A stretch of DNA of 64,000 bases from Verrucomicrobiota bacterium (GTDB lineage Bacteria > Verrucomicrobiota > Verrucomicrobiia > Limisphaerales > AAA164-E04): the NCBI GenBank assembly GCA_047947115.1, contig CP170459.1, positions 1,312,001-1,376,000 of the forward strand. Direction: 5' to 3'. Positions 1 through 64,000 of this stretch are shown piece after piece (positions within the stretch are counted from its first letter, which is position 1; each line of letters opens with the position of its first letter). The position numbers were made by a program, and so were the translations under genes. The notes under the pieces were generated by a model, which searched no databases, had not been told where the DNA came from, and worked only from the letters and a program-made list of their open reading frames with translations.

Positions 1-654
1 CGTGGTAACGGCATTGAGGCTGTTAAAAAGGAAATGCGGGTTGAGCTGGGATTGCAGGGCCATGAGTTGTGCCTGATTGGCGCTTGCCTCCGCGGCGATC
101 GCCTGTCGCTCCCGTTCCTGTGCGCGACGTATCCAGGTATAGGCTTGGCCGGAACTGATCAAGGTCCAGTAGATCAGCATATCAAAGGTGGAACGCGCTG
201 CGCTGAGATTCAAAGGAAGACCAAATGGCCTGGTTCCATGGTTGCCTGTGTTTTCACGGTCTGGAATAGGGGCGGTGTTTCCTGATTGCATGCGCATTTG
301 AACCCAGGGAGGTGGGCCTCCCGGCCGGATAAAGCCTTGTTGATGTCCCATGAACTTGCGGCTGATGGTTTGGCTTGTGAAGAGGATCGCCAGGCAACCT
401 GCGATATGAATAACCGCGTGACGGATGTTTCGCCTCTGACCATAGGGAAACCTTAACGCCAGACCGATCGTTACCGGAGCCAGCAACAGCCAAATGATCC
501 AAAGAGGTCCGGACAAACGCAGCGCCTGAGACATAGTGAACCCACTCACGACCTTGAGTTGCAAGGCGAACAAAACCACTACGGCAACCCAACACACCAT
601 GAGTAGTGCGATGGATTTCAAGATCTCTTGGGAATTGAAACCGCGGGCTTTCAT
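1..654 (-). CDS. LytS/YehU-type sensor histidine kinase, N-terminal part (runs off the window edge)
   Basis: My translation of the minus strand from ATG 654 is open to position 1. It has hydrophobic TM segments followed by AQLMALQSQLNPHFLFNSLN, the His_kinase (LytS) H-box. Not listed in the ORF track. Confidence 0.85.
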   Translation of the reverse strand, partial: MKARGFNSQEILKSIALLMVCWVAVVVLFALQLKVVSGFTMSQALRLSGPLWIIWLLLAPVTIGLALRFPYGQRRNIRHAVIHIAGCLAILFTSQTISRKFMGHQQGFIRPGGPPPWVQMRMQSGNTAPIPDRENTGNHGTRPFGLPLNLSAARSTFDMLIYWTLISSGQAYTWIRRAQERERQAIAAEASANQAQLMALQSQLNPHFLFNSLNAVTT

Positions 655-799
655 CTGAGTTTTGACAACGGTTTGTTGAATCTCTGGAATATCACATCCA
701 TTTACCACAGGCAAACCCGCCGGCAATCAAAGTCTTGCCGGCAGGTCGAATGGGATTTTTTACATTAATGCTGATCCTCGGATCAGTCCCTGCCAGCCA

Positions 800-1810
800 T
801 TACCGTTGCGGACGACTTGGGCGGGAACCTTCGAAGGGCCTTCTGCCACCACGGTTGGACTGGGTGGAGGCATCGGGGCGACCTGCACCTTCTGGACGAC
901 CACCGCGGAATCCTGATTGAGGTCTTCCAGGGCGTTGGGATCGATCACTCATGGCTGAAAATTCATCTTCTTCCAACAGACCGTTTTCATTGATGTCGAG
1001 ACGTTGCAAACGGGTATACATACCAGCGAGACGTTTCACGACATTTTCGGGGGATGGATTGACACCCTCAGGTGCTGTTGGCAGGCCTTCCGGTTTGGAG
1101 ATGGTTCCGTCTTTGATGGCTTCCACCAGGGTGGCTTGCTCGTCAGCGCTCAATGTGCCGTTCTGGTCCGCATCCGCTGCGGAAAGAATGGCAAATGCTG
1201 CCGGAAGGTTTTCAGCAAAGGCTGGAACTTCGTCAGGTCGTTGCCAGCGCCCGGCTCCCTGGGGTGGGCCAAAGGGACGACCGCCCTGGGCACCGCCACG
1301 TTTACCGGGACCGCCGAAGGGCATGTCAATTTCACCGGACATCGCTGCTGCGCGAAATGCTCCAAGTTCGTCTCTGGTAAGTTCGCCGTCGTTGTTGGCA
1401 TCAAAGGGGGCGATAGTTCCGTATAAACCTGCCATACGTTGGGTGATGGCTTCGGCGGGTACTTCGACTCCTTTGGGTGGCGTGGGCAACCATTCGGGTT
1501 TGGTCAGCGTGCCGTCCAGCATGGCGCCGAGGAGGACGGCCTGTTCATCGGCATCCAATTGATTGTCTCCATTGACGTCTGCTGCTTCCAATACACCATA
1601 GATTTCAGGTAGGGCTTGAACAAACGCCGGAGGACCGCCTGCAGGGCGTCCGGAGGCCTGTCGGTCGGTGACAAATGAGGGTGGTCCGCCAGCTGGGCGA
1701 CCTTGTTGTGCAATGGTGCTGGTGAGCGTCCAGGCTCCGGCGCCCGTGAGCAGGGCTATCAATGTGTATGATGTTTTTTTCATGGCTTTGCTTTGTTTGA
1801 ATGTTTTCAT
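800..1810 (-). CDS. Secreted EF-hand-like repeat protein with Pro/Gly/Arg-rich linkers
   Basis: Signal-peptide-like N-terminus; four DxNxDG-like loops (DVNGDNQLD, DANNDGELT, DADQNGTLS, DINENGLLE) in two duplicated domains. Confidence 0.7.
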   Translation of the reverse strand: MKTFKQSKAMKKTSYTLIALLTGAGAWTLTSTIAQQGRPAGGPPSFVTDRQASGRPAGGPPAFVQALPEIYGVLEAADVNGDNQLDADEQAVLLGAMLDGTLTKPEWLPTPPKGVEVPAEAITQRMAGLYGTIAPFDANNDGELTRDELGAFRAAAMSGEIDMPFGGPGKRGGAQGGRPFGPPQGAGRWQRPDEVPAFAENLPAAFAILSAADADQNGTLSADEQATLVEAIKDGTISKPEGLPTAPEGVNPSPENVVKRLAGMYTRLQRLDINENGLLEEDEFSAMSDRSQRPGRPQSGFRGGRPEGAGRPDASTQSNRGGRRPFEGSRPSRPQR

Positions 1811-2200
1811 CTCAATCTCAGGACGAGCTTTGTTTCATCCTTTCGTTGGAACCAAAATCTCACTTTCTGCCTTAAAATCCACACACTTGGGACAAAAGCG
1901 GGAAAAAGCGAGATGAACCCCCTTTTTCTGTCGATGGATCATTTTGAATTTGGTGATTCGTTCCTGTGATGACATTTTTTCCGCCTTTTTGCGAAGGCGG
2001 CTACGTCAGGTAGAACGTGACGTCCCGTCGTATCCCTTTTGGCGTTCGATTTTCTCTTGCGGTCCGTTCTGGGAAGTCCTCGGGTGTTCGGTGGCCTCTG
2101 GTTTGATCGAACATGCTCAAGGCGTTTTGAGGTTTAGAAATCGTGTTGGTTCGGTCCGCGCCGGCCACCTTTTTGCAAAGGCGGCTACTTGGGTATCTCT

Positions 2201-3193
2201 TTATGGTTGGGGTGGTTTTGATGCGGATGGGTATCCTTTGGGGTGGGAGACATGCCATTCCCATGCGGATCTGATAATATCCTCCAGTTCAACGATCTGA
2301 GCTTTCCATCCGAATGCGTCGTGGGCTTTGCCCGGGTCGGCGACGAGTTCGGGCGGATCTCCTTCCCGACGGGGTTTTTCCACGCAGGTGATGGACTTGC
2401 CGGTGACTTTTTCGCAGGTCTGGATGACTTCGCGAACCGAATGACCACGGCCTATTCCCAGGTTGTAGCAACCGGTTGCCTCGGATTCGATGGCTTTGAT
2501 ATGAGCGCTGGCCAGGTCGATGATGTGGATGTAGTCGCGAATGCAGGTTCCGTCCGGAGTGGGGTAATCGGTGCCAAAGATGTCACAGCTCTCCTTTTGT
2601 CCGAGGGCGACCTTGAGCACATTAGGGATGATGTGACTCATTTCACGCTGGCTTTGGCCCCTGTTTTTGGCGGCCCCGGCGGCGTTGAAATATCGGAATG
2701 CGACATACTGTAACCCGTGGATTTCCTGGTACCACTTCAGGATTTTTTCAAAGATCAGTTTGGATTCGCCGTAGGGGTTGATGGGATTTTGGGGATGTTT
2801 TTCGTCCAGGGGCACGTAGGTGGGGATGCCATAGGTGGCGCAGGTGGAGCTGAAAACAATTTTCTTTACCTTGGAATCCACGCAGGCATCGACGAGGTTC
2901 AGACCGTAATTGACGTTGTTGGCGAAGTATTTTCCAGGTTTTTCCATGGATTCTCCGACCTTTGCCAGTGCGGCAAAATGAATGACGGCTTCCGGTTGGA
3001 TGGATCGGACGGTTTCAAGCAACCAGTCACGGTTGCTCAAACATCCGACGTGTAGTTTTGCCTCCGGCACGACTGCTTCACGGAATCCTTCGATCAGGCT
3101 ATCGATGATCTCGACCTGATGCCCAGCCTTGATTAATTCCTCAACGCACACTGATCCGATGTATCCCGCGCCACCTGTGACTAATATTTTCAT
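2201..3193 (-). CDS. galE: UDP-glucose 4-epimerase
   Basis: TGGAGYIGS, FSSTCATYG, YGESK, RYFNAAG and DGTCIRDYIH motifs; start taken at MKILV. Confidence 0.93.
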   Translation of the reverse strand: MKILVTGGAGYIGSVCVEELIKAGHQVEIIDSLIEGFREAVVPEAKLHVGCLSNRDWLLETVRSIQPEAVIHFAALAKVGESMEKPGKYFANNVNYGLNLVDACVDSKVKKIVFSSTCATYGIPTYVPLDEKHPQNPINPYGESKLIFEKILKWYQEIHGLQYVAFRYFNAAGAAKNRGQSQREMSHIIPNVLKVALGQKESCDIFGTDYPTPDGTCIRDYIHIIDLASAHIKAIESEATGCYNLGIGRGHSVREVIQTCEKVTGKSITCVEKPRREGDPPELVADPGKAHDAFGWKAQIVELEDIIRSAWEWHVSHPKGYPSASKPPQP

Positions 3194-3293
3194 AGCTCTT
3201 TCCAAACCAAAAACAAAGCATAGATGCCCTTTTCAAATCGAGCAAAAAAAACTTGCGGAGAAGATAAGGAGTCGAAGTTCAATTTTTGGATAT

Positions 3294-3416
3294 CGGAGGG
3301 GAGAGATCCATCTCTGACCCAAACTTCTCCCTCGCAAATGTTCCTGAGCAAAAGAGAGGGAACGTGGGGAGACTGTGGATTTTCTAATGACTGTGGTGCT
3401 TCCATCGCAGCATGAC
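3294..3416 (+). repeat. ~125-bp dispersed intergenic element, copy 1 (copy 2 at 25933-26059, minus strand)
   Basis: Shared blocks CGGAGGGG..GATCC, CCCAAACTT, CTGAGCAAAAGA, GGAACG.GGGGAGACT and AATGACTGTGGTG.TTCCAT.GCA. Confidence 0.75.
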
Positions 3417-3561
3417 CATTGATTTCCAAAGCTCCGAGGTTTGAAGTGGGAGTAAGGTGGAGCTTACCCCTCCCGTAAAGAATTTCTATTTTGTGGGCGA
3501 AATGTGGTGTGTGATATCTTCGGCATCGACTTTTGCGGGCAGGAATGGCACGGTTTTGTCC

Positions 3562-4395
3562 ATGAAATCCCTTGAAAAGCAGATCCACCGCAGGAGAGGA
3601 TTCACTTTGATTGAGTTGTTGGTGGTCATTGCCATCATTGCCATTTTGGCCGGTATGTTATTGCCGGCCCTCAGCAAGGCTAAGACCAAAGCACAGGGGA
3701 TTTCCTGCATGAACAATCTCAAGCAGTTGCAGTTGGCTTGGTTGATGTATCCGGACGATCATGATGGCTGGCTCCCTCCCAACCCGGAAGGTCGGGCTCA
3801 AAATGTGGTCGGACACGGTTGGGTGAGTGGTTTGCTGGATTTCAACGGGGGCAACACCGACAACACCAACACGCTTTTCCTGACCGATCCTCAATATGCG
3901 AAATTGGCTCCGTATCATAATTCGGCGGCGGTTTACAAATGTCCGGCGGATAAAAGTTCGGTGCGGATAGGTGGCAAAGTTCATCCTCGTGTCCGAAGTC
4001 TGGCCATGAACCAGGGGGTGGGTTGGAATGCGACGGCTAGCTGGATCAAGCGAGGTGGGCCTGATTGGCGGATCATGCACAAGCTTTCGGAGGTGCGCCG
4101 AACGACCATGATATCTGTATTGCTGGATGAGCATCCGGACAGCATTAACGGCGCCGGGTTTGCGGTGCAGCCCACGGACGATATTTCACAGACCCGTATC
4201 ATCGATTTTCCCGCCAGCTATCATAACGGAGCGGCTGGATTCTCGTTTGTGGACGGTCATGCGGAAATTAAAAAGTGGGTTGATGCGCGCACGACCCCAC
4301 CGATCGAATACACCGGGCAGATGAGTCTGAATGTGGCGAGTCCGAATAATCGGGATGCTTGGTGGATGATTGAGAGGACGACAGACAAGGATTGA
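3562..4395 (+). CDS. Prepilin-type N-terminal cleavage/methylation protein with H-X9-DG domain (DUF1559-like)
   Basis: [55 protein letters not shown]. Confidence 0.9.
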
Positions 4396-4635
4396 GATCA
4401 GGAGTTTGCCGTGTGGTCTGTTTGAAATGGGTAGCCACAAGGTTGCGCGTCGGGGATCCCTATTCATCGGGACTCTACCTGGGGGAGTGTAGGATGAGGG
4501 TAGATTGGACCTATTTTGTCTAGGATTTCGCTGTTGACACTTTTCGGTGTTTTTCGCATCTTGTCTGGCCCTATTCGGTGAGCCGTGTGACGGCGCGAAC
4601 GCCGGAAGGATGTTATAGAGAGGATGTGAGACAAG

Positions 4636-4833
4636 TTGAGCGAAGTAAGAATTAAAAAAGGTGAATCCGTTGAAAAGGCACTCCGCCGGTTAAAGAAGAA
4701 ACTCGACCGCGAAGGTACGCTGAAGCAAGTGCGCAACAACAGGCATTTCGAAAAGCCTTGTGAACGTCGTCGTCGAAAGATGAAAGTGTCCAAGTTTTCG
4801 GCCATGTTGGCAGCCCGTTACGCGGAATATTGA
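4636..4833 (+). CDS. rpsU: 30S ribosomal protein S21
   Basis: EVRIKKGESVEKALRRLKKK...HFEKPCERRRRK; TTG start. Confidence 0.92.
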   Translation: MSEVRIKKGESVEKALRRLKKKLDREGTLKQVRNNRHFEKPCERRRRKMKVSKFSAMLAARYAEY

Positions 4834-4861
4834 TCCTCTCGATCGAATCAATTTTTTACAC

Positions 4862-4891
4862 AACCGAGGTCTGTAGGGGCCTCGGTTTTTT
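4862..4891 (+). terminator. Intrinsic terminator after rpsU
   Basis: AACCGAGGTC-TGTAGG-GGCCTCGGTT stem followed by a T run. Confidence 0.7.
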
Positions 4892-4916
4892 CATTTTAAT
4901 TTCATCCTCCCTATTC

Positions 4917-7460
4917 ATGAGTCAAACATCACGCCTCCCCATTTACGAAATTGAATCCGATCTGCTGCGCCATCTGGAAAAGGATTCCAGGTTGATCATC
5001 ACCGCGCCGACCGGGTCCGGTAAATCCACGCAAGTGCCCCAGATGCTGCTGGACAACGACATCTTGGGCGAGGGGCAGGTGGTGATCCTGCAGCCACGGC
5101 GTTTGGCCGCCCGGATGTTGGCGAACAGGGTGGCTTACGAGCGTAAATGCCGTTTGGGGGACGAAGTGGGGTATCAAATCCGATTCGAAAATGTCACCAG
5201 CGACAAGACGCGCATCCGGTTTGTGACCGAAGGCATCTTGCTGCGTCAGATAATTCAGGATCCGGAACTCAAGGGGATTCAGACCATCATTTTTGACGAA
5301 TTTCATGAGCGGCATTTGTATGGGGACATTACTTTGGCGCGCGCGCTGGATCTGCAGCAAACGGGCCGTCCGGATCTGAAGATCCTGGTGATGTCGGCGA
5401 CGCTGGATTCCAGCACTCTTTCGCAATATTTGGCTCCCTGCCAGTTGTTACATTCGGAGGGACGGACCTTTGCGGTGGACATCACCTATCTGCCGCCTGC
5501 AGATGCGCATGATTCGATTCCGGTGTGGGATCAGGCGGCGGATGCTTTTTCCCGGTTTGTTTTAACCGGTGGACAGGGAGATGTGCTGGTGTTCATGCCC
5601 GGGGGGTATGAGATTCAGAAAACCATCGAAGCGATTCGTCATGTTTCCGAATCCAAAAACTACATTCTGTTGCCCCTTCATGGTGAATTGACCAGTAAAG
5701 ATCAGGACGCAGCCGTTTCGCAGTATGAGCAGCCCAAGGTGGTGGTGGCTACCAATGTGGCGGAGACCTCGCTGACTATCGATGGCATTCGGCTGGTGAT
5801 CGACAGCGGGCTGGCTCGTATTCCTCGTTATGATCCCTATCGGGGGATCAATACCCTTTTGGTGGAAAAAATCAGCCAGGCATCTGCGGATCAACGGGCT
5901 GGTCGCGCAGGTAGAACCGGTCCGGGAACCTGTGTGCGGTTATGGACCGAACGTCAGCATGAACATCTCGCTCCGCAGGAACTTCCCGAAGTGCAGCGTC
6001 TTGATTTGGCCGAAGTGATTTTGAGCCTGAAAGCCGCGGGTGTGGAGGATCTGGATCAATTTCGCTGGCTGGAACCACCCGATGCCAAGCGTCTGCATGA
6101 TGCCGTAGAATTGTTGGAAGATTTGGGTGGTCTCGACCACAACAAAAGGATCACCGAACTCGGACGACGCATGCTGGCCTTCCCCCTCCACCCGCGTTAT
6201 GCAAGGATGTTGTTGGCTGCAGAGGAGCTGGGTTGTGTATATCAGGCAGCCTTGATTGCTGCTCTGACTCAGGGACGTGATATCCTGATCCGTAAGGTGG
6301 ATCGTCGTACTCGTGAATTGCGGGAGGAGTTTTTGACCGAGAAATCCGTGTCGGATTGTTTCCTTCTGATGCGCGCCTGGAGTTTTGCTTCCAGAAACAA
6401 TTTTCAATTCCAGGCCTGCAAGAATCTGGGGATTCATGCGCAGTCCGCGCGTCAGGTGAAACCCTTGTTGGAGCATTTTCTACGCATTGCCAAACGGGAG
6501 GGGCTCAATGTGGAACCGAAGCCCGTCGATGACGAAATCATTCAGAAATGCATGTTGCTCGGGTTTTCAGATCGTTTGGCGCGTCGTTTGGACAAGGGCA
6601 CTTTGAGGTGTGAACTCGTGCACGGACGCAAAGGGGTGCTCGCCCGGGAAAGTGTGGTGCACCATGCTGACATGATGGTGGTGGCTGACATCCGTGAAAT
6701 CGGCAATCGGGAAGGTGAGGTGCAGACTATTTTGTCCCTTGCCACGGAAATTGATCCCGCCTGGTTGAAGGAGTTTTTCCCGGATGATTTCGATTCTTCC
6801 ATAGTCGTCGTGTGGGATCCTTCATCCCGACGGGTGTATGCTGCCAGTCAGGAGACTTTCCGCGGGATGGCCCTTTCCGCCAGGCGGGTGGAACCTCCGC
6901 CTGAAGAACCTGCTGCCCGTCTGCTGGCCGAAAAGATCATGGACGAGGAGATAGGCCTGAAGCATTGGGATGCCAAGGTCGATCAATGGATCCTGCGCCT
7001 GAATTCTTTGGCGGAGTGGTGTCCCGAGTTGGAACTCCCGATGATCGACGATGAAGCTAAGCGTCACATCATCGAATCCATCTGTATGGGCGCTTTTGGT
7101 TACAAGGAAATCAAGGAACTTCCGGTGATCCCTGTGTTGAGGCAATGGCTCAGCCACTCTCAGTGCGAACTGTTGGACAAGCAGGCTCCTGAGCGCGTGA
7201 CCTTGTCCAATGGCAAGACACCCAAGGTGGTTTACTCACGCGAATCGGATCCCTACATCTCATTGCGGATTCAGGAGCTGTATGACGTCAACTCGCTCCC
7301 CAAAATCGCGATGCAAAAGGTCTCGTTGGCGGTGCACATCCTGGCGCCCAACATGCGACCGGTGCAGATCACCCGGGACCTGGCCGGATTCTGGAAGGAG
7401 CATTACCCCAACGTCAAAAAGGAACTGCAACGCAAATATCCGAAGCACGCATGGCGGTAG
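4917..7460 (+). CDS. hrpB: ATP-dependent RNA helicase HrpB
   Basis: APTGSGKST, DEFHER, MSAT, QRAGRAGR; C-terminal LAPNMRPVQITRDL..FW..Y..KELQRKYPKHAW. Confidence 0.93.
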   Translation: MSQTSRLPIYEIESDLLRHLEKDSRLIITAPTGSGKSTQVPQMLLDNDILGEGQVVILQPRRLAARMLANRVAYERKCRLGDEVGYQIRFENVTSDKTRIRFVTEGILLRQIIQDPELKGIQTIIFDEFHERHLYGDITLARALDLQQTGRPDLKILVMSATLDSSTLSQYLAPCQLLHSEGRTFAVDITYLPPADAHDSIPVWDQAADAFSRFVLTGGQGDVLVFMPGGYEIQKTIEAIRHVSESKNYILLPLHGELTSKDQDAAVSQYEQPKVVVATNVAETSLTIDGIRLVIDSGLARIPRYDPYRGINTLLVEKISQASADQRAGRAGRTGPGTCVRLWTERQHEHLAPQELPEVQRLDLAEVILSLKAAGVEDLDQFRWLEPPDAKRLHDAVELLEDLGGLDHNKRITELGRRMLAFPLHPRYARMLLAAEELGCVYQAALIAALTQGRDILIRKVDRRTRELREEFLTEKSVSDCFLLMRAWSFASRNNFQFQACKNLGIHAQSARQVKPLLEHFLRIAKREGLNVEPKPVDDEIIQKCMLLGFSDRLARRLDKGTLRCELVHGRKGVLARESVVHHADMMVVADIREIGNREGEVQTILSLATEIDPAWLKEFFPDDFDSSIVVVWDPSSRRVYAASQETFRGMALSARRVEPPPEEPAARLLAEKIMDEEIGLKHWDAKVDQWILRLNSLAEWCPELELPMIDDEAKRHIIESICMGAFGYKEIKELPVIPVLRQWLSHSQCELLDKQAPERVTLSNGKTPKVVYSRESDPYISLRIQELYDVNSLPKIAMQKVSLAVHILAPNMRPVQITRDLAGFWKEHYPNVKKELQRKYPKHAWR

Positions 7461-7476
7461 GGCATAGATTTCAGTC

Positions 7477-7749
<273 letters not shown>

Positions 7750-7769
7750 TCATTCGGTATTAGCCACGA

Positions 7770-8399
7770 TCATTCAGGAACTGCGGTGATATCCAGTCTG
7801 ATCACGACTTCGTCCCGGATCAGGTCATTGGCTTTTCCTGGGTATTGAATCCCAAAGTCATAGCGCTTGATAAAGAATTCTGCCGCTACCTTTACCTGAT
7901 CATCGGATACCTGAATATCTGCCGGGAAAGTGATGCTCTTGGTTTCTCCGTGTAGGGTCAGGTTGCCGGTGACATCATAGCCGGTGGTTCCCTTTTTGAT
8001 GTCTGTGGTGACAAAGGTTGAGGTCGGGTAAGTGGGAGCATCGAAAAAATCCGCGCTCTTAAGGTGTCCTGTCAGGCGGTCGCTGTCCGACCAGGTGGAA
8101 TCCATGTCGATTTCCACTTTGGTTCCGTTTGGAACGGGTTCTCCGTTTTCAACATGGATGGCTGCCGTGAAGGTTTCGAATCCGCCATCATGACTTCCGG
8201 TAACCTTTGAACCGGTAAAACCTATCTTGGAATCAGCATTCGAGACATACTTCTTCCCCGCGATGCTCCCTTCTGAAATTTCTTTTGCAGTGGAAACTTC
8301 TGCTTCTGACACGTCGTCGGCAGGGTTGGAGCAGGCTGCCAGGCCGAGTATCAGGATTAAAACTGCGAATGTTTGTCCGTAATCTAGAATTTTTTTCAT
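7770..8399 (-). CDS. YceI family lipoprotein
   Basis: LAAC lipobox; SKIGFTGSK, HLKSADFFD..YPT, GNLTLHG.TK, RYDFGI. Confidence 0.88.
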   Translation of the reverse strand: MKKILDYGQTFAVLILILGLAACSNPADDVSEAEVSTAKEISEGSIAGKKYVSNADSKIGFTGSKVTGSHDGGFETFTAAIHVENGEPVPNGTKVEIDMDSTWSDSDRLTGHLKSADFFDAPTYPTSTFVTTDIKKGTTGYDVTGNLTLHGETKSITFPADIQVSDDQVKVAAEFFIKRYDFGIQYPGKANDLIRDEVVIRLDITAVPE

Positions 8400-8559
8400 G
8401 GCGTTGATCAATCTTTGTATGTGTTGCAACTATTTTTGCTGTGGTTGAGACAAGATTTGATAGCTATGGTTTCACTTTTTCTTTGATGCACGGATTGCTC
8501 TCCGGGGTGGGGGCGTGTTATGTTGTGTCCGTATCCCCAATCAAAAAAGATCAAACATT

Positions 8560-9876
8560 ATGAAAACGACACGCAGGAATTTCCTTAAATCCACGTCCGC
8601 CGTTGCTGCTGCGGCTCCTTTTATTCTTCCGTCCCGTATCTGGTCGGCAGATGTTAAACCGAACGATCGTATCACAATGGGATTCATTGGGATGGGTAAG
8701 CAAAACCAATATCTGCTGCATCATTTCATGAATCTCAAGGGAACCCAGGCGGTAGCGGTCTGCGATGTGGACACGACACGTCGTCAGGACGCCCGCAAGC
8801 GGGTGGAAGGTTTCTACGCGGATAAGAATGACGCTGCTTCTTTCAAGGGTTGTGAAGATTACAATGATTATCAAAAGCTCCTGGCCCGCGACGATATCGA
8901 TGCGGTTTGTATAGCAACACCGGATCATTGGCACGCGCTCATGACGATAGATGCCGCCAAGGCCAAGAAGGATATTTATTGTGAAAAACCTTTGTGTCAG
9001 TCCATTCGTGAAGCCCGGCGCATGGTCAATGCCGTCCGGTTCAACAAGCGTGTGTTCCAGACGGGCAGTATGCAGCGTTCATCTGAGGAGTTTCGTGTCG
9101 CTTGTGAACTGGTTCGCAACGGGATCATTGGTCCCATCTCGCGCGTCGAAGTCGCTGTAGGTGGTCCGGCCAAACCTTGTGATCTGCCGGAAGAGGAAAT
9201 GGAACCGGGATTGGATTGGGATCGCTGGCTTGGTCCGGCTCCCAAACGGCCTTTCAATTCTGTCTTGAGCCCACGTGGGGTACATAATCATTACCCTGCC
9301 TGGCGCCATTACCGCGAGTACGGTGGTGGCGGTGTGACCGATTGGGGAGCTCATCATTTTGATATCGCGCAGTGGGGGTTGGGGATGGACAACGAAGGCC
9401 CACGTCGAATCATTCCCTCCGAAAAACCCGAATCCGGCAGTGGTGTCAGGCTGGTCTATCAGAATGGCGTCGAAATGGTTCATGCTGAGGGCAATGGTGT
9501 GACATTTTACGGGAAGGACGGCAAAGTGAATGTCAACCGGGGTCAGTTCAAATTCTGGCTGGGTGACAAATTGATTGCGGACAACCGTAACCAGTGCAAG
9601 CAGATTGAGCAGGAATACCTGGCAGATGCCAAGGTGCGCTTGTATCGCAGTTCGGATCACAAGAAGGATTTTCTGGACTGCATGCGCACCCGCACCCGAC
9701 CGAATGCTGACGTTGAAATCGGCGCCCGCACGGTGACCGTTTGTCACCTGGTCAATCTTGCTTATTACCACAACCAGCCCATGCATTGGAACCCCTTCCG
9801 CGAGCAATTCATGAACGGTAAAGGTGACAAATCCTGGTTGGACGTCGAGCATCGTGCGCCTTATACATTTGGGTAA
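8560..9876 (+). CDS. Gfo/Idh/MocA oxidoreductase, Tat-exported
   Basis: TRRNFLK Tat motif; IATPDHWH, YCEKP, DWGAHHFD. Confidence 0.9.
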   Translation: MKTTRRNFLKSTSAVAAAAPFILPSRIWSADVKPNDRITMGFIGMGKQNQYLLHHFMNLKGTQAVAVCDVDTTRRQDARKRVEGFYADKNDAASFKGCEDYNDYQKLLARDDIDAVCIATPDHWHALMTIDAAKAKKDIYCEKPLCQSIREARRMVNAVRFNKRVFQTGSMQRSSEEFRVACELVRNGIIGPISRVEVAVGGPAKPCDLPEEEMEPGLDWDRWLGPAPKRPFNSVLSPRGVHNHYPAWRHYREYGGGGVTDWGAHHFDIAQWGLGMDNEGPRRIIPSEKPESGSGVRLVYQNGVEMVHAEGNGVTFYGKDGKVNVNRGQFKFWLGDKLIADNRNQCKQIEQEYLADAKVRLYRSSDHKKDFLDCMRTRTRPNADVEIGARTVTVCHLVNLAYYHNQPMHWNPFREQFMNGKGDKSWLDVEHRAPYTFG

Positions 9877-10194
9877 ATCTGCGGTGGCGCCAGTTAGATC
9901 GAACCAGCCTGTCCCGCGACTGCGTGGATCCCTGTCCGTCCTTGAAGCGTTCATCCTTTTCTATGATGTCCGCTTTGGGAAGCCTTGAGTAAATCGATTG
10001 CCTACCGTCTTTTCGTCTGCGCAATCATGCACCTTCTGGCGAAGGCACCCACACAGGTTGGCACGATCTACCCAATCAAAACCTCGCGCTTGTTCGCTTG
10101 CTACCGGCGCGCATAAGCGATAGGTTGATGTCGTACATTCCCTGAGTATCATTTCATAATGCTCGGAGGTGTATTTGATTCAAGGAACCATGCT

Positions 10195-12672
10195 ATGCAG
10201 ACCTTAGTTCGAATTTTTGTTGGTTTTACGATTGGCACGCTTCTTGGCGGCTCTGTTGAGTTGCGGGCAGCGGATGCCATTGATTTCAGTCGCGATATTT
10301 CACCCATCTTATCCAAGAAATGTTTTCAATGTCATGGGCCGGATGAGGGGCATCGCAAGGGAGATCTTCGATTGGACAAACCGGATGCACTTGACGGTCC
10401 ATTCGCCGATCATGACGGCTATCAGGCCATCGTTCCGGGTAATTTGGAAAAAAGTGATTTATGGTACCGGGTCACCACGGATGATGAGGATGACCTGATG
10501 CCACCCGAGAAATCCAATCTGGCCGCATTAACCGATAACGAAAAAGCACTGATCAAACAATGGATCGAGGAAGGTGGCAAGTATGACACCTTCTGGGCGT
10601 TTATTCCGCCCACTCGTCGCGATCTGCCTGTGGTGGACTCCGAACGATGGGGGCAGAGCGCGATTGACCGGTTCATCATGGATCGATTGGTTCGGGAGGG
10701 ACTAACTCCCAACCCCAGAGCCGATCGACGCACATTGATTCGTCGATTGAGTCTGGATCTGACCGGATTGCCGCCCACGCGCGAGGAAATCCGGGCCTTC
10801 CTGGAAGATACTTCCGACACTGCCTACGAAGATCTGGTGGATCGCCTGCTTGGAAGTCCGCGCTATGGTGAGCACATGGCCAAGTATTGGTTGGATCTGG
10901 TTCGGTTTGCCGATACGAATGGTTTGCATCACGATCATTATCGCGACATGTCACCTTATCGTGAGTGGGTGATTCGCGCGTTCAACGAGAATCTGGGTTA
11001 TGACGACTTTTCATCCTACCAGATTGCCGGAGATCTTTATGATTCCCCCTCCACTGATCAATTGGTTGCATCGGGTTTCAACCGCCTGCATCTCGTCATC
11101 GATGTAGGAACGGCGTTGCCGGAGGAAAGTTACACCCGCAACGTGATGGATCGGGTCACCGCTTTTGGCACCGCTTTCATGGGCTTGTCGGTTCAGTGTG
11201 CCAGTTGTCATGATCACAAATTTGATCCGGTGACCATGAAGGATTTCTACCAGTTATTCGCTTTTTTCAACAATTTTGATGGAGAACCGGAAACTGGTGG
11301 ACGAAACGGTTTGGATTTCAAACGCGGCTTGCAGAAACCTTACATCGAGTTGCCCTCGCCGCAGCAGTCGGCTCAGTTAGAGGCTTATGATCAAGAAATC
11401 CAATCTGTGGAAAGCAAGATCAAGGACCGGGAAGAAACCCTGGCACAGGCCGCTGAGAAAACTGAACAAGCCAATGAAGAGGGCAAGCCCAAGAAGCAGA
11501 CGGATCCCGACATTGAAACCTGGAAAAAGGAGCTGGATCGGCTGAAAAAGGAGCGCGACGAAGTGCAAATGGCGGTTCCCGCCGCTCTGGTGATGAAGGA
11601 GCGCGAAGAGATTCGTCCGGCATACATGCTCAAACGAGGTAATTACGATCAGTTGGGTGACGTGGTTCAACGGGACACACCCGGTTTTCTCCCACCCATG
11701 AAATCGGGTGCTGAACATAAAACGCGGCGAGACTTGGCGCGTTGGGTGGTTGATCCGTCCAATCCCTTGACCGCTCGCGTGGCTGTGAATCGGTTCTGGC
11801 AGCAGTGTTTCGGGATCGGTTTGGTGAAGACGTCGGAGGATTTTGGTGCACAAGGGGAACGCCCCAGCCATGCGGGTTTGTTGGATTATCTGGCTATGCA
11901 GTTCATCGAATCCGGGTGGGATATCAAACAGTTGATGCGCACTATTGTATTGTCCGAAACCTACCAGCAGTCTTCAGTGATCACACCTGAAAAACGAGCG
12001 AAAGATCCGGAGAACCGGTTGTTGGCACGGGGTGCCCGGTTCCGAATGGATTCGGAAATGATCCGGGATCATGTGTTGATGGTGAGCGGGCTGTTGAATC
12101 TTGAAATCGGCGGCAAGAGCGTCAAACCGCCCCAGCCGGCCAAACTATGGGAGATCGTTGCAATGCCCTATTCCTACCCAAGAGTCTATGAGCCGGATCA
12201 GGGCAAGAAAGCTTATCGGCGTAGTGTTTATACCTTCTGGAAACGTGCCCTGCCTCCTCCCCAGATGAGTATCTTTGATGCGCCCACACGGGAGGCGTGC
12301 ATTGCGAGGCGTGAACGTACGAACACTCCTTTGCAGGCTTTGCTGATGATGAACGAACCGGAGTATTTCCGCGCTGCGGCGGCGACTGCGCGGCAGTTGC
12401 TGAGTCGGAACGGGCTGAGTGATCAGGAGCGTATTCAGGTGGCATACGAATCCATTACATCCCGGCAACCCGGTTCAAGAACGACCGAAACTTTAAAGCA
12501 GGCGCTGGATGGATTCCGGCAGCTTTATGCGCAGGATAACGAGTCGGCTTCGACACTCATTGCTCATTACGTGGGAGATGGAGTCGAGGACGTTCAAGTC
12601 GGAGAATTGGCAGCCTGGACAATGCTGACTCATTCGTTGTTCAACCTCGACATTGTCAAAACACGTCAATAA
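10195..12672 (+). CDS. PSD1/planctomycete cytochrome c protein (DUF1549/DUF1553)
   Basis: [51 protein letters not shown]. Confidence 0.9.
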
Positions 12673-12698
12673 GCACTCATCACAATCACAGAACGGTT

Positions 12699-14165
12699 AT
12701 GAATCCTTTGAATCCATTAAGTTCACTGCACCCTGTCCATCAGCTGGAAACCCTGCAGACGCGGCGGCGTTTTTTAAAGTTCTCAGCCATGGGATTGGGG
12801 GCGGCTGTGTTTGGTTCCATGCCAGTGAAAGGTTCCGGTTTGACCACGGTGCGCGGCACCCATTTTACTCCGAAAGCCAAGCGGGTGATCTTTCTTTTCA
12901 TGGCCGGGGCGCCCAGTCAGTTGGATTTGTTCGACTATAAACCGGACCTGCACAAGCAATTCAATCAACCTCTGCCCAAGTCCGTGAGCATGGGGCAGCG
13001 GGTGACTGCCATGACCAAAGGCCGGGATCAGATCGTGGCTCCTTCGATGTTTTCCTTTTCGCCCCGGGGCCAGAACGGGGTGTACATGTCCGAACTGCTG
13101 CCGCATTTGTCCAACGTGGTGGATGATCTCTGCATCATCAAATCCACCCACACCGACGCCATCAACCATGACCCGGCCAAAACCATGTTCTGCACGGGAT
13201 CTCAGATCCCCGGCAAAGCGAGCATGGGATCCTGGTTGAGTTATGGATTGGGCAGTATGAACAAGAATTTGCCTGATTTCATGGTGTTGAATTCCGCGTT
13301 CTGGACGGGGGGCACGGGCAATGTGCAGGCGCTGTACAGTCGTTTGTGGGGTTCGGGATTTCTTCCCTCCAAGCATCAGGGTGTTTCCTTGCAACCCGAG
13401 GGAGATCCGGTGCTTTTCCTTTCAAACCCAAATGGTGTGAATCGCGAAGGGCGCAGGAAGATGCTGGATTTGGTCACTCAACTGAATCAGCAGCACCTTG
13501 AGGAATTGGGGGATCCGGAAATCCAGACCACCATCGCCCAGCAGGAAATGGCCTTTCGCATGCAGGCTTCGGTGCCCGAGCTCACGGATCTTTCAGGGGA
13601 ACCTGATCATATCCTGGATTTGTATGGACCCGAAGTGAAGAAGAGTGGTTCCTTTGCCAGAAATTGTCTTCTGGCCCGTCGTATGATTGAACGTGATGTG
13701 CGCTTTGTACAGTTGTTTCACCGTGGATGGGATCATCATGTTGGTTTGCCCAAAAAAATCCGAGGTCAGGCTTTTGATGTTGACCAGCCTTGTGCAGCCT
13801 TGATTACCGACCTTAAAAACCGGGGGCTTCTCGACGAAACATTGATTGTATTCGGCGGCGAATTCGGTCGCACAACATTTGGTCAGGGAAATATCCAGCG
13901 AGACAATTACGGGCGCGATCATCATCCAAGATGTTTTACCACTTGGATGGCAGGTGGCGGCATCAAAGGCGGCATGACATACGGACAAACAGACGATTTC
14001 AGTTACAATATCGTCGAGAATCCGGTGCATGTGAATGATTTCAATGCGACGGTTCTGAACCAATTGGGTATCGATCACCAAAAACTGACCTTCCCGTTCC
14101 TTGGTCTCGAACAACGACTCACCGGCGTCACCGGAGCCAAGGTGGTGAAAGACATTATCGCGTGA
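12699..14165 (+). CDS. DUF1501 domain protein (Tat signal)
   Basis: [46 protein letters not shown]. Confidence 0.9.
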
Positions 14166-14172
14166 TTCAACG

Positions 14173-16815
14173 TCACGGTTCATCCGAACGATGTTGTCGG
14201 ATAAAAGCGACAATGTTGGCCACTTCTTTCGGTGTCAGTAGCTCACCAAATTGAGCAGGCATGATGGATACTTTGTGGGATCGGATGCGGTCGATGCGGT
14301 TTCGGAGGAAGGTGAGTTCCTGGCCGCCAGGGAAGCGCAGGGTGACGCTGGTCGGGGATTCGGATGCCATGAGGCCTTGGGCATCCGTCCCTCGGCGCAT
14401 CTCAAGTTGAATGGTTTCGAATCCTTCGGTGATCGTCTCGTTAGGAAACAGGATGTCGCGCACGATGGTTTCCGGGGCGCGTTGAAATTCTGAATCCAGA
14501 TTCGGTCCGGCCAGCTTGCCGAGTCCGCCCGCCTGATGACAGGAAGAGCAGTGTTCAGTGAACAGCTCACGCCCTTGTTCCATGTCGGTATCATTTTCCA
14601 ATGCTTTGAGGTAATCGGGGAGTTTTGATTCCAGTTTTTTCAGGGTTGCTTCATCAGGGAGTTCTGGAGCTTCCAATGCGATGCGTTCGAGTGTTTCTTG
14701 CGCGTCCACGAGGGCGGATTCAAGGATGCGGGTGTAGGTTTCGCGATGGGGTGGTTTGGCAAGGAATTTGACTGACGCCTGCGCCTTTTGAATTTGAATG
14801 CGGTTTCCTCGTGTCGCAATGGCTGCAACGAGCTGTTCCGCCAATGATTCGTTTGGCTTGCGGTGATGAAGGATTCGACCCAACAAGGCTTCCTCTCGTT
14901 GATAAACCGAACTCCCGATGGCGGTGTCCATCCAGCGAATGTCACTGTGTTGCTCGGCCAGATAAGCCAACGCATTGAGTGCTCCTTCGGTTGGGTAGCT
15001 GCCGAGACTCAGCGCAATCTGGAGGAGCAGACGTGGTTTTTGTCCGTAATGAACGATGTCCGATAGCCATTCTGCTGTTTCGATGGATCCGGTACTGTCT
15101 GGAGGCAATGCATCTCCGATGCGCAGGGCATGGCGTTTGACAGACCAGTGTTTGTGATTGAGCGCTCGTTTCAGAACACCGGTGTTCAGCGCGTTCAAGC
15201 CTTCCAATGTGTAAAGTGCATTGATGGCTGCTTCGGGTGCTGTGTCGGGATTCAGGTGTTCGATCAATGCTGAGTGTATTTGATCAGTCATTCGTTCGAT
15301 CAACAATCTGCGTGCGGTTTCTCGTCGCCAGGCATGTGGACTGCCGACTTCATTCGCCAGTTGGGCATCGAACAGATGCGACATTTTTGTTGACGGCGCT
15401 TTGGGGGCGCTCTGGTGGGTCAGTCGCCAGATTCGACCGTGGTGCATGCCGTTGGTCAATCCGTAGAGTTGCTGGAGGTAACGGGGGATGGCCGAGTAGT
15501 CCTCAATGATTTCTCGATAAAAATCGGTGATGTACATCGCACCATCAGGCCCATGACTCAGGTTCATGGGATGGAACCAGGTGTCCGAGGAGGCGAGAAA
15601 TTCCTGTTCAGATTCATTCTCCCCTCGGCGAAGGTGGAGTTCTGGGCCAACCCACTGTGGGACCGAGTGATGGATGAGGTTTTGTGCCGGTTCACAGGAG
15701 AAATTATGCCCACGGTAACTTTCAGGAAAAGCGATGTCGCGGTAGATGAAGGGCGAGCAAGCGGAGGTGAGATATCCGTTAGGGATCGATTCCGCCTTGC
15801 CATAGTGATCGGTGTAATATTTTGAAAAACCAGGATCATTGTAGCGGCGTGTGCGCCATGGGTGCGGGTTGGATGCGGGATAAGTGATTTGGTAGTTTGC
15901 GGCGTTGCGTTCGGTGGAGGGAGTGGGGAGTTCGAGATTGCGAGCCAGATAACGCCAGGGAAGGGGAATCACCTGGTAGCCCGGTGTCCCGGTGCTGATG
16001 GTGAGCCGATCGCCTTCGGCGGTGAAAGTGTGGCCGAACGTGCCGGTCGAGCCAAGGACAGGTTCAATGGCAGAGCCGTCTGCTTTGATACGGAAGTCCG
16101 TTCGCCCCAGTGCGACAGGTGCTTTCAGGTAGGGGCCGGTGATGGCGTCGGATTGACCGTTGGCACCGATGTAGATCCAGTTGTCGAGTCCCCATTGCGG
16201 GGCGTTTATGCGTCGTTCCAATACGCCCGTTCGGAAACCTGTGAACAGGCGTTCCCTCACATCGGCTACCCCGTCGTTGTCGAGATCCGCGAGGTAATAG
16301 ATGTCCGGAGCGCAGATGACGATGATGCCTTCCCGTGCCGCCACCATGCCGAAACAGGGTGGTAGGCCTGAAGCAAACAACGTGGCATGATCCATTCGCC
16401 CGTCGCCATCGGTGTCGGAAAGTTGTTTGATGCGCCCGAAGGTTTCGAGTTCGGCGCGGTTCTTGGCTTCGACGTCGGCTTGGATGCGTCGGACGATTCG
16501 GTCCAGTTTGCCGGTTTTGTTCAAGGCATCGATGTCATATTGGCCTTCCAGATTGTAGCCGTGAAGTTCACTGACATAAAGGTTGCCGTGCTCATCCCAG
16601 CATAGGCCAGAGGGTTCCTCGATCAGGGGTTCCGATGCGACCAGTTCCATTTGGAAACCTTGTGGGAGTTTGAAGGAATGGATGGCTTCGTCGGGTGACA
16701 TTGGCCTGGGGCCGTCCGTGGCGGGTTCGATCTGGGCGAATCCGTTGAGAACCAAAATGAACATCCATCCCGCGAACACCATGTCGCGTAGGATAACTGA
16801 GGCAAGGAAATGCAT
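14173..16815 (-). CDS. PVC-type heme-binding (CxxCH) membrane-bound dehydrogenase-domain protein
   Basis: ELVASEPLIEEP, DTDGDG, GPDGAMYITDFYREIIE, C-terminal CSSCH and SIMP. Confidence 0.85.
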   Translation of the reverse strand: MHFLASVILRDMVFAGWMFILVLNGFAQIEPATDGPRPMSPDEAIHSFKLPQGFQMELVASEPLIEEPSGLCWDEHGNLYVSELHGYNLEGQYDIDALNKTGKLDRIVRRIQADVEAKNRAELETFGRIKQLSDTDGDGRMDHATLFASGLPPCFGMVAAREGIIVICAPDIYYLADLDNDGVADVRERLFTGFRTGVLERRINAPQWGLDNWIYIGANGQSDAITGPYLKAPVALGRTDFRIKADGSAIEPVLGSTGTFGHTFTAEGDRLTISTGTPGYQVIPLPWRYLARNLELPTPSTERNAANYQITYPASNPHPWRTRRYNDPGFSKYYTDHYGKAESIPNGYLTSACSPFIYRDIAFPESYRGHNFSCEPAQNLIHHSVPQWVGPELHLRRGENESEQEFLASSDTWFHPMNLSHGPDGAMYITDFYREIIEDYSAIPRYLQQLYGLTNGMHHGRIWRLTHQSAPKAPSTKMSHLFDAQLANEVGSPHAWRRETARRLLIERMTDQIHSALIEHLNPDTAPEAAINALYTLEGLNALNTGVLKRALNHKHWSVKRHALRIGDALPPDSTGSIETAEWLSDIVHYGQKPRLLLQIALSLGSYPTEGALNALAYLAEQHSDIRWMDTAIGSSVYQREEALLGRILHHRKPNESLAEQLVAAIATRGNRIQIQKAQASVKFLAKPPHRETYTRILESALVDAQETLERIALEAPELPDEATLKKLESKLPDYLKALENDTDMEQGRELFTEHCSSCHQAGGLGKLAGPNLDSEFQRAPETIVRDILFPNETITEGFETIQLEMRRGTDAQGLMASESPTSVTLRFPGGQELTFLRNRIDRIRSHKVSIMPAQFGELLTPKEVANIVAFIRQHRSDEP

Positions 16816-17152
16816 GTGGGAAGGCTATCCTTCCCAGGGCGGGTGGGCAAGCATGGTCTGGTTGCGATGGGTTCTTAAGAGGGATGCACGGGATGTGTTG
16901 GATCGTTCTATGCTTTGGGGAGTTGTGCTGTTTCCAATGTGACATGATGGTCGTTCGGATGTCATCAGGCTTGCGACGGGTTCAAGCCGGAGCTTCCCTT
17001 TGCGAAGGTTTTGGCGGGTGCGTTCCTGCTTAAACTTCCTGGCCTAGAATAAATAACAAACCAGCAGGTTTTACTTGGCCCGTTTTAAACATATCCTCAA
17101 AACTGGTTTGTGTTTCGGACCGTTATCGCTATGATGCGCGCCGGATATCGAT

Positions 17153-17533
17153 ATGGAAAAAAAGACTTTTTCACCGGATTGTTCGCCCAAGGCGATCGGA
17201 CCTTATAACCACGGATCACGGATTGGTGACTTACTGTTTACTGCGGGCCAGATCCCATTGGATCCGGCCACGACCAAAATTGTTGAAGGCGACATTCAGG
17301 CCCAGGCAACACGAGTGCTCGAAAACCTCAAGCTTCTGGTAGAAAGCGAAGGCCTGACATTGGCCAATGTCGTCAAGACTACCATTTTTATGGTGGATCT
17401 CGCCGAGTTTGCCCAGGTCAACGAGGTTTACGCCCGATTTTTCACGGAGAATTTTCCGGCCAGATCAACCATTCAGGTGGCCGCTCTCCCCATGGGTGCC
17501 CGGGTGGAAATCGAAGCCATTGCGCATTACTAA
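17153..17533 (+). CDS. ridA: RidA family reactive intermediate deaminase
   Basis: PKAIGPYNHG, AGQIPLDP, PARSTIQVAALP..ARVEIEAIA. Confidence 0.9.
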   Translation: MEKKTFSPDCSPKAIGPYNHGSRIGDLLFTAGQIPLDPATTKIVEGDIQAQATRVLENLKLLVESEGLTLANVVKTTIFMVDLAEFAQVNEVYARFFTENFPARSTIQVAALPMGARVEIEAIAHY

Positions 17534-17536
17534 ACC

Positions 17537-18910
17537 ATGCCAGAGTGGGCGTATTTGTTGATTGGACTGGGTTCCGGCGGATTGATTGGTTGGCTCTTTT
17601 CCTGGTGGTTGAATGCCTCGCGCCAAAACGAGGTTGCTTTGCGCCTGGAACAGGAACTGCGCGGTCAGCTGGAACAGCAGGAAGCCGAGATCAAATCGCT
17701 GCGCCAGGATCTTGAATCCCAGCGCACCGCCAAATCCACCGCCGAAGCCCGACTGGAATCCGCCGAAAAGTTTCAGGCAGAACAAAACCGGCTGCACGAG
17801 CAGAGTTTTCAACGCCTGAAGGAGGAACACGCGAAATCCCTCCAGGACCTGAAGGAATCCTTCAAAGCCTTGAGTTCCGACGCATTGAAGGAAACGCATC
17901 CTGTCTTTCTTCAACTTGCCAAGGAAACATTTGCGACTTTTCAGGAATCAGCCAAAGGAGATCTGTCCAAACGACAGGAATCGGTCGCTGCCCTGGTCAA
18001 ACCGCTTGAAGAGCAACTGAAGGTTTACCGCCAACAACTCAACGAAAGCGAACAATCACGTACCAAAACCTTCGGTGAACTCAAGCAACACCTGGAATCC
18101 CTGACCACCCAAAGCCAGAGCTTGTCCCAGGAAACATTGCAACTCCGACGCATTCTCAGTTCCAATCAGGCGCGCGGACGTTGGGGTGAGGAAACCTTGC
18201 GACGTGTGGTCGAAGCTGCCGGCATGAGCGCACACTGCGATTTCCAGGAGCAGGTTCAATCCGGCGATGCCAAACCAGACATGATCGTTCGCCTGCCGGG
18301 TGATCGCGTGATCGTGGTGGATGCCAAAGTCCCGGAGCTTGAGTTTGTCGGACAAATGGACGAGGCAGATCCGGTCAAGCGCTCCCAAATGCTCGCCAAC
18401 CACGCCTCCAAACTGCGGTTGACGATTCGTGATCTGGCGGGTCGGGATTATCCGGCACAATTCCCCAACGCATTGGATTTCGTTGTCTTGTTCCTGCCTG
18501 CTGAATCCCTGTTCAGCGCCGCCCTGGAGGCCGATCAGGAAATGATCGTCTGGGCCGCCGAGCGGAAAATTCTTCTGGCCACACCTGCATCGTTGATCGC
18601 GTTGCTTCGGTCGGTCAGCGTCAGTTGGAAACAACATGCCCAAACCGAAAACGCACGTGCCATCGCACAAGCCGCCGAAGAACTTTACAAACGCATCAGC
18701 GTTTTCGTGGATCACCTTGACAAAATCCGCGCCGGACTCGACACCGCAAGCAACGCCTACAACAAAGCCGTGGGAAGCTATGAACGATCGATTCGACCTA
18801 GCGGCGAACGCATTCTCAAACTGGCCAATCACGCCGAACAGGAGATGAAGGACCTCCCACCCTCTACCCAGGTCCTTAGGGATGCTCCCAAACCCAACCC
18901 TGAAGCATGA
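17537..18910 (+). CDS. rmuC: DNA recombination protein RmuC
   Basis: N-terminal TM plus coiled coil; RGRWGEETL, PDMIVRLPG..IVVDAK, DFVVLFLPAES, ATPASLIALL. Confidence 0.9.
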   Translation: MPEWAYLLIGLGSGGLIGWLFSWWLNASRQNEVALRLEQELRGQLEQQEAEIKSLRQDLESQRTAKSTAEARLESAEKFQAEQNRLHEQSFQRLKEEHAKSLQDLKESFKALSSDALKETHPVFLQLAKETFATFQESAKGDLSKRQESVAALVKPLEEQLKVYRQQLNESEQSRTKTFGELKQHLESLTTQSQSLSQETLQLRRILSSNQARGRWGEETLRRVVEAAGMSAHCDFQEQVQSGDAKPDMIVRLPGDRVIVVDAKVPELEFVGQMDEADPVKRSQMLANHASKLRLTIRDLAGRDYPAQFPNALDFVVLFLPAESLFSAALEADQEMIVWAAERKILLATPASLIALLRSVSVSWKQHAQTENARAIAQAAEELYKRISVFVDHLDKIRAGLDTASNAYNKAVGSYERSIRPSGERILKLANHAEQEMKDLPPSTQVLRDAPKPNPEA

Positions 18911-19686
18911 ACAGTTGGGACCAACGATTTGGCGGAATCGAACGCTTGTACGGTAAAGAAGCGTGTCAGCGTATCCGTGAAGCCCGCATCTGCATCATTG
19001 GTATCGGTGGCGTTGGTTCCTGGACCGTGGAAGCGCTGGCTCGCACGGGGATTGGTCACTTGACTCTGGTCGATATGGACGAAGTCTGCGTGACCAACGT
19101 CAACCGACAGGTACCTGCCGTCGATGGTGAAATGGGACACCTCAAAGTCGAAGCCATGGCACGCCGCATCCAGATCATCCACCCTGAATGCAAGGTGACC
19201 ACCAAGCCGATGTTCTACACCCAATCCACCTCGGATGTGATTCTCTCGGAGGATTACGATGTTGTTGTGGATGCCATTGATCGTTTGAACGCCAAATGTC
19301 ACCTCCTTAGCACCGCGCGCCAGAAGAAGTTGCCCATTGTGACAACAGGAGCGGCCGGCGGACGTCTGGACCCCTTCAAGATCCAGACCGCCGACCTCAG
19401 CAAAGCCCACCACGATCGGCTTCTGCAAAAAGTACGTAAACAGCTCAGAACCGAACACGGATTCCCGGCCAACAAACCTTTCGGCATCCCCTGCGTCTTC
19501 TCACCCGAACCCGCGAAAGGCCCCTGGGACCTGGAACAAAGCTGTGAAACAAGCGAATCCAATCAAGTATCAGGCAGACTGGGTTGCGCCGACGGTTACG
19601 GCAGCATCACCCACATCACCGGCACCTTCGGCTTCGCAACCGCCGCCCTGGCGGTTCAAATGGTGATCGAGCCAGACCCAGAGTAG
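18907..19686 (+). CDS. tcdA: tRNA threonylcarbamoyladenosine dehydratase (ThiF family)
   Basis: RFGGIERLYG, IGIGGVGSW.VEALARTG, TNVNRQ, GAAGGRLDP, CVFSPE. Confidence 0.88.
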   Translation: MNSWDQRFGGIERLYGKEACQRIREARICIIGIGGVGSWTVEALARTGIGHLTLVDMDEVCVTNVNRQVPAVDGEMGHLKVEAMARRIQIIHPECKVTTKPMFYTQSTSDVILSEDYDVVVDAIDRLNAKCHLLSTARQKKLPIVTTGAAGGRLDPFKIQTADLSKAHHDRLLQKVRKQLRTEHGFPANKPFGIPCVFSPEPAKGPWDLEQSCETSESNQVSGRLGCADGYGSITHITGTFGFATAALAVQMVIEPDPE

Positions 19687-20033
19687 AATTCTGAGGTCGG
19701 AAGATGGAGATCCGGTTGGCAACCATCCATATGATAAGGACGCATAGATCAGTAGCGTTTGCTCGTTTATCGGAATGGTAGACGTTTGAGCACTCTGGAG
19801 TGCGGTGAGTCATCACCGCTCTGGATACTCCAGGGAAACGTCATAGTTCCCTGATTATATATACCAACACCACCACCCGGCTTCTGACAGAATCCATTTG
19901 AGTGAATGTTTACCCCCATGGAATTTAAGCACTACCTGGGTATGGGGATCGTATCCAAAGCGGTGATGCTCACCTCACTCCAAAAAACGATCGCGTTAAG
20001 TCACGTTTTGCGGAAAGGCATGAGGTTTGCTGT

Positions 20034-20372
20034 ATGACCTCGCTCATCTGCAAAGCTCCACATTCAAAGAGCAGAAAAGGTCTCTACCATGCTCCAGGCA
20101 TGACTGAGCTCATCCCATACTTGCGACTTCAAAACAAGCGCAAATTGGTGGCCTTCATGCGTTCGATTTACAATTATCAGATGCGTATTGATTGGAGTGA
20201 AATCATCGAATTTCAAACAGGGTGTTTAAGAAAGGGCATCAAAGGCATGGGTGTTCCCGATTTACTGATAGCTCAAAACGCCATTCAAAATCAGTGTGAA
20301 GTGTTTTCTTTGGATCAGCATTTTAATTTGATGAAAGATTCCTTAAAGCTGAGAATATGGAATTCCTTGTGA
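20034..20372 (+). pseudogene. PIN-domain (VapC-like) toxin fragment, N-terminus apparently missing
   Basis: C-terminal GVPDLLIAQNAIQNQCEVFSLDQHF is PIN-like; no N-terminal DT(S/N) motif is visible. Confidence 0.55.
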
Positions 20373-20599
20373 GCGTATCGACGTGTTTTTTGTAAGCAAT
20401 GCCAAATAAATTTGGAACAAATTTTGTGACGGCGTTGTTTGCATTTTTGAATCTCCTTTTGGTCGGGTTTTGTTTGTCTTGGTGATCATCGTTTCTGCTG
20501 GCTGCATTCATTTGGTTTCCAAAGAAAGCAAGGATGATGGAGTCTCATCATGGTGATTGCTTTTATGGAATTTGTTGGTAGGTTTCCCGCTCGGAGGAA

Positions 20600-21172
20600 A
20601 TGATCATGAAACCAAGCAAATTGATTCTGAACGCCACGATCGCTGCATTGTTGGCCGTATGGACCTTCGGGTCTCAAACTGTAACTGCCGGGGAATTAGT
20701 TCCTTACAAAAGCAAAGGTGTCGCGGGACTGATCGATTTTCCCGATCTGCTGACCATCGCATGCAACCCGGCAGCTGTAAAGGAGGCACTGGATGGTCAA
20801 ACCTTTGACGCACTGGATGCCGGTACAGCCACCCATCTGGGTAAGTATGCTTCGACCATAGAATTGAGCGCTACCCCGATATTCGAGAGTGTGGAAGTCT
20901 TTCCGGGATTCTTTTTGGACTGCTTAGTCGCGCTCAGCTTTAATGGACCGACCGTCATCGAGGCTGCCAACGGTGATACCGTAAACTCTTCCCTGATTGT
21001 TACCTTGAATCTGGTGACCAATGAAATCGGGGGAAGTTATACCGTTTTGGGAGGTTCCGGACGATGGGAGGGAGCGACAGGGGAAGGTGAGGTTGTCGGG
21101 CAGCTTAATGAGGACGGTAGCTTTTCCTATGAAACCAACGGGGATATTTCCCGTCCAATTTCCAGGAAATAG
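20600..21172 (+). CDS. Hypothetical secreted beta-rich protein
   Basis: Signal-peptide-like N-terminus; THLGKY, AANGD, GGSGRWEGATG; RBS GGAGG upstream. Confidence 0.7.
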   Translation: MIMKPSKLILNATIAALLAVWTFGSQTVTAGELVPYKSKGVAGLIDFPDLLTIACNPAAVKEALDGQTFDALDAGTATHLGKYASTIELSATPIFESVEVFPGFFLDCLVALSFNGPTVIEAANGDTVNSSLIVTLNLVTNEIGGSYTVLGGSGRWEGATGEGEVVGQLNEDGSFSYETNGDISRPISRK

Positions 21173-21198
21173 ATCAAAGCACTCATATTGTGATTTTC

Positions 21199-21224
21199 AA
21201 GGCAGCTTTCTGGCTGCCTTTTTT
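21199..21224 (+). terminator. Intrinsic terminator
   Basis: AAGGCAGC-TTTCTG-GCTGCCTT followed by a T run. Confidence 0.65.
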
Positions 21225-21243
21225 GTTTCATGCTGAGGGATGA

Positions 21244-24111
21244 TTGACTTTTTTGGCGTCTTCCCTCATTAGAGTGTGCATGCATTTTCATCAAACCAAG
21301 CGTCAGGCTCTGCTTTTTGGAGTCGCGGTCATGTTGATTTGTCGGGGTGTCGGATCCGGATTGTTGGCGGATGCTCCGGCTGTGTTGGGGTATGAACGAC
21401 TTCAGAAAAGTGATTCTTCCACCGCGGTGGAGCGGGGTGAATTGCTGCTTGGCGAATTGAATTGTGTTTCCTGTCACAAGGCCAATGAAGCGGTATCCGA
21501 ACGTGTCTGGACGCGTTCGGCGCCTGATCTCAGCAGTGTTGGAACTCGGCTGACCCCTCATTTTTTGCGGGACTACCTGTCGGACCCTCAATCCAAGAAA
21601 CCGGGTGTCACGATGCCGGATGTATTCCATGCATCCGAAGCTTCCGCCAAGGAGGGTGCCATCGATTTTCTGGTGCATTTTCTTTCCTCTCAAGGTGGCG
21701 GCTTTGCCTCCGCCACAATGGGTGGATCGGCATCCCTGGTCGAGCAGGGGAGGGACGCGTTTCATACCGTCGGATGTGTGGCCTGTCATGGTCCTGAAGA
21801 CCAAGACGCCGATGCCGGGCAGTTTGTGTCCCTGGGGTCGCTTGCAGAAAAGACCACTCTCGACGCCTTGATCGGTTTCTTAAAAAATCCTCATCAAACC
21901 AGACCTTCAGGTCGTATGCCCGATCTCAGGCTGGATGATTCGGAGGCGCGTGCGATTGCTGTGTATCTGCTGCGGGATCAGTTGGATAATCCACAGTCCA
22001 AAGCCGCCGATCCGGGTGAGGAACCTGGTATTGCCTATGAATACTACGAGATCGATGGCATCCAGAACTTGCCCGATTTTTCCACCTTAACCCCCAAATC
22101 GAGTGGGCAATTGGAAACGATTCGATTGGAATCGATTGAAACACGAAACAATGATTATGCCGTTCGCTTTCATGGCCAGTTGAAGATCGCCCAGGCCGGT
22201 GAGTATCGGATCGGGACTGCTTCGGATGACGGATCACGCATCCTGATTGATGGCCAAACGGTCGTGGATAACGACGGGGTTCACGGGCGTCAGATCCGAA
22301 TGGGGACTGTCGAACTGAATGAGGGAATTCATGATTTTGAGGTGCACTTTTTCAATGGTGGAGGTGGTGCGGAACTGCGTGTGTTTTGGGTGCCACCCGG
22401 CGTTCAGGCAAGGCGCGGTCAACCCATCCCGGCCGATGCATTGGTTTCCTACACCGGGCAGCCGATGATCCCTCTTGGAACAGAAGCATTTACCATAGAC
22501 TCACAAAAGGCGCGCATGGGCGCACAGATGTTCACGGCGTTGCGTTGCGTTTCTTGTCACGCCATGAACGATTGGAAACCGATGCGTCCTGCCAAAGACC
22601 TTGCTGCCTTGAATCTGGACAGTCCCCAGGGTTGTTTGGGGGGGAGCATTCGTCGGGGTGTGCCGGATTACCAACTTTCCAGTTCCCAAAAAGAAGACAT
22701 TAAAGCTGCACTGAAATCCTATGGAGGTCAGGTGGCGCCTTTGTCGCCGGATCAGACGGTGAATCGCACACTCGCCGCTTTCAATTGCTATGCCTGTCAT
22801 GATCGTGGTGGCATTGGCGGGCCTTCGGATGAGATTGCCGCTGCACATTTCAATACCACCATCGAGATCGATCTGGGTGAAGAAGGAAAAATTCCGCCCA
22901 CACTCGACAAGGTAGGAGCCAAGTTGCGCCCCGAAGCCATGGCCAGCATTCTGACTTCGGATGATTTGCATGTGCGACATTACATGGCGACGCGGATGCC
23001 GAGTTTTCATGGAGGGGTCGTTGATCGCTTTGTAAAAGCGGTGGGTCAGGCGGATCAGCAATCAGCATTTGCCGAAGGACCTGCTTTCAGCGAAGAAGCT
23101 GCCGGCATCGGACAGAAGTTTCTGGGAGTCACCGGACTTGCCTGTATCACGTGTCATAAGGTGGCGGGTCAGGATGCGTTGGCGATCCAGGGTCTTGATT
23201 TGTCCCTTGTTTACGATCGAGTTCAACCGGGTTGGTTCAAAGCTTTCTTGTTGAATCCGGCATCCTTTAACGAGGGCACGCGCATGCCGCAGTTCTGGCC
23301 GGAAGGTCAGTCGGCGTTTGTGGATATTTTGGACGGGAATGCAGAGAAACAGATCGAGTCCATCTGGTCCTACCTTTCTCTCAAGAATTCCATGCCCCTG
23401 CCCGTCGGCATTGTTCCCAAGGGTGAAATCGCCATGGAGTTGGTGCCAGCGGACAAGCCCATTGTGCATCGCACCTTCATGAAGGATGTTGGACCACGTG
23501 CCATTCTGACAGGTTTCCCCGAGAAATTGAATGTGGCTTATGATTTCAATGTGGTGCGTTTGGCCAAAGTTTGGCGCGGACGTTTCTTTGATCATTCAGG
23601 AGTGCAAAGCGGTCGAACGGATACATTCCTTGGGCCGCTCGGAACCGATGTTCTGGATCTGCCGACCGGACCTGCCTTCTCATTCCTCGAAGCGCCCGAG
23701 TCCACTTGGCCGGAACCGGAACTGACCAGCCGAAATACAGGAGGGAATTTCAAAGGATACACCCTGGACAAGGAAACAAATCGCCCAACGTTCAGATACA
23801 GACTGGAAGCGGTTTCCGTGGAGGAATCTCCCGTCCCGGTCATTCAACCCGGTGGTTCCATTCTCAAACGACAGTTCAAATTGAAAGCGGACAGTGCCTC
23901 GAGTGGGTTGCATTTTCTCGCTGCGGAAGGGGACAACGTGGAGCAACTGACCGACAACCGGTTCAAGGTTGGTGACGATTACGAGGTAGGCCTCAACACT
24001 TCGTTTCCACTTAAACCGATTATCCGGGTGCAGAATGGTAAGACCCAGGTCATTATTCCCGTGCCACTGGACCAAAAAGAAGCATCGATCGAACAGATCA
24101 TTGAATGGTAA
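21244..24111 (+). CDS. Multiheme c-type cytochrome with PA14 domain (start may be 21280)
   Basis: Five CxxCH motifs (CVSCH, CVACH, CVSCH, CYACH, CITCH); PA14 motif SDDGSRI..IDG..VVDNDG.H. Confidence 0.85.
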   Translation: MTFLASSLIRVCMHFHQTKRQALLFGVAVMLICRGVGSGLLADAPAVLGYERLQKSDSSTAVERGELLLGELNCVSCHKANEAVSERVWTRSAPDLSSVGTRLTPHFLRDYLSDPQSKKPGVTMPDVFHASEASAKEGAIDFLVHFLSSQGGGFASATMGGSASLVEQGRDAFHTVGCVACHGPEDQDADAGQFVSLGSLAEKTTLDALIGFLKNPHQTRPSGRMPDLRLDDSEARAIAVYLLRDQLDNPQSKAADPGEEPGIAYEYYEIDGIQNLPDFSTLTPKSSGQLETIRLESIETRNNDYAVRFHGQLKIAQAGEYRIGTASDDGSRILIDGQTVVDNDGVHGRQIRMGTVELNEGIHDFEVHFFNGGGGAELRVFWVPPGVQARRGQPIPADALVSYTGQPMIPLGTEAFTIDSQKARMGAQMFTALRCVSCHAMNDWKPMRPAKDLAALNLDSPQGCLGGSIRRGVPDYQLSSSQKEDIKAALKSYGGQVAPLSPDQTVNRTLAAFNCYACHDRGGIGGPSDEIAAAHFNTTIEIDLGEEGKIPPTLDKVGAKLRPEAMASILTSDDLHVRHYMATRMPSFHGGVVDRFVKAVGQADQQSAFAEGPAFSEEAAGIGQKFLGVTGLACITCHKVAGQDALAIQGLDLSLVYDRVQPGWFKAFLLNPASFNEGTRMPQFWPEGQSAFVDILDGNAEKQIESIWSYLSLKNSMPLPVGIVPKGEIAMELVPADKPIVHRTFMKDVGPRAILTGFPEKLNVAYDFNVVRLAKVWRGRFFDHSGVQSGRTDTFLGPLGTDVLDLPTGPAFSFLEAPESTWPEPELTSRNTGGNFKGYTLDKETNRPTFRYRLEAVSVEESPVPVIQPGGSILKRQFKLKADSASSGLHFLAAEGDNVEQLTDNRFKVGDDYEVGLNTSFPLKPIIRVQNGKTQVIIPVPLDQKEASIEQIIEW

Positions 24112-24161
24112 AGGCAAGCATCGTGTTCAATTATCAAATCATTTCAACTCAACAGACTCAC

Positions 24162-25673
24162 ATGGCAACACAACAAAACTCGCAAGGTATCAAACAGGTA
24201 TTCGCAACAGCTCTGACATGCATGCTGGTATGGGGAGCGGTCAACGCAGCCGAGGAATCCGATTACTATGCCATCGACACATTCCCCACGGAAGACCTGC
24301 CGATGGAAGTTGGCGCGATGACCTTGATGTCCGACGGCAACCTGCTGATTGGCACGCGACGAGGTGATGTGTATGTCCTGGAAAATGCCTATGGCAATCC
24401 CGATGAAGCAGTCTTCCGCCCTTGGGCGCGCGGGCTTGCCCAGCCTCTGGGGTTTCTTGAACACAAGGGCTGGATCTACACCGCTCAACGCGGCGAGCTG
24501 ACCCGTATCAAGGACAGCGATGGCGATGGTGAGGCGGATGTGTTTGAAACAGTGTGTGATGCCTGGGACATTTCCGGTAATTACCACGAATACAATTTTG
24601 GTCCGCGCATGGACAAGGAAGGGTTCATGTGGGTGACCTTGAACAAGCCGTTCGGAGGACAGCCTTATGCCGATCCCGACATCAAACAGGCCCATTGGCG
24701 AGGATGGGCTGTGCGGGTGAATCCGGACACTGGTGAGATGTTTCCGATGGCCGCAGGATTAAGATCTCCGGCAGGAGTAGAAGACAGTCCCTGGGGCGAC
24801 ATTTTTTACACCGACAACCAGGGAGAATGGTGCAATGCCTCCAAACTCTCCCATCTTGAGTTTGGAGATTATCATGGTCATCCATGGGGATTACCTACCC
24901 AGAAGTTGGCGGGAGCTCCGTTTGACAAGATGCCTCAGCCCGTTTCCGGAACCTGGATGAAGGATATGCACCAGCAGATTCCTGAGTTCAAAATGCCGGC
25001 TGTCTGGTTTCCCTACGAAAAAATGGGCAAGAGCCCGAGCGGACTGCGCTGGGACCTGACCGAAGGCAAGTTTGGTCCGTTCCAAGGTCAGCTTTTCGTG
25101 GCTGACCAACATCACGCCACCGTCATGCGCGTCTTTCTTGAAAACGTGGACGGTCACTGGCAGGGAGCCTGTCTGCCGTTCCGCGAAGGATTCCAGTGCG
25201 GGATCATTCGCATTTGCTTTGGCAAGGATGCTTCCCTGTTTGTAGGGATGTCCAATGCCGGTTGGGGTGGTCGTGGTAATCGTCCCTGGGGGCTGCAGCG
25301 TTTGCGCTGGACCGGAGAAGTGCCCTTCGAAGTGAAGGAAATGAAAGCCAAACCGGACGGGTTTGAGCTGAGTTTTACCCAACCAGTTGATCCTGCCACT
25401 GCAGGCAAAGCAGACGCCTACAAGATGGAAAGCTATACTTACAAACTCGAGAGTCGTTACGGCGGACCGGAGGATGACAAGAAGCAGGTCGAGATCACTG
25501 GTGTCAAAGTTTCCGACGACGGCATGCGGGTTCGTCTGACCATCTCACCCATCCGCGCCGGTTATGTTCATGAACTCATCATGAACGGGTTGACCAATAA
25601 GGACGGAGTACCTCTGCTGCACGGTGAGGCCTATTACACATTGGTGAACATCCCATCCGATGCTCACCTTTAA
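24162..25673 (+). CDS. Secreted beta-propeller protein (PVC large multifunctional secreted protein type)
   Basis: DSDGDGEAD, NYHEYNFGP, GLRSPAG, YTDNQGEW, FGPFQGQLFV. Confidence 0.75.
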   Translation: MATQQNSQGIKQVFATALTCMLVWGAVNAAEESDYYAIDTFPTEDLPMEVGAMTLMSDGNLLIGTRRGDVYVLENAYGNPDEAVFRPWARGLAQPLGFLEHKGWIYTAQRGELTRIKDSDGDGEADVFETVCDAWDISGNYHEYNFGPRMDKEGFMWVTLNKPFGGQPYADPDIKQAHWRGWAVRVNPDTGEMFPMAAGLRSPAGVEDSPWGDIFYTDNQGEWCNASKLSHLEFGDYHGHPWGLPTQKLAGAPFDKMPQPVSGTWMKDMHQQIPEFKMPAVWFPYEKMGKSPSGLRWDLTEGKFGPFQGQLFVADQHHATVMRVFLENVDGHWQGACLPFREGFQCGIIRICFGKDASLFVGMSNAGWGGRGNRPWGLQRLRWTGEVPFEVKEMKAKPDGFELSFTQPVDPATAGKADAYKMESYTYKLESRYGGPEDDKKQVEITGVKVSDDGMRVRLTISPIRAGYVHELIMNGLTNKDGVPLLHGEAYYTLVNIPSDAHL

Positions 25674-25932
25674 ATGGTGAAAGGCAGGTAGAAGGAAAAC
25701 CCTCTTCCATGGACCGAGGCAATCTCCAAGCTAAAAGGAGCTGGCGCGGCTTGGGCATAGGCCGTTTTCTCTGATAGCATACTGATTTCCAAAAGTGCTT
25801 ACTTATGAGGGCTCGCTGATGCTTCTTATGCTCACGTCGCTGCGCTAGGCTGGTGTTTTTGATGTTATCACACTTTTGAGAATGGCTTGCTTCATGCTCC
25901 AACGTTGTCCAATGAAAACGATAACCGCTATT

Positions 25933-26059
25933 GTCATTGCAATGGAAACACCACAGTCATTCGATGAACGATAGTCTCCCCGCGTTCCGTTTCTTTTGCT
26001 CAGAAACGTTTTCAAGGGGAAAGTTTGGGGAGAGTCTCGCATGCGGGATCTCCCCTCCG
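25933..26059 (-). repeat. ~125-bp dispersed intergenic element, copy 2
   Basis: Reverse complement aligns to 3294-3416 and carries an extra TCCCGCATGCGAGA mini-palindrome. Confidence 0.75.
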
Positions 26060-26189
26060 TTGTTGTTTATAGAATGAACTGTGATGGTTGCTGCAATGCA
26101 AAACAGGTGAATTCCCTTGCTATTCACAACGGCTTGTGAATAACTTTTTTCAAGTTTAGTAGACATTTTTTCCCAATACCTAGGGTTTT

Positions 26190-27281
26190 ATGCAATTCAT
26201 TGATGTACAACGTCAATATTTGGCTTACAAGAACGCTGTTGACCAGCGCATGCAAGGCGTGTTGGACCATGGTCAATTCATCATGGGGCCTGAAGTGGCT
26301 GAAATTGAGCTGGTTTTATCAGATTACGTCGGAGTAAAGCACTGCATAACCACCGCCAGTGGGACCGATAGTCTTGAAATTGCATTGCGTGCACTTGGGG
26401 TTGGGGCTGGAGACGAGGTCATAACCGTTCCCTTTACCTGGATCAGCACGGCTGAAACAATTGCCCAGGTGGGAGCCACACCTGTATTTGTGGACATTGA
26501 TCCAGTTTCCTATAATTTGGACGTCAGTTTATTGGCAAAGGCCATAACATCAAAGACCAAAGCCATCATGCCCGTCAGCTTGTTTGGGCAGATGCCTGAC
26601 TTTGCTCAAATCAATGCCATCGCAGAAAAACATGGGTTACCTGTCATCGAAGATGCAGCTCAGAGTTTTGGGGCAACTCAGCGTGACAAACGCAGTTGTT
26701 CAGTTTCGACCATTGCCAGCACCAGCTTCTTTCCCGCCAAACCCTTTGGATGTTTTGGGGATGGTGGCGCGTTGTTCACTGACGATGCCGAATTGGCAGA
26801 TAAGATGAAAACCGTTCGCAACCACGGCGGTCTGGTGCGGCACCACCATACAATGGTAGGCATGAACGGTCGTTTCGATACTCTACAAGCCGCGGTGTTG
26901 CTTGGTAAATTTCCGGGATTTGACAACGAAGTTAAATCGCGTAATGCCATCGGTGCCCGTTATTCGGAATTACTGAAGGACGTATGTGTCGTTCCGACTG
27001 TTGACGAAGGCAATACGCATGTTTACGCACAGTATACCATACGAGTAGATGACCGGGATCAGTTGGCTGGCAAACTCAAAGAAGCCGGTATTCCCACAGC
27101 GATTTACTATCCTAAATGCCTCCACGAACAGCCCGTTTTCGAACCACTTGGGTACGAGTGTGGCAGTCTGCCGGAAGCTGAAAAAGCGTCCCGGGAAGTG
27201 ATCAGTCTGCCGATGCATCCTTTTCTAAGTGAAGAAGATCAGGATAAAGTAATAGATTCAGTCAAGCAAGCACTAGCTTAG
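26190..27281 (+). CDS. DegT/DnrJ/StrS aminotransferase (WbpE-like)
   Basis: FIMGPEV, IEDAAQSFGA, TSFFPAKPFGCFGDGG, NGRFDTLQAA, SLPMHP. Confidence 0.9.
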   Translation: MQFIDVQRQYLAYKNAVDQRMQGVLDHGQFIMGPEVAEIELVLSDYVGVKHCITTASGTDSLEIALRALGVGAGDEVITVPFTWISTAETIAQVGATPVFVDIDPVSYNLDVSLLAKAITSKTKAIMPVSLFGQMPDFAQINAIAEKHGLPVIEDAAQSFGATQRDKRSCSVSTIASTSFFPAKPFGCFGDGGALFTDDAELADKMKTVRNHGGLVRHHHTMVGMNGRFDTLQAAVLLGKFPGFDNEVKSRNAIGARYSELLKDVCVVPTVDEGNTHVYAQYTIRVDDRDQLAGKLKEAGIPTAIYYPKCLHEQPVFEPLGYECGSLPEAEKASREVISLPMHPFLSEEDQDKVIDSVKQALA

Positions 27282-27284
27282 AGC

Positions 27285-27327
27285 TTGACATTTTAGTTCA
27301 TTTTGTTCAAAAATTTCTGAACAAAAT
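27285..27327 (+). promoter_or_regulatory. Candidate promoter (-35 TTGACA) with overlapping palindromic operator
   Basis: TTGACA at 27285, then ATTTTGTTCA-AAAATTTC-TGAACAAAAT at 27300-27327. Confidence 0.45.
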
Positions 27328-27820
27328 AATTCAAAGAGATTCGCCAGTGCAAAACAAGCCTGCGAATTGACCGGCACGAAGTGCGGATTAAAGACGGAGT
27401 TTCCTAGCATTCGATATCCGCAATATTACAGCTTTCGGATGAGCTAAGAGGGTTGAGTCCACCTGATGCATCCCTTAGGTAGAACGTGCCGTCCCCGGCG
27501 CGTGCCTTGTGGCTCCCATGAACTCACTTGCATTACGTTTCGGGAAGTCATGAGTCCCCAAAGTGCAGTGGTTTTAAAAAGCGAAAGGCTTCAAATGACT
27601 AAACAGACCCCTCCTATCGATGTGGAAGATTTTAAAAAATCAGTCATATTTTTCTACCGCATCCCTGGAGTGCTGGCGAGGTATCGCCGCTCTGGTTCTG
27701 ATAGGTCAATGTCTTGGTGAGCAATAACTCAATAAGGCTTCTCTTACTTTAAATATTGCTGAGTTTGATAAAATCGGCTGCCTTCACCTGCAGACTTAGA
27801 GAGACACACTCACAAACAAT

Positions 27821-28228
27821 ATGACCTCCATCTCACTCAGCTCTGTTGCGTTCAAACTGGACCAAGAACTACACAGCATATGGGCTGTTTACCTTTTCGG
27901 CTCTCATGCATCTAATCAAGCTATGCCGGAAAGTGATGTAGACATCGCTGTTCTCGGAAAGAGCCCCCATACAGCGACAGATTTGTTCAGTGTGAGTTCA
28001 GACATTGCTATCATGCTGAAGCGGAACGTCGATTTGATCGATTTACGCTCTGTCCCAACTGATCTCCAGGCCCAAGTGGTAACAAAAGGAAAGCGCCACA
28101 TTTTGAGAAATTTTCAAAAAGTGGAGGTCTTCGAAGATCTAGTTTTTTCAAGTTATGCCCGCTTGAATGAAGAGCGAAAGTATATTCTAGCAGACATACA
28201 ACAACGTGGCAGTGTCTATGGCAGATGA
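27821..28228 (+). CDS. Minimal nucleotidyltransferase (MntA-type antitoxin)
   Basis: VYLFGSHA....SDVDIAVL, VDLIDL; overlaps the downstream HEPN gene. Confidence 0.88.
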   Translation: MTSISLSSVAFKLDQELHSIWAVYLFGSHASNQAMPESDVDIAVLGKSPHTATDLFSVSSDIAIMLKRNVDLIDLRSVPTDLQAQVVTKGKRHILRNFQKVEVFEDLVFSSYARLNEERKYILADIQQRGSVYGR

Positions 28229-28658
28229 TACGTTGCTTAACAAGTGTGCGATCATCGAGCGGTGCCTCCAGCGTATCGAACAAGACTACATAGGCTTTGA
28301 AGATCAAATTGAGTCTGATTTCATGCGTCAAGATGCCATTGTCCTTAATATTCAAAGGGCATGTGAGGCATCCATCGATTTGGCCATGCATGTGGTGCGG
28401 TGCCGAAAACTTGGTTTACCAAGAGAAAGTCGGGGTGCGTTTGAATTACTGAGAACATCAGAACTGATGGACCATTCATTGGCTGAAAAAATGATGAAAA
28501 TGGTCTGATTCAGAAACCTTGCTGTTCACAATTACCAGAGTATCAATCTTGAAATCGTTCATTCGATTATTACCAAGCATCTCGATGACTTCCGCCAGCT
28601 CGTTAAATGGTCTATCCAATCAACTATTCAACAACCTCCAAGTAACTTTGTGACTTAG
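28218..28658 (+). pseudogene. HepT/DUF86 HEPN ribonuclease toxin with in-frame stop
   Basis: QDAIVLNIQRACEASIDLA; TGA at 28506-28508, then in frame FRNLAVHNY (RX4HXY) and an open frame to TAG 28658. Confidence 0.85.
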
Positions 28659-28673
28659 TGCCTTTGTTCGAAA

Positions 28674-29654
28674 ATGAAAAAAGCCCTCATTACAGGAATC
28701 ACAGGTCAAGACGGATCCTACCTTGCGGAACTCTTGCTTGAAAAAGGTTACGAGGTCCACGGAATCCTTCGTAGAACCAGCACGTTCAATCGCCAGCGCA
28801 TTGACCCTATCTATCAGAACGCCGACCTGAATCAGGGTAGATTCCATCTACACTACGGAGATTTGGCGGATTCCCCATCCATTTATAAGCTGATCGAGCA
28901 AATCGCTCCGAACGAAATATACAACCTGGCTGCACAGAGTCATGTCAAAGTCAGCTTCGAGAACCCTGAATACACCGCAGACGTGGTTGCCACGGGGACC
29001 TTAAGACTTCTGGAAGCAAATCGCCAAACTGGAGTCATGGCTCGGTTTTACCAGGCCTCGTCGAGCGAAATGTTCGGTAAAGTCAGAGAAACACCCCAAA
29101 CCGAACTGACACCCTTTCACCCAAGAAGTCCCTATGGCGTCGCCAAGGTGTTTGCACACCAGATCACGGTGAATTACCGAGAATCCTACGACATGCACGC
29201 CAGTTGTGGTATCCTGTTCAATCATGAATCACCCCGTCGAGGTGAAAATTTTGTAACGCGCAAAATAACCCAATCGGTTGCCAAGATTCATAAAGGGCTT
29301 CAAGACAAACTTGTTTTAGGAAACCTGGATGCCAAGCGGGATTGGGGTTATGCCAAAGAATATGTCGAAGCCATGTGGCGCATGTTGCAGCAGGATGAAC
29401 CAGATGATTATGTGATCGCAACGAACGAGACACATTCTGTTCAGGAATTCCTCGAAATAGCTTTCAAACATGTAGGAAAAAACTATCAAGACTACGTGGA
29501 AACATCCTCTGCATACTACCGACCAGCGGAAGTGGATCTCCTGATAGGAGACTACACTAAAGCCAAAACCAAACTAGGCTGGCAGCCAGAAACAACTTTT
29601 GAAGGGTTGGTAAAACTGATGGTCGACTCTGATTTGGAGGCATTAAACGGCTAG
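28674..29654 (+). CDS. gmd: GDP-mannose 4,6-dehydratase
   Basis: [42 protein letters not shown]. Confidence 0.95.
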
Positions 29655-30124
29655 GGTAGCCCGTGACGTCCCTGTCGCGGAGAGAGATTCGGACAAGTAA
29701 TGTATCCGGCCGACTGCGAGATCCCTGATCCGTCATCTTTTATCAACCACCCGTCCCGCAGTTGCGGGTCTAGAGAACACAGAGGACACAGAGAGGAAAG
29801 AGTGGGAGATGAAGGTTTATTTTGCACTGTTCTACCGAACAGCCCAAAATAAACCTTCAGACTGTCAGCCCTGCGGGCAGCAACAGGTAGATCGGATCTT
29901 CTCGCGTTCTTTGGTAGGGATGGGCTGCTGCCCGTCCATGGATGACAGTTGCTTTCATAAACGCTTTAACCAATCAAAGCCGGATAACTTACGATCCCTT
30001 TTAAGTGTACTGCCTTTGAGGTTCCTTTGCCTTTTCATTCGAAAAATCAAAGGAAACTCAGAACTCTGTGCTCCTCAGTGTCCTCTAATGAGGTGCAACC
30101 GAGCGGGTGGTGAACATAACAATA

Positions 30125-30643
30125 ATGGCCCTTCTGGAAGAACCAAAACTTACAACCTCCCCATTAACCAAATCCTGCCAGGAGATGGTCTTAGCGGGTG
30201 GTCGGTTGAGTCAACTGCTTGGATTCCCCAAGTCAATAGGGCAAATATACGGTTTACTCATGTTTACGGATAAACCAATGTCTGCTGAGGACATCGGAAC
30301 AACTTTGTCCGTTAGCAAAGCAACCATCAGTAATAGCATTCGGCAGTTATCCAGTTGGGGAATCATTAGGCAAGTATGGATCCAAGGAGATCGCAAAGAT
30401 CACTATGAAGTGATTGAAGATTTTAGGGCTGTGATCAGGGCGGCAATGTCCGAAGTCATCAAGCCAAGAATCAATTCTTCGGGCCAACGGATTGAGCGCA
30501 TTTCATCATTCCTGGAAGAGGAAAATCAGTCTGGAGAAATCACACCAGACCTTTTTCAACTCCGAAAGCGCCGGCTTAAATCCATGACCAAGCACCATCA
30601 AGCCATTGGCAAGATGATACCGATGCTAGAAAAGCTGTTTTGA
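30125..30643 (+). CDS. GbsR/MarR family transcriptional regulator
   Basis: LGFPKSIGQIYGLL...PMSAEDI...LSVSKATIS..IRQL..WG.I..V...GDRKDHY. Confidence 0.85.
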   Translation: MALLEEPKLTTSPLTKSCQEMVLAGGRLSQLLGFPKSIGQIYGLLMFTDKPMSAEDIGTTLSVSKATISNSIRQLSSWGIIRQVWIQGDRKDHYEVIEDFRAVIRAAMSEVIKPRINSSGQRIERISSFLEEENQSGEITPDLFQLRKRRLKSMTKHHQAIGKMIPMLEKLF

Positions 30644-31237
30644 TCGGAGGTAGATCTTGACGTTTCTGGCGATTAGGTAAAATCCCGCGACTGCGTGGAT
30701 CCCCGGCGCGTAAGGTATTAGATCTGCCACTTTTTTTATTCACCACCTGTTCGGCTGCACCGCACTAGAGGCACAGAGATTCGAGAGTGGAAAGAGAAGG
30801 CTAAAAGGAAGAGAGAGTTGATGTTTTATTTTGTAATGTTCTTTTGAACAGCCCAAAATAAAACATCAAAGCCTCAGCCCTGCGGGCGGCAGGGTAGATT
30901 AGATCGTCCCTGGTGCGCCATGATAGGTAGAGCGTAAAGTGTGTCCCGTCGACTGTGGAGTCACTGTCGCGCGGTCATCAACGCCAATCGTTACCAATAA
31001 CGTTTAAATCTGTAGAATAACCATCAGTAATCGAATCCTTTTTAGTGTGCAATCTTTACACTTTATTCGACGATTTGACTTAAATCCTCAAATAAAGTGA
31101 AAAACCCCTCAAGCTCGATACTTTTAATTTCTCTCTCGAATCTCTGTGTCCTCAATCCCGCGACTGCGGGAGGGTGGTGAAAAAAGCACCGCGCCTCTAG
31201 TCCCGCTTGCGGGACGAACGTGAGATCCTATTACACA

Positions 31238-32209
31238 ATGTCAACATACCTCGTCACCGGTGTTGCCGGATTTATCGCATCCAAAACAGCTGAGTTCCTC
31301 CTTAGTGAGGGGCATACAGTGGTAGGTGTGGATAATATGAATGATTACTACGATGTCCGACTCAAAGAGCATCGTTTGGAAAATCTGCAATCCCAGCCTA
31401 ATTTTATATTTCATCAGCTGGATATCGAATCACAAGCTGACCTTGATGACTTGTTCAAGCAACACATCTTCAACGGCGTCCTCAATCTCGCAGCAAGAGC
31501 GGGGGTACGATACAGCTTGGAAAACCCACACGTCTACATGACGACCAACGCAATGGGCACGCTTAACTTGCTCGAATGCATGCGTCATCATGATGTGGAG
31601 AAAATGGTTTTGGCTTCGACGTCCTCCCTTTACGCGGGGCAGCAGATGCCGTTTACGGAAAAACTTCCAGTAAATACTCCCATTTCTCCTTATGCAGCTT
31701 CTAAAAAGGCAGCAGAGGTGATGTGTTATTCCTATCACAATCTTTTTCAACTCGATATATCAGTTGTCCGGTATTTTACGGTTTTTGGACCCTGTGGCCG
31801 CCCCGATATGTCCATTTTTCGGTTCATTAAATGGATTGCCGAAGAAACGCCAATTGAGTTGTTTGGAGATGGATCGCAATCCAGAGATTTTACCTTTGTA
31901 GACGATATCGCCAAAGGAAGCATTGCAGCACTCAAACCAATAGGATATGAAATTTTTAATTTAGGTGGTGGGAACAATCCCATTTCGCTAAACCAGATTA
32001 TTCAATGGATTGAAGAAAGTTTGGGTAAGAAAGCAATTATTGAAAACCAACCCTTCCATAAAGCGGACATGAAATCAACTTGGGCAGACATATCAAAAGC
32101 TGAGTCAATGTTAGAGTGGAAGCCTGAGATCGATATTAAAGAAGGCGTTCTCAAATGTGTGGAATGGTACCAGCAAAACCATTCCTGGCTCAAAGATATC
32201 AAACTGTAG
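31238..32209 (+). CDS. NAD-dependent epimerase (UDP-glucuronate 4-epimerase-like)
   Basis: TGVAGFIAS, LAARAGVRYS, PYAASKK, RYFTVFGP.GRPDM. Confidence 0.88.
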   Translation: MSTYLVTGVAGFIASKTAEFLLSEGHTVVGVDNMNDYYDVRLKEHRLENLQSQPNFIFHQLDIESQADLDDLFKQHIFNGVLNLAARAGVRYSLENPHVYMTTNAMGTLNLLECMRHHDVEKMVLASTSSLYAGQQMPFTEKLPVNTPISPYAASKKAAEVMCYSYHNLFQLDISVVRYFTVFGPCGRPDMSIFRFIKWIAEETPIELFGDGSQSRDFTFVDDIAKGSIAALKPIGYEIFNLGGGNNPISLNQIIQWIEESLGKKAIIENQPFHKADMKSTWADISKAESMLEWKPEIDIKEGVLKCVEWYQQNHSWLKDIKL

Positions 32210-32604
32210 GTAGCCCAATATCTCAGATTCACATTCGCAGGTAGATCAGAAAAGTGTATCCCGTTGACCGCGGAATCCCTGATCCTCTGTGAAAGGTAGA
32301 GCGTGACGTCCCTGTCGCGCTGGATAGATCTCCCGATAAATCGGGACTGATCCGCAATGCACCGGTAGGGATAGGCTGCTGCCTGTCCGTCGAATGCCAA
32401 GCATATCCAAATTTTCAATAACCGTTCAAATACCAGAAAACATACAACACCTTTTAAGTGTGACACCTTTTGTTTTTCTTTGTAATTACGGCTGGAATTA
32501 CAAAGAAAAACAAAAAACATCCTTTTTAACTCTGCAACCTCCCAACCTCTAGTGACCGCAGCTATGCTGAAAGTCCCGTGGCTGCGGGAGGTGGTGAAGA
32601 AAAA

Positions 32605-33894
32605 ATGCAAAAGACAACTATCGCAATCGTAGGCCTCGGCTATGTAGGTCTTCCACTTGGACTTCAGTTCGCCCGATCCGGTGTGAATGTCATCGGCTTG
32701 GATGTAGATAATTCCAAAGTGGATGCACTCAACCAAGGAAGAAGCTATATCAAGCACATCGCTGCTTCCGACATTCAGGAAGCAGTCAATAAAGGATGCT
32801 TTTCTGCTTCTACTGACTTTTCTAAAGTAACGGAAGTTGAAGCCGTCCTTATATGTGTGCCGACGCCACTGGACCAACATCGTGAACCTGATATTAGTTA
32901 TGTAATCAAGAGCGGAGAAGCCATCGCCCCTTTCTTAAAACCACCAGAAGGGGGAAGGAAGAAACTCATTGTTCTCGAATCGACGACCTATCCAGGAACG
33001 ACAGATACAGACCTTCGAGAAGTGCTTGAGAAAGGATCGGGATTGAAAGCTGGAGAAGATTTTCACCTGGCCTACTCGCCTGAACGAGAAGATCCAGGTC
33101 GCACTGATCATTCGGTAAAAAGCATACCAAAGGTGATGGGAGGATACACCTCCGACTGCCTGGAACGTTGCACGGAACTTTATCTGACTGCCCTTGATAA
33201 AGTGCATCCAGTCAAGTCTTGCCGCATAGCCGAAGCAACGAAATTGACCGAAAACATTTTTCGATCGGTGAACATTGCACTGGTCAACGAACTGAAATTG
33301 GTTTTTCACAAAATGGACATTGATGTGTGGGATGTCGTCGATGCAGCAGCAACCAAACCCTTTGGATACATGCCATTTTATCCAGGACCGGGATTAGGGG
33401 GACACTGCATTCCCATTGATCCATTTTACCTGACATGGAAAGCACGTGAGTACGAACAACACACCCGATTCATCGAATTGGCTGGTGAAATAAACACAGC
33501 CATGCCAGACTATGTGATATCCCGAGTGGCCGATGCTCTGAATGACGAAGGTAAATCCATCAAAGGAAGCCGGATCTTGTTGCTTGGTTTGGCCTACAAA
33601 CCCAATGTGGATGATGATCGTGAAAGCCCCAGTTACCGATTGATTGAAAAACTGGAACACAAAGGAGCCGAAGTTGCATACAACGACCCCCATGTTCCCG
33701 AAATCCGGCCGACCAGAGAATTCCCGCAATACGCAGGTCGAAAGTCGCAAGAAATTTCAGATGACTACGATTTGATCCTCCTGGCAACACACCACAAAGA
33801 ATACAAGGGATTTGATTTCAGCAATTACACGATTCCAATCGTGGACACACGCAATTGCATCACCAAACGACCCGATAAATACTACCAGGCATAG
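32605..33894 (+). CDS. Nucleotide-sugar dehydrogenase (WbpA-like UDP-GlcNAc 6-dehydrogenase)
   Basis: GLGYVGLP, LESTTYPGTT, SPEREDPG, GPGLGGHCIPIDP, DDRESPS. Confidence 0.9.
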   Translation: MQKTTIAIVGLGYVGLPLGLQFARSGVNVIGLDVDNSKVDALNQGRSYIKHIAASDIQEAVNKGCFSASTDFSKVTEVEAVLICVPTPLDQHREPDISYVIKSGEAIAPFLKPPEGGRKKLIVLESTTYPGTTDTDLREVLEKGSGLKAGEDFHLAYSPEREDPGRTDHSVKSIPKVMGGYTSDCLERCTELYLTALDKVHPVKSCRIAEATKLTENIFRSVNIALVNELKLVFHKMDIDVWDVVDAAATKPFGYMPFYPGPGLGGHCIPIDPFYLTWKAREYEQHTRFIELAGEINTAMPDYVISRVADALNDEGKSIKGSRILLLGLAYKPNVDDDRESPSYRLIEKLEHKGAEVAYNDPHVPEIRPTREFPQYAGRKSQEISDDYDLILLATHHKEYKGFDFSNYTIPIVDTRNCITKRPDKYYQA

Positions 33895-34595
33895 GTAGCT
33901 CGTAAAGTTTATCCCGTCGACTGCGGGATCCCTGTCGCGCCAGGTAGATCTCCCGATAAATCGGGACTGGTCCGCCACCATTATTTACCACCCGTTCGGC
34001 TGCGCCTCACTAGAGAACACAGAGGACACGGAGAGAAGAAAGGAAGCAGTGTTATTGTTTTGATCCGTTCATGCGAACAAATCAAAACAATAACACAAAC
34101 CGTCAGCCCCTCGGGCAAGTAAGGTAGTTCGTGACGTCCCCGTCGCGAGAAGTTATCCCATGGGCTGCAGGATTTCTACCTCGTTGCAAGGTAGATCGGA
34201 CCGTCCCTGGTCCGCACAACGTCTACTACATTCTTATTACGAAAACTATAAGGCACACGAATACTTTTAAGTGTGCTACTTTTTGATTTCTTAGGTTTTG
34301 TCCCAAACCTAAGAAATCAAAAAACCTCTGTGGTCCTCTGTGCTCTCAAGTGAGGAATCGAACGGGTGGTGAATAAAACAAAAACTCTGCGCTACCTCAT
34401 ACGAATCTCCCCATCTCAACCCCGCGGCTGCGGGAGGCGGTTAATACATCTGTGAAAATCTGTGACATCTGCGGATAAAAACAAACCAGCAAAAGCCCAA
34501 AAGCAATGGAACACGTTCTGTTCGGCATTTCTGGGGCTCAAGATAAAATTGGGAGCTGCATATACGTTTGAAGAGTAATCATTAATTGATCCAGT

Positions 34596-34913
34596 ATGCA
34601 TAATCTTCACATTCTACCTGTTCCACTGCTGAAGGAGCTAAAGGAAGTGGCACATAATTTCGAGTCATCAGGAATTCAATTAATACTTTTCGGATCTTTC
34701 GCGACTGGAAATGCGCGATCTACATCAGATCTGGATCTGGCCTTTGATAGTCGAGCTACCTCGGGGCAAGAGATCCGACAGCTTTACGGCCGTATCGATG
34801 ATTTACACACCATTCGCTCGGTGGATTTAGTAGACCTGCAAAAAGTCGATCCTGGAGTAGCTGAGGAAATAAAAAATAACGGACGGATACTCTCCGAATG
34901 CCTTGCTGATTGA
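34596..34913 (+). CDS. Minimal nucleotidyltransferase (MNT), orphan
   Basis: LILFGSFATG....SDLDLAF, VDLVDL. Confidence 0.85.
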   Translation: MHNLHILPVPLLKELKEVAHNFESSGIQLILFGSFATGNARSTSDLDLAFDSRATSGQEIRQLYGRIDDLHTIRSVDLVDLQKVDPGVAEEIKNNGRILSECLAD

Positions 34914-35386
34914 TTCACCACCCGTTCGATTGCACCTCACTAGAGAACACAGAGGGCACAGAGAGGGCGGGGAGACGTTGTTTTATTTTGGGCTATTCAA
35001 TTGAACAGCCCAAAATAAAACAGCAAACCATCAGTTCCGCGACCGTGGGACAGGCTGAAAGGTAGATCGGATCATCCCTGATCCGCATAGCGCCCAGAGC
35101 ATTCAACACCCCGCTCGTATCATGAAAACAAAAAATGATTCACACCCTTTTAAGTGTGCTACCTTTTTGATTTCTTTGGTTTTTTCCGAAAACCTAAGAA
35201 ATCAAAAAACTCTGTGGCCCTCTGAAACTAGATTGTCCCGTCGACTTCGGGATGAACTCAAGTGCCAATTACTCACTACAGCGCTGAAAGTCCCGCGGCT
35301 GCGGGAGGTGGTTAATAAAAAATCCGCCTTCCAACGACATTAATAAAGATCTGCGATCATCTGCGAAATCTGCGGTTAAACACATC

Positions 35387-36319
35387 ATGCGTATTCTAGT
35401 AACAGGAGGAGCCGGATTCCTCGGCAGCCACCTCTGCGATCGGCTCATCGAGCAGGGCCACGAAGTCATCTGCCTCGACAACTTTTTCACCGGAGATAAA
35501 CAGAACATCCGACACTTGCTCAGCCACGATCATTTCGAGTTAATCCGCCACGACGTTATTGATCCGTTCAAAGCAGAAGTAGACCAAATCTACAACTTGG
35601 CCTGTCCGGCATCACCGGTTCATTATCAACACAACCCCATTAAAACTATCAAAACATCGGTGATGGGAGCAATAAATGCGTTAGGATTGGCAAAAAGAAC
35701 CGGAGCACGAGTATTGCAAGCCTCTACATCGGAGGTCTACGGCGATCCAGAGGTGCACCCGCAAACCGAGGCATACCGTGGAAACGTCAACCCCATTGGC
35801 CCACGATCTTGTTACGACGAAGGCAAACGAGTCGCTGAAACCTTGTTCTTCGATTACCATCGGCAGAATAAAGTAAACATAAGGGTGATGCGTATCTTCA
35901 ATACCTACGGCCCCAGAATGCATCCGCATGACGGACGAGTTGTATCAAATTTCATTGTGCAGGCATTAAACAATGAGCCCATTACAGTTTATGGAGATGG
36001 ATCACAAACCCGATCCTTTTGTTATATGGATGATTTGCTGGATGGTATGATTCGATTGATGAACCACGATTCGTTAACCGGACCGGTGAACATCGGCAAT
36101 CCGGGCGAATTCACGATTCTGGAACTTGCTCAAAAAGTAATTGAAAAAACAGGCTCAAAATCAGAAATCATCCACAAAGACCTCCCAACCGACGATCCGT
36201 TACAACGTAAACCAGATATAACCTTAGCCAAAAACGAACTCGACTGGGAACCAAAAATCAACCTGGACCAAGGCCTGGACAAAACCATCACCTATTTCAG
36301 GACACTTTTAGATAGGTAG
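35387..36319 (+). CDS. UDP-glucuronic acid decarboxylase (UXS-like)
   Basis: [46 protein letters not shown]. Confidence 0.92.
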
Positions 36320-36856
36320 ATCGGACCGTCCCTGGTCCGCCACCATCTTAATTCACCACCCGTTCGATTCCTCACTAGAGGACACAGAGATCACAGAGAG
36401 AAGAGGTGAGATGATGATTTATTTCAGCCCGCTCTATCGAACAAACTGAAATAAATCATCAAACTGTCAGCCCAGGTAGAACGGATCGTCCCTGATCCGC
36501 TGGTAAGGTAGAGCGTAAAGTTTATCCCGTCGGCTGCGGGATCTCAGTACTGGGGGTAGAGATCCCGACCTGTCGGGACTGCCTGTCCGCAAATTCTGGA
36601 CCGCAATCACAGACGTATTCAACGAATAGAAGTCAAATAAACATACGATCACCTTTTCAGTGCGAATACTTTTGGTTTTCTTTGGAATTGCAGCTAGAAA
36701 TTCCAAAGAAAACCAAAAACCTCCCTTTACTCTCTGTGGTCCTCCCAATCTCTAGTGACCGCAGGACGCTCTCTCTTGAAGGTAAATTGCGCTGAAAGTC
36801 CCGCGACCGCGGGAGGTGGTGAACAAAAAAACTCTGCGTGAGAAAACACCTAAAAT

Positions 36857-37108
36857 ATGATACTCCAGTACATTGAGAAAGCGCTTAGCCTGGCTCATTA
36901 TGAGATCATCGATGACGAAGATCCCTATTATGGTGAAGTACCTGGATTGGATGGAGTATTGGCTAGTGGAAAAACACTTGAAGATTGTCGTTACCAATTA
37001 GCCCAAGTGGTGGAGGATTGGATACTATACAGCATCGCCAACAAATTACCCATTAATTCACTCGAAGGGATTACCGTCAAAGTACCCGAAATGGTGGCAA
37101 ATGACTGA
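36857..37108 (+). CDS. HicB-like antitoxin, orphan
   Basis: YYGEVPGLDGVLASGKTLEDCR..L..VVEDWI. Confidence 0.8.
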   Translation: MILQYIEKALSLAHYEIIDDEDPYYGEVPGLDGVLASGKTLEDCRYQLAQVVEDWILYSIANKLPINSLEGITVKVPEMVAND

Positions 37109-37334
37109 TGGGACGTTTAAATCCGTCGAATAACCATCAGTAAACGAACCCTTTTAAGTGTGCCCCCATTTGCTTTTGTTTGGAGTTTTCGAATGAGAAT
37201 CCCAAACAAAAGCAAAAATCTCCCAGTCTCAAAAAAAACTCTCACGAATCTCCCAATTTCAAGAGACCGCAGGGAACGGGTGGTGAACAAAAACTGTCTC
37301 CAGACCACATCCTAAAGTGTTGCATGTAGTATAG

Positions 37335-37676
37335 ATGGAATTCATCGAAACACCCCATTTCACTAATCTGATTACCCAATACGTTCCTGATGAACACTAC
37401 CGTGCGCTACAACTCGAATTGCAAGCCAACCCTGAAAAGGGGGATCTCATTTCCGGCTCCGGTGGACTTCGGAAGATTAGGGTCGGTTTACCTGGAAGTG
37501 GGAAGCGTGGATCGGCCCGGGTGATTTATCTGTATCTCAAGATTGAAAATCTCATCTACTTTTTGTTGATCTATCGTAAATCCAAATCCGAAAACCTCAC
37601 CCGATCCCAGGTAAGCGAACTACGAGCGCTTGCCGATCAAATCAAGCAGGCCTATCGCCATGAAAGCAGAAAATAA
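37335..37676 (+). CDS. RelE/HigB-like toxin
   Basis: FIETPHF...NPEKGDLISGSGGLRKIRV....GKRGSARVIY...Y.KS..ENL. Confidence 0.85.
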   Translation: MEFIETPHFTNLITQYVPDEHYRALQLELQANPEKGDLISGSGGLRKIRVGLPGSGKRGSARVIYLYLKIENLIYFLLIYRKSKSENLTRSQVSELRALADQIKQAYRHESRK

Positions 37677-37983
37677 AAGAGAATTACCGGAATTCAGTTT
37701 TAAGGACTTAAAACATAGCCTGGGGCAAGCATTGAGAGAGGCGAAAGATAATGGCACGTGCCGAAAGATTAAATTACCGGAACCAATCGTTGAAATCCCG
37801 CCGAAGGAGATAAGAAGAATACGCACTCAGCTTCAAGTAAGCCAATCCGTATTTGCCGCGATGCTGAATGTTCCATTGAAAACGGCCGTTAGCTGGGAAA
37901 CCGGACTACACAAGCCAACCAGAGCGGCATTACGTCTATTAGACATTGCACGGAAGCATCCAGATATTCTTTTTGAAGCTTAA
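37660..37983 (+). CDS. XRE-HTH antitoxin (HigA-like)
   Basis: IRRIRTQLQVSQSVFAAMLNV...VSWETG..KP..AALRLL; overlaps the toxin. Confidence 0.85.
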   Translation: MKAENKRELPEFSFKDLKHSLGQALREAKDNGTCRKIKLPEPIVEIPPKEIRRIRTQLQVSQSVFAAMLNVPLKTAVSWETGLHKPTRAALRLLDIARKHPDILFEA

Positions 37984-38623
37984 TTTACCACCCGCTTGGA
38001 TGTGTAAGGTAGATCGGGCCATCTCTGGTCTGCCACAATAGGTAGCCCACAATGGTAGGGATGAGTTGCTGCTCGTCCGTTCATCCGCCACCAATTATAT
38101 TCACCACCCGTCTTGCTGCGCGCGACTAGAGAACACAGAGGGCACTGAGAGAAAAGAGAAGGAAAGGGAAGGGAGGAGTTGATGTTTTTATTTCGCCCTG
38201 TTCTGTCGAACAAACCGAAATAAAACCACAAACTGTCAGCCCTGCGGGCGGCATGGTAGTCCGCGACGTCCCTGTCGTGAAGGTAGCTCTCCCGATACAT
38301 CGGGACTGGTCCGCCGTGACAGGTAGAGCGTATAGTTTATCCCGTCGACTGCGGGATCCCTGTCGTGCGGTCATTAACGCCAATCGTATCCAACAACGTT
38401 TAAATCCGTAGAATAACCATCAGTAAACGAACCCTTTTAAGTGTGCCATCTTAAGTTTTTCTTTGTTGTTTTCATCCGAAAAGACCAAAGAAAAACTTAA
38501 ACCTCTCAAGACTTAAACATCCTCTCTCGAATCTCTGTGTCCTCAATCCCGCGACTGCGGGAGGGTGGTGTAAATTAAATTCTACGTCCCTGCGACTCCG
38601 CGTGAGCAAAAAACAAGCAAGCC

Positions 38624-39151
38624 ATGGACTTCAAACAAGTCGACGCACTAGCCAGCCAAGAACCCCCACTATCCTATCTGGTTATTGGTGGCTATGCAGT
38701 CGCCGCCCATGGATATTCAAGGTTAACCTTTGACATAGATATTTTAATTCGTCGAGTTGATAAAGAAGTTTGGCATGAACGATGTTTAAACATGGGATTG
38801 CGATGTATTGGCCAGTCAAACTCATTTTCTCAATATGATGGCACAGACAAAAGATTGGACCTGATGTTTGTTGATGATCAATCATTCAATAAAATGAATG
38901 CTGATTGCATCACACAAGACTACGATCAGATCCATACCAAGGTAGTAGGATTGGATCATCTAATTGCATTGAAGTTGCACGCGTTGAAAAACGCACCAGA
39001 GCACCGTGTATCAAAAGATTTCAACGACATAGAAATGTTGGCGAAAAATCACAGATTGCAGTTAAAAAGCGAGCATTACAGAGGATTTTTTCTTAAATAC
39101 GGCACCGACAAGATATACGAAACACTGCTGAGATGCCTTAAATATGATTAA
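38624..39151 (+). CDS. Pol-beta-superfamily nucleotidyltransferase
   Basis: YLVIGGYAVAAHGYSRLTFDIDIL, LIALK....R..KD..DI. Confidence 0.8.
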   Translation: MDFKQVDALASQEPPLSYLVIGGYAVAAHGYSRLTFDIDILIRRVDKEVWHERCLNMGLRCIGQSNSFSQYDGTDKRLDLMFVDDQSFNKMNADCITQDYDQIHTKVVGLDHLIALKLHALKNAPEHRVSKDFNDIEMLAKNHRLQLKSEHYRGFFLKYGTDKIYETLLRCLKYD

Positions 39152-39341
39152 ACCTGTTCAAGAACATGCAGATTTGGAACTACCAACGGATTCACCGCCG
39201 GTTCAAGTTCCGCCTCAAATTTCCCTGGATACAATGCAGCGAAGAATTGAGGAGATTGCGAAGATGTTCCCACAGAACGTTCCCACACCCGAAGAACGAC
39301 TCAGAACCAAAATAGACGTCCTTTTCGAGTTAAAGGAATAG
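39144..39341 (+). CDS. Small hypothetical protein coupled to the nucleotidyltransferase
   Basis: 65-aa ORF overlapping the upstream stop and filling the gap to the next spacer. Confidence 0.55.
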   Translation: MIKPVQEHADLELPTDSPPVQVPPQISLDTMQRRIEEIAKMFPQNVPTPEERLRTKIDVLFELKE

Positions 39342-39918
39342 GTATACCACAATGGTAGGGATTGCGCTGCCGCGCGTCCGTTCAGCCGCCACCAATTTTA
39401 TTCACCACCCGTCTTGCTGCGCGCGACTAGAGAACACAGAGGGCACAGAGGGCACAGAGAGAAAAGAGAAGGATAGGGAAGGGAGGAGTTGATGCTTTTA
39501 TTTTGGCCTGTTCTGTCGAACAAACCGAAATAAAACCACAAACAATCAGTCCCGCGACTGCGGGACGGGCGGCATGGTAGTCCGCGACGTCCCTGTCGCG
39601 TAGGTAGCTCTCCCGATACATCGGGACTGATCCGCTGGTAAGGTAGAACGGAAAAGTGAATCCCGTCGACTGCGGGATCCCTGATCCGCCACAAGAGGTA
39701 GGCCACAATGGTAGGTAGATCGGACCGTCCCTGGTCCGCATTAACCCAGACGCATTCGACAAACGTAATCAGTGAACAAACACCAATAAATCTCCTTTAA
39801 CTCTCTGTGGCCCTCCCCACTTCTAGTGACCGCAGCTATGCTGAAAGTCCCGTGACTGCGGGAGGTGGTTTAAATTAGACTTTGTGGTCCTTGTGACTTT
39901 GTGTGAGCGCTAAAACAA

Positions 39919-40146
39919 ATGAAAAAAACACTGACCGCCATTATTCGAGCAGAAGATGATGTTTATGTAGCGCTTAACCCCGAACTGGACATAGCCAGTC
40001 AAGGTGCTACGACCCAACATGCGCTGAGTAATTTGCAAGAAGCTGTTGATTTGTTCCTGGAAACAGCATCAAAGGAGGAAATAGAGGAGCGATTAAGAGG
40101 TGAATCCTTGGTAACACAATTTGTGGCTGAGTATGCCCCCGCTTAA
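39919..40146 (+). CDS. HicB-like antitoxin, orphan
   Basis: YVALNPELDIASQGAT..HALSNLQEAVDLFLE. Confidence 0.85.
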   Translation: MKKTLTAIIRAEDDVYVALNPELDIASQGATTQHALSNLQEAVDLFLETASKEEIEERLRGESLVTQFVAEYAPA

Positions 40147-40505
40147 GAAGTTTATCCCGCCGACTGCGGGATCCCAGTCGCGGCGGTAGGGATAGGCTGC
40201 TGCCTGTCCGCAAAGGTAGATCGGACCGTCCCTGGTCCGCATTAACCCAGACGCATTCGACAAACGTAATCAGTGAACAAACACCAATAAACATTACGTG
40301 ACCTTTTAAGTGGCGCCCCTTTACGTTTTCTTTGACGATTGAACCACAATCTTCAAAGAAAACGTAAAACCCTTAAAGTTCATTACTTACAACTACTCAC
40401 TCAAACCTCTGTGGCCTTCCCTGTCTCTAGTGACCGCAGCTATGCTGAAAGTCCAGTGACTGCGTGAGGTGGCGAACAAAAAATACTGCGTCCCTGCGAC
40501 TCTGC

Positions 40506-40796
40506 GTGAGAATTACACCAAAAGAACAATCAATCATCCGTGAATCGATCCTGGCATTGGACCCAGAATCCTCGATCTACCTATTTGGGTCACGAGTGGA
40601 TGATCACGCGAAAGGTGGTGACATAGATCTATTGGTGATATCCGACAAACTTGAATTCCGAGATCTCTTAAAACTGAGACGGCTTATACTGGACCAGATA
40701 GGTTGGCAGCAATTGGATCTCATCATCAAAAAGTCCACTGAACTGAGTCAACCATTCGTAGAAGAAGCCATCGAAACAGGGATCTTGCTTACGTGA
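40506..40796 (+). CDS. Minimal nucleotidyltransferase (MNT)
   Basis: GTG start; IYLFGSRVDDHAKGGDIDLLV. Confidence 0.85.
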   Translation: MRITPKEQSIIRESILALDPESSIYLFGSRVDDHAKGGDIDLLVISDKLEFRDLLKLRRLILDQIGWQQLDLIIKKSTELSQPFVEEAIETGILLT

Positions 40797-41154
40797 CGCA
40801 TTAAACTCACCACCCGTTCGATACCTCACTAGAGAACACAGAGGACACAGAGAGAAGAGGAGGTGTTTGAAGGTTTATTTTGTAACATTCTATCGAATAT
40901 CCCAAAATAAACCAACAAACTGTCAGTCCAGGTAGATCGGACCGTCTCTGGTCCGTCATAACCTCAAACGCACTCAACAACGCTGATCACTGACGAAGCC
41001 TTTTAAGTGTGCACCCTTTTTGAGTTCTTTGGCGTTCTGAATTAGAACTACAAAGAACTCAAAAATCTCTGTGATCCTCTAGAGACCGCAGGAAACGGGT
41101 GGTAAAACAAAAAATCTGCGACCATCTGCGTAAATCTGCGGATAAATAACAAAC

Positions 41155-41607
41155 GTGAACGATCGTCCGAAAGCACTACTTCAAGCTAACCTCGATGATC
41201 TACTACGGGCCAAAAAACATTTGGATTACTCGTATAGGCAGATAATTAGCTACGATGCGGAATTCGAGGAGTATAATGAAGAACAATTGGAAACCGTGGA
41301 GGCCTTCACAAGTCGGTTTGCACGTTGTGCGGATTTACTGGTGAACAAGGTTCTGAGATCGTTGGATCGTTATGAACTGAAACCGGGAGGGACATTATTA
41401 GATGTGATCAATAGGGCAGAGAAGCGTGGGATTATCTCAAATGTCGGGGAGTTAAGAGAAATGAAAGACATTAGGAACATCATCGCACATGATTACGCGG
41501 GAATCCAAATGGAACAGGTGTTTGAATACTGCAAACAAAAGAAACCACATTTTGACGAAATTTGCCACAACCTGAAGAATTACGTGGATCGTTTGCAGAT
41601 AATTTAA
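41155..41607 (+). CDS. HEPN-domain protein (MNT partner/toxin)
   Basis: EAFTSRFAR..D, DVINRAEKRG, IRNIIAHDY (RX4HXY). Confidence 0.83.
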   Translation: MNDRPKALLQANLDDLLRAKKHLDYSYRQIISYDAEFEEYNEEQLETVEAFTSRFARCADLLVNKVLRSLDRYELKPGGTLLDVINRAEKRGIISNVGELREMKDIRNIIAHDYAGIQMEQVFEYCKQKKPHFDEICHNLKNYVDRLQII

Positions 41608-42229
41608 ATCGAATCATTAATGAATTAATTCACCACCCGGCTCGCTGCGCGCGACTTGAGAGCACAGAGGACACAGAGAGAGAAGGAGGGGATGATGTTT
41701 TATTTCAGCCCGTTCTATCGAACGAACTGAAATAAATCATCAAACTGTCAGCCCAGGTAGATCGGACCGTCCCTGGTCCGCCGGTAAGGTATTTGGAAAA
41801 ACACTATCCCGTCGACTGCGGGATCCCTGGCGCGTAATGGTAGCTCGGATCGTCCCTGATCCGTAAATCCCCAATCGCTGCCAACAACGCTTACAACATA
41901 GAACAAGCAGCCAAATTACGATCTCCTTTTCAGTGCGAATACTTTTGTTTTTCTTTGTTATGACGGCCAGTAATGCCAAAGAAAAACAAAACCTCTCGAT
42001 ACTCTCTGTGGCCCTCCCAATCTCTAGTGACCGCAGCAATGCTGAAAGTCCCGTGACTGCGGGAGGTGGTAAAACAAAAGTCTGCGACCATCTGCGTAAA
42101 TCTGCGGATAAATAACAAAAGCAAAAACTTCTTATAAACACTCTATGCCCCTCCTTTCCTCTAGTGACCGTAGGGAACGGGTGGTTGAACAACAAAAACT
42201 CTGCATCTCCGCGTGAGAAAAGACGAAAA

Positions 42230-42442
42230 ATGAAAGAAATTATATTTGAGGTATTGGAACAACCTATGGGACAGGGGTTTGTTGCTACAGCAGTTGGGAT
42301 AGGTGTTCACACTGAGGCTGACACACTCGAAGATTTACGTCAAAATGTGCGTGAAGCCGTGGATTGCCATTTTGACGATTCAATGGATGCTCCGAAGCTC
42401 ATCCGTCTCCATTTTGTTCGGGATGAGGTATTGGCCAGATGA
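42230..42442 (+). CDS. HicB-like small antitoxin
   Basis: EIIFEV....GFVATA..IGVHTEADTLEDLRQNVREAVDCHF; ATGA overlap with hicA. Confidence 0.78.
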   Translation: MKEIIFEVLEQPMGQGFVATAVGIGVHTEADTLEDLRQNVREAVDCHFDDSMDAPKLIRLHFVRDEVLAR

Positions 42443-42681
42443 GAACACCACGGGATTTATCTGCGAGTGATTTGGAAAAAGCGTTAAAAGGTCTTGGATA
42501 CGAAAAAACACGAAAGAAGGGATCACACATACGATTAACAACAAATTTAGATGGTGTACATCACGAGACAATTCCGAATCATGATCCGATAAAGATTGGA
42601 ACACTGTCAGCTATTCTGAAGAGCATTGCAAATCACCATCCCATGACGGTAAGTGAATTAATGGAGCAATTAGGCTTATAA
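42439..42681 (+). CDS. HicA family toxin
   Basis: LKGLGYEKTRKKGSHIRL...TIPNHDPIKIGTLSAIL. Confidence 0.87.
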   Translation: MRTPRDLSASDLEKALKGLGYEKTRKKGSHIRLTTNLDGVHHETIPNHDPIKIGTLSAILKSIANHHPMTVSELMEQLGL

Positions 42682-43370
42682 GCATTCGAATTCTACACTG
42701 CCCATTTAATTGAAATAATCCAAGCAGTTGGACAGGCGGCAAGGTAGATCTCCCGATAAATCGGGACTGATCCGCAACGAAAGGTAGATCGTAAAGTTTA
42801 TCCCGTCGACTGCAGGATCCCTGGTCCGCATTAGCTCATATGCATTCGACAAACCCGATCCTTAACGAATACCCAGTAGCATACAATGTGCATACCTTTT
42901 GTTTTTCTTTGTAATTACGACTGGAATTCCAAAGAAAAACAAAAACCTCTCATTACTCTCTGTGCCCTCCTTTTCTCTAGTGACCGCAGGGAACGGGTGG
43001 TGAACAAACCAAAACAATACTACAAACTACCAGCCCTGCGAGCAGCAAGGTAGCCCGCAACGCCTCTGTCGCGCAGGTCATTCGGAAAAGTTTACACTAA
43101 TGGGGTCCAACAACGTTCTGCGCGATTAAACGGAAATAAACACACGCACCCCTTTTAATCAGACATTTTTGACTTTCTTAGATGATTTAACCAAAATCCT
43201 CGAAGAAAGTTAAAACCTCTCTCTCTGTGATCCTCCCAATCTCAAGTGAGGAATCGAACGGGTGGTGCAAATTAACCTTTGTGGACCTTGTGACTTTGTG
43301 TGGTAATAATTTGTTTCCTACGCTTGACTGAGACAGAACTTAGATAGTAATGTGGTCCGTCTACACGGTT

Positions 43371-43447
43371 GGTGGCCGTAGTTCAGTTGGTAGAGCCCCA
43401 GATTGTGGTTCTGGTTGTCGCGGGTTCGAGTCCCGTCGGTCACCCCA
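43371..43447 (+). tRNA. tRNA-His (GUG)
   Basis: G-1:C73 pair, acceptor GTGGCCG/CGGTCAC, anticodon arm CCAGA-TTGTGGT-TCTGG, T loop GGTTCGAG, encoded CCA; TTGACT upstream at 43324. Confidence 0.96.
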
Positions 43448-43527
43448 TCCTTTGCCTTTCCCTCATCACAGGAGGTACGGATGTCAGGCTCACCTATAAT
43501 CTAATAAAATTTGAAACAAATATTGTT

Positions 43528-43992
43528 ATGCTAATATCAAACATTCACAGCAACACAGATCCTTTCGTTAATTCAAGGGTCATTAAACGCTGCATAGCCT
43601 GGCTTGAGGAGAACTTACTGAATTTCACAAAGTCAAGAGTAAATTTGGATGGAGACAAACTTTTCGTTATGTATCAGGAGTATGTTACAATTGCAGAAGA
43701 TGATGGTAAATTTGAAAGTCATCAACAATATATAGATTTACAATGTGTGATTGAAGGTACCGAAAGAATTGATGTTATCGGCGATCGAGTCTTGAATCCC
43801 GCAACCCAGTGGAAAGATGATTTCCGATTTTACCTCACGCCGGAAGAGGGATACACTAGCATTTACTTGGGACCATTGGACTTTTGTGTGCTTTTTCCAG
43901 GAGAAGCACATAGACCTAAACTTAAAGTCGAACAACCGGTGTCAGTTAAAAAATATGTATTTAAAATCGATAAAGCTCTAATGGACGCCTAG
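43528..43992 (+). CDS. YhcH/YjgK/YiaL (DUF386) family protein
   Basis: FESHQQYIDLQ.VIEG.E, F.VLFPGEAHRP, VKK.VFKI. Confidence 0.87.
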   Translation: MLISNIHSNTDPFVNSRVIKRCIAWLEENLLNFTKSRVNLDGDKLFVMYQEYVTIAEDDGKFESHQQYIDLQCVIEGTERIDVIGDRVLNPATQWKDDFRFYLTPEEGYTSIYLGPLDFCVLFPGEAHRPKLKVEQPVSVKKYVFKIDKALMDA

Positions 43993-44034
43993 GTGCCCGT
44001 TTGAAAGGATACAATTTTTCACAAAAGATAGTTA

Positions 44035-45543
44035 GTTGATCCTTAAAAACTCACGATAGGTGCAATTTTATTGGGTTTTTTGCGGTTTTTGCTTCGCCAT
44101 TTCGACCGGGGAAAAGTATAGTTATTGAAGTTCCTGGTCGATTTGCATCTATGAAATTAAAGCTCAAGCCTTCCCAACAACGATCACTCCTTTTTCCCAC
44201 ACTCTCCGAACAGTGTGATCCGCGGCAACCACTCAAAAAATTGGCCGACGCCATTCCTTGGGATAAGTTCGAAGACGCTTTTTCGGATTACTACAGCGAG
44301 GTAGGGCGGCCCGCCAAACCCATCCGTTTGATGGTGGGCTTGCTGCTATTGAAACAAATTTAAAATTTGAATGATGAGGTCGTCGTTGAAAGATGGATCC
44401 AGAATCCCTACTACCAGTATTTTTGCGGGATGACGGAATTTGAGTGGGACTTTCCCTGCAATCCATCCGACCTGGTTCATTTTCGAAATCGGATCGGTGA
44501 AGAAGGTGTGCATCTGATCTTTGCAATTACCACTGACCTTCATCGCAATCGAATTGAAAAGGAGAGTGAGATCATTGTGGATACCACGGTTCAGGAAAAG
44601 AACATAACTTTTCCAACGGATAGCAAACTACATTCACGGATTATCGGTCGATGCTGGCGCCTGGCCGACAAGTATGGAATCAAACTGCGACGGCGTTATC
44701 GCAAAGAGCTGCGAGAATGTTTGCTGAGCCAAAGATGGAGGTGTCATCCTGGAGAAGCCAAGCTTGCACGCAAGGCGCAAAAACGTATCAAGATAATCGC
44801 GGGTATCCTTCTGCGTGAACTGGATAGAAAACTGCCCAAAAAAAATTCTTAAAGCTCACCTTGAAGATTTCAAACTTTACCTTCGAGTCTTGAATCAACA
44901 GAAGAACGACAAGAATAAGGTCTACTCTTTGCATGAACCGCAGGCCTACTGCATCGCCAAGGGCAAGGAAAACAAGAAGTATGAGTATGGCAGTAAAGCA
45001 TCGGTCGCCGTAACAGCAGATACAGGCATCATTGTCAGTGTTGTTGCTCATCCTGAAAACATATATGATGGCCATACTTTACCGGAAGTCTTCGAATTAG
45101 CGGAAGCAGTCATGGGAGAACGACCGAAGAAGGCCATTGTGGATCGTGGCTATCGAGGCGAAAAACATATTGATGGAACGGACATACTTTCACCCGAGAA
45201 CGGGAAAGCTGAACAAACCAAATCAGAGAAGGCAAAGATGCGACAACGGTTTCGAAAACGAAGCGGAATCGAAGCAATCATAAGCCATCTCAAACATGAT
45301 TTCCGATTATTGAGATGTTACTTGAAAGGCAGTCTGGGAGATACAATGAATTTGTTGCTGGCTGCCTGTGCCTGGAATCTGAAGAAATGGATGGGGGCCG
45401 TTTCTTTTCGTCAAATATACCTAATTTGTAACCAGATTAAGGCACTCATGTCATCCCTCAGGGGACTTTTTTCAAATCTGACACGTTACAAAAGGTTCGT
45501 TGGATTCCGATAGGAATTCTTAATCCCTTTTTTAAGGATCAAC
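44035..45543 (+). mobile_element. IS5-family element with disrupted transposase
   Basis: TIR GTTGATCCTTAAAAA/TTTTTAAGGATCAAC; 6-bp TSD TAGTTA; transposase 44151-45513 split by TAA 44361 and a frameshift in an A run near 44840. Confidence 0.88.
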
Positions 45544-45569
45544 TAGTTAATTGACTCACAAAACAACAA

Positions 45570-46450
45570 GAACGGTTCATTACCTGTAATTAGATTCCCA
45601 AGACGCCGGCTCATCCGTTTTATTACCGACTCAATCAGGTTTTTGCTGAGTGTGGTTTTGATGTCTATGTTGAAGGGTTGTGCGCCATGTTTTGCAAGAA
45701 TTTTGGCAGTTCAGGCATTGCCCCGGAATTTATTTACGAATGATTTTTATTTGATATTCTTAAGATCTTAAAGGTCAGAAAAATATCGCATGGCAATTTT
45801 ATGACAGCCTTTGCTTGCGTGAATTTTTCTATAAGTTCCAAAGAAAGAACTCTTGCGTACAACGATTATTCGTCAACCCTTTTCTGATGATGTTTTTCAC
45901 AAAGTTTCCTTTTGGTGCTCGAACAATTCAAAGAAAAAAGTAATTGAAGGGCAAAACGTTATGAGATTGAGATCAAAAGCCTGGATCCCAACTCAGCCAT
46001 GGGCAGCTTAGCATCGTACACAAGGGCGCGGGTGAAGATCGGAAAAATTCCTGCCTTAACTTGCCAATAAATAAAATACCGAGAATCGAAGGTGTGCAGG
46101 CATTCAAGCGCATCGAAATAGGTAGAAGCATAGATTCTTAGAGAGAAGCTCATATAGGCTATCAAAACGGAATCACTAACGAACAGGCATTCCCCATCAG
46201 GCGTTGAAGAGTTGGAAGTCATAAAGGTATACGGCTGAGTCCAAAACAAAGCAAACTTGTGGAGCGAATATTTGCTAATAGGTTTAGAGTAGGAAAAGGA
46301 CGTCGAACTTGGCTCCTAAGATATAAAAAACCACCAAGATTCACACACTGAAATGCGCAGCATTCAATGTCGGGTTGCTTTTGAGGAAAATCTTTTGATT
46401 CGCGAGGGCAAAAAATTTGGAATCGAGATTCGACACAGCTTTGACATCTG
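45570..46450 (+). pseudogene. Decayed IS1182-like (DUF772) transposase remnant
   Basis: Fragments translate to AHPFYYRLNQVFAECGFDVYVEGLC, IAWQFYDSLCLREF and CAAFNVGLLLRKIF; boundaries approximate. Confidence 0.55.
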
Positions 46451-46504
46451 TTTTATCATGGTTTTGGCGAAATGATGCCTCAGGGAGACTTAAAGTTGAC
46501 TTCA

Positions 46505-46550
46505 ATCGGATTTGAACCATCGGATTTGAACCATCGGATTTGAACCATCG
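46505..46550. repeat. Tandem repeat ATCGGATTTGAACC x3
   Basis: Three exact 14-bp copies plus a partial ATCG. Confidence 0.9.
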
Positions 46551-46661
46551 ATCTGTGATGCATCGGGAAATCCATGCGTAGCGATATTTGAATCACTCGG
46601 ATTTTCACATTTTGCACTAATTAAACGGGGTAGTAAGGATAATTCTTATCTGTTAATCAAA

Positions 46662-47738
46662 ATGGAACAATTGTATGTAATTAAAACTGACTGGCACGAT
46701 CAAGTTGTTCAGAGGGCGTTTGAGAAAATTGGATACTCCCCTGCTGAAGTTCATCAGGTTGTTAGAAATTGTCGCGCTGCTCTTGAGAATGGAGTGCGCA
46801 CACATAATGCGATCAAAGCAATTCATTTAGAAGCCTTGTTTGGTGTTCGGCAAGGAGGAACAACTTGTGGTGCAAACATACTAAAACAAAAGCGAAAATT
46901 TAGTGCTGTGAAATTTTGGGACGCACAAAAAAAGATTGGTCCTGCCGTCGCATATGAAGCCGTCGATGAATGTGCAGCCATGGCGGAGGACTATGGGGTG
47001 GGTGTTGTGGCCGTCGATAATGCGTGGCATTATTTTTGGGGAGGAGGTTATGTCCTAGAACTAGCGCAACGCGGATTTATTGGATTCACTATCTGTACCG
47101 CTTTACTCGCCGAAGTTGTGCCTTATGGAGGCTCCAAGCCAGTTTTAGGTACTAATCCGCATTCTTGGGGACTGCCAACGCAAGAAGTATGCGGATTTCC
47201 TGTTTTAGTTGATTGGGCTACTTCGGTAATAAGTATGGGAAAAGCACAACAACTTGCCCGTGAGGGAAAATCATTACCTTATCAATGTGCCGTCAATCAG
47301 AAGGGTAATGTGACAAATGACCCAAAACAAATCGCAGGACTTTTGCCTTTCGGGTTACACAAAGGTTATGGGCTAAGTCTGATCAACGAATTGATCGCTG
47401 GAATTATAGGTGGATGGAAGCCCACCGAAAGGGGAAGATTCGCGGAAGGATATAAAAAATCAAGTACTACCTTCCTCTTCCTCGCCCTTCATCCCGAGGC
47501 TATTGAGGGTAATTTTGTGAGTTCTGACAGAAAAGAAAACTTAAAATCGATTGTGAATGACATCCTTTGTAAAGAGAATCAAGGGGCCATTTTACCGGGG
47601 CAATTAGAATATGAAGCTCGTTGCAGATGTCAACAGGCTGGAGGCCTACTATTAACTGAAGCTGAATTTAATTCCTTCAATGAAATTGCTAAAAAAAACC
47701 AATTGGACACACACTCGCCAGTCCGATACAGATCTTGA
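46662..47738 (+). CDS. Ldh_2 family (malate/L-lactate/sulfolactate-type) oxidoreductase
   Basis: V.PYGG..P.LGTNP, LVDWATS, HKGYGLSL..E, LPGQ.E. Confidence 0.85.
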   Translation: MEQLYVIKTDWHDQVVQRAFEKIGYSPAEVHQVVRNCRAALENGVRTHNAIKAIHLEALFGVRQGGTTCGANILKQKRKFSAVKFWDAQKKIGPAVAYEAVDECAAMAEDYGVGVVAVDNAWHYFWGGGYVLELAQRGFIGFTICTALLAEVVPYGGSKPVLGTNPHSWGLPTQEVCGFPVLVDWATSVISMGKAQQLAREGKSLPYQCAVNQKGNVTNDPKQIAGLLPFGLHKGYGLSLINELIAGIIGGWKPTERGRFAEGYKKSSTTFLFLALHPEAIEGNFVSSDRKENLKSIVNDILCKENQGAILPGQLEYEARCRCQQAGGLLLTEAEFNSFNEIAKKNQLDTHSPVRYRS

Positions 47739-47751
47739 ACTCCATATATTT

Positions 47752-48540
47752 ATGAAAAAATCGAATTTAATAAGCGTTAGGCAAAGAATTAAAGCTGGAA
47801 AACAAGTCATAGGAACCTGGCTCAATTCTGCAAGTAGTGTGATGGCAGAATTATTGGCTGAATGCGGTTACGATTTTGTTTGCATCGATGCAGAGCATTC
47901 ACCAATCGATTTGACTAATGCGCAAAGACTATTCACATCTATCACATCAGGAAATCCAGACTGTGAAGCATTTGTACGTTTGCCTGGAATAGATTACTCA
48001 TATACGAAACGTTATTTAGACGCCGGAGCGACTGGATTAATAGGCCCACTTGTAAATTCCCCTGAAGACGCCGCATTGCTAGTCAAAACAGCCAAATACC
48101 CACCCTTGGGTGATCGGGGGGTCGGTTTTTGTAGAGCTAATCAATACGGAAAAAATGTAGCAAAAGAATTCCAAAGGGCGAATGATGAAATTCTAGTTGC
48201 CGTCCAAATTGAACATATTGATGGGGCACAAAGAATTAATGAAATCCTTGCTGTTGAGGGAATTGATGCTGTATTCATAGGTCCATATGATCTATCGGCT
48301 TCAATGGGATTGACCGGGCAATTTGAAAATTCGGACTATGTATCCGTTCGTGACAGCATACTTGAAGCCTGCCGGCGACACGATGTCGCCGCCGGGATTC
48401 ACGTCGTACCAACCAATTTAAATGAATTGGAAATGAGGCTCAAGGAGGGCTATAAAATGATCGCTTATAGTTTGGATATTGAAATGGTCCGTAGACTCGG
48501 AAATGAAGGAGTTTCTCGTTTCCAGGAAATCACTCGTTAG
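47752..48540 (+). CDS. HpcH/HpaI class II pyruvate aldolase
   Basis: GYDFVCIDAEHS, KYPPLG.RG, VQIEH, FIGPYDLSASMG. Confidence 0.9.
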   Translation: MKKSNLISVRQRIKAGKQVIGTWLNSASSVMAELLAECGYDFVCIDAEHSPIDLTNAQRLFTSITSGNPDCEAFVRLPGIDYSYTKRYLDAGATGLIGPLVNSPEDAALLVKTAKYPPLGDRGVGFCRANQYGKNVAKEFQRANDEILVAVQIEHIDGAQRINEILAVEGIDAVFIGPYDLSASMGLTGQFENSDYVSVRDSILEACRRHDVAAGIHVVPTNLNELEMRLKEGYKMIAYSLDIEMVRRLGNEGVSRFQEITR

Positions 48541-48569
48541 GTTGACTGAATACGTACGGTAGGAGAAGA

Positions 48570-49271
48570 ATGAAGAAGAAAACAGAAATATGCGCACTAT
48601 TGCCTTTGAAAGCTCACAGTGCTAGAGTACAAGGAAAGAATTTTAAAAGCTTTGCCAACAAGCCGTTGTTTCGGTGGATCCTGGATACGTTGTTGAGTAT
48701 TGATGATATTTCCAAAATTGTGATCAATACGGATGCACGCGATCTTCTCAAGAAAAACGGTTTTGAGGAAAGTGGAAAAGTTGTAATCAGAGATCGGCCA
48801 AAAGAGCTCTGTGGTGACATGGTTAGCATGAATCGAGTGATCAAGAACGATGTGGAAAATGTGCCTAGTGAATGTTACCTCATGACCCATACGACTAATC
48901 CACTGCTGACTGCGACAACGATTAAAAAAGCTCTTGCAACGTATTTTGATGGGATCGAAAGCAATTCAGGCGACAGTCTTTTTTCGGTGAATAAATACCA
49001 GACACGTTTTTATAAAAAGGACGGATCGCCGATCAATCATGATCCTGAAAACCTGATACGGACACAGGATTTGGAACCTTATTATGAAGAAAACTCAAAT
49101 CTCTATATTTTTAATGATGAGAGTTTTAATGCAACTGGGGCCCGAATAGGTAATAGACCAATTTTATTTGAAACACCTACTTTGGAATCTTTTGACATCG
49201 ATGATCAGGAGGGTTGGAATTTGGCAGAGATTATCGCTCTTTATCGCCAAATGGCGAATGTAGGAATATGA
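48570..49271 (+). CDS. Acylneuraminate cytidylyltransferase family protein
   Basis: PLKAHSARVQGKN....KPL, THTTNPL, RTQDL, EENSNLYIF, DIDD. Confidence 0.88.
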   Translation: MKKKTEICALLPLKAHSARVQGKNFKSFANKPLFRWILDTLLSIDDISKIVINTDARDLLKKNGFEESGKVVIRDRPKELCGDMVSMNRVIKNDVENVPSECYLMTHTTNPLLTATTIKKALATYFDGIESNSGDSLFSVNKYQTRFYKKDGSPINHDPENLIRTQDLEPYYEENSNLYIFNDESFNATGARIGNRPILFETPTLESFDIDDQEGWNLAEIIALYRQMANVGI

Positions 49272-49306
49272 CACTTCACGTGAGTTGGATCCTCAAGTAT
49301 TATACA

Positions 49307-49893
49307 GAACTTATCTCATAAATACCGCATTAGCATTATTGAACAGGCTAGGTTGATGAATCCGATGTAATTTACAGCAACGTATTCGTAACGTACAACT
49401 AGTCGCCTGAAGTTAAAGAGCCAAGCAAACAGACGTTCGTTTTTCCATCTTTGTTTGTATCTTCTCAGTTTACAACCGTCCTAAGTTTGATTTGACTTTT
49501 TCCGTCCTCGACGATTTGGCGCAATTATTTCAGTTACGAATATTTCCTCCTTTCCAAAGTCCAAAGAATCACTATCGTAAGCTTTATCCCCGATCAGTTT
49601 TTCAGGTGTATCCTCTACAACTCGATGCTCTATGGTATACTGTAACATCGTTACCTCAGCTGGCGAAGAACTGGCCGCACAGATGGCGACTGGAAGACCA
49701 GAGCCGTATGCTATTACCATGATCTTGCAGCCCTTGCCTCGGTTTCTTTTGCCACCGCTGTATCCCCTTTTTTGGTCGGCATGAAAGTGTTATCTATAAA
49801 ACATACACTGAGATCCAAAACGCCTCGTTCCTGAAGATCTTTGGCGATTGCCAAAAGGAGGATTTCGAGTACTCCATCCTGAACCCAGTTTTT
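49307..49893 (-). pseudogene. Decayed copy of the IS5 (IS427-group) element at 58761-59600
   Basis: Shares [32 protein letters not shown] and NWVQDGVLE; right end GAACTTATCTCATAAAT. Confidence 0.8.
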
Positions 49894-50050
49894 CAGGGGA
49901 TGGCCAACTTGATTGGCAAGGAAGTCGGTGATTATTGCAAATTGTGGATGCACGCCTTCTTCACCAATCCGATTTCAAAATGAACTAGGTCGTATGGATT
50001 GCATGGTAATTACCAATCAAATTCTATTATACCACAAAACTAATATTAAT

Positions 50051-52537
50051 GTAACACTTCAGCCATCTGAAGTATTTCTTGGTGGCAAGGACGGAAGTTT
50101 TCCGGTTACGAGGTATTGTTCAATGGCTTGGACGACGGTTCGAATGGGATCGTGACCGCGTTGTTTGAGCGTTCGCAATACGCTCATCAACACCGCTTGA
50201 CAATCGACGCCTTTTTCACTGCGGTTTCCGTAGCTGTTCTTTCTTATGATCACCGCGGGGCGGATCGAGCGTTCGGCGTGGTTATTGTCAAAAAGGAACG
50301 TTGTCTTGGTGGAGGAAAGTCAAAAGATCCCCCTGATGACGTCTCAAGCGTTTGATCAGCCGACGGGCGTGCTGGTTGTTCCATTCGGTTCCTATCAAAA
50401 TCTCCAAACGTTTTTCCAGTCGTTCTCGTCGTGAGGCGTATGTTTGCGCCGTGAGTTCGCTCTTTGCTTTCCACAGCCGTATGGCATCGCTAAGAGCCTG
50501 TCTGAAAAGTCAACCTAACCCAATGTTTAAGCGAGCCGACGCAGTTGAATTCTTAGCATAGCGATATAAATCCATGCTTTAGCACTTGATTCACTATACT
50601 CATAATCCCGAACAAGACGGCGCTGATGCATGAACCATCCGAAAGTTCGTTCAACAATCCAACGCCTTTTGAGGATATTAAATCCTTTGGCATTCTCGTC
50701 GCGTTTGACAACTTCCACTTCTAAACAAGGTTTCTTGAAGCGAACCCAGTTGGCAAAAGCTTCCCCGCTATACCCACCGTCTACCCAGATCAATTTAAGC
50801 CAGGGTAGCTTATGAAGTATACGATCCAACAAACCTTGAGCACCTTCCCGTTCCGGAGTGGATGCAGGAGTAATGAACACTCCCAGCAACATGCCTAATG
50901 TGTCCACAAGTATGTGCCTTTTACGCCCTTTGATCTTTTTACCGGCATCATAGCCAACGTCACCACCGTGACAGTTTGACTTAACGCTCTGGCTGTCAAG
51001 AATGGCTGCTGTTGGTCGTGAACGCTTGCCTACTTGTGCGCGCACCTGCGTCCTAAGTTGATCATGGATGCCCTCCCAGGTGCCATCAGTCGCCCATTTA
51101 CGGAAAACGTGATACACGGTTTTCCATTTCGGAAATGAATCGGGAAGCATCCTCCATTGTATACCACCCTTGAGAACGTAGAATATGGCGTTGATAATCA
51201 TTCGGCGATCAATTGTTGGTCGGCCTCGATTTTGTTTGAGAGGAAGCACGGGACGAATAAGGTTCCATTGTTCATCGGTAAGATCCGAAGGATATCGTAC
51301 GGTTTTTGCGATAGTCATCGCGGTACCGTGATCTTCGATAAAGATGCAACTCTCTGACTAAAGGCATGTTGTCAAGTTTTAATGAACATTTTCTTTGCAA
51401 TTTTTTACCTGTTCACACTTGTTTTCGCTTTTTCAGACAGGCTCTAAGGAGGCGACGGAGCTTTTTGGCAAAGGGTTCCCAATTCGCTCCAGGGGATTTG
51501 TATTTCTCGGTCTGTTCCAGTTCGCGCAGTAAATGCACAAGACAGGTCTGGCGCAACGCCGTGCTGACAGCGTTATAGGCACTCCAAAAATCGGTGACTA
51601 AGGTTCCCTGAAACTCTTGAATGAAGAATTTTTCCAGTGCCGGTGAACCTCGCGATCGGTCTATCATGTAGTAGGTCAAATCATTGCTGGCGAAACACCA
51701 CAGCCAGTGGGTTTTCCCGTTGACTCGCCAACCGGTTTCGTCGGCGTGGAGTAGCGCCGAATGCAGAGCTTCTTGCTGGATCTGCTCATACCATCCGTAG
51801 AGAATTCCTTGCAACCTTTGCCACATGGCTACCAGCCCGCCCTGGCTAAGTTTCATTTGCAGGTGAAAGTTGAAGACTTCAATGATTTGCGAAAGCGTGT
51901 TGCCCAACGCATAGTGCAGCCATGCGGACAAGACCAACACAGAATTCCCCAGGCTGCTTCCCGGTAGAGCTGAGCTTACTACCGGCTCGACTTTTTTCTG
52001 GCATTGCGGACACCAGTCACGGTGGATGGTGTGTTCGGTCACTTTGGGCTTGATGTCCGTAATGTCTTAGGTAAACCGCGTGCGAGTCTCAGAACAGGGG
52101 CGAACCTTTGTTCCACAGTCCGGACACGTCTCTGCGCGATGGTCTTGCCGATGGTCAACCCGATCCGGCTTCTCGCGGCGTTGGCCTGGATGGCCATTCT
52201 GCGCTCCCGGTTTATTCTTGCCCTTGCTTCGGGCTTTGTTCTTTGGGGAAGGCTTGAGGTAAGGAGGAACCATCCCCGATGGAGTGCTGGGATGTGTCGA
52301 TGGATTTAGCCTCTCCTGAGCTTCAGCTAATTGCTTGCGGAATTCCAAAAGGGCAAAGATCACCGCTTCTTCGCCCTGAACAAAAATTGCTCGCGCTTGA
52401 TCGCACGTCAGTTCAGGTCCAATTGGGATCTCTTCCAGGGAACGACACATACTGCCAAAGATGTTTTCCAGATACCCCCTAACATATCACACCTTCGCCT
52501 GTTTAGCGGAAATTACTTCAGATGGCTGAAGTGTTAC
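50051..52537 (-). mobile_element. IS66-family element with disrupted transposase
   Basis: TIR GTAACACTTCAGCCATCTGAAGTA; 8-bp TSD ATATTAAT; motifs STPS, KPGAQNGHPG, ADETGWRV, QTCLVHLLR; stop at 52067 and an IS5 insertion. Confidence 0.9.
50494..51444 (-). mobile_element. IS5-family (IS1031-group-like) element with intact transposase 50527-51318
   Basis: TIR GAGCCTGTCTGAAAA; TSD TAA; YPSDLTDEQW, DSQSVK, GYDAGKKIKGRKRH, RRWIVERTFGW. Confidence 0.92.
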
Positions 52538-52576
52538 ATATTAATAAGATTTCTGGATCCATCTTTCGAGGACAAC

Positions 52577-52792
52577 TGTCACCGGGCGAATTAAATGCAG
52601 CCACTCAGGGGCGAAATGATACAGCCACCTGATTTTGCGTAACTTTTGTGGTGAGTAATCATTATTCTTTTTCTACCCAGTCCCTAACAACCGAATACAG
52701 GGATTGGGTTGAAAAACGGAAAATGAGTTACGTCGATTTCACTGGCTGCATCATTTCGCCCTTTGGTGGCTGTTTTTTAGTGCCCGCTAACA
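52577..52792. mobile_element. 216-bp non-autonomous element with IS21-type ends (MITE-like)
   Basis: TGTCACCGGGC... and ...GCCCGCTAACA ends with internal repeated CAGCCAC/GGGCGAAATGAT motifs; no ORF. Confidence 0.65.
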
Positions 52793-52943
52793 TCATCACT
52801 GAAATTTTAGATTAGTTTAAGGAGCAGCAAACCCACTATCAAACGGATGGGTTTGGCGGGGTGTTCCACCTCGCTGCAGTAATCAGAAAAAGCATTTTTT
52901 AACTTATTCCAAGGAACAGCATAGGCAGATTACTTGAGTGGTT

Positions 52944-54388
52944 TGAGGTGGCCCCGGAAAACTGGGCCAGAGGTTAAGCTGAATTGAACGTTAGCCGGGG
53001 TTTTGTAGGATGACGCAAGTCAAAGGACAAAACCAAATGAGCAAGAAGAAGAGACGACGCCATAGCGCGAAATTCAAAGCCAAGGTGGCCCTGGAGGCCG
53101 TGAAGGAAATCAAGACTGCCTCGGAGATCGGAGCCGAATACGAGGTCCATCCAGCGCAGATCAGCGACTGGAAAAGGCAACTGCTGGGCAACCTGGATTC
53201 CGCTTTCGAAAAAGGAAGTCAAAGCAAGGATCAGGAGGACTTCACCGAGGAACGCGACAAGCTGAGAGCCAAGATTGGCCAGCTAACCATGGAGGTGGAG
53301 TGGCTGCAAAAAAAGTGCGTACAGTTGGGCTTGGACATCGACGAGAAATGATCGAGCCCAACTGCAAACAGCTAAGTCAACGGCGACAGTGCCAACTTCT
53401 GTCCATCGCCCGATCCACCGCGCAATACAAGCCCAAGGCTCCGTCGGCTGAAAAGTTGAAATTGTGTCGAAGAATCGACGAGATCCACATGATCGATCCA
53501 ACCTTTGGAGCACGACGAATGATGGCCACGCTGAAAAGGGATGGCATCCCGATTGGTCGAAAGCAGGTCAGCGGATTGATGAAGCAAATGGGCATCCAAG
53601 CCATCTACCGTAAGCCGCGTTTGAGCATCCCTAACAGGGAGAGCAAGCGTTACCCTTATTTGTTGAAGGACATTGAGATTGAACGACCAGATCAAGTCTG
53701 GTGCGCGGACATTACCTACATCCCGATGAAACATGGGCATCTGTATTTGGTGGCCGTCATGGATTGGTATTCTCGCAAAGTGCTATCCTGGAAGCTGTCC
53801 AATACGATGGATGAAAGGTTCTGTGTGGAAGCCTTGGACGAAGCGTTGTCCAAGGCCAAGAAAATGCCCGAAATCGTCAACACCGATCAGGGCTCGCAGT
53901 TCACCGGAGAGGCATGGGTTTCCACGGTCGAGGATCATGGAGTGAAGGTGAGTCAGGATGGGCGCGGACGCTGGATGGACAATGTGATGATCGAGCGACT
54001 GTGGAGAAGCGTGAAATACGAATGTGTGTTCCCATGGGGGCCGAGTGATGGCCGGCAGTTACAGGAGCGATTGGAGGACTGGTTTGAGCGTTACAACCAC
54101 TGGAGGCCGCACCAATCGCTTGGCTACAAAACTCCGGCCCAAATAGCCCGTGAGAGGGCAAACCGCAAGGTGGCCTAATGGTGGCCACCAAAAAGCATGA
54201 GTCGAAGACATCAAAAAATTTTCCCCCTGGCCAGGGGGAAAGGAGCTCCGCTGTCGCGGAGAGAAGAGATTTAATCTGCTTGCCAGCAGATTAAATGAGG
54301 AATAAGAACAAAGAAACGTAGTCATCAAATGCCCCCGGTGATTAGCTTAATTCAGCCACTCCGTGGCCGAACTCCCGGGGCCACCTCA
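52944..54388 (+). mobile_element. IS3-family element, apparently intact (orfA 53037-53351, orfB to 54178)
   Basis: TIR TGAGGTGGCCCCGG/CCGGGGCCACCTCA; TSD GTT; A7G -1 frameshift site at 53308-53315; DDE motifs WCADITYI, NTDQGSQF, DNVMIERLW. Confidence 0.93.
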
Positions 54389-54590
54389 GTTATCGGGCAT
54401 CATACTGGTCGGCGAGTATAGAGAAAAGGAAAAATCGTTTTTGGGCAAAAATGAGCTTTGATTTTGTAGATTAAAATAACCAGAGTGATTTCGAAATCAC
54501 TTTTTCCTGGTCGAATAGAAAATCAGTAAATCAAAAGATTCAGTAAACAAGGTATTATCATAAGTTTTAAAAAGATAAATTAATATAAAA

Positions 54591-55874
54591 ATGTCAAATT
54601 CTGTACTGTGGTTAATTAACTTCGCATTAAAAACAACGTTTCAGCTATGCTTTATATTATTTGTATCTAAACAATTCAACGAAAACTTAGCAAATCAATT
54701 TTTATTAACCATAACAATAGTAAATCTAACATACTTATTAGACCTAGGAATAACCACATTTTACATTAAAAAGTATAACGAGTCGACCTCCCGTGATACA
54801 AAAAAAATAAGCTTGCATAAAAGTTGTTATATATATAAATACATAGGAGTTATTGCTGCAATACTACAACTTTTTTTGTCGGAAGTGTACTTTACAAATA
54901 ATTCCAATCGATATGTAGCTATAATTAACTCAGCGTTAATATTCCTCAATTTTCGACTTAAATATCTAGATGTATATCTACGTGCCATTCAAAACTATAA
55001 ATTGCTTTTTAGTGTAAATTTATTACTTAGTTACTCAGTTTTATTTTGTCTTTTCTTGATAAAGCCTGAAAAAGTTGACTATTATGTAATCTGCTACGTT
55101 ACCTGTAACCCTCTGACTTTTTTATTGTTAAAACTAGTTGTAAAGTGCGATTTAGGAAGAACAACATCATGCGGAAAAGGAGAATGTGGTGATTTAGGAA
55201 TATTCAACTGTTTAAAAATTGGAATAACTAGTATAGTAGGTGTGGGTTTAAACTACTACTTCGTGTTAAAAACAGGCAAATTATATAAAGGTATGGATCT
55301 TTTGTCCATATTATATGGAATACGTCTTGTCAACTTAATGAACGAAGCAAGTTGGTCTCCGTTTTACTCATATATTCCACAGGCTATACGAAATAAAAAG
55401 AAAACCAACAACTTAAATACATTATTAACAAGATTTAATGTAGTGTTAGTAACTTTTGTTTGTTTAGGTTTTACACTCTCTTTACTGTTGCGAGCAGTTT
55501 CAGTTGTCATAAACAAAGAACTAACGCTTAATTTAGCATGTCTCCATCTCTATCTACTATTTCGTATATTAGATCGAATGAGTGCAATGAATTATCAAAT
55601 GTTAATTATTCAGGGAAATTATGGATATTACAAAGTACAAACTACTTTATTTTTGACGGGAGTTTTAATTTGTGAATTACTCAGCTATTATCAAGTATTG
55701 AATTTAAATTACCTTTTTAGCATATTCGTCTTCATATCACTGTTTCTTATATGGATAAGTGCACTACAACTATCAAAAACATACAAAAACTTACGCATCA
55801 TAGCCAATCAAATTATTGTGGTGATTGTTGTACTAATTTTAAATTATTTAAATTATTATGTGTTTAGATTTTGA
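54591..55874 (+). CDS. Putative polysaccharide flippase (Wzx-like)
   Basis: Many TM segments, LLDLGI motif near the N-terminus, polysaccharide context, very AT-rich. Confidence 0.6.
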   Translation: MSNSVLWLINFALKTTFQLCFILFVSKQFNENLANQFLLTITIVNLTYLLDLGITTFYIKKYNESTSRDTKKISLHKSCYIYKYIGVIAAILQLFLSEVYFTNNSNRYVAIINSALIFLNFRLKYLDVYLRAIQNYKLLFSVNLLLSYSVLFCLFLIKPEKVDYYVICYVTCNPLTFLLLKLVVKCDLGRTTSCGKGECGDLGIFNCLKIGITSIVGVGLNYYFVLKTGKLYKGMDLLSILYGIRLVNLMNEASWSPFYSYIPQAIRNKKKTNNLNTLLTRFNVVLVTFVCLGFTLSLLLRAVSVVINKELTLNLACLHLYLLFRILDRMSAMNYQMLIIQGNYGYYKVQTTLFLTGVLICELLSYYQVLNLNYLFSIFVFISLFLIWISALQLSKTYKNLRIIANQIIVVIVVLILNYLNYYVFRF

Positions 55875-56688
55875 TGTAATACAGAGTGTCTACAGAAATG
55901 ATTGTTTAGAACATTTACAAATTTCTATAAAATCAATAATGCAAAACACGTTGTTGCCAGTTAATTACATAATAGTAATAGATGGCGAAATAAACAAAGC
56001 AATAGAAAAATATCTAAATAATCTTTCGACAAATAACTATGGGTCAAAGGTAAACTTCAAAGTAATCAAACTTAAGAATAACATCGGGCTTGGGCAAGCA
56101 ATGAACATAGCTGCCGAAGCTAGCAATAGTTCATACATTGCCAGGATGGATTCAGATGACTATTGTTGTAAAGACAGATTTCGTGCTCAGCTCAATTATC
56201 TAGAAAAAAATCCTGATACAGCTATGCTGGGTATGTACTATGACCAATACGATGCTTGTTTAAAAACCAAAATTGGAGAAAGACGGGTTCCTCGTAAGTG
56301 CGCAGACATTGCGAAGTTAGTAACCAGCAGAAATCCGATTAACCATCCTACAATTATAATGTGTAGAAAAGCTTTTTTGAATGTTGGAGGGTACCCAAAA
56401 GATTGCTACTTTTTTGAAGATTGGATGTTAGTATATAAATTTTTAAAAGCAGGTTATAAAATTTGTAATATAGAAATGGTTGGTTTGAAGGTGCGGGGTG
56501 GGAATGATTTTTATAAGCGCAGAAAAGGATATACTTATTTTCAAAATGAACTAAAATTTTTTAAAATGTTAAAAAATAATCACTACATTGGATATTACGT
56601 ATTTTCAAAAAACGTTTTGCAGCGATTTTTATTACGCGTTGTACTATATCCTTTTGTAAACTTGATATACAAAAAAGTGATGAGATGA
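55858..56688 (+). CDS. Glycosyltransferase family 2
   Basis: SVY.ND, VIDG, NIGLG.A.N, ARMDSDD, NHPT, FEDW. Confidence 0.88.
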   Translation: MCLDFDVIQSVYRNDCLEHLQISIKSIMQNTLLPVNYIIVIDGEINKAIEKYLNNLSTNNYGSKVNFKVIKLKNNIGLGQAMNIAAEASNSSYIARMDSDDYCCKDRFRAQLNYLEKNPDTAMLGMYYDQYDACLKTKIGERRVPRKCADIAKLVTSRNPINHPTIIMCRKAFLNVGGYPKDCYFFEDWMLVYKFLKAGYKICNIEMVGLKVRGGNDFYKRRKGYTYFQNELKFFKMLKNNHYIGYYVFSKNVLQRFLLRVVLYPFVNLIYKKVMR

Positions 56689-57437
56689 TAAAAAAAACAT
56701 TAAGAAAAACTATCGGTATTATATGGTCAGAATACCTACGGCTCAAATGGAACTTAAATCAAAAAAACAATGAAAATAAAAAATTATTACATATATACAC
56801 TGATTCGAGAGGCTATTTCATAAATGGAGTTAAAAATTACAAAAACCCATATAAAACTTATATAAATAACATAGCAAATTGGTCAGTAAGTTATCAGTAT
56901 TGCTTGCATAGATCAACAACATTATTAGATTTTTTAATAGATACTGAAAATATTAAATGCGATACTATAGTTCTTCACTGTGGTATCGTAGATTGGTCTC
57001 CAAGAACGTTATCTCATTGTCAAAAAATTATTTATCGTCTTAATAAAAGTGTACATCGTATTCAAATTCCAACGTTACATCCAAATAAATTAAGTCAAAA
57101 ATACAACAACCAAGAAACTTTTAACTTATATAGCATAGACTTTTTCAAAGAAAAAATTCTACCTGTTTTGACAAAAAGAAAAAACATTATTTATATAGGC
57201 GTTAATCCTGTATTAACAAACTGGAGAGGAAATTATTTTAGAGAGAGACCTAAAAATATAAATGTAATTTTAGACTATGATAAATTGTTGACAGAAGCAA
57301 TACCTAGCATCAGGATTAGAAATTGGACAAAAAATCAAATTAAAAATTTTACTGTGGATAACATTCACCTAAGTGAAGCTGGCATGTTATTTTTAAACGA
57401 TCAGCTTAACTTACTGCTAAATAACGTCAATGATTAA
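56685..57437 (+). CDS. SGNH/GDSL-like hydrolase or acyltransferase
   Basis: YTDSRG block I, GIVD, C-terminal DNIHLS.AG. Confidence 0.55.
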   Translation: MIKKTLRKTIGIIWSEYLRLKWNLNQKNNENKKLLHIYTDSRGYFINGVKNYKNPYKTYINNIANWSVSYQYCLHRSTTLLDFLIDTENIKCDTIVLHCGIVDWSPRTLSHCQKIIYRLNKSVHRIQIPTLHPNKLSQKYNNQETFNLYSIDFFKEKILPVLTKRKNIIYIGVNPVLTNWRGNYFRERPKNINVILDYDKLLTEAIPSIRIRNWTKNQIKNFTVDNIHLSEAGMLFLNDQLNLLLNNVND

Positions 57438-58704
57438 TAGTTTTAAGCTCAACCAAATCTGCTTTACCTTATTACCATTTATTTATTATTTGCATAAAAT
57501 TAACACTAATGTAGTAAGTAAATGTTTATGGTTTTTTTTGTTGTGTTTTATTTTAAGTGACACTTTAAATAAAATAAAACATTGGGAAAGTGTTAGTACT
57601 TTTCAAAACACTTTTTTTATATTTTCGTTCTTGTGTTTAGTTTACACTGTCTCATTAGCATATGATTACAGTTTGTTTAGTGCTTTTTACTCAATTTACT
57701 ATTTTTTAACTTATTTTATTCTCATTCTTAATATATATGTAACATCAAAGAGTAACGACGAGTATGCATCTCAATTTTCATCCTTTATAAATGGATTAGG
57801 ACTTTTAATAGCTGTTAACTTTATTTTATATCTGGTTGGAATTTATAACATCAATGAGGTTATAAATAACCAAAATTATGGTTCAGCTAAAGTGCTTTCT
57901 TTATTAGGTTATCAAAGCAGTCGTGTTGTCTTTTACTTTTCTAGCGGATTTAGTTCTTATGGATTGTTGTGCGTTGTTTATATCTTTTCTTCTATCCTCC
58001 GTAGAAAAAGTTCGAAAAGTAAAATTTCTTACGTTATCTGTACTTATGCCCTTTGTGCTTTGGCTTTTTTAAGCCTTTTACTAGTTGATTCAAGAAACGC
58101 TTTTATTACTTTATTAATTGCTTTTCTTACTTATAACTCATATGTTAGTAAATTAATTTTTGTAGGATTAACTCCAGTAGCTGCTTATTTGTTAGTTTAT
58201 TTAGATCAGTCAATTGTTTTGTTGAATAGTTATTTAATCAAAACCTCTAGAAGTGAAAGTCTTCTTAGTGGTCGAGAAGAAATTTGGACTAATTCTATTG
58301 AATATATTTTTCAAAATTACAAGATGTTTATAATTGGCAACGGTCTATACGGGCAAGCTACATCTGGTTTGTCTGTAGCTTGTTATGTAAATCTGTTTGC
58401 AGATTGGAACACTAGCAGACCAGAATGGGCTTCACTACATAATAACTTTCTTCAATTAGTAACCGATATTGGTATCGTGGGCGCAATAATTTTTTATTTT
58501 TTGTTAATGACTTTTGTAGTTAAAAACAAATTAAAAAAGCTTTCATGCAGTTTATTGTTGATACTTTGTGTAGGTGGTTACGTCGACGTGACAATAGGTC
58601 TTTACAACTATTTACTGTTTATATTATTCTTTTTCATTGTTCTTAACTACAATAAACATGAAAAATCGGGTACTTCGACAAAAACAGTGGAATTGAGCTT
58701 TTGA
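57430..58704 (+). CDS. O-antigen polymerase/ligase (Wzy/WaaL-like); last codons supplied by ISL3
   Basis: Multi-TM; DSRN, SGREEIW, HNNFLQ...IGIVG. Confidence 0.78.
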   Translation: MINSFKLNQICFTLLPFIYYLHKINTNVVSKCLWFFLLCFILSDTLNKIKHWESVSTFQNTFFIFSFLCLVYTVSLAYDYSLFSAFYSIYYFLTYFILILNIYVTSKSNDEYASQFSSFINGLGLLIAVNFILYLVGIYNINEVINNQNYGSAKVLSLLGYQSSRVVFYFSSGFSSYGLLCVVYIFSSILRRKSSKSKISYVICTYALCALAFLSLLLVDSRNAFITLLIAFLTYNSYVSKLIFVGLTPVAAYLLVYLDQSIVLLNSYLIKTSRSESLLSGREEIWTNSIEYIFQNYKMFIIGNGLYGQATSGLSVACYVNLFADWNTSRPEWASLHNNFLQLVTDIGIVGAIIFYFLLMTFVVKNKLKKLSCSLLLILCVGGYVDVTIGLYNYLLFILFFFIVLNYNKHEKSGTSTKTVELSF

Positions 58705-60857
58705 AGCCGTCGTGAGAAGATGGCACCATGAATATTGAAAAGACCATACATGGATTGTTAGAAGCCATCTCATAAATAAATATTTTACTTTTAACGATAA
58801 AGTATAGTGGTTATAGATGGGCTTGAGCGAAGTACAATGGAACATCGTTAAAGACATCTTACCAGTAGACCCTGTAAGGGAAGATCGACGCGGTCGTCCT
58901 TGGAGTGATAGACGGAAAACACTGAATGGAATCCTTAGGATTTTGCGAACTGGAGCACCATGGAAAGACATGTCTTCACGGTATGGATCGTATCAAACTG
59001 TTTATCGTCGGTTTCAAAACTGGGTTCAGGATGGAGTTCTCGAAAAACTCCTTTTGGCAATCGCCAAAGATTTGCAGGAACGCGGCGATTTGGATCTCAG
59101 TGAATGTTTCATAGACGGCACTTTCGTGCCGGCCAAAAAGGGGGTACCTCGTCGGCAAAACAAAGCGAGGCAAGGGCAACAAGATCATGGCAATTGCAGA
59201 CGGCGCTGGTCTTCCTGTCGCCATATGCGCAGCCAGTGCTTCGCCAGCTGAAGTAACGCTGGTTCAGTATACCATAGAGCACAGAGTCGTGGAGGATACA
59301 CCTGAAAAACTGATCGGGGACAAAGCCTATGATAGTGATCCATTGGATCAAGGAATTGAGAAAATATTCGGAACTGAAATGATAGCGCCAAATCATCGAG
59401 GGCGGATAAAATCCAATCAAACACAGGACGGTCGTAAACTGAGGCGATACAAACGACGATGGAAAGTCGAACGTCTGTTTGCTTGGCTCTTCAACTTCAG
59501 GCGACTGGTTGTACGTTACGAATACGATGCTGTAAATTTCATCGGGTTCATCCACCTTGCCTGTGCGATGATACTAATGAGACATTTATGTGATAGCTTC
59601 TAGGTTTTGATGAGTGTTGGGACGTTCGGGGCGTTGATTACGACTCAGAGACGGAAAAGGTTTTCATGGTCATTACCGAAACTGATAAACTCTGAGAGAA
59701 AGAAGTTGTCCCCATCAGAGCTGCAAATCAACGGGGATTACTTGTTACGATCACACCGAAACAAGGTCTTGGCGACATATGGATGTATTTGGAAAACGAT
59801 CTGAAATTCTCTGCAATGTGCCTCGCGGCAAATGCCCATCTTGTCACCGAACCTATCGGGTTAAAGTTCCCTGGGAGGGTAAAGGAAAACATTTTACTCA
59901 GGCGTTTGAGGGGTTTGCGTTGGCATTGATGAGGGAGATGCCGGTTAGTAAAGCATCAGGACTGATTGGAGAGTGTGATCAACGCATGTGGCGCATTCTT
60001 TTTGCCCATGTTGACGAAGCGTATTCCAAGTTGGATATGAGTGAAGTGGTTTGGATCGGTGCGGACGAATTGTCTGCACGCAAAGGGCATGATTACCTGA
60101 CGGTGTTTGCTGATTTGATGGAGAAGCGAGTCATTTTTGCCACCGAGGGCAAAGACGCTGAAACATTCCAACGCTTTGCTGATGCGTTATATGCGCACAA
60201 CGGACATCCAAAAGCGATCACTCAAGTTGCCATCGATATGAGTCCGGCCTATCAAAAGGGAGTAAGGGAGAATCTATGCAACGCAGAGATTGTATTCGAC
60301 AAGTATCATGCTGTGGCCATGGTCAATGACGCAGTCGATAAAGTGCGCAAAGCCGAAGCAAATCAAGGAGACAAGGATTTCAAAAAGGAGCTCATAGCAA
60401 GTCGTTGGATATTTCGTAAAAACCCCTCCAATCTAACCAAGAGTCAAACCCAGCAGCTAGAGGAATTGGATTTGAAGAATTTAGTAACCGGAATCGCCTA
60501 CCAGATGCGATTAAATTTCCAACAAGTCTATCGCAGTCGCAATGAGGTTACAGCGCGAAAAAACATGGTCAAATGGATAGGATGGGTAAAACGAAGGGCG
60601 AAAAAATCAGGGGACTTGTTGGAACCAATGGTCAAGGTGGCAAACAGTATTGAACGTCACTTGGAAGGTATACTTGCTCATTGGAAAAAGAAACTGACCA
60701 CAGCGTTCATGGAAGGATTGAATAGCGTTTTCAGCGCGGTCAAGCGGAAGGCCAGAGGTTTTCGCTCATCCGTATACATGACCACTATGCTTTACTTTGT
60801 AGCAGGCAAACTCAGAATCCCGGCTTAAGTTAATTCCACTGGAATTATCGAAGAACC
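58669..60857 (+). mobile_element. ISL3-family element interrupted by IS5; transposase 58728-60828 disrupted
   Basis: Ends GGTACTTCGACAAAAACAGTGGAATT and AATTCCACTGGAATTATCGAAGAACC; GADELSARKGHDY, IDMS, FDKYH, EGLNS, ARGFRS; no matching TSD. Confidence 0.85.
58761..59600 (+). mobile_element. IS5-family (IS427-group) element, two ORFs joined by frameshift
   Basis: TIR GAAGCCATCTCATAAAT/ATTTATGTGATAGCTTC; TA duplication; slippery [36 protein letters not shown]. Confidence 0.88.
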
Positions 60858-60892
60858 TCAATTATACCAATGCGGTATTCATAACATAATTT

Positions 60893-62340
60893 CACAAGCA
60901 TCCCATAGGATGACAGAAAAAAGGGCTGGTAATCTTTCTTGAACCCTGCCACTCAGCAGGGGTGAAATCAAAAAAACGAAAACCAGCCCGCAGCAGAATC
61001 ACCGTCCTTCAACAAGTTTGCAAACTCATTCCGGGTCATTTGGTCAAAAAAATTGCCAAAGAAACCGGCGCCGAATCCAAGGCCAGGACCTTTTCGTCCT
61101 GGAGCCACGTTGTCTCAATGTTGTTTGCGCAAATTACGCGCAGTATCGGGTTGAACGATGTATGTGACAGTCTGCAGATTCACTCAGGAACGCTTTCAGT
61201 TATTCGAGGGGCAACGCCGCCAAGTCGCAATGGACTCTCACATGCCAATAAATCCCGCACTGCTGATATGGCTGAAAAACTGTTCTGGACGATGACTGAT
61301 CATTTGACAAACAGCTTTCCGCAATTTGCACAAGGCAGAATGCCCCGCGGTCTTGGCCGTTTTAAAAGGAGAATTAACATCATCGATTCCACCACCATTG
61401 AACTGGTCGCCAATTGCATGGATTGGGCCAAGCACCGAAGGCGAAAGGCCGCAGCAAAAACGCACATGCGATTGGATATGGAAAGTTTGCTTCCGCGTTT
61501 TGCCATCGTCGACACCGCCAAACACAACGACAATCTCAGAGCCAGGGAACTTTGTGCGGGGCTCCTAGATGGGGAAATCGTCATATTTGACAGGGCATAC
61601 AATGATTTTGACCATCTCAAGGATCTTGATGATCGCGGAGTGCAATGGGTGGGTAGGGAGAAGAAAGGGACGGCTTGCGAAGTCATCAATACGATGGAAG
61701 TAAGCGGCGATATTGTCGCGGATGAGTGGATCGTCCTTAACAATGAAATGGTGGTCCGGAGAGTGAGGGCGTGGGTTGAGGTCGATGGAAAGCGTAAGCT
61801 GTTCTCATTTCTGAGCAACAACAGGCAATGGAGTGCCAGGAGCATCTTCGATCTCTACAAGGCGCGTTGGCAGATTGAGGTGTTCTTCAAGCAAATCAAA
61901 CAGACCCTCAAGCTGACGGACTTTTTGGGGCATTCAGCCAACGCTGTACGTTGGCAAGTTTGGACAGCACTACTGGTTTATGTCCTCCTGCGATTTTTGA
62001 GCCGCGTGAGTTCGTGGACTCACAGTTTCACACGTATCTTTGCAGTAGTACGGGCTTCTTTATGGCAGCGAATGGATTTGTTAGGCTTTTTGCAATCACT
62101 CTGTGGGACAGCAGGAGGCAGTTTTAGAAACCTTGCTCGACCCGAACAGGCATATTTCCCGGGATTCTGAAGAAATATCACTGCCACTATGGGACAGCAC
62201 AAGGGATATGATGGAGATAATCCCCGAGCAAAAAGAAAGAAACTGCAAAAAATCAAATACTGTAATTCAGTTCAAGGTCGCAAAACCTTTGGGAAATGAA
62301 GGATATTGCCGTCACAGATGACCCTTATGGGATGCTACTG
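60893..62340 (+). mobile_element. IS4-family element with intact transposase 60962-62170
   Basis: TIR CACAAGCATCCCATAGG/CTTATGGGATGCTACTG; 9-bp TSD ACATAATTT; IDSTTI, FDRAY, YKARWQIEVFFKQIKQ. Confidence 0.92.
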
Positions 62341-62457
62341 ACATAATTTCTAGATTCATATGCTAAGATATTACAAATTTTTTACTTTTATAGACCGTAG
62401 CTTTAAAAACTGACCATACTGCATTTAAGTTAAACTTGGAGCAATCGTAAGTTATTA

Positions 62458-63879
62458 ATGATTTTAGCTGCTAATTTATTCAAGGCATCAAAGAAAATAA
62501 ACTTTATCCAAATGAATACTAACATAAATAAAATATTAATCTACACAAAAAATATTCTTCCTTTATACTTTGGATTTTTTCTAGCTTTTGCTATTCGGTT
62601 TGGATGGCTAAATAATATTTTAAGCTTGCACAGTGCAGTTAGTTATACAAATTACTTTGTGTCATTAAGTGTTTTTTCGGTCTTAGTTATTGTATATAGC
62701 TTTTCGGAAGTCGAGGATAAAAATAAAAACATAAATTCATACAAATACGGTTTGCCGGCACTTTATTCTGTTTACATTAAAACTTTTATACTAATATTAA
62801 TTGTTTTATTTCTCTTACGGCTGGAGCCAACTGTTTCTAGAATATTTTATATTTTAAACTTTTTATTAAGCGTCACATTTATCGGTATAACTGATAAGCT
62901 GTATAATTCTGTCAAAAATAAATATAACTTAAGGTTTTCGTCAAAAAAACTTTGCTTTATTGGACCTAAGAATGAATTTTTAAACTTAATTAACAATAGC
63001 AACATAACTAAAATACAGAACATTGATTTAATACAAGTTGAGAAAATTAATACGCAAAATGTTAGCAAATTATTCAAAAACCTGCTCAAAAAAAAGTCGC
63101 ATAATTACTCTGATAGCTTTATCTTATATGATAACTTTTTAGACAGCAAAACTTTGAATTGTATCCTTCATGAAGCGAGCCTTTACTTAAAGACAATTTA
63201 TTTATTACCCTCTAATTATACTGAGTGGAATAACTCAGTCGGGATTGTGGAAATAGGAGGTGTACAACTAATATCATATCAAGATTATGAGCTGAATCGA
63301 TCCCATAATAGAATGCTAAAACGGTGCATTGACTTCGTAGGAAGTATTGTTGGAATTCTTATTAGTATACCATTAATTTTAGTATCGGGTTTTCTTATAT
63401 TTATAGAGGATCCAGGTCCCATATTCTTTGTGCAAAAAAGAGTCGGTAAAAATGGAAAGAATTTCAATATGTTTAAGTTACGAAGTATGCGTTTAGGTAG
63501 CCAATCTCAAGACAATCATCAACAGTCTACACTAAAAAATGATCCGCGAATGCTAAAAGTCGGAAGATTTATAAGAAAATATAACATTGACGAAACACCA
63601 CAGTTTTTTAATGTATTGATGGGTCAGATGAGTCTTGTAGGTCCTAGACCCGAACGTCCATTTCATTCTAAAAAATTAAGTTCTGAAATACCTTATTACA
63701 ATCAACGTTTGAGAGTAAAACCAGGAATGACGGGTTTAGCGCAAATTAAAGGATATCGAGGCGATACTGATTTAAACGAACGTATTAGATTGGATTTATT
63801 ATATATGGAAAACTGGGCGGTTTTTGATGATATTAACATTATGTTGCGTACAATCTTTAATTTTTCGAACGCATACTAG
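62458..63879 (+). CDS. Undecaprenyl-phosphate sugar phosphotransferase (WcaJ-like)
   Basis: N-terminal TMs; KRCIDF, QKRVG..GK.F.MFKLRSM, DETPQFFNVL.G.MSLVGPRPER, KPGMTGLAQI. Confidence 0.9.
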   Translation: MILAANLFKASKKINFIQMNTNINKILIYTKNILPLYFGFFLAFAIRFGWLNNILSLHSAVSYTNYFVSLSVFSVLVIVYSFSEVEDKNKNINSYKYGLPALYSVYIKTFILILIVLFLLRLEPTVSRIFYILNFLLSVTFIGITDKLYNSVKNKYNLRFSSKKLCFIGPKNEFLNLINNSNITKIQNIDLIQVEKINTQNVSKLFKNLLKKKSHNYSDSFILYDNFLDSKTLNCILHEASLYLKTIYLLPSNYTEWNNSVGIVEIGGVQLISYQDYELNRSHNRMLKRCIDFVGSIVGILISIPLILVSGFLIFIEDPGPIFFVQKRVGKNGKNFNMFKLRSMRLGSQSQDNHQQSTLKNDPRMLKVGRFIRKYNIDETPQFFNVLMGQMSLVGPRPERPFHSKKLSSEIPYYNQRLRVKPGMTGLAQIKGYRGDTDLNERIRLDLLYMENWAVFDDINIMLRTIFNFSNAY

Positions 63880-64000
63880 TCAATCACAAAAATTGTAATA
63901 AAAGTTTATTCAATAGTTCACGTAAGTAATAGACGCTAACCTGCAGTATTTAGGTTAAGTATTACATAATTCCAAACTTTTTAGACTCTTAAATGAATTC

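Follow-up and report, generated by a model that had tools for sequence, protein, structure and literature searches.

Hairpin-repeat stacks fill the gene gaps of a verrucomicrobial glycan locus whose gene order differs between strains

Introduction

Many environmental bacteria have surface-glycan loci that are rich in small toxin-antitoxin (TA) genes and odd repeats. We analyzed such a locus in a marine Verrucomicrobiota bacterium (assembly GCA_047947115.1, genome G000 below), within a window of 64,000 nt from contig CP170459.1. Between its gmd and tRNA-His genes lie 13 related spacers. What are these spacers, and do they take part in moving the genes that they separate? The initial annotation of the window read the locus as a gene-cassette capture or shuffling system. 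We propose that the spacers are co-oriented stacks of hairpin repeats and that genes are deleted, gained, and reordered, likely by homology or microhomology recombination and not by a site-specific integrase, a reading to which we give a probability of about 58%.

Results and Discussion

Anatomy of the array

The family-matching open reading frames from gmd to tRNA-His are all on the + strand, and the spacers measure 226-701 bp, which bears out the annotated layout of co-oriented genes with related 230-700 bp spacers (Table 1). The module order proposed there, GGTAG hairpins, left arm, hairpin A (hpA), GGTAG hairpins, hairpin B (hpB), and right arm, matches as well, and our recount agrees on eight complete spacers, one (at 39342) without hpB, and four right halves. 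A left arm with hpA is present in 9 of 13 spacers (1, 2, 4, 5, 6, 8, 9, 11, and 12), among which spacer 9 is the one that lacks hpB. Spacers 3, 7, 10, and 13 hold right halves alone, two of them in spacer 13, and spacer 12 has an extra right arm. Within the spacers, GGTAG occurs 39 times on the + strand and 5 times on the - strand, and arms of sister word families account for the short periodic repeats.

Elements span 303-475 bp from arm to arm and end in terminal inverted repeats; in predicted folds, the arms pair across the element in all six elements tested. Their variable parts match no better than random (within a spacer 10.5, across a gene 11.8, random 11.3), so this comparison cannot tell which arms pair. 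The small TA-type genes that had been annotated are of that type, but they number 11 instead of ten, plus a HEPN remnant near 34490-34580; in one case (spacer 11), an element splits an MNT gene from its downstream HEPN gene. The presumed GbsR regulator has a CudC/GbsR-type match, albeit one under the cutoff. A terminator scan stayed near chance (23 versus 16.8 ± 4.2). The annotation had excluded CRISPR, and we likewise reject an array of identical 23-47-bp repeats with unique spacers of like length; units of 226-701 bp here separate whole genes.

Table 1. Features of the array and its immediate upstream neighbor (window coordinates)
Feature	Position	Strand	Remarks
MNT-HEPN pair upstream of gmd	27821..28640	+	no element; HEPN premature stop at 28506-28508
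gmd, GDP-mannose 4,6-dehydratase	28674..29654	+	stop codon abuts first GGTAG hairpin
Spacer 1, complete	29655..30124	+	REP, left arm 29741, hpA 29805-29875, REPs, AAGTG, hpB 29995-30072, right arm
HTH regulator, GbsR/CudC-like	30125..30643	+	family match below cutoff
Spacer 2, complete element	30644..31237	+	
NAD-dependent epimerase	31238..32209	+	
Spacer 3, REPs and right half	32210..32604	+	
Nucleotide-sugar dehydrogenase	32605..33894	+	strain contig L156 has another gene before it
Spacer 4, complete	33895..34595	+	ATCTG-type periodic arm 34448-34478; HEPN remnant (intact in G002)
Minimal nucleotidyltransferase (MNT)	34596..34913	+	partner toxin lost
Spacer 5, complete	34914..35386	+	periodic arm 35349-35379
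Epimerase/dehydratase	35387..36319	+	presumably UDP-xylose-synthase-like
Spacer 6, complete element	36320..36856	+	
HicB-like (UPF0150)	36857..37108	+	HicA partner deleted after 6 codons
Spacer 7, right half	37109..37334	+	microhomology deletion joins hicA start to element interior; strain contig L151 has a different hpB
RelE-type toxin and HTH antitoxin	37335..37983	+	intact pair
Spacer 8, complete element	37984..38623	+	
AbiEii-like nucleotidyltransferase and small coupled ORF	38624..39341	+	
Spacer 9, without hpB	39342..39918	+	hpB present in strain contig L152; CTTTGTG-type periodic arm 39880-39907; 78-bp direct repeat at 39713, common to spacer 10
HicB-like (DUF7387)	39919..40146	+	HicA deleted after 7 codons; entire cassette missing from strain contig L153
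Spacer 10, right half	40147..40510	+	78-bp direct repeat at 40214
MNT	40506..40796	+	GTG start likely supplied by spacer 10 periodic arm
Spacer 11, complete	40797..41154	+	separates MNT from HEPN; strain contig L156 has a replacement right half
HEPN (HepT-like)	41155..41607	+	
Spacer 12, complete, extra right arm	41608..42229	+	
Small ORF and hicA	42230..42681	+	no family match for the small ORF, which is HicB-like by position
Spacer 13, REPs, two right halves	42682..43371	+	then tRNA leader
tRNA-His	43372..43447	+	adjoins gmd directly in G002

The outer arms belong to a GxxExxY nuclease element

The outer arms of the spacers are the ends of a multi-phylum hairpin element, which in its full copies has an internal GxxExxY nuclease gene (TIGR04256/PF13366, PD-(D/E)XK). 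GTDB loci with the arm pattern number 107 and come from several phyla. In L078 and L088, this pair of arms flanks an intact GxxExxY gene, and gene-less copies of 111-156 bp occur in the same record as an arm-flanked GxxExxY gene. GxxExxY genes of relatives also stand in the layout of the array, a right arm ahead of the gene and a left arm behind it, and have the word CTTTGTG..GTGAG in common with it (L203, L212, and L214). At a second glycan locus, a GxxExxY gene immediately precedes a left arm in the same-genus genome G002, L154, and L158. The sole GxxExxY gene of G000 (G000:C1:3797711) is 2.4 Mb from the array, and its arms are a different word. No matches were found when viral contigs were searched for the arm.

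In other organisms, the arm is a dispersed, MITE-like repeat, and simple arm hairpins of 85-180 bp are mostly next to housekeeping genes, in a survey of 72 of 136 listed neighbors from 35 loci. GxxExxY cassettes elsewhere are simple and dispersed, whereas here the element is compound with hpA and hpB and saturates a glycan operon. We found no published description of GxxExxY hairpin cassettes, of their gene-less copies, or of the array as a whole, in a search mainly of openly accessible papers.

The GGTAG hairpins are dispersed REPs

REPs of the GTAG family consist of a GTAG foot and then a short GC-rich palindrome. The GGTAG module has this foot and palindrome in many dispersed copies, and it is an ordinary REP family of the whole genome: 160 of its 175 sites lie outside both loci, and its rate of 3.3% compares with 0.2-1.3% for ten control pentamers. 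After same-strand stops, the count is 39 versus 3 of the 160. Of five Y1 matches in the genome, one (2361226) has GTAG REPs of other sequence on its flanks and another (2128322) has non-GTAG palindromes there. As annotated, the array is without a recombinase; genes for an integron integrase, Y1/RAYT-type proteins, and the one GxxExxY nuclease lie elsewhere in the genome. No mobilizing enzyme linked to the array was found.

How does this compare with known repeat mosaics? The BIMEs of E. coli, the NIMEs of Neisseria, the latter interleaved with pilin genes, and REP/RAYT systems (PMC3184786, PMC5581495) resemble the array in several ways: intergenic palindrome mosaics, GTAG-footed REPs after stops, and a link to recombination. 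Here, however, the REPs are enclosed by arms of the GxxExxY element, 45 bp long, and by two AT-rich hairpins of 50 nt, and the compound unit is polar, confined to the locus, and present once per gene. MITEs and MITE-flanked mobilization units (PMC3184786) share terminal inverted repeats, non-autonomy, and internal deletion of a coding element with it. In contrast to them, the array has no linked DDE transposase and no established target-site duplication; a clean empty site was not found, and flanks were judged by eye alone. The GbsR-like gene was found in only one of seven other genomes of the genus, so these gave no clean element-free copy of the operon for comparison.

Two covarying hairpins

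The new component of the spacers is a set of two related, covarying hairpins of ~50 nt, hpA and hpB. In an alignment of 22 hpA copies, pairing reaches 85.9%, compared with 74.0% in shuffles, and both sides change in 14 of 23 pairs, a result reached by none of 500 shuffles. For hpB, 295 of 342 cells are Watson-Crick (shuffled mean 228, maximum 253) with 2 of 21 alignment rows left out before counting. Both hairpins have a fixed length and invariant boxes around a variable, often unpaired segment. In our searches, hpA, the hairpin that we modeled, is almost confined to this genus; it was not found in G001, G003, G005, and G006 (genomes 79-93% complete), and a single weak match at a contig end of G008 was left out of the counts. 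All 15 full hpA copies of G000 are at two glycan loci, and thus the genome-wide dispersal of MITEs is missing. Random scatter of that kind, which the initial annotation had named as a reason to abandon its view, therefore does not describe the hpA elements, but it does describe the GGTAG module. Fixed length, invariant boxes, covariation, strict polarity, and confinement to two loci exceed what passive accretion would give; they count against our preferred reading and suggest a binding protein or selection.

It is very unlikely that hpA carries a LexA operator and puts the cargo under SOS control. TGTTC-N4-GAACA, which we take to be the Verrucomicrobia LexA motif, has 17 perfect sites in the genome, 6 of which are hpA tips; a further perfect site lies ahead of a dinB-like gene, and the copy at lexA has one mismatch. 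However, the motif is perfect in only 8 of the 22 aligned hpA copies, and the seven G002 copies have 1-6 mismatches with pairing largely kept. In addition, hpB has no such tip, the N4 spacing is unenriched genome-wide, and promoter-like sites are near chance (19 versus 22.5).

Could the elements instead act as RNA? Stems in a polycistronic transcript would be cut by an RNase III-like enzyme, as in rRNA intervening sequences, or would stabilize the transcript and so tune each gene. The elements are co-oriented with the operon, their arms pair in 6 of 6 predicted folds, and REPs follow same-strand stops (39 versus 3 of 160); RNase III excision of a Coxiella intervening sequence is a precedent (PMC4990558). 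Yet the transcribed strand has no G-U bias: hpA mismatches comprise 8 G.T and 37 A.C cells (8 versus 12 distinct types, p=0.5), the opposite strand folds better in 20 of 22 hpA copies, and hpB leans the opposite way to hpA (14 versus 8). An Rfam search of the region gave tRNA-His alone above threshold and no match for the spacers, and an RNA role leaves the reordering of genes unexplained. ORF-bearing rRNA intervening sequences do have inverted arms able to pair around an insert (PMC4990558); here, the spacers are in mRNA, without an internal ORF, and any processing of them is putative. No rRNA was found in the region, so the location typical of such sequences is lacking. As the main explanation, RNA action is unlikely, but it is compatible with repeat recombination as a side effect.

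Cassette order and content differ between strains

The order and content of cassettes, including core sugar enzymes, differ among relatives and close strains, as emerged from the strain comparison that the initial annotation recommended. The two genomes G000 and G002 have six genes in common, ordered A-B-C-D-E-F in the former and A-D-E-C-F-B in the latter; the G002 order depends in part on two contig overlaps of 95 bp, and the scaffold in question contains an N and a misplaced segment. G002 also has TA genes beside gmd without an intervening element. Metagenome matches numbered 14 (L148 and L160, with unrelated simple arms, were left out, and L154 was used for locus 2 only). In L156, the sugar dehydrogenase follows the HEPN gene; it is only 83% identical and so may be a second allele or copy. 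The DUF7387 cassette is missing from L153 precisely across the 78-bp repeat, other cargo is found in L150, L158, and L159, and orthologous spacers between genes of 97-99.8% identity differ by swapped modules. An assembly chimera, a worry raised by the annotation and conceivable in a repeat-rich region, is refuted and has a negligible chance of being right: independent metagenome contigs L151 (1634 bp at 96%), L152, L156, and L161, as well as Logan contigs, repeat the adjacencies.

Breakpoints of about seven events, judged by eye, fall at the REP/linker, after the left arm, after AAGTG, in the periodic arm, and in 6-13-bp microhomologies inside genes. The toxin is lost or broken in 4 of 8 TA modules, including the pair upstream of gmd. 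These scattered and microhomology breakpoints and lost toxins favor repeat-mediated recombination over site-specific capture. Of the annotated capture or shuffling, the shuffling is supported by differences in order and cargo and by the confinement of the elements to two glycan loci, but dedicated capture at a fixed site is not supported.

It is tempting to see a CALIN, with the spacers as variant attC sites (ACC/GGT core) for a distant integron integrase. Such an integrase (TIGR02249, above cutoff) lies 570 kb away at G000:C1:741267 with its own array, its sites include ACC/GGT cores, and the arms start NYYYACC-like and end GGTRAN-like. Co-oriented genes with one structured site each, TA-rich cargo, and strain-variable order also recall integrons (PMC5027507). 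However, the elements are 303-475 bp from arm to arm, compared with 57-141 bp for attC; the stretch in the place of the central spacer is conserved, with 3-5 of 5 positions paired, and that in the place of the L box is mostly unpaired (1-5 of 8 paired). An attC scan at relaxed settings gave three matches at the integron, one in the 13 spacers, and 0-2 in shuffles (a stricter version gave one control match), in line with the annotated lack of attC cores. Crossovers fall in several modules and not at one fixed position, core sugar enzymes act as cassettes, toxins are often decayed, and the locus has neither attI nor integrase. The scan, length, and pairing pattern largely refute attC identity, and we regard this explanation as highly improbable, slightly more so than the LexA one.

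A dedicated system that needs no integrase is a more serious, though still doubtful, candidate. In it, a GxxExxY nuclease or RAYT would recognize folded hpA/hpB or the arms and drive gene capture and reordering, diversifying the surface glycan and stocking defense genes. Tentatively, the GxxExxY PD-(D/E)XK nuclease might cut the folded elements after each gene, such that sugar and defense genes are excised, captured, and reordered in a heritable shuffle of the glycan locus. One element per gene, uniform polarity, and the fixed geometry of the hairpins, in which conserved boxes surround a variable and often unpaired segment, would fit. A GxxExxY match is present in all four genomes with clear hpA (broken in G004), and both are absent from G003, G005, and G006, among genomes that are few, related, and incomplete. 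In 4 of 4 runs, contig alignments begin at 41137, which is the periodic arm ahead of the HEPN start, but a homology boundary explains this equally well. Breakpoints at several sites, element-free cargo in G002, half of the toxins dead, and no enzyme linked to the array all argue against such a system.

How the array may have formed

Recombination between repeats starts from what we observed directly: how the spacers are built, that their arms are kin to those of GxxExxY cassettes, that strains differ, and that breakpoints are scattered. The ingredients of the stacks would be arms of the GxxExxY element, arms of sister families, dispersed REPs of the GTAG type, and two hairpins of 50 nt that are specific to the lineage, and such repeats would have filled every gap of the glycan operon in one orientation. 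The arms may first have been spread by a GxxExxY PD-(D/E)XK nuclease acting in trans and the REPs by a RAYT in trans, with new hairpins and small TA genes landing inside or next to older ones. Recombination between direct repeats would then delete, gain, and reorder neighboring genes between strains. A gene with one element could loop out and re-enter at another element, giving integron-like behavior without integron chemistry; neither an excised circle nor a reaction of this kind was observed. The TA genes would mostly be decaying passengers, the toxin going first.

Cases as clean as this locus are unusual: each gene comes with a single polar element, strains still vary, and the candidate enzyme family has a name. 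The locus allows a direct test of whether the repeats are mere homology or GxxExxY is the driver. If GxxExxY does drive the repeats, a cassette mechanism would be added beside integrons and pdif modules, and a very large uncharacterized protein family would gain a function. If it does not, the locus still shows selfish hairpins making an operon into a shufflable array.

Gene order and content differ between strains

The genes from gmd to tRNA-His share one orientation and are separated by 13 related spacers, as the initial annotation had described and as we confirmed on the window sequence. The source genome is one 6.08-Mb contig, of which the window covers 1312001-1376000, and several array adjacencies recur in independent metagenome contigs (L151, L152, L156, and L161) and in Logan contigs; the array is therefore not an assembly chimera, a possibility raised at the outset. 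The left arm and hairpin A (hpA) are present in 9 of the 13 spacers, one of which lacks hairpin B (hpB), and four spacers consist of right halves only.

The strain comparison proposed in the annotation revealed that cassette order and content differ (G002, L150, L152, L153, L156, L158, and L159), and shuffling of array genes is real. Six genes are common to the source genome and a genome of the same genus, G002 (71 to 84% identity). Their order is dehydrogenase, UXS-like, HicB-a, NTase, HicB-b, HicB-c in the former and dehydrogenase, NTase, HicB-b, HicB-a, HicB-c, UXS-like in the latter, where the middle lies on one contig and the ends depend on two overlaps of 95 bp within a scaffold that is itself imperfect; tRNA-His there comes after gmd. 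Array genes of close strains are mostly 91 to 99.8% identical. In the strain contigs, the HEPN gene of L156 precedes the dehydrogenase (83% identical), the DUF7387 cassette is absent from L153 across a 78-bp direct repeat, and L152 has in spacer 9 the hpB that the source genome lacks. Entire modules have been exchanged between orthologous spacers. A second glycan locus also differs in cargo, with a PIN toxin-antitoxin (TA) pair, an AAA-DUF4143 gene, or a gene for the small nuclease GxxExxY (L150, L158, and L159).

Full hpA copies lie in glycan loci

Spacer BLAST against the genome gave 553 matches in 66 clusters, 344 of them in the array and 77 in the second glycan locus, 34 to 44 kb downstream (genome 1389 to 1399 kb); matches elsewhere were short only. 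All 15 full hpA copies found by profile search, in a single orientation, belong to the array (9) or the second locus (6), a distribution unlike the MITE-like scatter considered at the outset. Of 22 genomes in the family, five match the hpA covariance model (G000, the source, with G002, G004, G007, and G008), the G008 match being single, weak, and at a contig end. Elements again lie inside glycan loci amid TA genes in G002 and G007; on a short contig of G004, TA cargo is all that accompanies them.

The two hairpins are the lineage-specific part of the element. hpA is 50 nt long, nearly free of indels, and 85.9% paired; 14 of its 23 pairs show changes on both sides, a level that none of 500 shuffles reached. 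hpB has a comparable size and design, with pairing in 295 of 342 cells versus 228 in shuffles, counted over 19 of 21 rows. Because their boxes are alike, the element appears to be pseudo-symmetric. Of 22 hpA copies, 20 would fold better on the bottom strand, but distinct mismatch types in hpA number 12 versus 8 (p = 0.5), and hpB leans the opposite way. We consider it improbable that the elements serve RNA processing, as the annotation had offered. SOS control through a LexA-like hpA tip is very unlikely; 6 of the genome's 17 perfect LexA-box motif sites are hpA tips, and the sequence drifts in G002.

Other modules belong to dispersed repeats

The spacer arms are a widespread repeat, not one local to the array. 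Their pattern occurs at 107 GTDB loci, with titles naming Verrucomicrobia, Desulfobacterota, Chlamydiae, Lentisphaeria, Kiritimatiellales, and others. Most are simple hairpins of 85 to 180 bp that mostly adjoin housekeeping genes (72 of 136 neighbors scanned); glycan or MNT neighbors occur at L043, L057, L072, and L108. L078 and L088 each hold, between the same two arms as in the array, a GxxExxY gene (TIGR04256) that is intact, and shorter, gene-less arm copies share a record with a GxxExxY-enclosing copy. The one intact GxxExxY of the source genome (PF13366, PD-(D/E)XK) has arms of related design but a different word. The short periodic repeats that precede start codons represent the right arms of sister families; GxxExxY genes of relatives (L203, L212, and L214) share this word and the array's layout, with a right arm before the gene and a left arm after it. 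In L149 and L150, the middle region of an element holds a tandem duplication of a ~190-bp unit that carries another dispersed repeat; in L150, an inverted PIN TA pair comes next. Inverted heptamer arrays bracket two four-helix-bundle (PF05635) genes at L164 and L165.

The GGTAG hairpins make up a REP family dispersed over 175 genomic sites, 160 of them beyond the two element loci. A stem follows GGTAG in 3.3% of cases versus 0.2 to 1.3% for ten control pentamers, sampled one in five. Of those 160, 39 match the upstream gene's orientation and 3 oppose it.

Coordinates of features in the source genome (G000, contig C1) and a Chlamydiae record (L074)
Feature	Coordinates	Description
Integron	G000:C1:739000-742223	Three to four 127-nt attC sites; AAC/ACC and GGT cores mixed
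IS-rich region	Window 44151-52000, on to genome 1388000	Glycan genes full of IS transposases, several frameshifted; without hairpin elements
Second glycan locus	G000:C1:1389134-1399067	Six elements; part of cargo opposes element orientation
IS200/RAYT-like gene	G000:C1:2128000-2128870	Own short palindromes on flanks
Y1/RAYT-type gene	G000:C1:2360880-2361940	Between tandem GTAG-footed palindromes; probable REPtron
lexA start (L174)	G000:C1:3336525-3336576	22-bp inverted repeat, LexA-box-like tip, first codons in 3' arm; weak hpA-model match (E 1.3e-4)
dinB-like gene, upstream	G000:C1:4310090-4310290	LexA-box-like site and long heptamer tandem array
Arm-flanked segment	L074:727-2395	1.6 kb between two arms; putative IS110-type transposase remnant, by appearance

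Recombination between repeats as the probable source of shuffling

The array is like an integron cassette array in outcome but is not an integron member. Since the genome's own integron has sites with ACC/GGT cores, that attC variant was tested on the spacers: the scan gave 1 match in 13 spacers, 3 at the integron, and 0 to 2 in shuffles, in line with the annotation's remark that attC cores are not evident. Read as one giant attC, a spacer has arms 303 to 475 bp apart, a conserved and paired central spacer, and an unpaired L box, the reverse of the attC definition in the available text of PMC5027507. We therefore rejected the spacers as attC sites, and a CALIN is very improbable.

Placeable breakpoints fall in the REP/linker, after the left arm, after AAGTG, in the periodic arm, and at 6- to 13-bp microhomologies within genes. 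Half spacers 7 and 10 arose by deletion, which joined the opening codons of hicA to the interior of an element, and the toxin is lost or broken in four of eight TA modules. In G002, TA genes adjoin gmd without elements. Dedicated capture at a fixed spacer position, as first proposed, does not fit these breakpoints or the element-free TA genes. The fixed hairpin geometry, polarity, and confinement of the elements speak for a dedicated nuclease-driven cassette system, which we nonetheless regard as unlikely. Dispersed breakpoints, toxin decay, and element-free TA genes instead point to direct-repeat recombination, not one-site chemistry. We thus favor, with a probability of about 0.58, repeat accretion plus homology-driven shuffling, in which repeat modules would accrete in spacers and homology between direct repeats would drive gene shuffling.

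In make-up, the array resembles BIME/NIME mosaics as presented in the available text of PMC3184786 and PMC5581495. We found no published account of the array or its elements in the mostly open-access literature searched. What this locus adds is a compound double-hairpin form of element, a glycan operon saturated with such elements, and core sugar genes reordered at the strain level.

Follow-up and report, generated by a model that had tools for sequence, protein, structure and literature searches.

Hairpin A of a Verrucomicrobiota polysaccharide locus lies within a polarised composite repeat whose outer arms match those around GxxExxY genes

Hairpin A forms the inner stem on the 5′ side of a polarised 300-470-bp non-coding repeat, and was never found alone. 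The functional unit is the entire composite element, not hairpin A by itself. Direct observation shows how the unit is built, that its copies all point the same way and occur in a single locus, and that its outer arms match those around GxxExxY genes. Because the unit ends match the repeats flanking a GxxExxY gene, the unit is likely to be a gene-less DNA element of that family. We therefore favour, as the probable explanation, that hairpin A in its composite repeat represents a gene-less member of a GxxExxY nuclease-plus-repeat family, likely working as folded single-stranded DNA. The unit probably acts as an exchange point at which the locus is reshuffled.

Results

Anatomy of the composite unit

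The window analysed is a stretch of 64,000 nucleotides. A preliminary description had listed nine hairpin A copies of about 50 bp in it; all nine are present, and the letters of the four arm pairs quoted there are correct. It had missed a half copy, together with six hairpin A copies just outside the window and the larger unit to which hairpin A belongs. The genome total is 15 copies, all within one polysaccharide locus. The copies in the window are as follows (no strand is assigned to hairpins A and B).

29810..29859, hairpin A1, inside unit 29743-30114, with gmd on one side and a GbsR/MarR-like gene on the other
30818..30869, hairpin A2, inside unit 30739-31181
34049..34096, hairpin A3, inside unit 33985-34373
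34977..35024, hairpin A4, inside unit 34914-35318
36412..36461, hairpin A5, inside unit 36352-36823
38179..38232, hairpin A6, with a 1-nt register shift, inside unit 38100-38572
39489..39542, hairpin A7, inside unit 39401-39872, which is without hairpin B
40866..40918, hairpin A8, inside unit 40806-41106
41693..41742, hairpin A9, inside unit 41629-42073
43002..43040, + strand, half hairpin A, the right half joined to the right arm at a common GAAC; a deletion product

Searching positions 29600-43400 for palindromes with 14-bp arms, a 20-nt spacer and at most two mismatches yielded 14 (eight of type A and six of type B), compared with a mean of 0.05 and a maximum of 1 per shuffle in 200 dinucleotide shuffles. 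The core of hairpin A had been described as an invariant 20-nt sequence. Its length holds, at 20 nt in 24 of 25 copies, but its sequence varies, and the proposed GTTC-N4-GAAC inner stem is exact in six of the nine window copies and 11 of 25 overall. The core is the stem carried on, with about eight further pairs and a 4-nt loop, and the middle is rich in mismatches.

Each unit runs in the order left arm, hairpin A, GTAG-type REPs, hairpin B, right arm. The other components are:

29743..29800, + strand, left outer arm (example), with TCACCACCCG, a small hairpin, CTAGAG and 9-nt CACAGAG repeats
30064..30114, + strand, right outer arm (example), the left arm copied in inverse
30015..30062, hairpin B1; B copies are mostly preceded by TTTTAAGTGTG
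About 31055-31103, 32468-32515, 34280-34323, 35164-35208, 36670-36718 and 37169-37216, the first hairpin B copies after B1
About 38451-38500, 40320-40368, 41017-41065, 41943-41991, 42897-42944 and 43167-43215, later hairpin B copies
29655..43080, + strand, GGTAG-tagged REP-like units, with 36 GGTAG against 5 CTACC in the intergenic gaps

The left outer arm lies 5′ of all nine window copies of hairpin A; 14 right-arm ends were listed from 30114 to 43004, with one further near 43269. Several of the GGTAG REP-like types are dispersed elsewhere in the genome, three of them across the genome in both orientations; a reading of GGTAG as an ops-like antitermination motif was considered and rejected. 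A whole unit folds with a z of -8, as DNA or as RNA. The flanks of nine units are T-rich on the left and A-rich on the right with no consistent direct repeat, and the target-site duplication characteristic of DDE-type MITEs was not found for the units. The deletions seen were imprecise and ran through short common words; they left stubs of HicA (two) and of GxxExxY (one) and produced the fusion at 43002.

The composite units occupy gaps between genes of a sugar-coat (polysaccharide) locus. Every unit in the window lies between cistrons and points in the direction of transcription, with one gene or pair between successive units. The sugar-nucleotide genes and those grouped with them (28674..36319) are followed by toxin-antitoxin-type genes and those grouped with them (36857..42681):

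28674-29654, + strand, gmd, sugar-nucleotide gene
30125-30643, + strand, GbsR/MarR-like gene, separating units 1 and 2
31238-32209, + strand, epimerase, sugar-nucleotide gene
32605-33894, + strand, UDP-sugar dehydrogenase, sugar-nucleotide gene
34596-34913, + strand, nucleotidyltransferase, grouped with the sugar-nucleotide genes
35387-36319, + strand, epimerase/decarboxylase, sugar-nucleotide gene
36857-37108, + strand, HicB-like, toxin-antitoxin type
37335-37983, + strand, RelE/HigA-like, toxin-antitoxin type
38624-39151, + strand, nucleotidyltransferase (these coordinates) plus a small ORF, grouped with the toxin-antitoxin-type genes
39919-40146, + strand, HicB-like, toxin-antitoxin type
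40464-40796, + strand, nucleotidyltransferase, grouped with the toxin-antitoxin-type genes
41155-41607, + strand, HepT-like, toxin-antitoxin type
42230-42681, + strand, HicB-like plus HicA, toxin-antitoxin type

Covariation of the hairpin A arms

Covariation was measured on 25 hairpin A copies, 15 from this genome and 10 from relatives. The compensatory substitutions noted earlier are borne out: 18 of 23 pairs have changed on both sides, a level reached in 0 of 500 shuffles. In the alignment 88.5% of 575 cells are paired (34-49% in slid controls), and a tree-independent count over the 14 outer stem columns gave 21 additional types of Watson-Crick pair, as against 16 types of mismatch. The 350 outer stem cells comprise 326 Watson-Crick pairs, seven G.T and three A.C. 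The proposed fold of fixed geometry is supported.

The same data do not suffice for the further claim of selection on that fold. Template copying from arm to arm yields covariation without selection, according to PMC8794818. One copy, from the relative G004, has a copied version of its 3′ flank on the 5′ side, in inverted orientation. This fold-back flank and the near-pure Watson-Crick stems fit arm-to-arm DNA copying, and covariation alone is therefore no proof of selection. The caution applies to palindromes at large, in which strong covariation can stem from arm copying rather than from a selected RNA fold. Stem changes had a transition:transversion ratio of 14:16 by type and 57:43 by cell, a weak test that does not separate DNA from RNA; for RNA stems, PMC8794818 gives 61% of changes as transition-type. 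Middle-stem mismatches on the sense strand were 26 A.C and 3 G.T, and consequently 19 of 25 copies fold better as the antisense strand with RNA parameters; with DNA parameters the bottom strand folds better in 21 of 25, counts that are weaker than they appear since the copies are related. Hairpin A may plausibly be a recombination or protein-binding site.

GxxExxY genes carry the same arms

The genome contains a single GxxExxY gene (3797712-3798092), outside the window and 2.4 Mb away, flanked by arms of the same design as the outer arms of the unit. Terminal inverted arms of 9-nt CACAGAG-type words, which define the GxxExxY arm family, are found on the units. GxxExxY genes (TIGR04256) also lie directly inside unit arrays in two relatives (L101 and G002 C3), with a contig-cut fragment in L103. 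After one unit in G002 come the opening codons of a GxxExxY gene that has otherwise been deleted; in L101 the gene is intact behind a unit that is 96% identical. An inverted repeat of at least 14 bp between upstream and downstream flanks was found for 25 of 34 GxxExxY genes and for 0 of 34 shifted controls. PF13366 matches were present in all four genomes of the genus with true hairpin A, as against one of four without, and GxxExxY genes occur in 95 of 121 genomes of the order.

The predicted GxxExxY fold (pLDDT 95.5) is PD-(D/E)XK, with invariant E28, D68, K80, Q92 and Y96, and its top Foldseek match was Cas4 SSO0001 (E 1e-3). The best VIA Z (VIA-align) is 8.5, little higher than is commonly seen, and so does not point to a closer subfamily. 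The function of GxxExxY is entered as unknown in PMC3424549. Beyond the genus, neither hairpin A nor hairpin B turned up next to GxxExxY genes, and the enzyme may therefore have no use for these hairpins; other candidates in the genome that could act instead are five Y1/RAYT-like and four GIY-YIG matches. The inner hairpins A and B are new here within the GxxExxY arm family. Our search of the openly accessible literature found no published description of the composite element or of a GxxExxY-plus-repeat family.

Distribution and variation in relatives

The unit family was found in this Verrucomicrobiota genus only, model R1 giving two real matches in 150 genomes of the order. Its matches in G001 and near 3336525 of the present genome were judged by eye to be another kind of hairpin, located upstream of an ORF resembling LexA, and a match in G147 (E 0.009) has no arm context; all three were left out of the counts. 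Hairpin A was not found in viral contigs when searched by one exact pattern.

Two orthologous units differ by 7-8%, compared with 52% at neighbouring four-fold sites. Decaying debris does not predict such conservation, which counts against the favoured reading of the units. Other comparisons of units between relatives showed wholesale replacement. Relative to L099, a divergent block around the regulator gene runs from hairpin B1 to the next left arm. Gene order varies among G000, G002 and G007, that of G002 being less secure because the assembly has a split gene and sequence common to two contigs. Close strains mostly keep gene order and have exchanged unit halves, the HepT gene lying behind a B11-like half in three of four runs. 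The evidence from read runs consists of assembled contigs, in which most joints are explicable by paralogous copies. No precise excision, empty site, circle or cleavage was seen in the genome comparisons or assembled contigs. An empty-site test yielded no usable comparison: the dehydrogenase was seen within the genus in G002 alone, its homologues in other genera having different neighbours, and gmd was found within the genus in G002 and G003 only (57% identical).

Discussion

The probable reading of the units as gene-less members of the GxxExxY family suggests the following pathway. The unit would fold into a long closing stem bearing hairpins A and B and the REP hairpins, with the GxxExxY nuclease cutting the fold itself or close by. 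Fold-back or template-switch repair could then keep the arms complementary, and repair off a paralogous unit could exchange halves of units, with intervening genes being moved or lost. The outcome would be a BIME/REPIN-like mosaic, a hotspot at which sugar-coat and toxin-antitoxin genes are shuffled. If units are cut and repaired, this would explain why the polysaccharide locus is peppered with shuffled toxin-antitoxin genes. A bolder version, in which the units are integrase-free cassette sites whose arm/A/B fold is cut by a Cas4-like GxxExxY protein, with repair reshuffling the genes as in a surface-diversifying analogue of the integron, has in our view a small chance of being correct. With 25 naturally varied, covarying hairpins available, a strand preference predicted and a cognate gene encoded by the genome itself, the locus makes GxxExxY family activity directly testable.

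The units might instead act in polycistronic mRNA, where A, B and the closing stem would be RNase III-type double-stranded RNA processing or stability elements tuning operon expression. RNase III needs stems about 23 bp long, and the stems here are of that length. The intercistronic, co-oriented position of the window units, the z of -8 for their sense RNA and the 92-93% conservation of two orthologous units (48% at four-fold sites) are consistent with this, and an RNA-library run gave contigs over the units, although DNA carry-over is possible. G.U pairs are nevertheless scarce (7 of 350 outer cells), most of the copies, which are related, fold better as the antisense strand, and unit polarity is unchanged beside opposite-strand genes. 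The Rfam search that had been proposed gave a tRNA alone at gathering score across the window, its sub-threshold matches being generic hairpins, and no family matched the units. We regard this explanation as unlikely, though far from negligible. Decidedly less probable is a dedicated recombination role, in which the units would be the single-stranded sites of a cassette system that has no integrase, one gene and one unit being precisely cut out and reinserted. The single gene or pair per interval, the polarity of the units and the seemingly better folding of the bottom strand recall attC, the cargo is rich in toxin-antitoxin genes whose order varies between species, and the block divergent from L099 is bounded by hairpin B1 and the next left arm. 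Yet the deletions observed are imprecise, no recombinase gene lies near the locus, and close strains retain most of their gene order while exchanging unit halves.

It is very improbable that a dimeric host protein, for instance the GbsR/MarR-like regulator, binds hairpin A as double-stranded DNA, with covariation as a by-product of palindrome repair. The TTTATTT/AAATAAA core is nearly invariant with fixed spacing and the regulator gene sits between units 1 and 2, but G007 (94% complete) has four A copies and no match to the regulator, paired changes are tolerated even in the core, and hairpin A is always embedded in the larger unit. Largely refuted, and barely tenable, is that the hairpins are attC sites without a nearby integrase, or the plain intrinsic terminators that had been named as an alternative from the outset. 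The genome does encode an integron integrase (TIGR02249, 435 bits), some 600 kb off. The attC core consensus is RYYYAAC...GTTRRRY, and no such pair was found in 27-44 kb; a relaxed scan gave 14 pairs, one of them touching a hairpin A copy (A1), and a profile of the genome's own attC-like sites gave eight strong matches, none in the locus. The terminator scan gave 20 matches against 14.9 +/- 3.9 in shuffled sequence. One copy, A3 on the minus strand, passed it; on the coding strand none of the copies resembles a terminator, as their stems are AT-rich with no U tract. A promoter scan was at about chance level.

Comparison with known systems

Integron attC arrays and CALINs likewise have one gene or pair between polarised structured sites, keep structure more than sequence and carry toxin-antitoxin cargo; they fold better on the bottom strand, as the present units may also do (bioRxiv 10.1101/2022.09.11.507474). 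Unlike them, the present units have no attC core motifs, own-genome attC-type match or adjacent integrase, are several times longer, also separate core operon genes and show imprecise deletions. A search for IS91 transposase was uninformative, with no match here and none in control genomes.

REP/BIME/REPIN elements with TnpA-REP (RAYT) are also intergenic palindromic mosaics, and in both cases gene-less doublets look like the sequences on either side of a small cognate enzyme gene (PMC8266576, PMC3733652). GTAG-tagged hairpins of the REP/BIME kind occur inside each unit; the inner GGTAG units qualify as such and hairpin A does not. The differences are that the outer arms tie to a PD-(D/E)XK protein rather than an HUH transposase, that the REP-like parts are all head-to-tail rather than inversely paired, that the composite unit is restricted to one locus, and that nothing in the parts of PMC8266576 and PMC3733652 available corresponds to the two AT-rich inner hairpins of 23 bp. 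By eye, none of the unit REP types was seen in the flanks of the five Y1 matches.

Ssn nucleases with NTS/SRM repeats offer a small single-domain nuclease gene between its own oriented hairpin repeats, which cluster around surface-related genes, and the model is strand-specific cutting of single-stranded DNA (PMC11893778). Ssn is a GIY-YIG enzyme with a 20-50-nt repeat (PMC11893778), in contrast to the 300-470-nt multi-hairpin unit here, and GxxExxY is known here from sequence and predicted fold. The NTS consensus had 0 matches here at three mismatches, and hairpins A and B were not present in the flanks of three small GIY-YIG genes.

Closest is the GxxExxY arm family itself (TIGR04256/PF13366), with the same 9-nt CACAGAG-type inverted arms as the units. 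To this the gene-less form adds two long covarying hairpins, nested REPs and at least 15 copies in one locus. If units are cut and repaired, GxxExxY would be a third nuclease class, after HUH and GIY-YIG, among enzyme-plus-hairpin-repeat systems.

Hairpin A and the composite unit

All nine copies of hairpin A, a ~50-bp palindrome placed between 29810 and 41742 by the preliminary description, were present at the positions claimed. Palindromes of this geometry numbered 14, against a shuffled mean of 0.05. Six further copies just beyond the window and ten from relatives gave a covariation set of 25 distinct copies, in which 88.5% of stem cells are paired. Both sides had changed in 18 of the 23 pairs, and 0 of 500 shuffles was as high. 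The shuffle ignores kinship, and pair types were therefore counted as well, each requiring at least one event on whatever tree; the 14 outer columns held 21 extra Watson-Crick pair types against 16 mismatch types. The compensatory changes noticed earlier are thus borne out. The supposedly invariant 20-nt core keeps its length in 24 of 25 copies while its sequence varies, and the GTTC-N4-GAAC inner stem is exact in six of the nine window copies.

In 9/9 window copies hairpin A comes after a conserved left arm and a linker rich in purines. On its 3′ side lie, in order, GGTAG-tagged REP-like hairpins, usually the word TTTTAAGTGTG, hairpin B (~48 bp, 13 copies in the window) and the left arm repeated in inverted orientation, the whole forming a composite unit of 300–470 bp. 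This is predicted to fold with a closing stem and hairpins A and B as branches (one unit gave a z of −8, whether treated as DNA or as RNA). Modules are also mixed in the window, hairpin B occurring without A and A without B. The window features referred to here are:

28448–28508, premature stop in the HepT-like member of the first nucleotidyltransferase pair (96 aa, against 138 aa in the orthologue on metagenome contig L099)
29743–30114, unit 1
30739–31181, unit 2
37108–37128, HicA toxin gene, + strand, reduced to a 5′ stub entering unit sequence
40133–40153, second such HicA stub, + strand
42994–43040, right arm joined to the right half of hairpin A at a common GAAC
43372–43444, tRNA
44100–63900 (continuing in locus L001), remaining polysaccharide locus, full of insertion sequences that belong to several DDE families and are in many cases broken; they surround low-GC glycosyltransferase genes

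The fusion at GAAC implies deletion of the intervening sequence. Orphan HicB-like antitoxins remain beside both HicA stubs, and the relative G002 carries the full genes. A CCCGCGACTGCGGG mini-hairpin decorates many right arms; near 3011018 in this genome it is inserted in a tRNA-like fragment next to a GIY-YIG gene. Elsewhere (2544480–2545150) three tandem ~230-bp units each open with the same GGTAG REP and contain an inverted CTACC partner.

The source genome is a single contig of 6.08 Mb (window, 1312001–1376000), and DUF1553/DUF1501-type proteins are among the window's gene products. The hairpin locus is a surface-polysaccharide locus. It holds gmd, the gene of a GbsR/MarR-like regulator, two genes of the epimerase family and one for a UDP-sugar dehydrogenase; scattered between these are nucleotidyltransferase, HepT, HicAB and RelE/HigA-type genes, and all lie on the + strand.

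Association with GxxExxY genes

The genome's sole PF13366 gene, a small nuclease-fold gene of the GxxExxY family (TIGR04256; 3797712–3798092), is bracketed by the same arm design as the units, 9-nt CACAGAG-type inverted repeats. Among relatives, at locus L101 a GxxExxY gene lies inside the array between two full units, on contig 3 of G002 one lies upstream of a left arm and hairpin A, and at L103 one is a contig-cut fragment. Another G002 unit is followed by the first GxxExxY codons and then a deletion; it differs at 14 of 381 positions from the L101 unit behind which the gene is intact. Across the order, an inverted repeat of at least 14 bp flanks 25 of 34 GxxExxY genes (35 intact genes out of 36 loci, one near-duplicate removed; three broken-gene loci excluded) against 0 of 34 controls. 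In the relative G001 the orthologous gene occupies the same locus as in this genome with different arm words, and left and right arms are still complementary within each genome across about 400 bp.

The protein is predicted to adopt a minimal PD-(D/E)XK fold, in which acidic, lysine and QxxxY residues are invariant. Cas4 SSO0001 and phage exonucleases came nearest to the model in Foldseek, and no solved structure was a close relative. This is a modelled likeness of structure, from which activity does not follow; part of one published account lists GxxExxY as of unknown function (PMC3424549).

Distribution and change between relatives

Profiles of both unit halves match genome positions 1.341–1.399 Mb only. 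Several inner REP types are dispersed genome-wide (2 to 36 copies outside the hairpin locus) and one is locus-only. With a hairpin A covariance model, true copies turned up in four of eight genus genomes and, across the order, in two of 150, both of this genus; the exact hairpin pattern had three matches among 185,579 species genomes, all titled Verrucomicrobia. Short-read contigs from five public runs span the same units, which are therefore not an assembly artefact. In another family, genome G037 (L020, 7700–14150) carries mosaics of GxxExxY-type arms and other REP-like units with no hairpin A or B; composite mosaics are thus a wider pattern.

On L099, where gene order is identical to the window, four-fold sites differ at 69/134 (gmd) and 33/63 (regulator), and units 1 and 2 at only 28/406 and 34/440 positions, counts that leave out two replaced parts, the right arm of unit 1 and a REP before unit 2. 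Identity between paralogous hairpin A regions is mostly 65–84%. The L099 pattern may reflect strong constraint, recent unit exchange, or replacement of the genes between units. At locus L102 a unit interior is replaced between near-identical flanks, and positional orthologues in G002 differ by 40–50% (four-fold sites there, 62–69%). Conservation in the one case against replacement in the others thus indicates change in jumps. Close strains have swapped unit halves with gene order mostly kept; between species, cargo genes and one tRNA stand in a different order, a comparison to be read with a split gene in G002 and a stretch common to two contigs. That tRNA lies 13.7 kb downstream of gmd here and directly after gmd in G002, where it precedes a GIY-YIG-like ORF (judged by eye).

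Folded strand and alternative explanations

Outer stem cells of hairpin A comprise 326 Watson-Crick, 7 G·T, 3 A·C and 14 other pairs, and the middle four pairs 58, 3, 26 and 13, respectively. Given the excess of A·C over G·T in these middle pairs, the bottom strand is the better folder in 19 to 21 of the 25 copies, a count inflated by shared ancestry. In genome G004 (L019, 4500–4620) an inverted copy of the 3′ flank of hairpin A stands on its 5′ side, giving a longer palindrome that looks like a fold-back copying footprint. Positional orthologues of hairpin A2 show a paired T>G/A>C transversion, both sides having changed. These two cases and the stem composition are consistent, at sequence level, with template switching, which can generate and keep perfect stems according to part of one account (PMC8794818). 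The transition share (14/30 types, 57/100 cells) does not discriminate.

We lean towards the view that the unit is a gene-less element of the GxxExxY family, acting as folded single-stranded DNA. A GxxExxY-family nuclease would presumably cut at the folded unit, arm copying would maintain its symmetry, and repair or recombination would use it as a swap point; the role of hairpin A itself within the unit we infer. That the units are instead mRNA-processing elements seems unlikely. A precise cassette system lacking an integrase is still harder to credit. The flanks, contigs and relatives compared yielded neither a target-site duplication nor a circle nor a clean empty site.

We consider it very doubtful that hairpin A is a duplex protein site. 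The local regulator is not required by the hairpins, G007 having no match to it. Least probable of all is that the hairpins are attC sites or terminators. The genome does have a genuine integron integrase at 741 kb with its own attC-like sites (739000–742223), and a profile of these had no match in the hairpin locus; a terminator scan ruled out hairpin A as a terminator, so that the plain terminators allowed for in the preliminary description were not borne out. No Rfam family matched the hairpins. The attC-like cores read CCTACC/GGTAGG rather than the usual AAC/GTT, and similar sites occur at 4321–4323 kb and 5848 kb.

Comparison with known systems

In the literature searched, with supplements and subscription journals outside its scope, we found no published description of GxxExxY repeats. 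As far as parts of the published accounts describe them, REPIN/BIME elements with RAYT (PMC8266576, PMC3733652) and Ssn with NTS repeats (PMC11893778) work in a like manner, but the unit is a member of neither system. What the window adds is two long covarying inner hairpins, a locus-confined expansion and the conservation pattern.

Follow-up and report, generated by a model that had tools for sequence, protein, structure and literature searches.

A composite two-hairpin repeat and probable recombination site in a verrucomicrobial polysaccharide locus

Introduction

Polysaccharide loci of environmental bacteria are often interrupted by toxin-antitoxin genes and short repeats. One locus of this kind lies in a 64,000 nt stretch of DNA from a Verrucomicrobiota bacterium (contig CP170459.1, positions 1,312,001–1,376,000), here termed the window. 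A first-pass annotation of the window, made from the letters alone, described 13 copies of a hairpin (hairpin B) with paired, co-varying arms, most of them preceded by a conserved box, and proposed that box and stem resemble a nick or recognition site. What does such a repeat do between the genes that it separates? A search of openly accessible articles found no published description of it.

Anatomy of the composite repeat

All 13 hairpins were found at the coordinates claimed and have the arms described. Box and stem are real, but they form only the right half of a larger intergenic repeat of about 300–470 bp that has inverted arms. From left to right, the unit consists of an inverted arm, the 52-nt hairpin A, a spacer that varies and contains REP-like modules, then the box, hairpin B and a second inverted arm. 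The repeat copies and the genes between them are as follows (window coordinates).

28674..36319, + strand: separated genes, encoding GDP-mannose dehydratase, an HTH protein, two NAD-dependent epimerase/dehydratases, UDP-sugar dehydrogenase and the minimal nucleotidyltransferase listed below (Pfam)
29743..30112, + strand: complete repeat 1, between gmd and the HTH gene, with left arm, spacer and right arm present; hairpin A 29810-29859, box 29998, hairpin B 30017-30062
30739..31179, + strand: complete repeat 2; hairpin A 30818-30869, box 31038, hairpin B 31055-31103
32209..32596, + strand: partial repeat without left arm and hairpin A, with stacked GGTAG REP-like modules and a right arm; box 32451, hairpin B 32468-32515
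33984..34371, + strand: complete repeat 3; hairpin A 34049-34096, box 34264, hairpin B 34280-34323
about 34417-34442: second right arm after complete repeat 3
34596-34913, + strand: minimal nucleotidyltransferase (Pfam), with a remnant of its HEPN partner (comparison with L161/L166)
34914..35313, + strand: complete repeat 4, its left arm starting 1 nt past a stop codon; hairpin A 34979-35022, box 35147, hairpin B 35164-35208
36352..36821, + strand: complete repeat 5; hairpin A 36412-36461, box 36653, hairpin B 36670-36718
36857..42681, + strand: separated toxin-antitoxin-type genes, namely UPF0150/HicB-like, RelE and HTH antitoxin, an AbiEii-like pair, DUF7387, nucleotidyltransferase, HepT-like, and a small gene with HicA (Pfam)
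37151..37285, + strand: right half alone; box 37151, hairpin B 37169-37216, right arm
38100..38570, + strand: complete repeat 6; hairpin A 38177-38234, box 38434, hairpin B 38451-38500
39401..39870, + strand: repeat with box and hairpin B deleted, both of which are present here in strain contig L160
40303..40474, + strand: right half alone; box 40303, hairpin B 40320-40368, right arm
40806..41104, + strand: complete repeat 7; hairpin A about 40865-40920, box 41000, hairpin B 41017-41065
41629..42071, + strand: complete repeat 8; hairpin A 41693-41742, box 41926, hairpin B 41943-41991
about 42159-42186: lone right arm after complete repeat 8
42880..43045, + strand: worn box, hairpin B 42897-42944 and right arm, the last of these running at GAAC into a hairpin A 3′ arm, a deletion scar (read from the sequence)
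43152..43267, + strand: worn box, hairpin B 43167-43215 and right arm, the final copy before tRNA-His
43372..43447, + strand: tRNA-His, directly 3′ of the array

The repeats always have the same orientation and lie between sugar-biosynthesis and toxin-antitoxin genes. The whole genome has 16 hairpins B and 15 hairpins A, all of them in this one polysaccharide locus and in one orientation. Eleven A–B pairs are complete, with the hairpins 152–274 nt apart; many repeat copies are truncated, and the order A-spacer-box-B is not inverted anywhere in the source genome. In five genes the left arm begins 1–33 nt past the stop codon, and some genes between repeats are reversed. The tips of the arms read RTTCACC/GGTGAAY or variants of these. 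The repeat has terminal inverted repeats and no coding capacity, as expected of a MITE; no target-site duplication was seen on reading the flanks, and no clean empty site was found.

Whole repeats fold into long end-to-end stems, and all copies are oriented with the operon. The repeat might fold in the operon transcript, where its AU-rich stems of 22–24 bp would be RNase III processing or antitermination sites that set gene levels; a second NusG-family gene is present in the genome, outside the locus, and contigs of RNA runs cover the array, although such contigs cannot show ends or strand or prove transcription. Four RNA runs listed contained next to none of the array words searched for. Of 26 hairpin A copies, however, 21 give the better fold on the − (non-coding) strand, as do 20 with RNA parameters. 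Hairpin B folds without strand bias and has no G-U excess on the coding strand, the repeats flank reversed genes too, and in an Rfam scan of 26–47 kb only tRNA-His exceeded the threshold. A role in RNA processing or antitermination is thus improbable.

The apex of hairpin A raises another possibility. Some copies display TGTTC-N4-(G/A)AACA, which we take to be the LexA motif of Verrucomicrobia. Of 19 lexA loci from the order, 10 have it at the start of the gene, the lexA palindrome is weakly matched by the hairpin A model, and 6 of the 17 perfect TGTTC-N4-GAACA sites of the genome are hairpin A apices. Extended LexA operators would place the cassettes under SOS control. Yet the site is perfect in no more than 6 of the 15 hairpins A, hairpin B is mostly without it, and hairpin A lies after genes. 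The apex also co-varies (GTTC/GAAC, ATTC/GAAT and others), which speaks for a kept structure and not a kept sequence. SOS control is a most improbable explanation.

Hairpin B and its box

In its 13 copies hairpin B has a total length of 44–50 nt (49 nt in seven). The box, CTTTTHAGTG, ends 6–9 nt upstream of the hairpin in 11 of these, in agreement with the claim that most copies are so preceded, and is degenerate at the copies at 42897 and 43167. Within the 58-kb locus it occurs 14 times on the + strand, 13 times adjoining a hairpin B and once as a stray at 55005, and 0 times on the − strand; judged from the remaining genome, 0.2 occurrences are expected. Hairpins of this size with a T-rich 5′ arm number 28 in the locus, against 7 in the other 6.0 Mb.

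Co-variation was assessed in 26 hairpin B copies from four genomes and four strain contigs. Own arms pair at 0.907 compared with 0.72 for swapped arms (0 of 10000 shuffles), and 13 of 20 stem pairs show changes on both sides (0 of 500 shuffles, with slid controls lower); because the copies are related, these shuffle counts are not probabilities. The stems are therefore co-varying, as had been noted. They are not conserved in structure only, as was also suggested, since the T-tract positions are nearly invariant in sequence. The polarity opposite to that of a terminator is correctly described, but in a palindrome each strand has the T-rich 5′ arm, so that this polarity is found on either strand and does not orient the element.

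A promoter was the alternative on which the earlier proposal was to fail. It finds no support: sigma-70-like matches at the box number 15 where 19.2 are expected, with no −35/−10 hexamers at a common place, and a scan for promoters and terminators gave chance levels. Resemblance to the 5′ end of group II introns (GUGYG) and to the JUMPstart/ops sequence extends over a few bases only.

Co-variation in palindromes can arise by template switching without selection. Perhaps, then, the array is a pile-up of dead repeats spread by gene conversion, in which template switching makes the stems symmetric, conversion alone keeps the box, and gene shuffling is a by-product. The truncated copies fit such an origin, as do the REP-like modules (GTAG-type), which occur genome-wide and have accumulated in the spacers; several stems are perfect palindromes and others are not. 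On the other hand, box core, box-to-hairpin spacing and hairpin lengths are kept in four species while the flanking segments are not, and the order of the modules never inverts in the source genome. Neutral accumulation is for these reasons quite improbable. A box at a fixed distance from a stem conserved in structure, kept where orthologous genes share only about 68–77% DNA identity, fits a recognition site, and this part of the earlier proposal finds support.

Phylogenetic distribution

The model of box plus hairpin B has matches in three of seven genus relatives, in 0 of 14 other genomes of the family and in 0 of 120 other genomes of the phylum; the pattern is present in 2 of 401 genomes of the order. 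Among the genomes searched, conservation of the repeat is limited to one genus. The one match of hairpin A outside the genus proved to be a palindromic contig end and was rejected, and viral contigs have no match to hairpin A or to the pattern of box plus hairpin B. In the sister genus (seven genomes) the orthologous epimerase gene has compact neighbours, no repeat and a different gene order, which fits entry of the repeat into an operon already in place. Among the genus relatives, G002 is a 75% draft, and its inversion breaks a gene.

Strain variation and recombination

Near-identical strains have reshuffled repeat modules and different gene orders. In contig L164 a HEPN gene (3 mismatches in 533 nt) is followed by a repeat and then by the UDP-sugar dehydrogenase gene, an order absent from the source genome, and contig L162 has a gene pair that the source genome also lacks. 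These contigs are short-read assemblies that may be chimeric at repeats, and no single record spans the array; the alternative joints recur across several sequencing runs. Segments on the two sides of box and hairpin are unlinked (rho for module linkage −0.04 to 0.34), which marks the repeats as mosaics.

Between eight strain contigs and the genome there are 64 template switches, scattered across all modules. The earlier proposal called for a test of whether strain breakpoints map to the box. Only 1 of the 64 lies cleanly inside it, and a further 3 abut it beside sequence without a match. These counts do not support the other part of that proposal, a nick at the box. Deletions in the array end at short shared words, at differing places.

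These end points bear on whether the array is a dedicated cassette system, with attC-like sites folded as single strands, in which an HUH (Y1/relaxase-type) enzyme or the genome's integron integrase would nick or cross over at the box. Like integron and CALIN arrays, it has tandem single-gene units in one orientation, toxin-antitoxin genes and an order that varies between strains (PMC8618304). The position of the left arm just past stop codons, the reversed cassettes, the fixed hairpin lengths and the strand preference of hairpin A are in keeping with this, and the arm tips resemble R″/R′ with the GGT/ACC core of the genome's own integron in place of the canonical RYYYAAC/GTTRRRY. Attachment sites of the attC type are usually 55–141 bp in length. 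The present repeats are several times longer, and their crossovers do not fall at one base. Comparison of left arms with reverse-complemented right arms in seven repeats shows that the tips pair through the place of the unpaired attC spacer, with no constant bulge or extrahelical base. The integron integrase is encoded 0.6 Mb away, and the array, unlike an integron, includes resident sugar genes. Y1 transposase, tyrosine recombinase, four-helix-bundle (PF05635) and NusG genes have no match in the locus; the examined flanks of the five Y1 matches elsewhere in the genome have other repeats and none of these hairpins. In an oriT the hairpin sits 5′ of the nick, whereas hairpin B is on the 3′ side of the box and shows no strand bias. 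The box does resemble the oriT core TAAGTGCG (PMC10378824). A system of this type is unlikely.

Arms and the GxxExxY nuclease gene

The arms of the repeat match the type of arm that brackets GxxExxY (PF13366) genes. Inverted arms are found at five further GxxExxY loci of the genus and at the source genome's own, one locus being one-sided, and right arms of the types at these loci follow repeats in the array. The arm pattern has matches at at least 122 loci in several phyla. Among those listed, 5 of the 122 have a GxxExxY gene, intact or as a remnant, no more than 300 nt away (6 of 122 with a second query), one of them the gene inside a relative's own array; of 38 arm loci listed, most adjoin ordinary genes with no nuclease nearby. 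Long hairpins were not found within 450 nt of arm matches outside the genus, and thus nothing ties the hairpins themselves to GxxExxY.

A GxxExxY match is present in all four genomes with the repeat and absent from three of the four without it; the exception, G001, has two GxxExxY genes and no repeat. In G002 the sole GxxExxY gene is part of the array, with wecB on one side and a left arm on the other. The source genome has a single gene, 2.4 Mb from the array; it shares 40% identity with the G002 array gene, and its arm is related but different. The protein is modelled as a PD-(D/E)XK fold. The neighbours returned by a fold search were all of the general PD-(D/E)XK kind (best Z 8.6), and a PDB sequence search gave nothing significant.

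Comparison with known repeats

NIME arrays of Neisseria, composed of dRS3 and RS elements, are mosaic repeats beside surface-structure genes; their modules vary between strains, and it has been suggested that they promote the exchange of adjoining genes, either through homologous recombination or through a specific recombinase (PMC1797815). In the array described here, too, recombination end points fall in mosaic repeats that adjoin surface genes. It differs in its ordered 300–470-bp unit with two long hairpins of fixed length and a box, one per gene gap, in its confinement to one locus and in its toxin-antitoxin cargo. No dRS3 sequence (ATTCCC-N8-GGGAAT) was seen on reading the array by eye; the resemblance to NIME is one of function.

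REP, REPIN and BIME sequences with RAYT, and the prokaryotic MITEs, are non-coding inverted-repeat elements. The present repeat resembles them in its non-coding inverted repeats and the GTAG-type modules of its spacers, and MITEs also in the dispersal of short arm pairs in other phyla. In contrast to both, the composite unit is not dispersed, no target-site duplication was seen, and the arms go with GxxExxY genes and not, as in REP-RAYT, with a Y1 transposase.

Ssn nucleases are small single-domain enzymes with an NTS/SRM hairpin repeat, in which the sequence adjoining the hairpin decides the cut (PMC11893778). The pairing of a small single-domain nuclease gene, here a candidate, with a hairpin repeat is common to both. 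Ssn proteins are of the GIY-YIG type, whereas GxxExxY is a predicted PD-(D/E)XK enzyme, and the present hairpins are about 50 nt and AT-rich.

A possible mechanism of gene exchange

On balance, the composite repeat is probably a recombination hot spot at which neighbouring sugar and toxin-antitoxin genes are swapped and reordered, with arms that match those of GxxExxY genes. It is best read as a mosaic derived from a nuclease cassette, which by analogy may work as NIME arrays do. Its ancestor would have been a GxxExxY cassette without its gene, which acquired the two long hairpins, inserted into a compact operon and then multiplied locally. A protein may recognise the box and the fixed-length hairpins as extruded or single-stranded DNA, and such recognition would explain why they are kept. 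A cut at these modules, for which the putative GxxExxY nuclease acting in trans is the best candidate, could be repaired by homologous recombination with another repeat copy; the crossovers would then be spread over the shared sequence instead of being fixed at a single base. Toxin-antitoxin genes may accumulate because they resist loss between direct repeats.

A stronger form of this model is put forward tentatively: an integrase-free gene-cassette system, with multi-hairpin sites of 300–470 bp putatively cut by the GxxExxY PD-(D/E)XK nuclease at box and hairpin modules, that would take up, exchange and reorder capsule and toxin-antitoxin genes. If so, a marine bacterium would gain programmed surface variation. 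The ordered repeat, with its defined modules, natural deletion alleles and strain variants, provides a concrete substrate for the widespread, uncharacterised GxxExxY family. It also offers a way to learn whether, beyond Neisseria, surface variation is driven by a nuclease paired with a repeat, as in Ssn/NTS. Should the nuclease cut fixed-length hairpins beside a box, it would be a compact structure-specific DNA tool.

As a minor observation, viral contigs contain one GxxExxY relative.

Proposed origin and function

We lean slightly towards a reading in which the composite repeat would descend from a GxxExxY (PF13366 nuclease family) cassette that has lost its gene. The box and the fixed-length hairpins may serve as a recognition site. 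The unit would promote homologous exchange between repeat copies, shuffling surface and toxin-antitoxin genes. Cutting, the enzyme responsible and selection for variation are parts of this reading that we infer.

Anatomy of the repeat

Unit order was derived by reading 25.6-47 kb of the window and mapping motifs. From 5′ to 3′, the unit consists of a left arm, hairpin A, TCAGCCCTGCGGGC, a variable spacer, the box and hairpin B, and it closes with the left arm in reverse complement. The left arm contains TTCACCACCCG, a small hairpin, CTWGAG, CACAGAG words and a purine run. The window has eight complete units; others miss one half. Three further B and six further A hairpins follow 34-44 kb after the final copy in the window, where the same polysaccharide region has its far end. 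The A-then-B order on the + strand holds throughout (16 B and 15 A hairpins). Spacers and gene ends contain stacked GGTAG modules, and two module families are also found genome-wide. Units stand between sugar-nucleotide genes and toxin-antitoxin-type genes, and the window array ends at tRNA-His. Individual features of the window are as follows.

28206-28590: HepT-like gene, interrupted by TGA at 28508
34500-34590, 36857 and 39919: several toxin-antitoxin pairs of the array without one partner
43003-43045: deletion scar; right arm joined at GAAC to a hairpin A 3′ arm, cassette deleted
46505-46550: 14-nt tandem repeat, three perfect copies, ahead of a dehydrogenase gene

The middle of the locus (window 44000-64000 and 1376000-1389000 of contig C1) is low in GC and crowded with IS5, IS66, IS3, ISL3 and IS4-type transposases; an RT-like open reading frame and group II intron fragments are also present there.

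Box and hairpin B

The first-pass annotation described 13 hairpins B, and these are present with their arms, at lengths of 44-50 nt. It also placed a conserved box upstream; CTTTTHAGTG ends 6-9 nt before the hairpin in 11 of the 13, and is worn in the other two. Within the locus the + strand has 14 copies of the box and the - strand none (expected 0.2). Hairpins of this size with a T-rich 5′ arm number 28 inside the locus vs seven across the remainder of the 6.08-Mb genome. No promoter pattern was found at the box when one was looked for.

Co-variation of the stem, also claimed at first pass, holds in an alignment of 26 copies (16 from this genome, six from two relatives and four from strain contigs), where both sides are altered in 13 of 20 pairs. 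Stem positions 4-7 display three or four Watson-Crick pair types. Pairing of the 15-bp outer stem is 0.907 with a copy's own arm vs 0.72 with swapped arms. Shuffle counts are not probabilities, because the 26 copies are related. Hairpin A, typically 52 nt, has a co-varying stem too.

Variation between strains

Eight metagenome contigs, seven from near-identical strains, were compared with this genome; these, and the run contigs below, are all short-read assemblies in which chimeras are possible. Genes match closely and repeats are rebuilt from other copies. The order in contig L164 is HEPN, repeat, UDP-sugar dehydrogenase, with two upstream cassettes missing. L160 retains a box and hairpin B deleted in this genome, L161 and L166 retain the HEPN gene of which a remnant is found here, and L162 has a gene pair not present in this genome.

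The suggestion that strain breakpoints might map to the box was not borne out: one of 64 template switches, several of them common to three contigs, falls cleanly inside the box and three border it. The remaining switches are in REP modules, arms, and the segments before the box or after the hairpin. When pairwise identities are compared across the pre-box, box, hairpin and post-hairpin segments, correlation is weak (rho -0.04 to 0.34, with the lowest values on the box side), indicating exchange on either side of the hairpin. Among the best-supported joints in contigs from four DNA and four RNA runs (marsh, estuary and seawater samples), alternative joints occur inside repeats, some in several runs.

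Phylogenetic distribution

A covariance model of box plus hairpin B matches three of seven genus relatives (G002, G004 and G007; completeness 75-94%). No match came from the 14 other genomes of the family or from the 120 other genomes of the phylum. An exact pattern is found in two of 401 order genomes, and a search of viral contigs gave no match. In the relatives, too, the units have polysaccharide and toxin-antitoxin genes as neighbours. Orthologous genes share about 68-77% DNA identity (86-87% for one gene), yet the box core, its spacing and the hairpin lengths are conserved. In the sister genus, the operon around the orthologous epimerase is compact, lacks the repeat and has a different gene order (seven loci examined of eight found); the repeat therefore appears to have entered a resident operon. 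In G002, an Ssn-sized GIY-YIG gene (L023:8523-8804) directly follows tRNA-His; it is absent there in the window.

Arms and GxxExxY genes

Related arms bracket GxxExxY genes of this genus, and the array repeats are followed by right arms of these kinds. The sole GxxExxY gene of G002 is in its array. A PF13366 match is present in each of the four repeat-bearing genomes (that of G004 is broken); of the four without the repeat, G001 has two GxxExxY genes and three have none. The gene of this genome (G000) is 2.4 Mb from the array, 40% identical to that of G002 and has a different arm variant. The protein model (pLDDT 93) has a PD-(D/E)XK fold and no specific structural neighbour.

A left-arm scan found at least 122 loci in Verrucomicrobiota, Chlamydiota, Planctomycetota, Desulfobacterota and others, not all independent, as duplicates of relatives already counted are included. 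Many of the loci listed consist of a short pair of arms and are scattered in the manner of MITEs. A GxxExxY gene or remnant is within 300 nt of the arm in five of the 122 listed (six with a second query), 42 of which have flanks of only 300 nt; in two such loci a reading frame runs out of the arm. Ordinary genes are beside most other matches (38 loci listed). Long hairpins beside arms are confined to this genus among the arm loci listed.

At one chromosomal site, G000 and G001 have GxxExxY genes (L148/L228) with different arm types, so the arms around a single gene turn over. The arm type of the array is also present in two other lineages (L031, L039), beside a nucleotidyltransferase-like gene or in a region of sugar genes that includes a GxxExxY gene.

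Relation to known elements

The repeat would work like the Neisseria NIME arrays (PMC1797815) and recalls the Ssn/NTS pairing of nuclease and repeat (PMC11893778), yet is probably a member of neither. A literature search found no description of it. What the locus contributes is the two-hairpin-plus-box form, confinement to one locus and shuffling at strain level.

The arm tips resemble the GGT-type attC cores used by this genome's integron. The tips nevertheless pair through the spacer and there is no constant bulge; the array is probably not an attC array. Neither a Y1 nor a tyrosine recombinase was found in the locus. The integron, at 739000-742223 of contig C1, has attC sites with GGT/ACC cores; in G002 the genes that flank it here adjoin the polysaccharide locus instead.

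In 21 of 26 copies the non-coding strand of hairpin A gives the better fold, and hairpin B has no strand bias; this argues against a structure formed in mRNA. The hairpin A apex matches the lineage's LexA box in six of 15 copies, yet it co-varies in the way of a stem. The start codon of lexA is inside a 52-bp palindrome centred on a LexA box (C1 3336525-3336576), the left arm of which mirrors the first lexA codons. In lexA of the relatives the central box is kept and the long palindrome arms are not.
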